From the NCBI RefSeq assembly GCF_002105155.1, contig NW_019028993.1:248001-312000 (forward strand): DNA of 64,000 nucleotides, read 5' to 3'. Both the position numbers and the translations under genes were made by a program. Shown here one piece after another: positions 1-64,000 of this stretch; position 1 is the first letter of the stretch; each line of letters starts with the position of its first letter. The notes beneath the pieces are model-generated. The model did no database searches, was not told where the DNA came from, and was given only the letters and a program-made list of their open reading frames with translations. The DNA comes from Lobosporangium transversale. Taxonomy: Eukaryota.

Positions 1-13371: not shown

Positions 13372-15519
13372 ATGGGCATTCTCAACCCAGTCTGCACTGC
13401 AACAGATGGTATCCGAGTGTTCGCACTTGCATATGCTTCCAGCTATAGCGACGTATCTTCTAGTTATAATATCTTGATCAAGTCGAACGACTATCCGCAT
13501 GAAAACGTCCAGGACATGACCTGGTCTTTAGTCAGTGCTGTTCCCCGTGATCAATACTATTACCTCAGTGAAGATAATATCAATGGTCGTGGATATGGTT
13601 GTGCAGTCGATAATAAAGGGGTCTTTACGGCTCTAGCACGAATATCACAGCAATCCAAGTCTGCTCCACGCGACGCAGTTGTTAGAGGGATCCAATATAC
13701 ACCTGGTAATGCAGGAGCAGAAGGCACATGGAAGAACATCGATACCTCCCAGCCGTATGTTTGGCTCGAATCTACCAGTGCTCATCTGTACAACTTGATG
13801 GATCCAGTAACAAAGCAAATAACCTTGATGCACGCCTCTGTCTCGACTCAAGGAAACGATACTGGAATCATGATGGCCTCGTTCAATCCTGCCACCAACA
13901 CCATGGAACAAAATGCAGTCCCTTGGAAGTTGGTAAAGCGATCCAGCTCTTTATTGGGTATGTTAGTTTTTTTCATTGTTACCATACTCCACTCGCTAAC
14001 GCATGACTCTATGCTTCTCGAATCATCATTAGCCCTATGTCACTAGGTCTCTTACATTCGGAGGGAACAACGCCCTTCTCGCCTTAGGACAGAACTTAAC
14101 ATCAGTTTGGAATCTTGAATCTTTCTTCGTAACAAAAGTCCTGCTTACACCTGGATCTGTGACAATGCCGAACCCTCCAACACTCAGGCATATTGTGGCA
14201 TATGATTTAGTGGACGAGTGCCTTGCGAATTACTCCGACGTCAACATGTGGCCATTAAAGGATGGCGCTGTGCTATCTTGCAGAGTAAGAAAAAAAAAAA
14301 TACAAATAAAAAAAAACCAAAAAAAAAAAAAAAAAAAGGCATTACGGGATCTCTCCAGAGGTTAACAACTATCAATATACCACTATTCACTTCAATCCCC
14401 CTCCGCCTTTAGTCTAAAGCTCCTGGAGCTGTCATGACTGAGGTATTTACAACGGACGGGGCTAACAAAGTTACCCAACTCACGATTTCTGGGTTTGCAG
14501 GCTTATTTGACAATGTACGTACGATCCTGCTTGTCCAGGGATCAGCCAGTCCGTTCTTGTTCATGTACAACAGTTCTGGTATCTATGGTATTGCTCTAGA
14601 AGTGAGTACAGAATCCAAATGGGCCAGCTCATCGACCAGAATCAACATTCCGGATCAGTATGGCCTTGACATAGGTGGATCTTCACCTTCCGATGGTCCC
14701 TCGGCTGGGAAACCTCGACCAAGCAATGATATTTCAGATAAACATGAAAGCACCAGTAATGGAGGTATGATTGGAGGAGTGTGTGCAGGCATTGTAGTGG
14801 TTGCTGCAGTTGTAGTATTCCTATTTATGCGTAAGCGGCGACAACAGAACAAGGGCGCCAAGAGCGCGTCCAAAGGCTTGGCAGGTTCAGAAGGTAGTAA
14901 TACAGGCTTGGAAGGCAACAACTTGCTCCCACTACAGCCACCTATCGAGCGGGCCATGAAGTCGGATGTCACAGACTCATGTGGACCACATGCAGTACCT
15001 CCAGTACCTGTTCACGATCCTCATGGAAGTCAAGTAGTCTCACCTTTGGATAGTGACGCCTTGGGTCTACCACCAGCTCATCCATCCTCGGATCCTACTA
15101 TACCAGTACCATTATATTGGGAGCCGAAGCCTTTTATTCCTCCTAGGCCAAGCAATATCAGCAGCAACAGCGATAATAATAATCGCACCAATAACAATAA
15201 CGGCGATCAAAGCACAAATGCGAGCACTGCTTTACCTTCAACATCGACTCTCTCAAATGTACCACGATTCTGGGAACCCAAACCATTTATTCCGCCGACC
15301 CGAAACAACAACAATAGTAATAATGACTTTAATAATAGCAATAACAATATTGTAAACAATCATAACAGTAATTCACCATTAATACCAACGGTGTCGGCCT
15401 TGGCGCAAGGGCCCTCAACAGAGAGCCTTCAGTCGTCGGAAGTCTATGCCGAGCGGCGAAATTCACCGTTACATAGAGCTCCTGCTATTCCTCACCACTC
15501 AAGACCGAACGGGCTTTAG
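13372..15519 (+). CDS. Receptor-like single-pass membrane protein, array member A (~639 aa)
   Basis: Exons 13372-13932, 14033-14284 and 14413-15519, all phase 0. Family motifs MGILNPVC, LIKSNDYP..WSLVS, CAVDNKGVFT, GIQY, GTWKNI. TM GGMIGGVCAGIVVVAAVVVFLFM followed by RKRR. Confidence 0.82.
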
Positions 15520-15694
15520 TCGTGAAAAAACCAAGGCTTCTTATTCTTTTCTTTCCTTTAAACAATAAAATATAAAATATAAATGCTTTTTTATATCTCT
15601 GCCAGTGCGTATCCGCTCATAAACATATCTATTTTTACATGGACTCTGTTAATGGATAAACACCTATTGAAGCTTCAAACATTTTTAAAGAGAC

Positions 15695-18001
15695 TATACA
15701 TATTGATTCGGCTGTGCAGAGTGGTTGATTTCTGGGTGCCTCATAAACTTGTAATTTAAACTATTTAAAGTTTACACATTGTTTTGGATGGAGTGAGCAT
15801 GCACATTCAAAATATGTCCACCGACACGCATTACACTTTGTCAAATGCACTTTTTCTTCCGGTCATAAAAACAAAAGCAACAAGGTCCGAAAGCGAGAGT
15901 CGAAAGGACTGAGCACGGCGCGATGTAAGAGCCCCTTCTTCTACTCTTTCCCCCTTTGTTTTCTGTTGACAACTCTCGGATCTAAAGGCGGCGCGAATTA
16001 GTCTGCTCTTAAAATCTTAACTCTAATTGCATGCGTGCACTGCCCCATATACACATGCCTCTCTTTTTTCTTGTTCTCGTTCACTTTCCTTCTGTCCTCT
16101 CTTTTCGTCTTTCTCATTCCCCCAACTACCTCTGTCCACATCAACATGGGTCTTCTCCGTCCAAAATGTCTGACAACGGACAACACTCGACTATACGCTT
16201 TCGCTAGGGAGATGGATCTCGCAACTGAACAATATCACTATCTGCTACTGAAGTCCAATGATAACCCCTCATTCGACCTAAAAGACCTGACTTGGTCCAT
16301 TATCAGTGTTGTTCCTACCACAGGATTGCCACTTTTTGTCTCCTATCCTTATTTTGGTGACTTCGACTGTGTGGTTGATGACCAAGGTGTGTTTTCGATC
16401 ATCGGAAAGAATGATTACGATGAAAACTTCGAAGATTATCCATTCAATGTGAATGCGATGCAATACGTACCCTCGTTGACTCCAGGAACCAATGGCACCT
16501 GGAGAAACATCACCACACCTACACAAGAAGCCGATTATCTTTGGAATCGCGCCTATAAAGGCACATTATTCAATTACAAGGATGCACAGGGCAAGAACAA
16601 TCTGATGCACACCTATATCTCCTCCAACGAGTCAGATGTCTATGTTGCTGCCCTGGATACTACAAGTATGACACTAAAGCAAGGAATAGGTGCTTGGAAT
16701 ATAGTGCGTGTTCATATTTTTCCCGAAGCTGCGTTGGTTTTTGGACAGACACAGGATAAACAGCTAATCTAACTTCACTCTATTGCTGACTTTTTTATTT
16801 TTTATTTTTTATTTTTATTTTTTTTTCCCTAAAAAATTGACTTGGACTTAGACGAACGGAAAGTATTCACATAGTAGCTACGCATCATTTGCAAACAACA
16901 ATATCTATATATACGGCGAGGATTTCGATAAGAGAGCAAAGCAGTTGTTTGCGTTCCCAATCACCAGTGCCTCTCCCAATGCTCCTGGTGTTCTGCCCCG
17001 GGGCTTCAACGCGACAGAAGTGGACAATGCTTGTGGAATTTACACGTCATCGTTCGTAATGCAAGCTCTTAAGGACGACCTAGTTATCTTTTGTCGGGTA
17101 AAAATTGGGTCACTCGTGGTATTACACTCTTTAATTAGAATTTTTCCTCGATCGTCTAAATTTTTTTATTTTTTTATTTTTTTTTTTTCCATGGAGTAGA
17201 GAGGATATCGCATTCACATCTTCAACGGCAGCGGCTTCACAGCACTACCAGTTATCAACAGTGATTTAGAGTTCGAATATATGAATGCTATGGTCCCTTT
17301 CCCAGGCGCTACACCATACCTCTTCATGTATAACAGGGGAGGGTCTTATAGTATTCCGCTCAATGGATCCTTTGTTAGTTCTGTGCTCAAGGGAAATAAT
17401 ATCACAATTGTAGAAAATTATGGGGTTAAACCTTTGACCCAGCCAAATGAGACCCCTATTCCTACAGTAGGGGCCTCCAACTTACCTGCCAATGCAGTTA
17501 CTACGCAAATACCCAACACAGGCACTGAGCAGGAACACTCGAACGCCAACAAAGGAATGATTGCTGGTATTGTTATCTGTATTCTCGCTGCCATGGCATT
17601 TTTATTGTTCAGATTCAGACAACATAAGCGCAATGCATGGAGGAAGAGGAGCAAAAGCGCAGCAAATGCTGCTGCTGCATCTACCGTTGCTGCAAATGGC
17701 GCTGGCGTCGAAGGCTATACTTCCGTTAGCCAAGGGGACTATTCACCATATCCAGCTCAACACCATAATGAGAAGGCGCTACCAGAGGTGAAGGCAAAAG
17801 TGGCAGATGATATCTGGGAGTACAAGACTGTAGACCCAGTTAGCCCATCGATTGCTGGCAGTACAGTCCACTCAAGCCCCTACTTTACCTCTCCACCCGT
17901 CCCTAACCATAGCAAGCCCGGCCTAAGTCCTGGCCAATACTAAATATATAAAAAAGACGCTGCCAGATACGATACCCTTCCTTATACTAGTTTTCATCAT
18001 T
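15695..18001. repeat. Segmental duplication, copy 1 (matches 22474-24780, no differences seen)
   Basis: Constant 6779-nt offset for every ORF and intron. Identity starts at TATACATATTGATTCGG and ends in the 3' UTR. About 80 further nt are homologous but diverged. Confidence 0.93.
16146..17943 (+). CDS. Receptor-like single-pass membrane protein, array member B1 (~515 aa)
   Basis: Exons 16146-16703, 16852-17097 and 17200-17943, phase 0. MGLLRPKC, LLKSNDNP..WSIIS, CVVDDQGVFS, GTWRNI. TM GMIAGIVICILAAMAFLLF followed by RFRQHKR. Confidence 0.82.
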
Positions 18002-18081
18002 AAACCAATCCATTTGCAATATTTTTTGTTCACTTGTTCACATAATAATAGTAGGAGGACAGAGAAGAAAAAGCGCTAGCA

Positions 18082-19597
18082 CGGTGTTCCCTCACTAAGC
18101 CGTCGAAAATCGACGATTTGTTGAAACCGAACCTTTATTGATTTCAAGTGCAGTCATTCCTTCTCTCTTCCTTCACTACCTTCTATCCTTCATTCATCCA
18201 TATACTCAAGCAGATAACCAAGCAATGTCTAACAAACAGCCTTCACAATCGAAGTTTACATGCCCAGCTAAGAGACAGATCGTCTTTGGTAAGTTGCTGC
18301 CTCTGGAGAAGCGAATCCGTTACCCCTACTATAGTCGAGCAGCCAAGCGCGAATTCAGTCGAAATATGGAGACTGTAGAAGACGTTTTGATAGAGTGGTA
18401 TGCTACTGAGACCTTGGCCTCAATGTCACTGATAGATGCCTGCAAGGGGTAGCAGCGATGATTTAGACTGGAATGAGGCCTTTCTCTCTTCCAGATCAAG
18501 TACCAAAACCATGTTATTTTTCGAAATGATGGCTCCATCGCTTTAAAAATAGATATGGCCTTAAACCTTTCACTAGCTATGGCAAAAGTGGGTGGAGCCC
18601 GAGGCTGTAAAGGACTGCATCCAGGCTATTAAAGCCAACCTTACCGACTTCAAGCTTGAAAATACCTACAATTGTGGTAAGACAGACCTTTTCCTTACAG
18701 ATATGCCTAACAAGAAGCATGAGGCTGGACCTATTCATGGAAAAAAAGATTGTTCGGTCAGCTAGAGTCTCAACCCTGTTTTGTAATAACTCAAAAGTGT
18801 CTGACAAGCGCGAACCTTTAGTTCTTGCGATGCATCACCCATTGGATCTGGCCAAAGATTTCTTCAAGACAATGGATGCAAGTCGTTCTAGTAAAGGTTA
18901 AATGAGACAACCTATGTTCACTAAATGGCTAAAGTGACTGGATGGTGACATGCAGGAACAGGGCTTCCCTAATCGACAGTGCACCAGAACATTGGGGTTG
19001 CGAAGCTCTTGAAATCGAGAGCATCACGATCACTTGGCTACCTTCAAATACGAAGTCAATGACAAAGCCTTTGGATGCAGGTGTTATAAGATTGTTCAAG
19101 GCGCTTTAAAGCAATAATATGCTTGAAGCTGTGGTGCGTGTAAGGGCAAAGAGCAAATCGGCTAAGCTTTGCTATCTAACGCGGCGCTTTGGTCGTGTAC
19201 CGCTAGGGCTTGACGATCAGTGACCCCAGCTTGCGTCTGCGGTTGCCTTGTTGAGGTTCCTATTTTGACCTTCGAATAAAGGAACTATTAGCATTGCCTT
19301 GGAATCTAGTCAAAAGGAGAACAGACTCTTCAGCTTCAAAATAAACTCGTTAACGAACATGGTGGAGACAGAGAAAAGGCCACCAAGCAAACGAACACTA
19401 GTGTGCTCAACTGTCTCGCAATGAACTGCTTCGAAGGGTCTTCTGAGGTGGTTAACGGTGCTGTCAATAAGATAATGACTTCCGAAAAGCACAAGCGTCG
19501 CTTCATTCCCCACACGAAAGATGATATCGTTTACGAAAGTGATGAGATAAAGGAAGAAAGACAATGAAGTTTTCGACGGCTTAGTGAAGGAACATTG
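18082..19597 (+). mobile_element. Decayed pogo/Tigger-type (DDE_1) DNA transposon
   Basis: 28-bp terminal inverted repeats at 18082-18109 and 19570-19597 (25 of 28 match), with TA at 19598-19599. Broken transposase remnants: METVEDVLIEWY (CENP-B-like HTH), NCGKTDLF (compare NxDETGLF) and WLPSNTKSMTKPLDAGVIRLFK (compare FLPPNTTSxxQPLDxGII). Many stops and frameshifts. Confidence 0.88.
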
Positions 19598-20092
19598 TAC
19601 AATTCAGCCTGTAAAGTTGAATTTTAAATTCTATTGAAGTTGCCCTTGCCTTCGATAGTCTTCCAATTCTAATATCTCTCGCCTCTGAGTGTTGGGAACG
19701 CTCACTAGATGGCCTGTTATGGGACCAACAAGGCAAACCTCCCCTTTGGATTTACTGAACATCACAAATAATGTTCATATATATATACATGTATGTTTTA
19801 TGACTAAAATGGGGGGCCAACTTAATAATCAATAACTAGGAAGCTACTCTTCCAAGATTCTACATATATTTGATTTCCTATTGTAGATACTATGAATACA
19901 TATAAAAAAAGACTCTTGAGATTGATAGAAAGATATGCCAGGAATTTATTACGGTTTTCTCTTTTCATTTCAAAGTCCTTGGGTATATATGCATTACTCG
20001 AGAAATGTCGAAGGAATATTTAGGAACTCAGATGAATACATCAAAGTCTAAAACATAAAATGTTGATACAAAACGATTTTTTCCCTCCTCCT

Positions 20093-22190
20093 TTATGGGC
20101 TAGGTCGTGAATGCAGTGGAATGGAGGGCGCTCCCGAAACAGGTGAATTCGTGAGCACGCTTTGGCCTCCACTATAGAGAGTGTGAGTCGCTGTAGGAGA
20201 CCCTGCAGAGGCATAACTCGGTGATCCCGTAATATGGTCGACAGAGAGAAGCGTACCAGGAGGCGAGCCTGCTCCATTTGATACACCTGACGATGTGGCA
20301 AAGTTAGGTTGTGGATGTGCCGAAAACAAGAACTGTTGTTGACCAGGCTGTGTTGCCATAGGACTAGACGTTGTTGGGACTCCTCCTGCGTACGCCTGTG
20401 CTTGTTGTGTCGTGTTTGTCCATGCCTGTTGAGTTCCTGTGGGCTCAACGACCATCTTAAAATTACCATGTTCATTGCTATTGGGGCCTATCATTAATGG
20501 CTGTGACGCTGCCTGAGTTGCAGCCTTGCCTTCAGCTTCAACTTCTTTGCGATCGGCCCGCCAACGGTGAAATACAGATCCTGCTGCCGCGAAGGCAATT
20601 AGCAATGCTAAGACAAATCCGACAATGAGACCCGTGGAGGGCGCTGTAGAGTGAACATCTCCTGAAGGAAGGACGGTTATTTTAATATAATCCGTGGGCT
20701 GCGGATTTGGATCAGTACCGAACGTGTCCGTGACATTGATGGTATGGCTCACATTATACCATTGACCAATGTTGGGACCACTGAGGTTAATGCCACGGAT
20801 GTGGGTCTTGTTGTTAAAGTCAACGTGCGGAACAAATGCAAACGCCGGCGCACCATTTCTGGGCCCCATATCTGCCCAGTACATTTCATAAATATCGCGG
20901 GAGAAAACGAGATCCTGGCTCAAATGAGTGTTTGTGGCATTCTTATAGTGTGATTGATCCGAAAGATCCATAGTGAGCAGCCATGGATTCCCGGATTCAT
21001 AGCCCTAACCATGGTTATAGTAAGGAATAAAATAATAGTAACAATAGTAATGATAGAAATGTTAGGAAACATTGTTTTTTCCTTTGATGGACTCGCTATG
21101 CTTACAGAAAGAAGAATATCTTACGGCACGGTAGAGGAAGTAATAAGTATCATCAAAGAAGGAAGTAATCGAGATATCAAAAAGAGTAAGGTTGGGACCA
21201 CTCAAAAAGCTTCCAAAGGGCCCAAACTCTCTGGCATCTGCAGCAGGGATTTTAGCAGGTATTGTAGAGTTTAGGAGTGGGATTGTAAGAATACTGACAC
21301 TGTCAAACGGTCTACGATTATCAGATATGATAAACAATGTGTCTTTATGATAGGTCGCTTTCACGAAATCATAGTACGTGCTATTCTGCGTAACCAATAA
21401 CCAACAAAAAAAAAGGAGGAAATGGGAAGAGAGACATTATTAATGAAACGGTTCATAAGGATCCCAATACATCTGAAGACAATACAGTACAACCATGTTC
21501 TTGTTGTTGCAGCCGCTAGAACTAAATCTCACTCACATAGTTCCAGGTAGGACCTTGGTTCAATTGAAGAGATGCATTGTCTAGCACTCCAAAATTCAGT
21601 ACATGTTGTGTGTCCAGATAAGAGTGAATAACGACGTTGTTGCCTGAAGCATCATTGACATGATAAAGCGATACTGAGGTAGATTCCGTGGTCCAAGAGT
21701 AGGGGCTTATGATATCAATATTCTTCCATCCGCCCTCTCCAGTGTTGTTACCGTTGGGCGTGGCTGGGAAGAGTGGACTGTATTGGAGACCAGCCGATAC
21801 AGGAGGGGATGTTGGTGTTTTGCGTACAGATAGAGCAATAAAGGTGAATACGCCCTATAAAACAAATCAACAGGGAACACATGTCTCAACTTCACATTAC
21901 ATGTAACAATCAAGCACTATCTATGTCTCAAGCAACGTCCTTCGTACCTTGTCATCCACATAACACAATTGACCCCCTTTACTTCCTGAGATATCATATA
22001 ACACTGATGCTTGAACCGAGGAGACTACTTTCCATGAAACATCAGCTGCTGAGGTTGGGTTCTCGTTGGATTTGATTAAGATGAGACGATCAGGATCCTC
22101 AGCGAACATGATACTGTAGTCTCGGTCAACTGCAATTCCATAGAAGGAATTCGCGTTAGAGGCAAAGCAAAAAGGACTAAGGAAGCCCAT
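20093..22190 (-). CDS. Receptor-like single-pass membrane protein, array member C (~577 aa)
   Basis: Exons 22190-21948, 21854-21537, 21385-21125 and 21004-20093, phase 0. MGFLSPFC, LIKSNENP..WKVVS, CYVDDK|GVFT, GLQY, GGWKNI. TM GLIVGFVLALLIAFAAAGSVF followed by HRWR. Confidence 0.82.
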
Positions 22191-22473
22191 TCTTTAAACT
22201 GCTGAGGTAGGAAGAAGAACCGATAAGAATGGGAGTTAAAGAAAAGGAGATGCGAATGCGCTGAGTAAGATCAACCGGTAAGAACAAGAGTAAGAAAAGA
22301 GAAAACTAAAAGTAGGGGGGAAAAAAAAAAAAAAAAAAAAAAAAAAGATGGCAAAGGGCTACAAAGCAAAGGAAGAAAAAAAGAAGTAAACCTCGAGTGA
22401 GCGAGCAACATTGCTCTCAAATTCACGGCGTGTGGATGGATGGTCGTAAAATTTTTCAATTGGGTAAATACTA

Positions 22474-24780
22474 TATACATATTGATTCGGCTGTGCAGAG
22501 TGGTTGATTTCTGGGTGCCTCATAAACTTGTAATTTAAACTATTTAAAGTTTACACATTGTTTTGGATGGAGTGAGCATGCACATTCAAAATATGTCCAC
22601 CGACACGCATTACACTTTGTCAAATGCACTTTTTCTTCCGGTCATAAAAACAAAAGCAACAAGGTCCGAAAGCGAGAGTCGAAAGGACTGAGCACGGCGC
22701 GATGTAAGAGCCCCTTCTTCTACTCTTTCCCCCTTTGTTTTCTGTTGACAACTCTCGGATCTAAAGGCGGCGCGAATTAGTCTGCTCTTAAAATCTTAAC
22801 TCTAATTGCATGCGTGCACTGCCCCATATACACATGCCTCTCTTTTTTCTTGTTCTCGTTCACTTTCCTTCTGTCCTCTCTTTTCGTCTTTCTCATTCCC
22901 CCAACTACCTCTGTCCACATCAACATGGGTCTTCTCCGTCCAAAATGTCTGACAACGGACAACACTCGACTATACGCTTTCGCTAGGGAGATGGATCTCG
23001 CAACTGAACAATATCACTATCTGCTACTGAAGTCCAATGATAACCCCTCATTCGACCTAAAAGACCTGACTTGGTCCATTATCAGTGTTGTTCCTACCAC
23101 AGGATTGCCACTTTTTGTCTCCTATCCTTATTTTGGTGACTTCGACTGTGTGGTTGATGACCAAGGTGTGTTTTCGATCATCGGAAAGAATGATTACGAT
23201 GAAAACTTCGAAGATTATCCATTCAATGTGAATGCGATGCAATACGTACCCTCGTTGACTCCAGGAACCAATGGCACCTGGAGAAACATCACCACACCTA
23301 CACAAGAAGCCGATTATCTTTGGAATCGCGCCTATAAAGGCACATTATTCAATTACAAGGATGCACAGGGCAAGAACAATCTGATGCACACCTATATCTC
23401 CTCCAACGAGTCAGATGTCTATGTTGCTGCCCTGGATACTACAAGTATGACACTAAAGCAAGGAATAGGTGCTTGGAATATAGTGCGTGTTCATATTTTT
23501 CCCGAAGCTGCGTTGGTTTTTGGACAGACACAGGATAAACAGCTAATCTAACTTCACTCTATTGCTGACTTTTTTATTTTTTATTTTTTATTTTTATTTT
23601 TTTTTCCCTAAAAAATTGACTTGGACTTAGACGAACGGAAAGTATTCACATAGTAGCTACGCATCATTTGCAAACAACAATATCTATATATACGGCGAGG
23701 ATTTCGATAAGAGAGCAAAGCAGTTGTTTGCGTTCCCAATCACCAGTGCCTCTCCCAATGCTCCTGGTGTTCTGCCCCGGGGCTTCAACGCGACAGAAGT
23801 GGACAATGCTTGTGGAATTTACACGTCATCGTTCGTAATGCAAGCTCTTAAGGACGACCTAGTTATCTTTTGTCGGGTAAAAATTGGGTCACTCGTGGTA
23901 TTACACTCTTTAATTAGAATTTTTCCTCGATCGTCTAAATTTTTTTATTTTTTTATTTTTTTTTTTTCCATGGAGTAGAGAGGATATCGCATTCACATCT
24001 TCAACGGCAGCGGCTTCACAGCACTACCAGTTATCAACAGTGATTTAGAGTTCGAATATATGAATGCTATGGTCCCTTTCCCAGGCGCTACACCATACCT
24101 CTTCATGTATAACAGGGGAGGGTCTTATAGTATTCCGCTCAATGGATCCTTTGTTAGTTCTGTGCTCAAGGGAAATAATATCACAATTGTAGAAAATTAT
24201 GGGGTTAAACCTTTGACCCAGCCAAATGAGACCCCTATTCCTACAGTAGGGGCCTCCAACTTACCTGCCAATGCAGTTACTACGCAAATACCCAACACAG
24301 GCACTGAGCAGGAACACTCGAACGCCAACAAAGGAATGATTGCTGGTATTGTTATCTGTATTCTCGCTGCCATGGCATTTTTATTGTTCAGATTCAGACA
24401 ACATAAGCGCAATGCATGGAGGAAGAGGAGCAAAAGCGCAGCAAATGCTGCTGCTGCATCTACCGTTGCTGCAAATGGCGCTGGCGTCGAAGGCTATACT
24501 TCCGTTAGCCAAGGGGACTATTCACCATATCCAGCTCAACACCATAATGAGAAGGCGCTACCAGAGGTGAAGGCAAAAGTGGCAGATGATATCTGGGAGT
24601 ACAAGACTGTAGACCCAGTTAGCCCATCGATTGCTGGCAGTACAGTCCACTCAAGCCCCTACTTTACCTCTCCACCCGTCCCTAACCATAGCAAGCCCGG
24701 CCTAAGTCCTGGCCAATACTAAATATATAAAAAAGACGCTGCCAGATACGATACCCTTCCTTATACTAGTTTTCATCATT
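22474..24780. repeat. Segmental duplication, copy 2 (matches 15695-18001)
   Basis: Direct comparison with copy 1; same orientation, offset 6779. Confidence 0.93.
22925..24722 (+). CDS. Receptor-like protein, array member B2 (same sequence as B1)
   Basis: Exons 22925-23482, 23631-23876 and 23979-24722. Translated ORFs are identical to those of B1. Confidence 0.8.
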
Positions 24781-25471
24781 TAAACCAATCCATTTGCAAT
24801 ATTTTTTGCTCACTTGTTCACGTAATAATAGTAGGAGGACAGAGAAGAAAATAAAGCGTTGGCGCAACGCACACCTCCAATAACCTCTCCTTTGGCACTG
24901 CGGGATTATTTACTTTGGCATAATTTTCTCTGGCCCATGTGATCACGCTAAGGTTTTTACTCTACAAGAAAAGGAATAAATGTAAACAAGGGTGGAAAAT
25001 AGAAACCTCTGATGTGTCTTTTTTATGGGTGATCAGAGTCAAAATGAACCCATCTCAGCTCAATAACAACAGGCATGTTTACCTGGCTAGTTGCAGGACA
25101 CTATGTTAGACTTCATAGAAACAAGATAAATTAATCGACTGGCCGGTACAGCTCTTTGTCCTGACTTCATGCCTATTTGCCCTTCATTAGCACATCGGAG
25201 GAAAACCTGGGTACACGCCGCGTTGCTGTTTTTGTTAAAATGAGCCTGCTCATACCCAAGTCAACTTACAACCCAACCCAATAACAACAGACATGTTTGT
25301 TTACTTGACCAAGTTTAGGGAATCCACAAATATCATAACAGAGTGTAAATAAACCGACCGGTCTCGTTGCCACACTCTTACCTCTTTGCCACTATTCTGT
25401 TTTTCACTGAATCGAAGCCCTTATTAATTCCCATTTTTCTCTTATTTCTTTTTTTTTTACAATTTTTCCAA

Positions 25472-25513
<42 letters not shown>

Positions 25514-25543
25514 AATAAAAAATTGAAAAAAAAAAAACGAAAG

Positions 25544-27261
25544 ATGGGTATTCTCGATCCATTCTGCTACGATTTCAGACAGCATCATCTTTATGGGATA
25601 GCTGTCGCACCAGACTATACTGATTTTGAAAAAAAACTCCGTTACATATTGATCAAGTCCAATACGGATCCTCCATCTGCACAAGGCATCACTTGGACTG
25701 TCGTCTCCTCTATTTTACTATCAGAAGTATATGATCTCTATCGACAAAAAGAAGAAGTACAATGTGTAGTCGATGATAAGGTAAGAACAAAAAAAAAAAA
25801 AAAAAGATTACTTGAATCTTATCTCATTTTTTTCATGTGGATGGGGGTCTCTAACCCACACAAAAAAAAAAAAAAAAAAAAAAATAGGGCGTATTCACAT
25901 TAATTAGTCCGACAGCCTACACATCAGCATCGTCAGCTCCAGTGCTAGCTGGGATCCAGTATAGCCCTCTATACCCTCCATCCCCGGATGGCAACAATAC
26001 CGGTCCTGGTGGATGGAAGAACATTGATTTTCAGCTTCCTTATAAATGGAACGATTTTAGCTCACTCTATACCACGCTTTATATCACAAAAGATTTGATT
26101 GGTAAAAATGTGGTTGTTCACACTTGGATTGGCGCGGTACAGACCCTCCATTTCGGTACTCTGGATAATACTTCACTACGGTTTCAGCAAGGGCCTTCAT
26201 GGATATTGGTAAACAAATGGCTTTACAAAAAAACTCTATAATGGTATAGCTTTTTATTTATTCCTATACTCACCTGCTCTTTTACCCTCTTTTCCCTTCT
26301 TTTAGAATTCAACACTGTTCGACCCACAACACGCGACCTATCTTAACGAAAACCTCTTCATCCTTTCACATCGCATGGGACGCACTGGGGTTAAAGATAC
26401 AGTGAGTATTATTACTGCACCATTACCGGATTCGAATATCCCCCCTACTGCTCCTAGCCCCATTCGAGGATTTGGGCCTTTTAGCAACATTACGGCAAAT
26501 GGTGCTAATTTCTCACTGGCTCATCATCAAATGGGAGGATCCTTCGGAGACACCTATTACTTTGTATACGAGCAGGTATGGACGTGCACTGCTTCAGGTT
26601 AAAAGTAAGACAAATCTTTATTACCTAGTGTCGATTGTAACTATTTAAACACCATGCCTTTCTTTCTACCATTCACTCATTCATTTACTATCTCTTCCTA
26701 TAAACCATAATATAGGGTGGCCCTGATGAAAGACCAATGTGGTTGGTCACTATGAATATGGCCAACGTCTCCGAGATAAAAGATCCGAAAAGTACAAAAT
26801 TCAGTCGCCGTTGGCCCATAGATGCCACCACTAAAAGTTTATTATGGCAAACCGTTGGGGGAAGCAGTGAAGGGCCAGCGTTTGCACTAGTGCATACCAC
26901 GAGCCAAAGAAATGCCAGTCGCTACTATGGCTTCAATTTGAATGGCCCTTCGATTGGTCAATGGTATAATGTGACCCATAGCATCAACGTCACAGATTCA
27001 TTTGGGAAGGGGATCGGGCCTACACCTACAGACCTTATTGCTGTAACCATCCACCCCTCAGGCAACGTACACTCCACAGGCCCATCTACAGGTCTAATTA
27101 TCGGATTGGTTATTGCTCTTCTAGCAGTCTTAGGATCCCTTGGCTCCACGGTTTATTACCGATGGCGTACTGCCATTAATAACAGTGATGATAGTCATAA
27201 TAATCAAAATGGAAATCGGTCTCTGTCACAGGCACACATTCATGGGCAGCAACAACAATGA
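25544..27261 (+). CDS. Receptor-like protein, array member D (~457 aa), paralog of C with truncated cytoplasmic tail
   Basis: Exons 25544-25780, 25888-26208, 26306-26575 and 26716-27261, with the same intron positions as C. MGILDPFC, LIKSNTDP..WTVVS, CVVDDK|GVFT. Shares GQWYNV.H.INVTD.FG and PSG.VHST.PSTGLI.G with C. Confidence 0.78.
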
Positions 27262-27835
27262 CATCTCCTCAGCAGCAACCGGTGTTCGAGGGAAAGCAAG
27301 AAGTTGAGCAGCAGGAACTTAAACATAATACCGCATAATCATCATCACTAAGCTCAGCCTGCTCAACAGCCATTCTTATATTCACCCGCTCGCAACCCAA
27401 CTCTACTACATTCTTAGAAGGAAAAATAGATCCAAACTCGCCTTCAGACACCTAACGTAACGGCCGCAGCCCACAGCATCTCTGAGCCGCCTAAACAATA
27501 GGTTCCTCTACTTTCATCAAAATCCTATTTGAAGGAACTCCTTTCTCGAACGGCAATCCAGGGTTTTCGTTAATTTAAACTAGCTATATGTGCTAGTAAT
27601 AATAATTATAATAAATCAATCAAACCAAATCCCATCATATATATGTCTCTTTTTTAATAACAAGCTATCGTCCGCAACAGGAAAAGAGATCTCTTTTTTA
27701 CCCTCACACCCGCTTACTCGACCCATAATGTATGGATTTTGCTAAATAAACAATATTTTCTTTCATTTCTGCTAACCTGTCTCCCATACGCATGTAATCC
27801 GGTTATTTCCAGCTACTTCTCTGAAGGGCCAAAAA

Positions 27836-27866
<31 letters not shown>

Positions 27867-27872
27867 TAAATT

Positions 27873-30330
27873 TTATTGTTTGGTATGAGGGTTGTTTACT
27901 GGGGGACTCAGCCAACCCGTCCCAGGAGGTACGATATTATAGGCAAATGGCGTGGTCTGAGGGTTTTGGTTTGAAGCTAGTCTATTAACATCTTGTTCTC
28001 CAGCCACATTAGCGCGATTGTTGTTATTTTGTGTAAAACCCGGATGCACTTGAAAAGGACTGGGTGGGCTCGGTTGAGTTGTTAAAGAACTAAGCGGCTC
28101 CAGCAGGTACTCACTATAAATTGATCCTGACACGAGAGCGTTATCATTAGTAACATCCGATTGTCCAAAGATCGAGCTGGTTTGGCCCATTGGCTTCAAC
28201 TGAGTTTTCTTAGTTGGTGGCTGAGGCGAATGAGCAGGGGCTATTTCCTCCAATAGAGCGGGCTGCATCCTTGGGGGTGAGACTGATAATGTCGGTACCG
28301 TTGACAGCGTAGGTTCTATTATTGATGATGCTGTTGATGACCCTGTTAAAGATGAGATCCCGTATCCTGGATGTGTCTCCATCCGGACATCCGTAAAGGT
28401 TAAATGAAGTGGTTGGGCTGAATCCTCCGATGCACGTAGTTCTTCTCGTATATCTCTTGTCCCCTCTTCCGTTACCACTGCTTTTGGCGTTGGTGGCTCT
28501 TCCTCCTTGGGGCTTATGGAAGCCTTTCTTTTGCCCTTTGCACCCCCTTCCTTCTGGATTCCTTCTTCCCTCTTGGATTGTGTGCGGCGGCGAAAGAGAA
28601 CGCACAGAACAATAGCGATCGCAACGATCACTGCAGCAGAAATCCCACCAATTACTCCAGGATGAAGAGTACCGCTTTTGTGGCCCTGTCCTTCATCTGG
28701 GTTCCCTTTAGGGGCGGTACTATTGTTGGTATTCCCATCACCGTTACTTGGAGGCCCTGAGTTCCCTGGAGGTGCATTAAAAATGCCATTTGGAGGCGTG
28801 AAAAAATAATCAGGGATCGTGAAGTTTTTGTTAGCGTTAATTTTTTCGCGGGCCAAAGGTCCTTCGAGTGGGATACTGTAGATACCGGAAAGGTCATGCA
28901 TGAAAATATATGGATAGGGCGATCCTGGGAAAGGTATTAAGGATAGAAGATTGTCAGAATCGTAAGTCTCCCGAGCAGCAGGCAAATGAGTCAGTTGCTT
29001 GGAGCCGTCGTCATAGATGAATATGTGAGCAGGCCTTGGGTACTAATCCAAAAATAATGGCATTTTTAATAACAGATGGAAAAAGAAAGATGGTAATAAA
29101 AAAAAAAAAATTGAAATATTAATATTAGTAAATAAAAGCAAATAAATAACAATAATAACAAAATGAATAAAATAAAGTATTAAAAAGAACAGGTAAAAAG
29201 TAAAAAAAAAAAGAATAAAATACAATATAAGAAAGAGTAAAGAAAATAAAATATAAGAATAAAACAAAGAATAAAATAATAAAAAACAGGCGGAAAAAAA
29301 TAAATAAAGAAGGAATAAAATTAAGGGAATAAGCTAAAAAATAAAATAAAAAATAAAAAGAGAATAAGATAAAAAATGAAAAAGAGAATACAAGTTAGTA
29401 AAACGAACGATTGCTTACAGTGCAGAATACAATAGTCCTCTCTTTCAACGGCCGAAGGGAAACATTGTTTCCACAGTATGTAAAGATTTCTGTTGCATCA
29501 AAGCTCCGTACATTTCCTGCAGTAGGTGGGCTTCCTTGAGAATTAAACGGGATTAAGAATAGGCCATTGATTTCATTGACTGAAAAGCCATGTCCATAGA
29601 GCTGTAATGTATTATTGACAAAGGCCAACCCGTACATGGTGTAGCGTTTCAATACTGTCTAAGTACAGTAACATTTTTTTTAATAAAAATAATAATTAAT
29701 AATAATAGCAATAATAATCTTAACAAAATCAAAAACAAAATAAAATACCATGAAGCTTACTGGTTTCCAGGGAGATGGGTTCAGAACCATGGTCATTTTG
29801 GTCGTATCCAATTCAGCAACCATGACATCCGAGCCATTTTTGTCCAAGAATGCATGGAACACTTTGTTCATTGAGCTTCCGTCCTGTCCATTGCCTCCGC
29901 TCTTGATACTGATCAGAGTAGAGGGTTTCATGGTGATCCAAGGGTACACTTTAGGGATCGTAATATTTTTCCATGTTCCCTCTGGCTGGTCCGGATTACC
30001 TACTGGCTGGAATTGTAATCCATTCAACCCAGTTGTAAAATAGTTTTGCGCAATCACTGTGAACACTCCCTCGTCATCTACTGCGCAACTAAAGTCGAGC
30101 ATTTGATCCCAGATCTCAATTTGAGATAAATTAGCTTTAGGAACTGAGCTGATAAGGGTCCATGTGAGATCGTTCAACTTATGACTTGGATTATCGTTGG
30201 ATCGTACCAATAAGTAATGTGTTGACTTGACATTCGCCTTGTTATCAACAATACCCATCCTTGCCGCAGTTGTGAACAGGTAAAATCGACTGCTGTCTGT
30301 GGCGATGCATATTGGTTTAATAACACCCAT
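27873..30330 (-). CDS. Receptor-like single-pass membrane protein, array member E (~659 aa)
   Basis: Exons 30330-29761, 29658-29419 and 29042-27873, phase 0. MGVIKPIC, LVRSNDNP..WTLIS, CAVDDEGVFT, GLQF, GTWKNI. TM GVIGGISAAVIVAIAIVLCVLF followed by RRR. Confidence 0.82.
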
Positions 30331-30370
30331 CCTGATTGATTATCGATTTTTATTGCTCAACTCTGACTAG

Positions 30371-30403
<33 letters not shown>

Positions 30404-30844
30404 TAATAAGGAATGTGCTTGCTGCAAGTAGTTTTATGTATATGCTGCTTTTAGCTCCTTTTTTATTTTTTTTATTTATTTTTTTTATTTTTTTTTTTTA
30501 TTTTTTTTTTTTTTTTGGGAGGAGGAATGGAACATTAATGGAAGAATGATGATGTTTTGAATTCGGCACTGCATCTTTTTATGCTCTCGAGGGCTGAATA
30601 AAATGAAGTTTAATTAAGGTTGTGGGCTTTTTACATGAAGTCTGATTGGACAAAACAGAAAACGTTCATGTTTCATGTAAACGCGCTCTGTTTTTGCATG
30701 AGGAAAAAAAAAAAAAAAAAAAAAAAAATACGACGTTATCCGATGCATTCAATCCACAAGACATAATAACTAGCTCTCTCCAATATTCATTTCTTCTTTA
30801 ATGGTTTATATATTGCCTATTGTCCGTTTCGTATGGTCAACAAT

Positions 30845-30879
<35 letters not shown>

Positions 30880-30881
30880 TT

Positions 30882-30917
<36 letters not shown>

Positions 30918-30918
<1 letters not shown>

Positions 30919-31008
30919 GACAATTGTGTTGATTTAATAGCTATGACTATTCAAAAAAAAAAAAAAAAAAAAACGACAATTGTGTTGATTTAATAGCTAT
31001 GACTATTC
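30918..31008. repeat. Tandem duplication of a 35-bp unit embedded in poly(A) tracts
   Basis: CGACAATTGTGTTGATTTAATAGCTATGACTATTC occurs at 30918-30952 and 30974-31008, separated and flanked by A-runs. Confidence 0.92.
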
Positions 31009-31179
31009 AAAAAAAAAAAAAAAAAAAAAAAAATGTTCATATTACTGATCAAATGAGCTAAAGAGTCTCTCTATTCTGGGATATGTCTCATTGTTACTAT
31101 ACATGTCTCTTTTTTTTAATTTTCCTTTTTTTTTTTTTTTTTTTTTTTTTTCTTTTCATATTATCTATTCACCGTCTTT

Positions 31180-33221
31180 TCAATCCCGGACCTGCGGGTG
31201 ACGAATTGCAGGTAAAGTCTGGACAGTCCGCATAGGGGACGATCCATCATTGTTGACCCCTTCATTGTAACCATAGTCCATTGGCCCTCTGATAGTTCTA
31301 CCGGTGCCGTCACCGTCTACATAGCCCGTGTGGGGACTGTTAAGACGGGGCGTCGCTTTCGTTACTGGTACAACATTCTCTGGCGAAGGTGGTGTTGCCT
31401 TCAACGGACTTGGGACTGGTGGGATGGGGTATAACGCAGCAGGGTCATAGCCTATTTTCTCCTGCTGATAGTCAGGGCTTAAAGTAGCTGGCCATTGATA
31501 GGGCGTAGACGCAGCATACTCCTGCGACATTAGCTGTTGCTGTTGTTGCTGCTGGTGTTCCTGCTGCTGGTAAAAGTGGTTGCTTGGGGGGTATACTGGA
31601 GTTTGCATCCCTTGCCCTGGGTATTGGAACCCACCCCTAGAGTCAGCTTCCTTCATCGGCGTTGGTGGTAATGGTAATGGCGCTTCGACCGAAGCAGCTG
31701 TATTCTTACGTTCGAGTCGACGACGCTTGTAAGCACGAATACATGATACAATGATCGCAAGAACGATCGCGCCACAAAACACGCCAATTAGGATAGGCTT
31801 GGTGCGATTGGTTATTTCAGTAGGGTCTTGGTTTGGGCCTGGGCCTGAGCCTGTTCCGGAACCTGTTGTAGAACTCGACGTTGGGCGATTAGAGCCTGAT
31901 GGCGTGGCACCATAATTATCTGTGATATTGACCTGTTGGTATCCTGATATCAATGCCCCAGCTGAAGCCCCTGTGAGCGGGACGCTGTAAACCCCGTTTA
32001 TATCGGCCATAAAGACATAACTACCTGAGGGGCCGGTCATGGGAACCATTCCCAAGGGGGTTATTCCACTGACAAAGAGAGGCAGTGATTTTACACTGGT
32101 GCCATCGAATACATAAATTTGGTTTCTCTTTTCCGTCATCTATTGACATATATTCAGTAATGAGATGTAGAAAAAGTGAATAAGAGAGTTTTAAAAAAAA
32201 AAAAAAAAAACGACGTCGCCTAATGAAAAATAAAAAACATAAAAAAAGACGTGAAAACGATCATCCTATTAAAAGTAAATTTGAAAATCCTTCTCTTACT
32301 CTGCACATGATAACAATAGTCTCTTGGAGTGAATGCATCCATAGGTTCTTGGAATAGTATGAGTCACACGTTTGACGGACAATGGTTGCATTATATCCTG
32401 TGCCACTAACGGTTGGCGGTGTAGTCGATGGGCCAGAGAGTGGGGTAGCAACCAAATAGGCGTCACTATAGTATCCTTTATATCCAATAGAATACAAGTG
32501 GCTATTTGTGAAAGCAACTGCCCCAGGAACTCCGTACATCTGCTCATCCTTTTAATTTTTTTTAAAAAAATATAATAAATAAAATGTTAGAACATCTCTT
32601 CACCTTGAAGGGCGAGAGAAATAGTTTGCAAAAAAAAAAAAAAAAAAAAAAGAAAAAAGGCATGTTACATACAATGGCCCATATAGATGGGTTCTGGTTC
32701 ATGGTCAGTGAAGCAGAGTCCATAGCTGCGACAGAGATGTGGCCCGTGTAAGCATCAAGTTGTGCTTGCATGGTGGTGAACACGCCCGATGCGTCCTTGT
32801 GTTTGAACAACGGGATAAACATCGAGTCTCCCCACTTATAGCCAGCTGATGTCTTCACGTTCTTCCATTCGCCTTGTCCTGAAGCAGCAGGCTGGTATTG
32901 AAGCCCTCTGATAGTTTGATCATATGATCCTGAAGCACTTTCCCTTGATCGAGATGCAAGCACAGTGAAAATGCCTGTTTCGTCCACTGCACAGCTGTAG
33001 TCGCCGCTGGAATTAGGGCTCTGCTCAAGAAAGACCAAGCCCTCCTGTTTGACGGCGCTAACTAATGTCCATGATAAATCGCTGAGTGTATGTGAAGGTG
33101 TTTTGTTGGAACGAATGAGGACGTAAAATAAATCTTTAGAATCAGCCGACTTTACGGCGACAGAAAATGAATATATGCTGCTGCCATCTGTGGCCAAACA
33201 TATAGGATTAAGGACGCCCAT
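31180..33221 (-). CDS. Receptor-like single-pass membrane protein, array member F (~582-585 aa)
   Basis: Exons 33221-32673, 32548 or 32539 to 32300, and 32139-31180, phase 0. MGVLNPIC, LIRSNKTP..WTLVS, CAVDETGIFT, GLQY, GEWKNV. TM ILIGVFCGAIVLAIIVSCI followed by RAYKRRR. Confidence 0.82.
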
Positions 33222-33675
33222 TTCAGTACTCTTGTTGGCAAGGGTAAGCGAAAAGTGGCAATGAAAGAAAAGAGAACGGATGTAAAAGTTGATAAAGTGA
33301 ATCGGGTGGGATAAAGAAGGAAGCTCAATGCTAGACAAGAAAATAAAAAATAAAAAAATAAAGAGTTTGGTAGCAGTTTATTTTCACGATCGTTCGTCTT
33401 CGCCTGCTCTCAAAAGCATTGTTTACCGAGGAAAAGAAGCAAGACGCCGCACTACATTTTAATTGCAATCAGTAAATAAGCATACTAATATGCATGTGAG
33501 CATAAACATTGATCTCTCGCATCTATGAGCTGAATGCACAACCCAAAAAGTTATTTGCTCCGGGGGATGATGGTGTCACAGAGCTTTGTCCAAGAGCTTA
33601 AGCTATTAAAGCTATCTTGAAGGGTCCAACAATGCTTATAACAAACCTCTTGGTTGTCAGTTTGAGAGGTTCGAT

Positions 33676-33707
<32 letters not shown>

Positions 33708-33795
33708 CCAGTTCATAGTCCTGAGAATGAAACAGATTTCCCACGTGCTTGAAATATAAACGATTACCAGAAGAACATGAGCTTGGCAAAGGCAT

Positions 33796-33796
<1 letters not shown>

Positions 33797-33838
<42 letters not shown>
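33797..33838. repeat. (CAA)n microsatellite, about 14 units
   Basis: Seen directly; intergenic. Confidence 0.9.
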
Positions 33839-34595
33839 AAAGATTGACGTGCATTGCAATTGAGCATTAAAAAAAAACTTTCTTTTTAAAGATGTTTGCA
33901 AAATATTGTTTATTAAACTATCGTTTAGGAATGCTTTGTGGTTTGACCAGGCTCTGTCTCTCTTACTCTCCTAACATTAGAGAAATGACCCATTGGGCTG
34001 TTGTTGTTTCCTTTCTGACACGGAAAGAGAGATCGCGGAATGCATAGAATGTCATGATTTAATTTACAGTTCATCCGCGGAATTTTACGATTTATTCAAT
34101 CTTGGTGTCAAAATAGCCTCTAAAAAAGTTGTGGGGGTCAAGGTTATTTATAAACTTCTCTGAATGAAAGAAAAGTTCTTCTTCCAACCTGTGCCGTAAA
34201 CTGTACAAGATCAAAAGAGAGAAGTTGAGTTACCTCCCTTTGGCTGTTCAACAGACCTTTTCAGTTACAAGAACTTCGTAAAGTAAACCATTTGTATTGG
34301 AAAAAGAACTACCCCTTTTGTTTCGTAAGAGATTTCATTTAAACAGGAAAAAAAACTGGGCAATGCATTTTAAACGGTGCATGGGCTCTTACTTCATATA
34401 CAAAAAAATATTAAGTTTTCTATCCATATCCCTTGCCTCTTTGACTCGAGATGACAAGCCTGGTGGAGGATCAATGAAATTGGACTATATCTGGATATTT
34501 GGCCGTGTTTGATCCTCCATTTTCTGTTTCCCAGTCCTTTTTTTTTATTTTTTATTTTTTATTTTTATTTTTTTTTCTTTGTATTATGACGTTGG

Positions 34596-35362
34596 TTAAA
34601 GGGTATCGAACATAGTTAACGAGCGTACAAAGCGATCAACCCCGTTCCTGAAGCCTTCAGCACCCATCGTCTCTGGGTTCACACTTGCCCCATTCGAGCC
34701 CGCATTCGCCAATGGATTTTTGATCACGAGCTCAACATAGAGCTGGGTATAGATCTGGCGTAGAGCTTGTTGAAGTGATTCCACTCCTGGATCCGAGTTG
34801 AGGACAAACTTGAGTCCCGTTAGTGTCTCGTAATAATGAAGTTTATAATGTGAAGTCCTGTAAGCAATAAATCCGTCTTGTTGGCTAGCAAATACCCCCC
34901 AAAAAAAAAAAAAAAAAAAAAAAAAAAACATTCATTCATTCATACATACATATGTTGAAATGTTAGTATTCTCTCTTCACCCTTTTGTACATGCTTATGA
35001 TCAATAGTCAAGCTTTGTCAGAATGATTGTCATTGTGGAAAAGAAGAAAAAAAAAAAAAAAAAAAAAAAAACGAATTTTTTTTTTACCCTTTTCCAAGTT
35101 TCTTGACCAGATTTCTGAGTGAATAGACTACACCATAGACCAATTTTCCTTCCTCCTCAAGTGACATGTTCATGCCCTGCCGTGGATCTGTCATGGTTGT
35201 GGTCGTCGTTGTTGATCCTCCTCCACCACCACTTGCGCTGGCGTGGGATGCCAATGGATCACCGTGTTGGTCAAACGCATTTTTAGCTGTGTGGCCTCTA
35301 TGCCAGTCATGATAGTAGATGCACTGACAGTGCCTGTCAAAAATGTACATGTTGTAGATCAT
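34596..35362 (-). CDS. BET5: TRAPP complex subunit Bet5/TRAPPC1, ~187 aa
   Basis: Exons 35362-35088 and 34884-34596. MIYNMYIFDRHCQCIYYHDW...EEEGKLVYGVVYSLRNLVKKL...F.AYRTSHYKLHYYETLTGLKFVLNSDP...IY..LYVE.VIKNPL. Confidence 0.92.
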
Positions 35363-37549
35363 GATGCTGATGGTAAACGAATATATAGATGTCCAATGCA
35401 AAAAAAAAAAAAAAAAAAAAAAAGAGGTTGATGCTGCCTTCTGATGGTCTTTTATTGGTCTTCCTTCTATGCCCCTATGCCATCTATGCCTCTGTGCCTG
35501 TGTCTCTTGCGCCTTGTTGTTTTGCTTCTATTGATTTGTAGTGTCCAGTTTTGGCCCGAGTTGAATGAAGAAATGAGATGATGTGGACTACCAGATATGC
35601 TCTCATTTGATCAAGTGACGTGAAGTAAATGGGCCGCACTCTCCCTGAGACAGAGTGTTCGTTTCAAGGAGTACAATTGAAATTGCATGATTAAAAAATC
35701 AAGAGGCAAAAGGAGAGGACTCCACCAGCTTTCTACACGCTCACTGCAGCACAACGTTTCTATTTTTTATCCTCCCCTGCCTAACACCTTTCGTCGTTGA
35801 GGTCATTATAATCGGTCTTTCAGAGCAAACCTTTATCTGTTGATCGAACCAATTCCTAAACTCCACAAGGATTAATGAAAAAAAAAAAAAAATAAAAAAA
35901 AAAAATAAAAAAAAGATTTCATTGCACGTTTGCTGACATGATATTTCTCCTAGATTACAAAGCCTTGCTTATCCTATTCATGTCTTGGACAGCTTTGTCA
36001 ATTAGACTTGACCAAAACGTCATCTGCAGGAGGAAAAAGAAAAAAAAAAAAAAAAAAAAAAGAGGGTAATGATGCACGAATGGATGTAGTCTTGCTTCCA
36101 TGCATGCTTACACTGACATCGAAAAGCCTTTGCTCCGAAGTATTAAAACAGGTGCGGTGTTCTGCTTATCAAACAAATGGACAGACGTGTTTCAGCTTCT
36201 AAAATAAACCCAGGAACAAGATACCGATTAGAGAACGAAGAATAAAAAAGAAAAAGAAGAGAAAAAAAAAAAGGACAACAACAAAAGGCCTTTATTCATT
36301 TGTAATAAAAATATAAACACGAATGTATAAATGTAGTCAACCTTTGACCATGAAAGTCTTTGATCTTGATGATAAACAGGAAAAATACTATTTATCCATA
36401 ATGGACATAGAGTCGAACTAGAGAGAGCATTTAGTCTAGCGCTTCCCAGAACAAGCAGAACTGAACGAAAGTAAAACAGTCTTAGCTTGGTTATATTATG
36501 AGAGCATTCATCACTTTTTGTAAAGACAGATTTATAAAAAAATAATATATGACTAGTGACCCCGACCACAACCATGAAGGCTACGCTAGTGCTCTTTATA
36601 TTTCGCTCATGTCTCATGGGCTAGACAGAGATAAAGAAGATGGCAAAAGCGAAAAAGAAAAAGAAAAAAAAAAATGAAGGAAAGGAAAAGTTACAAGGAC
36701 TTGATAATAAGATGGGTATTAGGCAGGAAACATGGAGCAAAAACGAGACTGAAAAACTGGGCATAGCGTGATGGTAAAAGTGGAACTGATGGTAAAAAAA
36801 AAAAAAAAAAAAAACAAGTTGAGCTCAGCCAAGGTGTACAGTATGTTTGGATTCATACGTCTTGGAGCATGTTAATAAATGAACAAAGTAGAAGACTCTT
36901 ACTGCTGTTCAATTAAATGTGTCAACGAATACATTAAAATGTCCAAAAATACATATCGAATACATGGTGATGGCTACTGTTGGCAGATGGCGGAACAAAT
37001 ACGAACAGATCATTTGGAGCAATTTCAGCTTCCTAACAGTAAAGGAGGATAATCCAGCTACTGACCCGAAAATATGTACTGTGATGAACGCTTATCTACA
37101 AGAGGCTTTACCATACGCCAGAGATCTCCAGAGAAGGGACATGTTTGCAAAAATATATATTATATATATTATGAAGGGCAACAGCCATCAAATTGGATCG
37201 ATGGATTTATATTGATTTTTTATTTTATTTATTACTTTTTTGTGGGGATAAATACATGCTGCTCATTGCTGGGGCGAGTACGACGAGCATGTTACATTTT
37301 TCTTTTATTGTATTTTAGTGAGTGCCACAAGATTATATTAAATTTCAAGGGTCGGTTTTATGCAACAGAAAAGAATGAGTGACAAACACTGCAATGTCAA
37401 TAAAGGCCATCAGGAGCGGTTTATTGGGCGACGTTTAATCCCGCTCTTCAGAATGTAGCCTGAATAAGGTTTGTTATATCGCTTCCTTTTTTCCTCCTCT
37501 TTATTCTTCACCCTTCACTCTTTCCTCTTTTCTTTTCTTCTTTTCTTTT

Positions 37550-37581
<32 letters not shown>

Positions 37582-38875
37582 TTCTTCTTTCGCTTGTTTG
37601 TGGTTTCTTCCCTACTTTCTCTCGTCAGTCCACCACAATCCAGCTCATCTCCCTGTCCATCCTCCTTTGTCTCCACTTTCTCACCCTTCCACCTTATTCT
37701 TCTCTTTCACCCGTCCCTCTCTCCAGAGATATTGCCACGATCCTTTCTTCACTTACAGTACGATCAATCTTCCAGTCTTTATATCTATTCTTGTAATTCT
37801 TTTTCATCAATTCGTGAATAATGAACAAAAAGAAAAAAAGATAGCAAGAGTAATTACTCAGCTTGGACCCTCACACCACAACCCTCTCCTGTTCACGGTC
37901 TCCTTTTCTCTCCTTTTTCTTCCTTTCCATCCCTCTTCCTCCGTTCCACTTCCTACTCCTTATAAAAAAAGAAAGAAAGAAAAAAAAAAAAAAAAAAAAA
38001 GTACTATGGGATGCCTATCCTTCCTCGTGGTTGTTTTTTTTTTTTTTTTTTTTCATATCGAGTGTATTTTGATTTCTATAAAAAAAAAAAAGGCTTGATC
38101 CAAAGACAGCTTTGATGACGCATCAGTGCCTGTAGACCGGAATATGGGTCGTTCCTGAATTATTTTAGTGGAAAAATGGATGGAATTTATTGGATGGAAA
38201 GAAAGATCACATCTTTTTTTTTTTTTTTTTTTTTTTTCTCCTCCTTGAATGTCAAGTCCCTTTGGACTAGTGTACACCACACCTCTGTAGTTATCCTTTT
38301 AACATTTGCATTGACAATACCAAAGTACTATAGCTACACTTTTTTTTTTTTCTTTTTTCTTTTCCTTCATGGTTTTTCTCTTCCTCTTTCCACTCTCAAT
38401 TACGTCTCGCAGAAACATGTGCTCCACTTTATAACACATCCTGGCCTGTCACCCAATCGTTGTATCCATTTTAATTTTATCGTAGCTGTATGCCTTGACC
38501 GTTGCCTCTTCTACCAGTCTTTTTTATTTATTTATTTATTTATTTTTCTTTGCATGTGTATCTGCATTGAAATACTTGTTCTCTGCTTTGAAACATTGCC
38601 TCTCCCTTCCATCTGTGCAATTCTATTTCTATCAATATCTTACACGCGTACCGTGTGATATCATTTCTCCATTTTACCATTGGCTCACAATCCTTATTAA
38701 CTTTTTTTTTTTTTTTTTTTTTTACTTCCGACATTCTCGTGACACAGACAGAAAGATCTTCGTTTTTTTTTTTTTTTACCCGTCAAGCAGAATAACGATA
38801 CACGAATAAAACACCGGCAACAGCATAGCAAAAAAAAAAAAAAAAAAAAAAAAACACACCTTACTTTCAGCAATC

Positions 38876-40180
38876 ATGCGCTTGCTCTCTTCACGCGGTG
38901 CAGCCAAGCAAGAGGCATCTTCCTCGCATTCATCATCATACAAACCATCCTCTGCATCGCTCTCCCGATCCTCATCTTCCTTGACCTGGTCAGTCCTCTG
39001 CTCTTTTGTCATCCTCAATTCATTCCTGGCCTTGCTCTCGCCTTCAACTTCCGGTGGTCGAGCCCTTGCAGCCCTTGAGCCTGGATTCTGTGGAGACTGT
39101 CAAACATTCGCGAATGCCATCCAAGTCTGTGGTGGATCGTTCACTCCCGCAGATATTGAGATCGTTGGCGAATATGTCCTCCAACAAGCTTACTCCAAAT
39201 GTCTCTGTACAGAGGTGATGCAAAAAGTTCTCTGGACCTGTGCCAAATGTGAATTGCTGGCAGGTCATCACCAGGCCAAGGCGCCTCCACCTCAAAAGTA
39301 TCAGACCCAATGTATTGCTTGGGGAATGACGATTCAGGAATGGAAACAGCCCTACACCGGCACTGTCGCCCCTGGTACCCAGACAGATGTCACAGGAGGG
39401 GGCGGAACGAACCCGAACCCGAACCCTGAACCACAACCAACACAACCAAACCAACCCTCTGCCACCGGACCATCTAATCAACCCAAACCTTCAAACGGAA
39501 GTGGATCCAACCCCGGTAATGGGAATGGTGACGGAAACAACTCCACATCCCCTCCAAATGCCAATGAATCCAACTCTTCAGCTGACAACTCAGTCTCTGG
39601 AAACAAACCAGCGGAGCAGACCTCTACAGGATCCAACGGGCTTACAATTGGAATTGCTGGCGGTATCATCGGTATAGCCGTGGTTGCGGGTACGATCGCT
39701 GTGGTAATGATGAAGCGTCGCCGTCGCCGTCGCTCACCCTTGGATCTGGATTCGCTTCCTGGTCAGACCGGTCAGTTCGCGCCAATGGAAGACAAGTGGG
39801 AGAATTCTGTCCATCATCCTAGCTCACCTCCTTTGCCTCCTGCCCCTATTGCAAGCGCAACCCCTGTAGCTGGACACGCCCGTGGTGGTTATGATAACGC
39901 TGGATACATGGATGGCAATGGCAGTGCTGTTGGAGGATACGATCCACAGTATGATGGATACAATCAATACGATAACTATGATCAATACAATGGACATCAT
40001 GGAGGATATGGTGGACAGTACGGAGGGCAGTACATGGACCAAGGCCACTATGGGCAAGGACAGTACGATCAAGACTATCACCAAGGACACCCGGGACAAG
40101 ATGGGTATTCAGTGCGTGATTATGGTGGCTACGAAAACAAGAGCCAAGTTGGTGGACGTGATAACTCGCATTACATGTAA
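38876..40180 (+). CDS. Type I membrane protein with 8-Cys extracellular domain, Pro/Ser/Asn stalk and Tyr/Gly/Asp/Gln-rich tail (cell-surface sensor-like), 434 aa
   Basis: Single long ORF. Hydrophobic signal-like segment LTWSVLCSFVILNSFLALL; Cys pattern CxxC..C..CxC..CxxC..C; TM GLTIGIAGGIIGIAVVAGTIAVVMM followed by KRRRRRR. Confidence 0.8.
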   Translation: MRLLSSRGAAKQEASSSHSSSYKPSSASLSRSSSSLTWSVLCSFVILNSFLALLSPSTSGGRALAALEPGFCGDCQTFANAIQVCGGSFTPADIEIVGEYVLQQAYSKCLCTEVMQKVLWTCAKCELLAGHHQAKAPPPQKYQTQCIAWGMTIQEWKQPYTGTVAPGTQTDVTGGGGTNPNPNPEPQPTQPNQPSATGPSNQPKPSNGSGSNPGNGNGDGNNSTSPPNANESNSSADNSVSGNKPAEQTSTGSNGLTIGIAGGIIGIAVVAGTIAVVMMKRRRRRRSPLDLDSLPGQTGQFAPMEDKWENSVHHPSSPPLPPAPIASATPVAGHARGGYDNAGYMDGNGSAVGGYDPQYDGYNQYDNYDQYNGHHGGYGGQYGGQYMDQGHYGQGQYDQDYHQGHPGQDGYSVRDYGGYENKSQVGGRDNSHYM

Positions 40181-43100
40181 AAGGAAGAGGGTCGACTCCC
40201 TTCCTCCCCTTCCAGTCCTCGACACCATTTTATACACCTACATCAACATCAGCATACTCACACACATTTATATTCACATCCATATCAAATAATCCCATTC
40301 TTCTTGTTCTTGCAAGGCCTATAAAAACGAATAAAAAAGAAAGAGGAGAGGGAAAAAAAAAAACCCCCCCGACGTTGATAAATTTCTTTATTAGTTAAAA
40401 TACCTGATTAGCAATTGATAATAAATAAATAATATAATTAAATAGATAATTTATGAAGTAAAAACAATAGTAACCAAGAGAATGATGGCCTCTATTTCGA
40501 CAAATACTTTATCAAAGTTATTCAAAGTTACAATTACAGCTACTACAACGGGCTCGCTCTTGATACCCAAAGATTATCGGTGTTATCGAGGAAATGATAT
40601 ATACTACTGTTGCGTTATTCTCTGCATTGTTGACGGGGGAATAAGGTGGGAGGACTATACTCCAGGAATGAAGGGAAAAAAAAGGGCTTTTTTTTTCGCA
40701 AAGGTGTGAATCAGAATACTGTGTGGCTGAATCGGCCCTGGCTCCTAAGGCACGAAAAAAAGGAAAGATATAAGGCTAACGACAATGAAAATATTGTATA
40801 TATTGCAGAGAGATCTATCAAGCAAGAATTGAATGGTTCGTAGCCTTGTAAAAGATGCGAGAGATATTGGGTTTTCTTCAGATGTACGGTTGATGAGGAT
40901 GGCTAAATTCAACGAAGACTTACAGCATTGTAGGAAGTGAATGACAAAGAAGATATTTTAAAGAGCCCCCCCTTTAGCTTTTTACACTGATGCAGGATCA
41001 AAACAACAACCAGGAGAGCAAGTATTCAAGTATTGGAATCAATATCTTTAAAAAGAAAGATGAACCGAACCAATGGGTAGCATTTTAGTAAACAAAGTGT
41101 GTAATTCCCCTGCTTTGAGGAGCAACGTCGTAATATGCACGAGCCACCAAAAACTCCTGATTTTATGTCCATGAATATCTAATAGTGGTTGTGGGTTTCC
41201 CAAGTCAAGTGACCGCAGATGGTGAACAATGAGGAAGACAAAAAAAAAAAAAAAAAAGAAATTCGTAATTGTGTGGTGCAAAGAGTTGGTTTGTTACCAA
41301 GTTAGATATAAATGGCGTGATTAAAATTATATGCCGCGTTGAGAATCAACGTCTCTGCCTTGGTTTCTCCATCACGTTTTACTTTTTGCTTTGAATGTAC
41401 TAAAAAAGTTCATTGATAAGATAGACATGATGCTTGGTTCTCTTATCTGCGGTAGTAGTTTATACCCTTTGTATAGGAAGGAGCCGGTCCGATGATATGG
41501 GAGCTATCTATGCACGTCCCGATAGTTGTTATCAAGTTATAGTTCAACTTTTTATTCTAGGGACTCGCATCGTACTCAATGCTATACCTTTCAACATCAA
41601 TCCTCGTACTTTCTTCGTAATAGTGATGACTGTTATCCACCATGTTCATTCTAATTGGCTTGGCTGTACTAGCAAAGATTTGCCTAAATGCCGCAGTGGA
41701 AATTGTTTACCAAATTGATACAGAAAGCTGGTCTGGTTCCTGTAGCATCATATAAGGCATCGATACCATAATGTCCATATCCTAAAAGAAAAAAAAAATG
41801 AATAAAAAACCTATCTTCGATACTTGTTTGATAAGGTTGCTATGTGTTTGGTCGAATATGTGTGTTTTACTTTTAAGGAGATTGGTCATGAATATGAAAA
41901 GTGATTTGTAGAAGAAAAGAGAATGAATGAGACAAGAAACTAGACCAATGGGTACTAGAGACGTGCAAAAAAAGAAAATAAAGTCGACTGTTTCTGACTG
42001 AAAAAAGGAGATTGCAGAAATAGAGGATGCGGTAGTGCATTTGAACAAGCTCCGCGGATAGGGAGAAAGAAAACGCGTCTGTTGCACTGATCCCTCCACC
42101 CAATGTAGCGACAGAATTTGCGGCCCTTTAGATTACTCAACCTGTAGCATGCAAGACGTTATCTTCATTTGTATTCCTTGCGCAGTAATGGCGAGCTTGT
42201 CAATGGCAGTGTCGCTTACCTTTGCAACAGTGCATGCACACAACAACTCTTTCGTTTTCTCTTTCGGATTGTATTTTATCCATTCCTCCCATGTACATGT
42301 ACAGTACACAACACAAAACCCCATTCGATCAGACAAAACTGAACTTGAAAAATTATTGTGAAAAATGCAAAAGTCTGTATTTTGACCTGGCCCTGTCCTT
42401 TGCAAGGCCGACGCCCTGTTGTCTTTTTATTTCATTATTGTTACTTTTTTCTAATTGTTGTCTTTGTGCAACCATGTGTGTATGTTCTAGTGCAATAAGA
42501 AAGAAAAAAAAGATAACATGCCATCGTGAATTGCACCTAATCTGACGTTCTCGTTATGATAGAGGTGGTCTGTGTCCACAGTATTTGTTTTTCTTTGAAG
42601 CCATTTTATCTTGATACATATTTGGGTCAAGGCACGAATCAGGTCAGATGGAAGAAAAAAAAGGACACAATCTTGAAATTGATTCGGAACGTTAGTTGGG
42701 CTTTGTACGTCCTGAAAAAGTCTCTATCTAAACACATTCTTGCATGAAAAATAAAAAGAAGGAAAAAAAACCATACCAAGGCAAGGCATGGGAAGGAAAG
42801 GAAGGCCTCTCCTATTACCCTATTGTTATGCACAGCGAATGACAAGACTTTTTCTCTACAAAGACGAATAAGCGAAGGAGAGGTCACGACAAGGCCATTA
42901 GAGCAATAGGAAATAAATTTGGCCAGTGATCATTGGCCAGATTACTTCCCATGCATACGGCAATGGGTCAAGTCGGGGGGGAAATCCTTAGTATTTAGTG
43001 TTTTGGTGATTAGTACCTCTCTGCTCTGGATTGACTAGGAGAGACAAAAAAAAAAATCTTACTCTCTCCACAACTAACTTTACCGTTGTGAACCCTGTTG

Positions 43101-43820
43101 TTCATCATAAACCCAACGGGGATTAAGAGCACTTTGCACCTGCAAAAAAAAAAAAAGAGGTATGCATATCATTTATAGTTGCTACGTGATAACCATCAAT
43201 GAAAATATGATACAAGGCTTTTTATGATGTGGTGCGATAACGACAGTAAAAGCAATGGAAGCAGTGATGGAGTCAAAGACAAATATAAAGACAAGCGGTA
43301 ACATACACAAGGGTTAAAGTTACAGTAAGGAAGTATCGAAATAATTACTGTTACTTGATTATCAAAGTATTACAAGCGTGGGCAAAAAACAAAAAAACTT
43401 GCATTCACCATGTACAGGACCCACCCTTGCTTTCCTTGTTCCTTCTTCTCTTTCTTTTCTCTTCTCTTTTCGTTTTAGTTTTTTATTTTATTTATTTTTT
43501 GATTTTTGATTTTTGATTTCTTTCCTCTCAAGATCATTTTCTTTTTTCTAGTCAAGCCTTGCCAAGCCTCTTTTCTTCGTTCTCCTCAAAGGACTCGGCT
43601 TTTTATTCACCTCATCAGCTACTTTTATTTTTTATTTTATTTTTATTTTTATTTTTTCCTTTTATTGAATTCATTCATAATTACCTTTTATTCGTGCAGT
43701 TCTAAAGTACATTCACAATCAACACGGCGTTTCCATTTATACATTCATTATTCATCCATCGATTCATCCTCTCCTTCATTCATCCCCGAATAAACGGCTT
43801 TGCTTTTCTACTCTGTGCCA

Positions 43821-46800
43821 ATGACTGCTCAGGAAGGGTAAGTCTACTGACTGCTCATACTTCGTCAACTCTTTTTTTTTTTTCTTTTATTTCTTTTTTT
43901 TTTTTTTTTTTTTTTTGTGTGGCTCAAAGACCCCCAAGGAAGCAAAAGTAGATGCAGTGCAGTGCAGACATCAATAAAATAAAAAGAGCACAGATGTTTA
44001 TTACCAGTAACCAGCAACCTCCGAGTCAGTGGTTAGGCTTTTTTAATAATAATGAAAAAGAGACATCATTGAAACCAGACCTGGATGAACAGTATTTCAA
44101 ATGGAACAAAACCTCCGCTACTCTACATTACAACCTGAATCATGAAGGAAAGGAATCGGATTCCGACAACTTGAACTGTCAAGTTGTCATAGATTACATC
44201 GTTCTCCACTAAGCATATTAATCGGTCGTGGATATATATATATATTTTTATTTTTTTCTCATTGCTTCTTTTTATTCATTATTGCTGGCATTAATCTTTA
44301 TTTTTTCTTTCTTTACCTTGTCCAAGCAGCCTTCAGATTGAAATCTCGGGCATTCCTGCCGAGAACGGCAAGTGCAGAGTGGAAACGCAGCTCAAGATTA
44401 CACTCCGGTTAAAGGATGCCCATGGAGAGATTGTCAAGGACTGGAAACAACTTCGATTACCTCGACCCTTGATCGCTAAAGAAAAACATCGCATGGAAAA
44501 GTTCAATGGTACTGGGAATATGTTTCTGATCTCTTTTTTTTATTTTTTTTTTATATAGTTTACTTTAGAACCTGAATATCATTGCCATTTGTAATGATTA
44601 CATTACCCAAAGGGATAACGTGCTAACTCTTATTGTTGTTTTCCTTATGCTTTGATCATTCAGGTCGGAGCAAGCATGTTCAAGATTCAGAAATCTTGAC
44701 TTTAGATGCCAAATTAGTGTGTGACCATGACAGGACAAAAATCTTGGAATGCTGTGATAATTGCATTGGAAGAGAGCGCAAGCGGGCCCATCGCCGGAAA
44801 GAGTCGCAAAAGTTACCAGGACCTCTTTCATCCATACCCATTTTCGGTTCCGTCAATTCCAAGAACAGCGCGGCATCGCTTGATAATGAAGCCAATCCAC
44901 CCACGCCTACTGATCCAATTGAATATCAGCAATGGGAGCGCAACCGCATTATGGTTTTCAGCAGCACAGAATACGTCGATATCTCGTTAGGCGAATGTCT
45001 CTTACCTACACGCATCACCTGCTACTGCCGACACCATAATGAAAAAGTTGGATTTCGGTAAGTCTTTGCTGAATATAGATCATAATTTTTGAGGCCAGTT
45101 TGCGCCACCATGCAATCAACCTTAATTTTGTTTGGCACAGCGGCCTTTCCCGAGAATTGTGTCCCTATTTTGTGTTTGTCATGGACATTGTCATCGTTCA
45201 GGGAATGCTTAAATTGCAAGATAGGGGAAGGGACAAACAGGGGGAAAGAGCGAAACCCCGTGGTGCATGTAAAGTTCCATTTAATATGAGCAGAAATCTT
45301 TTGTTTCGGCATGGACATCGGCATGGGCATCGCATAGCTTGGCTTGGCAAACAATCACAAGGGACCGTTAGCGATTTTTCAGCTGAAATCACAAAAAAAA
45401 ACAAAATTAATTATACACATGCTCATCATGCTTTTCTTGTCAATTTGTGTACACATGGTTTCATTTAGAATCCAATTTACTGCTAAGGATTCGGCTGGTG
45501 TAACATTAGCCACCGTTTTGACCAACCCAGTCATGATGATGGATGATCATAAATCCGGAAAGAGGAACTCAATTGCTCAGTCAAAGGGTTTAGGTGTTGC
45601 AAGTACAACAAACGGAGTGAAAAAGTCTAAACTAGGAGCAAAGAGTATATCAAAACCCCAAGATGTCTCAAACAAGCAAGATAGCCTGGACCAGGGACTG
45701 CAACATCAGGACGGAGAGGAAGATGACGACCAAGAGGATATGGATGAGGAGGAGGAAGATGCTCTAAAGGGGCCTGAAGAGATCGACCTCGAGGCCGGTC
45801 ATCATATACCTGCTCACGACTTCCCAGAGCAGAACTCGAAATTTGAAGATTCCGAGATTCTGTCGGGCGACATATTGACTCCACTGGCTTCCACAATTGG
45901 CGGAGCAGGCGCGAAGCGGCGGGTAGATGAGAATATGATGGAAGATGTTCAATTATCTTCACACTCAGATGGCTTACGTGGTCCATTTCGCCGGAAAACA
46001 AGTCACGATGTCACATCCACGACCGAACCCTCATCCCTTTTCTCATCCTCAGGACTCGGTTTTGCATCAACTACGATGCTCTCTTCACAATCGCCATTTA
46101 TGCCAGGTTCACCGTTCGCAAAAGAAGAGCAGGACAATGTGTTCACACCTTCGTTCTCACAAGCATTGGGTCAAGACAGTTTTCTGGATCAGAGAAATAT
46201 TGATATGTACTTGCACCGGACCATCGGCTCTATCCCTCGTCGTCAATCGAAAGATTCGGGTGAGCATGATTCATCGATGATGGAATTCACGACACTTGAT
46301 GAGTCCATGTCATCTCCACCAGAATCATTCCCAACATCAACATTGTCCAACGGTAGCACATCTGCAGGAAAGACAGGACAATCTCATGAGCCCACATCAC
46401 TCTCTAACACAAGCCAAGCATCCGTCACACAAGCGTCAACATCTGTTCCTGTGTCAGATTATTCACAAGGACCTATAACAACACCTGCAGTGTCAAGTAC
46501 TGGGTCCAACCCTTTTAATTCTGGGATGTTCAGTTCTGCATTTGGCAGTACATTACAAACAAGTTCAACGCAAAGTCGCACTACAGCCCCTGGAATGTCA
46601 TCAAGTTTCTTGGATGCTTCGCAGATGCAAGAATTCCAAAACTTCAAACGTCAGAGTCTACTTCAACAGAAGCAACAGCAGATTTTGTTGCAACTTCAGC
46701 AAGGCATTCAACAGCAGAGCCAGCGACAAATGGAAACGAAGCCGGTCCCCTGGACTATCCCCAAAGGCAACAATGCGGACCCTTACTTGAATATGCGTAT

Positions 46801-48070
46801 TGCCATGTCCCAAACTACCGATCCATTGTCAAGCGCATTCATCCCTTCCTCGACTTCATCATCCGAGGATAACAAGAAGGACGCAACAACAACAGACGAT
46901 GATGCGAACGGGGCACTATCCTCAACGACACCCATTACTGCCACTTCGATAGAATCATCGCTAGCGCCAAAGAAGAGAGGTCGCCCGCGAAAGTCTACAG
47001 CTACGCTCCCCACGTCCGAAGCCAACTCACCGGTCCTTTCACCAAAAACCCCAGTAGACACCCCACGATCACCGTCGCCGGCATCAGCAGCACCAGCAGC
47101 ACCAGCAGCGCCACTGTCAGCTTCTGCTGCTGCTGCTGCCGCTGCTGCACAATATGCGCTATTTCAGCAACAGCAGCAACAACAGCTACAGCGTCACCAA
47201 CAGCAACTTCAGCAGCAACAAAAACAAGCTATTTTGGCTCGTCAGAGACCACGTGTCCAAAAAGTAATTCCTTCACGTGGATCTGTGGAGGGGGATACCG
47301 AAATTACTCTCCTGGGCAGTGGATTTTATCCTGGAATAGTGCCGACGTTTGATGGCGTCCCCGCATTAAACGTACAATATTATGGACCGGAAACAGTGAT
47401 CTGTCGCTTGCCACCAAGGAGCTTCCCTGGAACAGTCATAGTCAAGGCACAAAATCAACTGAGTGCATTGACATCTGTATCTAATCCAGGGCTGATAGTT
47501 CCGGGCCTTGGACTTGGAAAGGATGATGCAAATAGTAGTGACCTTGTTAGGACTATGTCCCAGCTTTTTGGAGGACCATCGACTGTACAGAGCAGTGGAA
47601 TACTGGATGATGATGTGGGTGTGTTGTTTGAGTATGAGGAAAGTAAAGGCGATCGCGACTTGATGGCGCTGGCGTTGCAAGTGCTCAGTTTGAAGATGAA
47701 TGGTCGTGTAGAACCCCCTCACCAGATTGCAATGCGAATCATGGGAACTGCAGCAGCATCGAATAGTCTGATGGGTCCAAGTTCAGTGGGCCAGATTGGA
47801 GGAGCATCGCAGTCCCAGTTGCAGTTGCAGTCGCAACAGCCGCTTGCTCAACAACAGCAATCACTACTAGGGTTCGGAGGACTCCAACCGAATGCACTTT
47901 CTCAGCAACTTCAGCCTCAGGCCCAGGCTCAGCTACAATCTTCCGGGATAGGCTCATTAGCGATACAAAATCCAACTTTAACCAATGGGTCCATTCTGGG
48001 TACGGGCATGCTGGGTTTTAACAACTTTATGAATTCGATGGGAGGGTCGAATGGTAGTAGCGGGCTGTAA
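43821..48070 (+). CDS. Spt23/Mga2-like transcription factor (DNA-binding-like domain plus IPT/TIG), ~1063 aa, no ankyrin repeats or TM
   Basis: Exons 43821-43837, 44330-44508, 44664-45057 and 45469-48070, in frame. Motifs KCRVETQLKITL, CDNCIGRERKRA.RRK, RITCYCRHH.EK.GF, TNPVMMMDDHK, IPT domain PRVQKVIPSRGSVEGDTEITLLGSGF, and post-IPT DRDLMALALQVL.LKMNG. Confidence 0.85.
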
Positions 48071-48179
48071 ATGGTGCCCCTTTCTGTTTGTTAGCTAGCT
48101 ATCTGTCGCTTTCTAATCCGTTTGGCCCATTCTCTGTTTCCTCCACATCACCATTATTTTCCCGTTCTCATTAGATATA

Positions 48180-48211
<32 letters not shown>

Positions 48212-51200
48212 CTCATCTCATCCTTAATTTTACCTTTCATTGCCTATTTTTTTTCCCTGTTCTCTTGTTTTCTCTTTGTTTGTTTATCTCTTTAATATGA
48301 TTGTAACCTCATTTGTCATCCTTCGACATCTTGTAAAGTATAATAAAGTGAAATCAATCGCCTTTACATGGTGGTGATGGTTTGTTTCTTTTATATCTTT
48401 ATGTTTTTTTTTTTTTTTTTTTTTTTTTCTTGCGCTTTGGGACGTTGCTATATGAAACTCAAGCTCATCACTTTGACAATATCATCCTCAAGGTGATTAG
48501 AAACAATCCTTGCGTGAATTGAGTTTTGTTCTAGGGGTTTGATCCTAGAAATCCAAGAAGGACAAACCGCTGTGACGACTGTCGCTAGCCAGAATATCAT
48601 TGCAAGAAAACTGAGTGGAGGGACTTGAAAACTAATTGTCATGACCATAGACTTTAAAAAAAATAAAATAAAAATAAAAATAAAGAGAATATTTCAAAGT
48701 ATGTCCGTACTTGAATAGACATGAGGTTGTCGCGCACACATCCTCCCGCGTCTGGAAATGCCTCGTTGACGCGAGTTTCAGGCGGCTTATCAGAAAGCTA
48801 ATCGGTCTTACAGTTTTGTAGAGTACAGCAGCACCGTTTTAAAGGCTGCACTAAGCTGTAGCGCAACAGAATTAACCATGAGGTTGTCTTAGATATGGCG
48901 ATACCGATATCGAGCGTTTCTCTGCTCCCTCTGCCCCCCCCCTATTAGTCTTTCATCGATTAAAGGTCTGGCTGGGATTCGATTTTACTGACAATTTACC
49001 AGCTGTGGATCAAGGCATACTTGGCTATGCTATGGTCCATAACGGCAACTAATCTCGAAATCTTGATGTATAATATTGCTTCCATATAACGCAGCTAGCT
49101 GCTTACTATAACTGTTTGGTTCGCCCAAAGGAGCAAGGTAGAAGCCAAGTAAATGCAACCAGCATTCAATAGCGTCAGGAATATGACATTGGAGGAAGGG
49201 TTTCTCAGATGGTGAGCCAGCTATGCTCCTGGCAAAACAGTAAAAAAAAAAAAAAAAAAAGCCCATTGGTTATGTTAAGAACTAGATTAGCATTAGATAC
49301 TCCAGCCAAACCGCGCATGATTTAATATATGGTCCGCAAGCAAAACAATGTTTATCCCCACCTATTCATTCGATACTATTAAAAAATACATAAAAGTAAT
49401 ATGTATTTGTATACATGTCAGTCTTGCTTGCAGCATTGTGAGGACATGCATGTTTCTTCTGATCGCCACCATCACCTTCCACATGAACCCCTCAAAGTCT
49501 TACATGCCTCGAGCGAGAGCGCTTTCTTCTTTCAAAATGGCCCCTAGCATGGCCCGAACTTTGGGAAGCCTTTGGCAAAAAGTTTAATATTCGCGAAAAA
49601 GGTACATTGGCTGATGCTCTCAAAAAGAACGCGACAGCAATTCACAATTCAATAGAGTCAATGAAAATAAAAGCCTGGGCAAGCGAGCTTCTTTCTGCTG
49701 TGAAGATTCGTGAAGCTTTGTTTTTCTTTATAAAATAGTTTTTTTTTTTTTTTTTCTTTTTGCACTTGGCTCTTAGATCAGTTCATACAAACACCGAAAA
49801 TTCTAGTCGGCGACGAGGGTGCTTGGATAGGCCGTGCTTCTTCCTGATTAACCTCTTTTTTTTATTCTGGTTCGCTTTGTGCTGCTAGGTTGTTCGGAGC
49901 GTTCCCTAGCTTTGTTCTGCAGCTGTCCAGGGTTTGTGCGGTTTGTAGTCTAAGGGTAGCATGAATAGAGAGAGAAGTAGACAGAAAAAAAAGAAGGGCC
50001 AAAATAAGAACAATGAAGCATAGACTGGGAAAGCTGTGAACTTCAGTAGGAGTGGCTGTTTGAGGACTGAGGAGAGAGTCAAAATTGGACTTTTTTTTTT
50101 TTATTTGCTTTAATTTTTTATGTAGGTGAAAGAAGAAGAGAATGAACAGTAGTGATCGGATTCCAAGGCGCGGTATACCAAGTACCTTGCTTGCTGTACG
50201 CTCAAGAGCGACCAATAAAATATCAACAACAATAAAAAAATAGACGTGTCTTTGATGTCATCTGTCACATTTCAAATGAAAATGAGGAAACAAAGTATCA
50301 ACGCTTATTTGTAAAAAGTCTGTTCGGACAAAAACTGCCGCAGTACAATTCCCACGAATAGTCTATCCTATTCCTTGTTAGGGATGAAGAGAGGATGGGA
50401 GAAGAGAGTCAAATGGCTAACTTGGCTGGTAAGTGCCCGGTGGGCCCTATTACTAAGAGCCAAAAGGTACTTGAGCTTAATGCTGATGAAAAACGGAGTA
50501 TGCGAGTTTCTAACAAGCCTGTCTCCGAACCTCGTCCTTTTACTCCAGCTGCAGCACCGTTTTTCTTTCTTTCTTTGTTGTACACTATACAAAGAGAGCA
50601 ATGTGGCTCGTGCTCTTGTTGTGGAAAGGGAGGCTGTTGTATGTATGACCCTGCATATCTTTGAGGATAGAATGTTATTAATGCTATTCTCACCTTCACC
50701 CGTGGGAGTTTTTTCTTTCTCCACTTTGCGAGCATATGAAAATTAACGAATGATATCACAGGTGCGCAGCTTATTTAATCTTCTTCTTGAATAAGGCGCA
50801 AAAAAAAGCAAAATGCCGAATATGTGTTTGTTATTCAGTCAATTCTTTGAAATCACAAATTGGTTTCAGGGACACGTCCAACAAATAAAAGCAAACCTTA
50901 TTTGACGAACGACGGTTTGGCGATTTCCTTCTTTAATGTTGTTACCGTTCTTTTTCTTTTTTTGCCAAAAGCCTTGCACTGTTGACAACAAGAGTCCCAT
51001 TGTCAAGTTCCTTAGTTTCGCATGAATAAAAAAGTCACCAGATGTATAAATACCTCTCTTTTCCCCCACCAAGCTTGCACCTCACTCAGTCGCTTTTTAA
51101 GTTCCTGGTGCGTCTGCCCGCGGCGTTGCATCAGCAAGTAGTTCTGGCCCACCACAGGTGCGAATCAGGCGAAAACGTTGCCCCAGCGCTTCAACAAGGC

Positions 51201-51509
51201 TCCTCAATGTTTGTACTCGATGACGATTGGTCGTAGGACTGTCAGAGAGTTGCGGGACTAGCGGGACGCAATAGTCAGACCACCTCCTCGTGGTGCGTCC
51301 TGGGCTGTTTGCTTATCTGCAGACAGGCGAAGAGTCTGACACTCTTTACAACTTTTGGTAATAATTATTTCTTTATTTTTTTTTTTTTTTTTTTAAAAAA
51401 AAAAATCTTTTTATTCAACAAAACATTGGCTCGTCTTGCTGATGTACACTTTTCTTTCATCTCTTAGAACAAAGCCTCCTCACAGTCATCTTTTTTTTTC
51501 GAATACAGA

Positions 51510-51627
51510 AGCGAATGATGAGCCGCTTTGAAGACATAAAGATTTTGGTTGACTATTGTTCGTTAAATAATTCATTTGAGCAGGATTCAACGAGTAGATG
51601 AGCGACTCTGCAACAACGGCTGATGCT
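51510..51627 (+). ncRNA. Candidate box C/D snoRNA (tentative)
   Basis: Box C ATGATGA (51515-51521), box D CTGA (51620-51623), 4-bp terminal stem AGCG/TGCT, and a 10-nt complement to 18S rRNA GUUGUUGCAG near box D. Confidence 0.25.
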
Positions 51628-54600
51628 ACGTCTACGTCGTCTGGAGTACTCTTTTCTAAGCATAGTGCACAGGATATGGCTCAAATGACATCAGGACAAA
51701 TGACATGGGACATTGGATATAGAGCATAGGAAAGCCTCAAGTCAAAAATAAAATACTCAAGGTCGCCAACTACCGTATTTTTATTTTTATTTTTTTTATT
51801 TTCTTTTTACTCAACTTCTAGTTGCTATGGTCTGCGCTTTATCCCAAAGATCGGTATACTAGGACCCATTTGTTTATTGTGTTTGTTTAGGTGTATGCTA
51901 AGGCTGTGTGAAAGCGAAGCAGAGGGCTCTTCAGCAGCTCTATCCACAGCCAAGGCATGAAAAGCTTTGTTACTAAGCTTTTATTCTATTTCCTGCAGAT
52001 GTCTATGTTATTAAGATGCATAGAGGCACCAAGTGAGGACCTGAAGAGCATGTAAACCAGCGGATGCAACAGATCTTTATTCTGTGCTCATGGAGAGCAG
52101 GCAGTGACACTGCGCAGGGTCAGCCAAGCAGCACTGCTTCGGCCGGAAACTGAGTGTGAACGCTATCCTCCTTCGTCAGCCTCTTGAATTCATATTGTGG
52201 TCGCATTAAATGTCGTGTATAAAAAAAATTAAAAAAAAAAAAAAAAAAAGCTTGCCATCAGGTATCCTGGCTGGATAATAAGGAATGCTGATTGCACATG
52301 CACGTGTTGCAAGGTAAATGTGGCTTGCTCATACAGAGAGGTCTGTAACGATCCTATTACATCGTTTATTTCAATCCATAGTATCATTCGTTTGTAGCTC
52401 ATTACTAATTGAATAGCTTGATTACTCACAGCGAGCAAGCATGAGACCGATGACAAAGTATCGCAAATTCGTGTTTATTGCCTACGTCTTTTATATTAAT
52501 CCTTGTTTGATACCTCTAGCGTGACTGTGAGAGTGGGATGGCAGCTATTTTGGTTATTCATTCATACGGGTGGATGCCTTTCAGCCGTTATCCAGGAACC
52601 CTCTGCGCCTGGTTATGACTGTCAATCATCTGGTGCCCCACAGATGCAGGCGGAGAGAGGAACCGTTTTGTTAATTTTGTTGGTTTCATAATTTTGATTA
52701 GACGACTAATATTTGGTCTTGGTCTGAGACGAAGCTTTATAGGATGAAGATGGCTACGACCATCTCAATTTTGATATATATGTTTCATAGCCTAGGCAAT
52801 GACAACGTGGAGATGATTCCGCTCAACGTTATATCATTCATATGGAGCGGACCATTGTCGGCATCTCGCGCAATTCGGCTAATTCAATCTATACTAAAAT
52901 CGTAGGTGTCTAGTTTATTTACTAAAGCCATACGAATTCGTGATTATGTGCTAAGTAACATTGCGATCATGGCACAAGACATTATAGGAAAACCACGGGC
53001 TTTGAATAAAGTGTTTTATAGCCTCCAATAATGACTAGATCTCAATGATGTGTTCCCTCAAACGTTGTCCATGGCCTTCATGATATAACCGGGCTTCAAT
53101 GATGGGTTTCTTCAACCATTGATGCACGTGCATGATACAATTGATTGGGCACTTGAAGGCGTAGAATATTTCTGTGCCATGAGTGTTGAGAAACATGAGA
53201 TATGGTCTGTGCATACGCGTTCTTTTTTTTTTTTTTTTTTTTTTTTAGTGACAATGTTGATTTCATACAGAAAGTTTGTAAGATCCTCGTCCTGGTCAAG
53301 AATCACTTCCATCCAACTCAAGCACCTTACAAAAAGCTCCACAACTCTCGCCATCCCCTATGTCGGCAATACTACGGCGGAACAAAACATCCTCCCTTAA
53401 GTGTCTGTCAAACGCAACGTCCTACTGTAGGCTCGTAACCAGCCTAGATTCTCTCTCAAGCTGAACTGCTGGGGGTCTCATTTTTGAGGACCATTCCCTG
53501 TGGTGTGCATTACTTAGAAAAAGATCAAGTTTGTGAGCAATTGTGCATTGCTCAAGCTGGGATGAACCTTCCTCCTTTACCCTCCTCACGCGTCATTTGA
53601 GCCTAGACACGAGCTAGTTGTACAAAAAGGTTGCTTGAAAAAGATAGGCAAAGCCGAAAAGTGTCATAGTCTGAATACTAAAGCTCAAGTGATTTTGTGA
53701 TAATATCCAGAAAGCACTAAATTTGAGAGCTCTCTAGTGTACTTGATCAATGTCTTCTACCTTAAACCCAATCGATCGCGGACAAGGGTTGTAAAAGCAA
53801 AGTCCTGAACGGAACCGTTCAAGCGACTTCTGTTATCCAATTGGCCATATGTTCCATCCATCTATCGCTTTTTTATCACCATCGCTAGTTGACAATATGG
53901 AAAGTAGTTGGTTGGAAGGAAAGAGATAGATAGATATATATACCGTTATATGTTCACGGCAGCTCTCTTAACAATAACAATGTGGACCAACCTTTCTTTT
54001 TTCCAAGCTTCACGTCTCAGGCCCCGATATATTTTTCTTTCTCTAGATCGATGACGAATAGTTCTTCTCCATATTCGTCCAATTAAAGCCGTGTAAAGGC
54101 TATTCGAAGGATTAATGGAGCCATGCTCTGAAGACGATCCCTTATATCAACATAGTCATCCGCTATTCAGTAAAATGAATATCAAATCAATGAATCACGA
54201 CCAAATTCCATGTCCAATGATTAAATAAACTGTAATTACAACGAGCGATAGGTTTGTTATGATTCTTCCTAGAGATCACGCCGAGCTCGTTGACGGACTA
54301 AAGAACGAGAGGAAGGGATTTTGTAAAAAAAAAAAAAAAAAAGCAGCCACGTTGTTAAATGAAAGTTGGGCTGTTGTTTTTTTGTAATATCAGAAGACTG
54401 TGCCACCAAAAAAAAAAAAAAAAAAAAAAAAGAAAAAGCCAAGAGAGAGTTGACTTACAGTTTTTCTGTGGTACCTGTTAGTTCTCCTCTGTGTCATCGT
54501 GCTCTCAACAACCAGTAAAAAGTGACATCACTTCAGATACATACACGTTCGCTCTCTCTTCATTTCTCTTTCATTTTATATTCCTCATTCATTCTCGTAT

Positions 54601-54641
54601 AAATTCTTTAAATTGTTCATCTGAGAAAATAATAATTAATC

Positions 54642-55775
54642 ATGGCATCAGTCTTGAAATCCTCTGTCGAATCTGTGCAACGGTTCTTTGGCAAACAAAC
54701 TCCTGAGGAAATGGTAAGATATAAAAAAAAAAAAAAAAAAAAACAATCTGGCAAGCTCTTTTCTGTTATTGACTACTCTTTTTTGTTTGGACACATGAAT
54801 ATGAATATATATATAACTAGGTAAGAAAGTGGCGACGCGATATCAATGCTCAACAGCGAGCGTTGGATCGTCAAAAACGTGGGATCGAGGTTGAAGAAAA
54901 CAAGGCCAAGCTTATGATCAAACAAATGGCAAAGAAGGGCGATATTAGAACCTGCAAAATCTTGGCAAAAGAGCTTGTCCGTTCTCGACGACAGAAGGAT
55001 CGCATTGTCACTAGCAAGGCTCAATTGAACTCAATATCCATGCAACTGCAGCATCAGCTTGGTAAAAAAAAAAATATATATATATATATATATAAAATGA
55101 AATGAAATGAAGAACAAGCAGAGGATCAGAAAGGAGAGATATAAAGAATATTGACAAGTCGTTTAACTTTTGTAATCATTTATCTATTTACTGTAGCCAC
55201 ATTAAAAATTGCTGGCACTTTGCAAAAGAGTTCTGAAGTCATGGGCTTGGTCAACAGTCTTGTTAAATTACCAGAGATTTCAATTACAATGCGAGAAATG
55301 ACCAAGGAGATGATGAAGGTAAAGAAAAAAGGAGATAAGAGTATCTATTACCAATAATATTCTAACTCTATCTTTGTTGTTTTTTTTTTTTTTTTTTTTT
55401 TTTTGCTAAAATACAACTGTATGCTACCATTTAGGCTGGAATTATTGATGAAATGCTGGAGGAAACCATGGAATCATTGGATGACGAAGAAGTTGAAGAA
55501 GAAGCAGAGGAGGAAGTCAACAAAGTCTTATTCCAGATTACAGATGGTAGGGGAGCTTTTATTATTCAATTTTTTTATAAGATGGTGTTAATATTGTAAG
55601 ACCTGTCTGTAGTGAGATGATACTAAGAGTTTTTTTTTTTTTTAAAAAAATTATAGGTCTGTTGGGCGAAGCACCATTGGCAGCAGGAAAACTGCCAACT
55701 GTAGGATTGGAAGAAGAGGAGGAGGAGCCAGCATTAGACGATATGCAGCGACGTTTGGAAGCTCTCAAGAGCTAA
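54642..55775 (+). CDS. VPS24: ESCRT-III subunit Vps24/CHMP3, 221 aa
   Basis: Exons 54642-54713, 54821-55061, 55197-55318, 55435-55546 and 55657-55775. TPEEMVRKW...LAKELVRSR...SKAQLNSISMQLQHQLATLKIAGTLQKS...MMKAGIIDEM...MQRRLEALKS*. Confidence 0.95.
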
Positions 55776-55798
55776 GAGAGGATAGGAAGGCAATGTTG

Positions 55799-55836
<38 letters not shown>

Positions 55837-55934
55837 TATGACGACTAGACTCTTTTCTATTATGTCGTTGAACTGAAGACATGATACTTAATACATCAAA
55901 AAGATTGACAGTGGGACCTCAAATGCTTTTTATT

Positions 55935-57095
55935 CTAAATCAAAGAGACTTTTGTCCTTGCTAAACCTCCATGATAATTTTTGATTGGCATAGGAGCTCT
56001 TTGAAGTCTCCGGAATGCCTCTCGAATATGTCGTGGCTGCAATGGGCTCTGTTCGCTTGGTGGTAATGAGAACAATCCTGGCATGTCATCATCTAAATCC
56101 ATATCCTCACCTCCTATATTGTCATCGCCTCCACTGTTGCCATTGTTGCCATTAACCCCTCCGTTGTTGCTACCACTATTGCTGTTTTCATCATGGCTTC
56201 CTCCAGCTCCCCCATTGCTATTATTCGTACCATTGCCGCCACCACCGCCATTGCCATTACTATTACCATTGCTACTATCCTGCTGATTACTCTTGGATTT
56301 GGCTGCAACGACAGCTTCACGATAAAGCCTCTGTTTTTCATCCTCTTCCCTCTTGACTTTGAGGGCAGTTTCTGTGAGGGTAGTAACCATTTCAAAGGTC
56401 AGAAATCCAAGGATATCGATGATATCGTCGTTAGGTTTCATATCGATGTAAGCCGACATGTTGGCCCATTCCCGGAATCGTTTGGCTTTGCGATAAGTGA
56501 ATGAAGCCTGTCGACATTCACTATAGTGTTCGTACTCCTCTCTTGTCATTGCAAATGTTACTCTATCCGCATCCTTAATAAGAATAGAACAAGTCGTTAA
56601 AAAAAGAATAAAAAAATAAAAATAAAAATAAAAAGATCGAAGAATCAACTCACCCTCAGTCTCTGCATTGAATCCAAGTATGCATCTTCATCATCATCAT
56701 CCTCCTCCTCCTCCTCTCCAGTCCCCACCATAGCGTCTGCAAATGCATTCAGCAGCTCCCAGCTCAATTTGACACGCATTCTCCTAGCCTTATTGCCAGG
56801 TACGACCGCTCCAGCAGGATCTACGCCTTTTTTACCTCCAGGTCCACCATCGCCTGCTCCACCCTTCACATCTGCAGCATCTTCCACTCCCACTACATCA
56901 TCTGCTCCAGCGCCTCCTGTTCCATCTGAAGAATCCTTCACATTTTTCCGAACATCCTTCCATGAGAGATATGTCCTTAAACGATTGACTTTGGGACGAT
57001 CGTGTCGGATTAAAAATATTAAATCTTCTGCTGACATGAACCTGGATCCACGTTTCCGTGCTTGTTGTGCTGCTAAACATATCTTTTTTAGGAAG

Positions 57096-57126
<31 letters not shown>

Positions 57127-57470
57127 GTTTTCTGTGTGCAAGTTCATAAGATTCCAAGTAACGGATTTTTTTTTTTTTTTTTTAGCCTTAATATCTTACA
57201 ATCTCAATAACTTGTGAACGGACAATGTCCTCCACAAGCATAGTGGTTTCTTGAATTGCATCCGAAACTTCTCCAAAGACGAACATCATTTGTTGAATCT
57301 CGGTTTGATACCGGTACCGAGATTTCTCTCTTGGTTTCACCTCATCCTATTTTAGAAAAAAAAAAAAAAAAAAAAAAAAGATCTAAATAAGATCAACAAG
57401 TGTAGCCTTCATTAGAGACAATGCTTGAAAAATCGTTTTTTTTTTTTCCTTTTCTTCTCCTTACAGCCAT
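55935..57470 (-). CDS. SPT3: SAGA subunit Spt3, ~406 aa
   Basis: Exons 57470-57465 (6 nt), 57346-57200, 57082-56654 and 56573-55935. [79 protein letters not shown]. Confidence 0.94.
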
Positions 57471-59291
57471 GCTTTCTTTTTTTTTTTTTTTTTTTTTTTC
57501 TTTTAAGGTATTCTAATTGAACAAAATGGGGCTGGCGCTCCTAATGTTGATTTGGTTGGCTGGTTGGTTGGTGATGGTTTTTTTTTTTTTACTGGTGAAT
57601 GCGAGTGGGCGATGCATTTTTTTTTTTTTTTTTTTTTGGTTCGTGACTGGCCAACGCGTTTCTGATCGATTACTTCTTTTGGAAGAACTCGTCTTGCAAC
57701 TTTGTATCACAAAAAATAAGACTGCTCAATCCTCCTCAGCTCGCTTTTTTGCAACCCATGGTGAACTGCTTTATTTTTTACTTTTTAGTTTTACTTTTTT
57801 TTATAAAGTTGTTGAAACCCGTTAGGCAGTGTAGGACTATTTCTCCATCACGCGAGCGCGAAATAGGGACGGCGAGAAATCTCATTCGTTGTTTGAATTG
57901 TCTGGTTGAACAGTTTCGATGTGAAAATATATATTAATACATGGAGGTTCAATATCATACATAGTCGATTGTTTGCCCAATGTCGATTATACTAAGCCTG
58001 AAATCAAGTGAGTGAACATTCAATGGATTCGCGCCTTTTTTTGAAGGTACAAGGCGAATGAGGGGTATTCTAATTAAAGATATCATTGTTTATTAATGAT
58101 GTGCCATAAAAGTGATACGACAGTATAATACACATGAGACCATTTGTCTCCACATCGGACACAGTTCAGTTTATCATTCTAGCGTTATTTTACTACTCAA
58201 TGCATGGTTGACGTTGAATAAAACACAATGAACCACTTACAAGAGGCTCCGACTGTATCATCACCTTCATATGTATCACATTTTCCCACTCCATCCTCAA
58301 TACCATCTTGCGCTTGATCCTGCATAGATTGATATGTACGAATCTGCATTCAATACACAGATTGTATCCGAATCGTTAGCCTTTGATCGTTCAACCTGGT
58401 GGTATTGACATTGTCAATAGTATTCTCTAGAGTATGAAAGCTTTTTTTGCCGATAGGTCTTGGCGATGATTCACTTAACTGGCATTTGTTCTAAACTGGA
58501 TGCCTGAAATATGTATAGGATCATGTAATTATTAGACGGAAGACGAAACAATGCTTTTATTATGATCCTTAATACTTCGTTAATGAAAGAAGCCAGAGTA
58601 CAGTAAACCCAGAGCAGACAAGTGACTCGAAAATTATATAACGCTATTGGTATATACAATCTGCCTAGGCGACTTTTCAAATACGACCAGGCGAGGAGAT
58701 TACTTGCCAAGAGCTCCACGTTGCTCTGAAAACCTCGTACTGCCTTCGCTCAACCCAGCCCAGTTATATCTTGAATAACATGCATCACCAACATAGAGAG
58801 TCGCTCGCTTCATGGCGTCATTTTAGGCGATGCGGACTTTGCACAGTGTGCCTCATTCAGAGACATCCAGATACAAAGGCGTCTCAGTAATTCATGTAAT
58901 TTTTGAATAACCACTCAATGTACTGGGAACCAACGACTTTGCTTGTCGCAAGCTTACCATAAGCGGTGAAATGTTAAAATCAGTCACCAATCATATTTAA
59001 TGGACCAAACGAAACGGACTGACGCGTACACGTATACTAAACACTAAACACTAAGACAGTGTTCTAGGGTACAGCGACAAATCAGGAGGGATAGGGATAT
59101 TACGCGCCTTCTAAATTTAGTATTGGAAGTGATGTAATGAAAAAAAGATCCCAGCTCCTTTGTTCTCAATGATCTCACTATGATTATTATAATACAGCCA
59201 GATACTCGAGACGCGCTCTACGAGCTTCGTCATATGCCAAACTTCACTACTCTACTAAGACAAAGACAAAGACACCCAAAATGTTCACACG

Positions 59292-59322
<31 letters not shown>

Positions 59323-59335
59323 TATAAAAAGGCCT
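59323..59335 (+). promoter_or_regulatory. TATA box of stress gene copy 1
   Basis: TATAAAAAGGCCT about 90 nt upstream of the ATG; identical upstream of the paralog. Confidence 0.65.
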
Positions 59336-59411
59336 AGTCTGTCCACAATTGTTTCAATCAGCAATCTCTTAAGCAACTACCCTCCCAAAAAAAAAAAAAA
59401 ACACTTTCAAC

Positions 59412-59708
59412 ATGTCTAACAACTTGAGCGACCGCGTTTCAAACACCGCCAACTCCTATGTCGGAGGAGCCAAGCAGACCATCGGCGAGACCCTCGGCAA
59501 CAACAACCTCGCTGCCTCTGGAGCTCAGCAGAAGTCTGAAGCTGAGGCCCGTCAGGCTGCCGCTGATGCCAAGACCCACGCTGAGGGCATCGGCCACACT
59601 GCCCAGGGCAAGGTTCAACAGACTGTCGGATCCCTCACCGGAAACACCTCCCAACAGGCCCGTGGACATGCCAACGAGACCCAGGGCACCCTCGAGCGCA
59701 ATGTCTAA
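59412..59708 (+). CDS. Small hydrophilic CsbD/LEA-like stress protein, copy 1 (98 aa)
   Basis: Intronless, strong codon bias, Gly/Ala/Gln/Thr-rich. Two CsbD-like repeats (GGAKQTIGETLGN..L.ASG and GKVQQTVGSLTGN..QQARG). Confidence 0.8.
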   Translation: MSNNLSDRVSNTANSYVGGAKQTIGETLGNNNLAASGAQQKSEAEARQAAADAKTHAEGIGHTAQGKVQQTVGSLTGNTSQQARGHANETQGTLERNV

Positions 59709-60562
59709 ATTATATACATAAAAAAAAAAAAAAAAAAATAACAACCGCTACAAGTTATTTGTAAATAATAAAACTCTCTTGTACTCTATTTTTTTTTTTT
59801 TTTCCATCAAATGCTGAATATGTGAAATTGTCTGCAATGCATCATGAATGGAAAAAATAATGATGGTATAAAGCAAGTGCTAATGAAACAAACGAAAAAC
59901 GATAGTATCAAGTAGCTTAGTTTGCTTGGAATGTGGAATAAACTGTCCTCACAATATACATATATACATATTCATTGTTTCTCTTAAACTGGAGATGATT
60001 CCAATCGCTTGTTCCTTAATCAAGCATAGATATATCGCTCTAGCCATCTTTGTAGAAATTAAAAAAGCGTTCATTGTGATAGTCGTTAAAATATATGCAA
60101 AAAAAAAAAAAAAAAAAAAAAAAAAACGGCAGTTTTGTCAAGTGAGAGGTGGAATGGTGCCCCTATTCGCTTGATTGATTGTAAAAAAGATTGAATATAC
60201 AAATTATGCAAAGTCATTACCGTCTTTCTGTTTTTCCAAACGACAAAGGATTATCATTGTTCATTTGTTCATTTGTTCATTAGAAAGGAAAATCCACAAC
60301 AGGTTAGACCAAGCATATCAAGCATGTGCAAATGGTTCACTTTCCTTACTTTTGCACGCAATTTCCATATTGTATTACATCACACCAGAATAGGTCGTCC
60401 ACTCCTGTGAGGAAATAGTGACGAAAATAGTAAGTAACATGACCCGTGCTCCATTACATGAAAAAATTAAAATTTATGATCTCACTATGATCATTTTGAT
60501 TTATAGATTTTCAACAGGGGATCATTTCCAGGATAGGGCTTGTTACCGACCCCGTCAAAAGG

Positions 60563-60575
60563 TATAAAAAGGCCT
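60563..60575 (+). promoter_or_regulatory. TATA box of stress gene copy 2
   Basis: TATAAAAAGGCCT, identical to 59323-59335. Confidence 0.65.
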
Positions 60576-60678
60576 CTCTGACCCACCAATCACTCTTCAT
60601 CAACATCATCAACAACAACAAAACTCTTACAACCACTACTCTACACACAAAAAAAAAAAAAACCAACTACTCTTCAAC

Positions 60679-60975
60679 ATGTCCAACAACTTGAGCGACC
60701 GCGTTTCCAACACCGCCAACTCCTACATTGGAGGAGCCAAGCAGGCCATCGGTGAGACCCTCGGCAACAGCAACCTCGCTGCCTCTGGAGCTCATCAGAA
60801 GTCTGAAGCTGAGGCCCGCCAGGCTGCCGCTGATGCCAAGACCCACGCTGAGGGTGTTGGCCACAAGGTCGAGGGCAAGGCTCAACAGACTGTCGGATCC
60901 ATCACCGGAAACACCTCCCAACAGGCCCGTGGACATGCCAACGAGGTCAAGGGCGACCTCGAGCGTCACGTCTAA
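60679..60975 (+). CDS. Small hydrophilic CsbD/LEA-like stress protein, copy 2 (98 aa)
   Basis: Tandem paralog of 59412-59708, same length, mostly conservative substitutions. Confidence 0.8.
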   Translation: MSNNLSDRVSNTANSYIGGAKQAIGETLGNSNLAASGAHQKSEAEARQAAADAKTHAEGVGHKVEGKAQQTVGSITGNTSQQARGHANEVKGDLERHV

Positions 60976-62103
60976 ATCGATAGGATTCAAGAACACAAAC
61001 CATCCAATTCTGTACAGTGTTGTATCATAATAAAGAACTTTTAAAAAAAAACCCCCCTTGTCAATTGTGTTAATTATGAGATAACAGGGACAGGAAAAAC
61101 AAAGGGGTCGAGGATCTGTGTAATATTAAAAGGAATTCTGCTATGCTGCAGTGCCTGAAAAATAAATATGAAACGTAGAAACAAGTTTTTTCTTTCCATA
61201 ATAACCAATGGTCTAATCTAGCAAAAGGATAAATATCTCGCCAGCGAGTAAAAAGAGATCTCCCAAATGACAAATGTGTGTATGTGCTGATAGCCTACAT
61301 AGTTTGTTTTATGTTTTAATTTCATGAAGATTAGACAAGGACTGGATACACTGTATCTACATGTAGACTACACATGCTGGTTTCTTTTTTGTCCCGTAAA
61401 CATAGATGGAACAGGAACCATGATAAACAAATGACAAAGGTAGAGAAGGGGTATGGAATGACGCTAGTGTATTTAGCGTTCACTAATTTTTTTTATATTT
61501 GCATGTGTTAATGAACGTACTGAAATACTCGATATCACGTCTTTAAATACTCATTCTGCTTCTCAAAGTAGATAAAGCCAGCGATAAAAGAGTGATGGAT
61601 AGCTAATTTACAGTGTTTAACGTTCGTATTATCTGGCTGGGATGTGTGTGAAAGTGCGAGTGTTGGAGGATCAGGCTGCAGGGGCCAAGCTGGAGGGAAA
61701 ACGAATATCGCACGTCACTTGATAGTTTTATATTTATTAAGACAATATTCAGTCTAGTAGATTTCAATTCAAAAAGATAAGCCTTTTGGAATTAATCGGT
61801 ACTCAAAAAATTAGTCTATTTCTATATCCGCCTTAGTGTACGTGTGAATACGTAAAAAGAAAAATAAAGAGAGAAAGGGGAAAGTGACGATTATGGGCCC
61901 CGTCTCTATCTTTATCCGGAAATTCATGGGTGCTCAAAGCCGTTACTATAAAAACCATCGTCCTCTTCTTCAAATTCTTTGTTTTTCCCCCTCTTTGATA
62001 TACAGCGCCATAACACATTCATTCTTTTCAGAAGATCATATTTATACCATCATTTATACTACCCGAACAGAAAAAAAAAAAAAAAAAGAAAAAGAAAAAG
62101 AAA

Positions 62104-63069
62104 ATGTTGCAATCAAGAGTCGCATTTATCGGCGGAGGCAACATGGCGGAAGCCATTCTTGGTGGCCTTCTTGCTTGTGGCTATCCTCTTTCTCAATGTG
62201 TTGTCTCAGAACCCATGCAGGCTCGTTGTGAATTCCTTCAAAAGAAATATCCAGGTCTACAAGTCCTCTCCGGCCCACAAGCTAACCAATTGGCCGTTAG
62301 TGGATCCAATTCTTCTCAGCGGATCACTACGATGATTACAGAAGGTGCTATTCATGTCAACCCGACGGCTTCTTCCATGGACTTTGCACCTGCAGAAGTC
62401 GTCATCTTGGCTGTCAAACCTCAAGTACTTCAACCCGTTGTTTCAAGTTTAAGCCCAGCTTTACAAGCTCGTCAACCTCTTGTCATCTCGATCGCTGCAG
62501 GGATCGAAACTCGTGCAATCGCTCAATTTATGACTGAAGGAACTCAGTATTTACCCAAGGACATGCCCCCTGTCATCCGTGTAATGCCCAATACCCCCTC
62601 ACTCGTCAACGAAGGCGCTGCAGGGCTCTATGCTACATCGGATACTACCCAACAACAACGTGAAATCGCAGAGTCATTGATGGCTGCGGTTTCAAAACAA
62701 GTATCTTGGGTCGAGAAAGAAAGCTTGATCGACACAGTCACAGGTGTGTCGGGATCAGGTCCAGCTTATTTCTTCCTGATGATGGAAGCTATGGAGGATG
62801 CTGCTGTCAAGTTGGGAATGGACCGTGAGACAGCAAAGGCTTTGACTATTCAGACATGTTTGGGCGCAGCCAAAATGGCTCAATCAAGTTCAGATGATCT
62901 TAAGACCCTTCGGGTCAAAGTCACATCCCCGCAAGGAACTACTGACGCCGCAATCAAGACCTTTGAGAAGGGTGGATTACGTGAGTTGGTTTATGAGAGT
63001 GTTAAGGCTGCAGATTCGAGGAGTAAGAGCTTGGCAACTGAGTTGGGCGGCAACAACGCAAAATTATAA
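62104..63069 (+). CDS. PRO3: Pyrroline-5-carboxylate reductase, 321 aa, intronless
   Basis: FIGGGNMA Rossmann motif, LAVKPQ, SIAAG, RVMPNTP, SGSGPAYFF, VTSPQGTT. Confidence 0.95.
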   Translation: MLQSRVAFIGGGNMAEAILGGLLACGYPLSQCVVSEPMQARCEFLQKKYPGLQVLSGPQANQLAVSGSNSSQRITTMITEGAIHVNPTASSMDFAPAEVVILAVKPQVLQPVVSSLSPALQARQPLVISIAAGIETRAIAQFMTEGTQYLPKDMPPVIRVMPNTPSLVNEGAAGLYATSDTTQQQREIAESLMAAVSKQVSWVEKESLIDTVTGVSGSGPAYFFLMMEAMEDAAVKLGMDRETAKALTIQTCLGAAKMAQSSSDDLKTLRVKVTSPQGTTDAAIKTFEKGGLRELVYESVKAADSRSKSLATELGGNNAKL

Positions 63070-63309
63070 AGCTATAATTTAATTTCCTTTTTTTTTTCTT
63101 ACAACCTTGTACACATACCTCACACTCGCACGCGCATAAAATGTGAACAAACAGTCTTCCTTCAAGCATATTTCTTTCATGTAATTATTTAATAAAGATT
63201 AGTCGTAGCAGCATCCAAGCTCTTGGCGCCATTGGCTTTTGTCCAAAAAAAAAAAAAAAAAAAAGTCTTCCCTAAACTACTCTTTTTTTTTTTACTACAT
63301 TACTTGAGA

Positions 63310-63770
63310 GAGCGGTACCAGTGTCCCTCGAGAGAGAGCATTTATGATACGGAATTGATGATGGTCCTCACTAACTGGCTACGCGATATAGAAGGATATG
63401 GGGTCATTGGCCAGTGACGCCTCCGTGAGCTCGAGGATCACAATTATAGTGACATTGTCATCAAGAAACTGGGAGAACCTACGGCTGTCATCGAGCTTTT
63501 GGCTATAGGAAGCCAAACTTCTATAAAAGACCATATCAGCAAGACGTCATCTTACAAATGCTTACTCTCACCAGAAGAAGCTTGGATTGTTCACTTTACT
63601 TGTGAAGATGACTATTTTGAACATCCATACTGGCAAACCGACGTGGAGCTGGACCAAGGGGTGATTTGGTGCATTTTTGGGACGACCAGGGTTTTAATAC
63701 AGTGCGGATATGCGCCCGCTGGAAGGGTAGAAGTGGCAACACTCAGGCAATTGGTAATGAGCTATTGACT
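63310..63770 (+). pseudogene. Fragment of a Crinkler-like / PD-(D/E)xK-type nuclease gene, disrupted
   Basis: One frame reads RESIYDTELMMVLTNWL...GQ*RL...YSDIVIKK...VIELLA...EAWIVHFTCED..HPYWQ. It has an in-frame TGA (63415-63417), and a frameshift before LVHFWDD. The family assignment is from recalled motif similarity only. Confidence 0.55.
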
Positions 63771-64000
63771 GCCTGACGGTTATTCTTTTTTTTTTTTTTT
63801 TTTTTTTACCCCAGTATTGAATGAAGCATCCAAAACGCCTCATTTGCCAATATTAGCTTTATAACTTTACTGACCTTTGTATATAGCGAGATTTATTTCG
63901 CATTGATGACATTGACATTGACGACAAACATTTTTACTGTTGTAAAACGATGTGTTGGTGTCCTCTCTCTCTCCACTATTATTTTTAGTATCCTAGTATT

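What the first reader, a model, noticed from the sequence alone, without database searches (positions are those of the whole stretch)
13372..33221. Tandem array of seven diverged receptor-like genes: candidate fungal variable surface-receptor / non-self recognition locus
Seen in sequence: seven spliced genes (A+, B1+, C-, B2+, D+, E-, F-) sit in ~20 kb between housekeeping genes UTP14 and BET5. All encode a ~400-aa N-terminal domain with shared anchors: MG-x-[LI]-x-P-x-C; L[ILV][KR]SNxxP...W[STK][LIV][VI]S; CxVDxxG[VI]F[TS]; G[LI]Q[YF] (AMQY in B); GxW[KR]N[IV]; YxW; N[ILV]T[ID]. Highly variable sequence lies between the anchors. Each then has a Gly/Pro/Ser stalk, one TM, a basic stop-transfer and (except truncated D) a long Pro-rich tail without an enzymatic domain. 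Two subfamilies: A/B/E/F (3 exons, extra Cys pair in exon 2) and C/D (4 exons). The locus also has a recent duplicate, a decaying copy and two DNA transposons. Inference: a conserved scaffold with variable loops (possibly a beta-propeller), birth-and-death evolution and transposon association fit a receptor repertoire under diversifying selection, such as sensing of bacteria, endosymbionts or non-self. I recognise no named domain.
Basis: partly seen in the sequence, partly recalled or inferred. Interest (0 to 1): 0.88.

Follow-up and report, generated by a model that had tools for sequence, protein, structure and literature searches.

The report
Fungal propeller receptors without signal peptides
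Seven neighbouring genes in a soil fungus belong to a large, unnamed family of single-pass membrane proteins whose predicted six-bladed propeller likely faces out of the cell although the proteins have no signal peptide, so they are likely variable surface receptors that would reach the membrane by an unusual route.

Summary
The array is real: seven cleanly spliced genes; RNA-like contigs confirm introns in A, B, C, F. They belong to an unnamed family (321 clusters at 50% identity; all 43 named representatives are Mortierellaceae; no Pfam match). AlphaFold2 gives a six-bladed beta-propeller (pLDDT 92-93), followed by a stalk, one TM and a Pro-rich tail with a conserved H[PST][RK]P motif (42 of 74 tails). 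Loops of one propeller face are hypervariable and aromatic-rich.

The fold starts at residue 2-8, and A and C transcripts carry an in-frame stop just upstream of the ATG. Yet positive-inside charge (72 of 74), N-x-T enrichment (273 vs 146±12) and two conserved Cys pairs indicate that the ~380-residue domain is exported, far longer than usual signal-less N-out domains.

Against fast strain-level diversification: B, C, D are identical in two annotation sets, and subfamilies A, B, C/D, E have counterparts clustered in another genus. Non-self sensing is untested. Verdict: new variant of type III receptor; ligand unknown.

The parts
13372..15519 (+). Gene A, 639 aa; exons 13372-13932, 14033-14284, 14413-15519; TM ~391-409; tail with two WEPKPF repeats and a C-terminal PxHSRP motif
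   Evidence: intron 1 and exon 3 start in X1 contig, which begins at 13327 and includes the in-frame stop 3 codons before the ATG
16146..17943 (+). Gene B1, 515 aa; exons 16146-16703, 16852-17097, 17200-17943; ectodomain modelled as six-bladed propeller
   Evidence: (= P0027)
15695..18071 (+). First copy of a recent 2.38-kb duplication carrying B with its upstream region
   Evidence: blastn 99.87%, 2 mismatches, 1 gap against 22474-24851
18080..19600 (+). Decayed TIR DNA transposon, DDE_1 (pogo/Tigger-like) remnant
   Evidence: inverted termini 18085-18106 / 19594 end, 1 mismatch in 22; PF03184 E 3e-4, just under the curated cut-off
20093..22190 (-). Gene C, 577 aa; exons 22190-21948, 21854-21537, 21385-21125, 21004-20093; six-bladed propeller model; one Cys pair
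   Evidence: (= P0058); all three introns and a contiguous 116-nt 5' leader with an in-frame stop in X1 contig
22925..24722 (+). Gene B2, protein identical to B1; exons 22925-23482, 23631-23876, 23979-24722
   Evidence: intron 1 joint in X1 laid here (cannot tell B1 from B2)
25544..27261 (+). Gene D, 457 aa; exons 25544-25780, 25888-26208, 26306-26575, 26716-27261; ectodomain and TM intact, tail cut to 35 aa
   Evidence: (= P0059)
27873..30330 (-). Gene E, 659 aa; exons 30330-29761, 29658-29419, 29042-27873
   Evidence: residues 25-659 identical to P0001; low-depth cover in X1
31180..33221 (-). Gene F, 585 aa; exons 33221-32673, 32548-32300, 32139-31180
   Evidence: intron 2 joint and exon 1/exon 3 pieces in one X1 contig
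11696..12946 (+). Tc1/mariner-like element upstream of A with an open 324-codon transposase frame (11791-12765); weak TIR candidates
   Evidence: PF01498 E 7e-14, PF13358 E 1e-9; inverted ends with 4 mismatches in 22
8143..11041 (+). UTP14, left flank
   Evidence: PF04615 E 1e-135
34596..34931 (-). Last exon of a Sybindin-family (TRAPP, BET5-like) gene, right flank
   Evidence: PF04099 E 4e-17

Best explanation
These are spliced, signal-peptide-less single-pass membrane proteins whose predicted six-bladed beta-propeller likely sits outside the cytosol and likely binds ligands on one hypervariable, aromatic-rich face, while the Pro-rich tail would recruit cytosolic adaptors through short motifs. 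Shown: gene structure, splicing, no N-terminal hydrophobic segment, one TM, family size, conservation pattern. Predicted: the fold. Inferred from three sequence signals: N-out/C-in topology with two disulfides and N-glycans (about 0.85). Inferred mechanism of insertion: the TM acts as a reverse signal anchor; it is caught by SRP while the tail is still being made, and the ~380-residue N-domain, kept unfolded in the reducing cytosol because its fold needs disulfides, is threaded backwards through Sec61 and locked in by glycosylation and disulfide formation (an uncleaved cryptic signal inside blade 1 is the alternative route). Inferred role: a repertoire of kinase-less surface receptors/adhesins, like plant RLPs in logic, with old subfamilies each keeping its own ligand and occasional duplication and decay adding new ones; protein or glycan ligands from other microbes or the fungus's own wall are the likeliest, none is identified.
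For: No signal: best 12-residue insertion energy in the first 35 residues is positive in 74 of 74 full-length members (median +5.0 kcal/mol; TM negative in 74 of 74); the invariant Cys lies 7-15 residues from Met1 in 135 of 135 rows that have it, at position 8 in 108; residues 6-11 are strand 1 of the model; A and C contigs run unspliced through in-frame stops 3 and 1 codons before the ATG; 2 of 3 metagenome loci checked also have upstream in-frame stops and no Met. N-out: net charge after TM > before in 72 of 74 (mean +4.6 vs -0.6); N-x-T 273 vs 146±12 in shuffles in the N-domain, tail 41 vs 32±6; column-stratified odds ratio for T at +2 given N 1.76 (bootstrap 1.36-2.24; 1.45 without the top five columns; D, G, S controls 0.85-1.12); Cys 8/75/247/267 kept in 135/137, 145/145, 89/92, 82/96 rows and the second pair is present together in 72, absent together in 10, discordant in 2 of 84; the TM region's weak PDB matches are mostly type I receptor TMs (E 0.006 or worse). 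Fold: pLDDT 92.9 and 91.9, pTM 0.92, 24 strands, for B and C. Variable face: entropy 3.30 vs 2.52 bits for b-c/d-a loops vs a-b/c-d loops (p 2e-14), Tyr 5.5 vs 1.2%, Trp 2.1 vs 0.5%; differences between near-identical alleles 32/429 vs 8/325 (p 0.003). Tail motifs: H[PST][RK]P 42 of 74 (shuffled 1.1), P[ST]AP 11 of 74 (2.9).
Against: No experiment on topology, glycosylation or localisation. Published work says EMC cannot move long or structured N-tails (PMC10155758, passage) and folded N-domains force the opposite orientation (PMC8745461, passage). Five of 160 fetched proteins have 60-290 extra residues before a domain match (P0076, P0077, P0118, P0134, P0159) and two of them start hydrophobically; they were left out of alignment A4, and I read the two I inspected (P0076, P0134) as mis-called starts with an internal Met at the family start. 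Several members have tails of 6-15 residues, too short for co-translational capture of the TM. N-x-S is not enriched. Sequons are not depleted from the variable face (0.26 vs 0.21 of Asn). The polymorphism signal comes mostly from one cluster (P0036 22/111 vs 4/83) and one cluster shows the reverse (P0137: 13 of 15 changes outside the propeller); relaxed constraint on loops would also give it. Face assignment rests on strand order and standard propeller geometry; I could not read coordinates, so disulfide distances were not measured. Sequences are related, so counts are not independent.
Confidence: 0.55

Rival explanations
1. Same N-out topology, but they are endomembrane cargo or sorting receptors (Vps10/Emp47-like logic), not surface sensors; the tail motifs are trafficking signals.
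For: Propeller + TM + motif-bearing tail also fits sorting receptors (established knowledge); P[ST]AP in 11 of 74 tails; A-type orthologs are kept across several genera with conserved tail motifs.
Against: Hundreds of divergent paralog clusters, tandem arrays and a hypervariable face are unlike the usually few, conserved sorting receptors; YxxΦ, NPxY and acidic dileucine motifs are not enriched over shuffles.
Confidence: 0.15
2. Opposite topology: the propeller folds in the cytosol (Kelch-like adaptor) and the TM anchors it with the Pro-rich tail in the lumen or outside.
For: No signal peptide; folded N-domains normally force N-cytosolic orientation (PMC8745461, passage); Kelch and fucose-lectin propellers are the nearest folds and many of these are cytosolic (recalled).
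Against: Basic cluster follows the TM in 72 of 74; N-x-T selected in the propeller and not in the tail; paired Cys conservation.
Confidence: 0.1
3. A strain-level allorecognition or immune locus under balancing/diversifying selection.
For: Tandem array, variable face, allele differences of 14-32 residues in 434 among L. elongata records clustered on that face.
Against: B, C, D identical in two annotation sets of this species and E identical from residue 25; other allele sets differ by only 10-15 residues in 600-650; no death or enzyme domain in any tail.
Confidence: 0.1
4. Membrane-anchored enzymes (sialidase/glycoside-hydrolase-like propellers) acting on wall or host glycans.
For: Sialidases and GH43 enzymes appear among fold neighbours; His155 is 77% conserved.
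Against: No Arg column above 36%, no Glu above 40%, no Asp above 68%, no Asp-box in 82 sequences; the face that carries propeller active sites is the most variable one.
Confidence: 0.05
5. Ordinary type I receptors whose signal peptide is on a missed upstream exon or starts at a non-AUG codon.
For: B, D, F have 48-65 open codons upstream of the ATG; two database entries start with hydrophobic extensions.
Against: A, C, E have in-frame stops 1-3 codons upstream, inside unspliced contigs for A and C; independent annotations in nine genera start at the same Met.
Confidence: 0.05

Closest known systems
Type III (reverse signal anchor) membrane proteins, e.g. TACI/TNFRSF13B, EDA2R, SIGIRR; neuregulin-1
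   Same: No cleavable signal, single TM, N-out/C-in, receptor role. NRG1 crosses the membrane without a typical N-terminal signal (PMC4929465, one passage).
   Different: N-domain 345-410 residues (median 378). In the list of 38 annotated human type III proteins (PMC8249459 Supplementary Data 1a) 32 have 82 residues or fewer, three have 118-164, and the three over 200 (AJAP1, KLB, SEMA5B) all have an extra hydrophobic stretch near the N-terminus (sheet 1b), which I read as probable signals. Here it is a whole family with a folded propeller.
Fungal fucose-binding lectins AAL / AofleA (PDB 5mxc, 7c37)
   Same: Six-bladed propeller; best structural rows, Z 17.3-17.9 (tied), rmsd 4.2-4.3 A over ~280 residues. 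AAL-type lectins also lack signal peptides (recalled).
   Different: 8-9% identity; no conserved per-blade Arg/Glu; soluble, no TM, stalk or tail; our blades are irregular and disulfide-type.
Kelch-repeat propellers (muskelin, LZTR1, KLHDC; fungal Kelch-TM proteins)
   Same: Six blades, Z 15-16.6; [YF]xP...W spacing in blade 2 resembles the Kelch c-d strands (my reading); Atlas feature hits 0.83-0.84, lead only.
   Different: No Kelch Pfam hit in 71 full-length proteins; GG signature in 1 of 82; TM-score about 0.5.
Plant receptor-like proteins (RLPs) and CRINKLY4-type propeller ectodomains (analogy, recalled)
   Same: Clustered, variable ectodomain, single TM, no kinase in RLPs.
   Different: Unrelated sequence; those have signal peptides; tails here are long and motif-rich.

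Membership tests
Type III (N-out signal-anchor) membrane protein | No cleavable N-terminal signal peptide | tested here: met
   0 of 74 with a favourable 12-mer in the first 35 residues; in-frame stops in A and C leaders. SignalP itself not available.
Type III (N-out signal-anchor) membrane protein | A single TM | tested here: met
   One KD peak 2.4-3.0, next best 0.8-1.4 in all seven
Type III (N-out signal-anchor) membrane protein | N-terminus exoplasmic, sequence signals | tested here: met
   Charge bias 72 of 74; N-x-T enrichment; paired Cys
Type III (N-out signal-anchor) membrane protein | N-terminus exoplasmic by experiment, with the TM as the targeting signal | not testable with these tools
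   Needs glycosylation, protease protection and TM-deletion tests
Kelch-repeat proteins | Six-bladed propeller | tested here: met
Kelch-repeat proteins | Kelch motif (GG...Y...W) / Pfam Kelch match | tested here: not met
   0 of 71 Pfam matches; GG pattern in 1 of 82
AAL-type fucose lectins | Six-bladed propeller | tested here: met
   Z 17.3-17.9, rmsd 4.2-4.3
AAL-type fucose lectins | Conserved Arg and Glu/Gln plus aromatic residue in each blade (residue set recalled) | tested here: not met
   Best Arg column 36%, best Glu 40%; only one Gln/Arg column (106)
AAL-type fucose lectins | Sugar binding | not testable with these tools
   glycan array needed
Sialidases / BNR propeller enzymes | Arg triad and Asp-box repeats (recalled) | tested here: not met
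   No conserved Arg; Asp-box 0 of 82
Fungal allorecognition (het/NLR-type) loci | Highly polymorphic alleles within a species | tested here: inconclusive
   Identical B, C, D in two annotation sets; 14-32 differences in one L. elongata cluster
Fungal allorecognition (het/NLR-type) loci | Cytosolic death/NOD/enzyme domain | tested here: not met
   No Pfam domain in 71 full-length proteins or the window exons

The most novel reading that the evidence does not exclude
Mortierellaceae carry a repertoire of antibody-like propeller receptors for other microbes, with a hypervariable binding face under selection, and build all of them by threading a ~380-residue domain backwards into the ER using only the downstream TM: a family-wide exception to the rule that large exoplasmic N-domains need a signal peptide, and a first surface-receptor repertoire in early-diverging fungi.
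Probability: 0.3. Interest if true: 0.9.

Novelty: new variant of a known kind. Interest (0 to 1): 0.72.

Why it matters
Two open questions become testable. (1) Membrane biogenesis: current models hold that signal-less N-out domains are short because EMC cannot move long or folded tails; a natural family with ~380-residue ones gives ready substrates for finding the route (Sec61 backwards, Sec62/63, SND or something else). It also warns that signal-peptide filters miss this whole surface family in secretome and receptor surveys. (2) Fungal sensing: Mortierellaceae live with bacterial endosymbionts, plants and nematodes, and I found no described single-pass receptor repertoire for them in my searches; this family has the build of one.

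Tried and rejected
No whole genome is held, so copy number in this genome is unknown; one further L. transversale copy outside the window appeared (P0038). Pfam: nothing at cut-off for the 20 exons or 71 full-length proteins (2 sub-threshold TM hits). PDB sequence searches gave nothing for the propeller. Foldseek PDB and viral libraries gave only generic propellers, TM-score 0.4-0.54. Atlas feature hits were all under 0.9. Run search listed one run, no holder on record as RNA; D and most of B1 had no cover in X1, which says nothing on expression. A 59-nt GT..GC joint in E exon 3 at depth 2 was treated as a likely artefact. Alternative A donor at 13958 rejected (phase, and X1 uses 13933). Metagenome scan: 3 of 36 pattern matches were relatives; none showed UTP14 or BET5 nearby (L001 had 10 kb upstream only), so synteny with the flanks is untested. 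N-myristoylation considered and dropped: Gly2 in only 52 of 74. Tail motifs PPxY, YxxΦ, NPxY, RxxPxxP, dileucine not enriched. Idea that glycans avoid the variable face not supported. dN/dS not possible without DNA of the alleles. B1/B2 as an assembly artefact not excluded, but the copies differ at 3 places and have different flanks. Three look-ups of earlier findings returned nothing. No complex prediction was run: no candidate partner.
Full report
Observation. Reading the window and splicing by coordinates gives seven stop-free genes between UTP14 and a Sybindin/BET5-like gene: A+ 639 aa, B1+ 515, C- 577, B2+ 515, D+ 457, E- 659, F- 585. All 16 introns are GT..AG, phase 0, at homologous places; C and D have one extra intron. 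Pairwise identity is 24-46%, except B1 = B2, which lie in a 2.38-kb duplicate 99.87% identical. B, C and D equal public Lobosporangium transversale proteins letter for letter, E from residue 25. Contigs of one public run (X1; RNA is the tool's guess) skip A intron 1, all three C introns, B intron 1 and F intron 2, and carry pieces that fit the remaining A and F introns. A decayed DDE_1-type element with inverted termini follows B1; a Tc1-like element lies upstream of A.

The family. A profile of six ectodomains found 321 clusters at 50% identity with E up to 0.001, 190 up to 1e-10 (best 150 fetched). All 43 representatives for which a tool printed an organism are Lobosporangium, Mortierella, Entomortierella, Benniella, Modicella, Gamsiella, Linnemannia, Actinomortierella or Podila, that is Mortierellaceae (family assignment from my knowledge); the rest are unnamed, so the range is sampled, not proven. 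None of 71 full-length proteins reaches a Pfam cut-off. For statistics I used the 74 of 160 fetched proteins with a TM starting at residue 330-430; the other 86 are fragments, first-exon calls or shortened models.

History of the array. In a FastTree tree of 92 ectodomains (320 columns, midpoint root) the window's genes are not one clade. A sits with M. claussenii P0002 and E. beljakovae P0004 (0.98), E with P0025 (0.99), B in a clade with P0026 (0.96), C+D with P0127 (0.98). Neighbouring tags also occur in Mortierella sp. GBA43, Modicella and Actinomortierella. Recent events sit on top: the B duplicate, the C/D split, the shortened tail of D.

Fold. AlphaFold2 with 146 and 75 aligned sequences models B (1-348) and C (1-373) at pLDDT 92.9 and 91.9, pTM 0.92, each with 24 strands, i.e. 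six four-stranded blades, the first strand at residues 6-11. Nearest solved folds are generic: fungal fucose lectins AofleA and AAL (Z 17.9, 17.3; rmsd 4.2-4.3; 8-9% identity), then muskelin Kelch (16.6); Foldseek TM-scores are 0.4-0.5. Kelch GG, Asp-box, conserved Arg or Glu are absent, so it is filed under none of them and shows no catalytic set.

The unexpected feature. There is no signal peptide. The best 12-residue insertion energy within the first 35 residues is positive in 74 of 74. The invariant Cys lies 7-15 residues from the first Met in all 135 rows that have it. A, C and E have in-frame stops 1-3 codons before the ATG, and X1 contigs run unspliced through those of A and C. Five of 160 entries have longer N-terminal extensions and were left out of the alignment; two inspected show the family start at an internal Met. 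Still, three signals place the propeller outside the cytosol: net charge is higher after than before the TM in 72 of 74; N-x-T sequons number 273 against 146±12 in shuffles, with no excess in tails or for N-x-S, spread over 168 columns and surviving a within-column test (odds ratio 1.76, 1.36-2.24; controls near 1); and two Cys pairs are near-invariant, the second gained or lost together. The N-domain is 345-410 residues long. A neighbouring unrelated gene (frame 38810-40180) shows a normal hydrophobic leader, so the genome does use ordinary signals.

Baseline from papers. PMC10155758 (passages): EMC cannot translocate long or structured N-tails; a typical N-out tail is about 33 residues. PMC8745461 (passages): folded N-domains force the opposite orientation, and it cites work that folding, not size, is the limit. 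PMC8249459 (passages and first part of supplement 3): 32 of 38 listed human type III proteins have N-domains of 82 residues or fewer. bioRxiv 10.64898/2026.04.18.719382 (passages and section 6): 304 human type III proteins; its supplements, which may list long exceptions, were not seen. PMC4929465 (one passage): NRG1 crosses without a typical signal, a precedent. PMC11360300 (one passage) was not relevant.

How it likely works. Inferred: the TM is the first hydrophobic segment to emerge; SRP delivers the ribosome while the tail (median about 170 residues) is still being made; the N-domain, which needs disulfides to fold, is still unfolded and is fed backwards through Sec61, then fixed by glycans and disulfides. 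An uncleaved cryptic signal within blade 1 is the alternative and would suit members with very short tails. At the membrane the propeller stands on a 30-50-residue Gly/Pro/Ser stalk. Loops b-c and d-a, which form one face in standard propeller geometry, are more variable than the opposite loops (3.30 vs 2.52 bits), richer in Tyr, Trp and Phe, and collect more differences between near-identical alleles (32/429 vs 8/325; stalk, TM and tail 26/913). That is the pattern of a ligand-binding face, though the allele signal is mostly one cluster, one cluster shows the reverse, and relaxed constraint is not excluded. Tails have no domain but share H[PST][RK]P (42 of 74 vs 1.1 shuffled; in A, B, C), WxPxPF (9 vs 0; in A) and P[ST]AP (11 vs 2.9), likely docking sites for adaptors or trafficking factors.

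What survives is a receptor-like repertoire with slow birth-and-death.

Novelty. Searches (listings and abstract starts only; open-access library) showed no paper on this family; one search (Mortierella, Kelch, transmembrane, expanded) returned none. I rate it a new variant of a known kind: type III receptors exist, but a family of hundreds with a ~380-residue propeller and no signal is outside the usual range. Confidence in N-out topology about 0.85, in the full reading 0.55; interest 0.72.

Noticed in passing
window 38810-40180 +: Single open frame for a type I membrane protein with a long hydrophobic leader, an 8-Cys domain, Gly/Asn/Pro stalk, TM, basic stop and Tyr/Gly/Gln-rich tail; no Pfam family at cut-off. 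Unrelated to the array.
   Followed up: partly
window 45338-48070 +: IPT/TIG domain with a weak SPT23/MGA2 DNA-binding hit: likely the Mga2/Spt23 ortholog.
   Followed up: no
window 62014-63069 +: Pyrroline-5-carboxylate reductase.
   Followed up: no
window 4906-7059 +: 717-codon exon with no Pfam hit; its start looks like the end of an Mdm34-type SMP domain (recalled, untested).
   Followed up: no
window 11696-12946: Tc1-like transposase frame is open for 324 codons but the termini are degenerate; single copy in the window.
   Followed up: partly
window 30897-31008: Exact 56-nt tandem duplicate next to poly-A runs between E and F; may be an assembly slip.
   Followed up: no
window 17682 (run X1 loose end): A B-gene contig continues for 255+ letters unlike the window in the tail region: chimera or another B-like transcript.
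   Followed up: no
tails of family members (P0024-P0160): A longer motif around FSSHPRPN[FV]VT recurs in many tails; C carries a variant. Whether other Mortierellaceae membrane families share it was not tested.
   Followed up: partly
P0036 cluster (L. elongata records P0166, P0168, P0169): Multi-allelic hot spots at residues 169-173, 193-199, 72-75 and 92-93, all in loops of the variable face; best place to test positive selection.
   Followed up: partly
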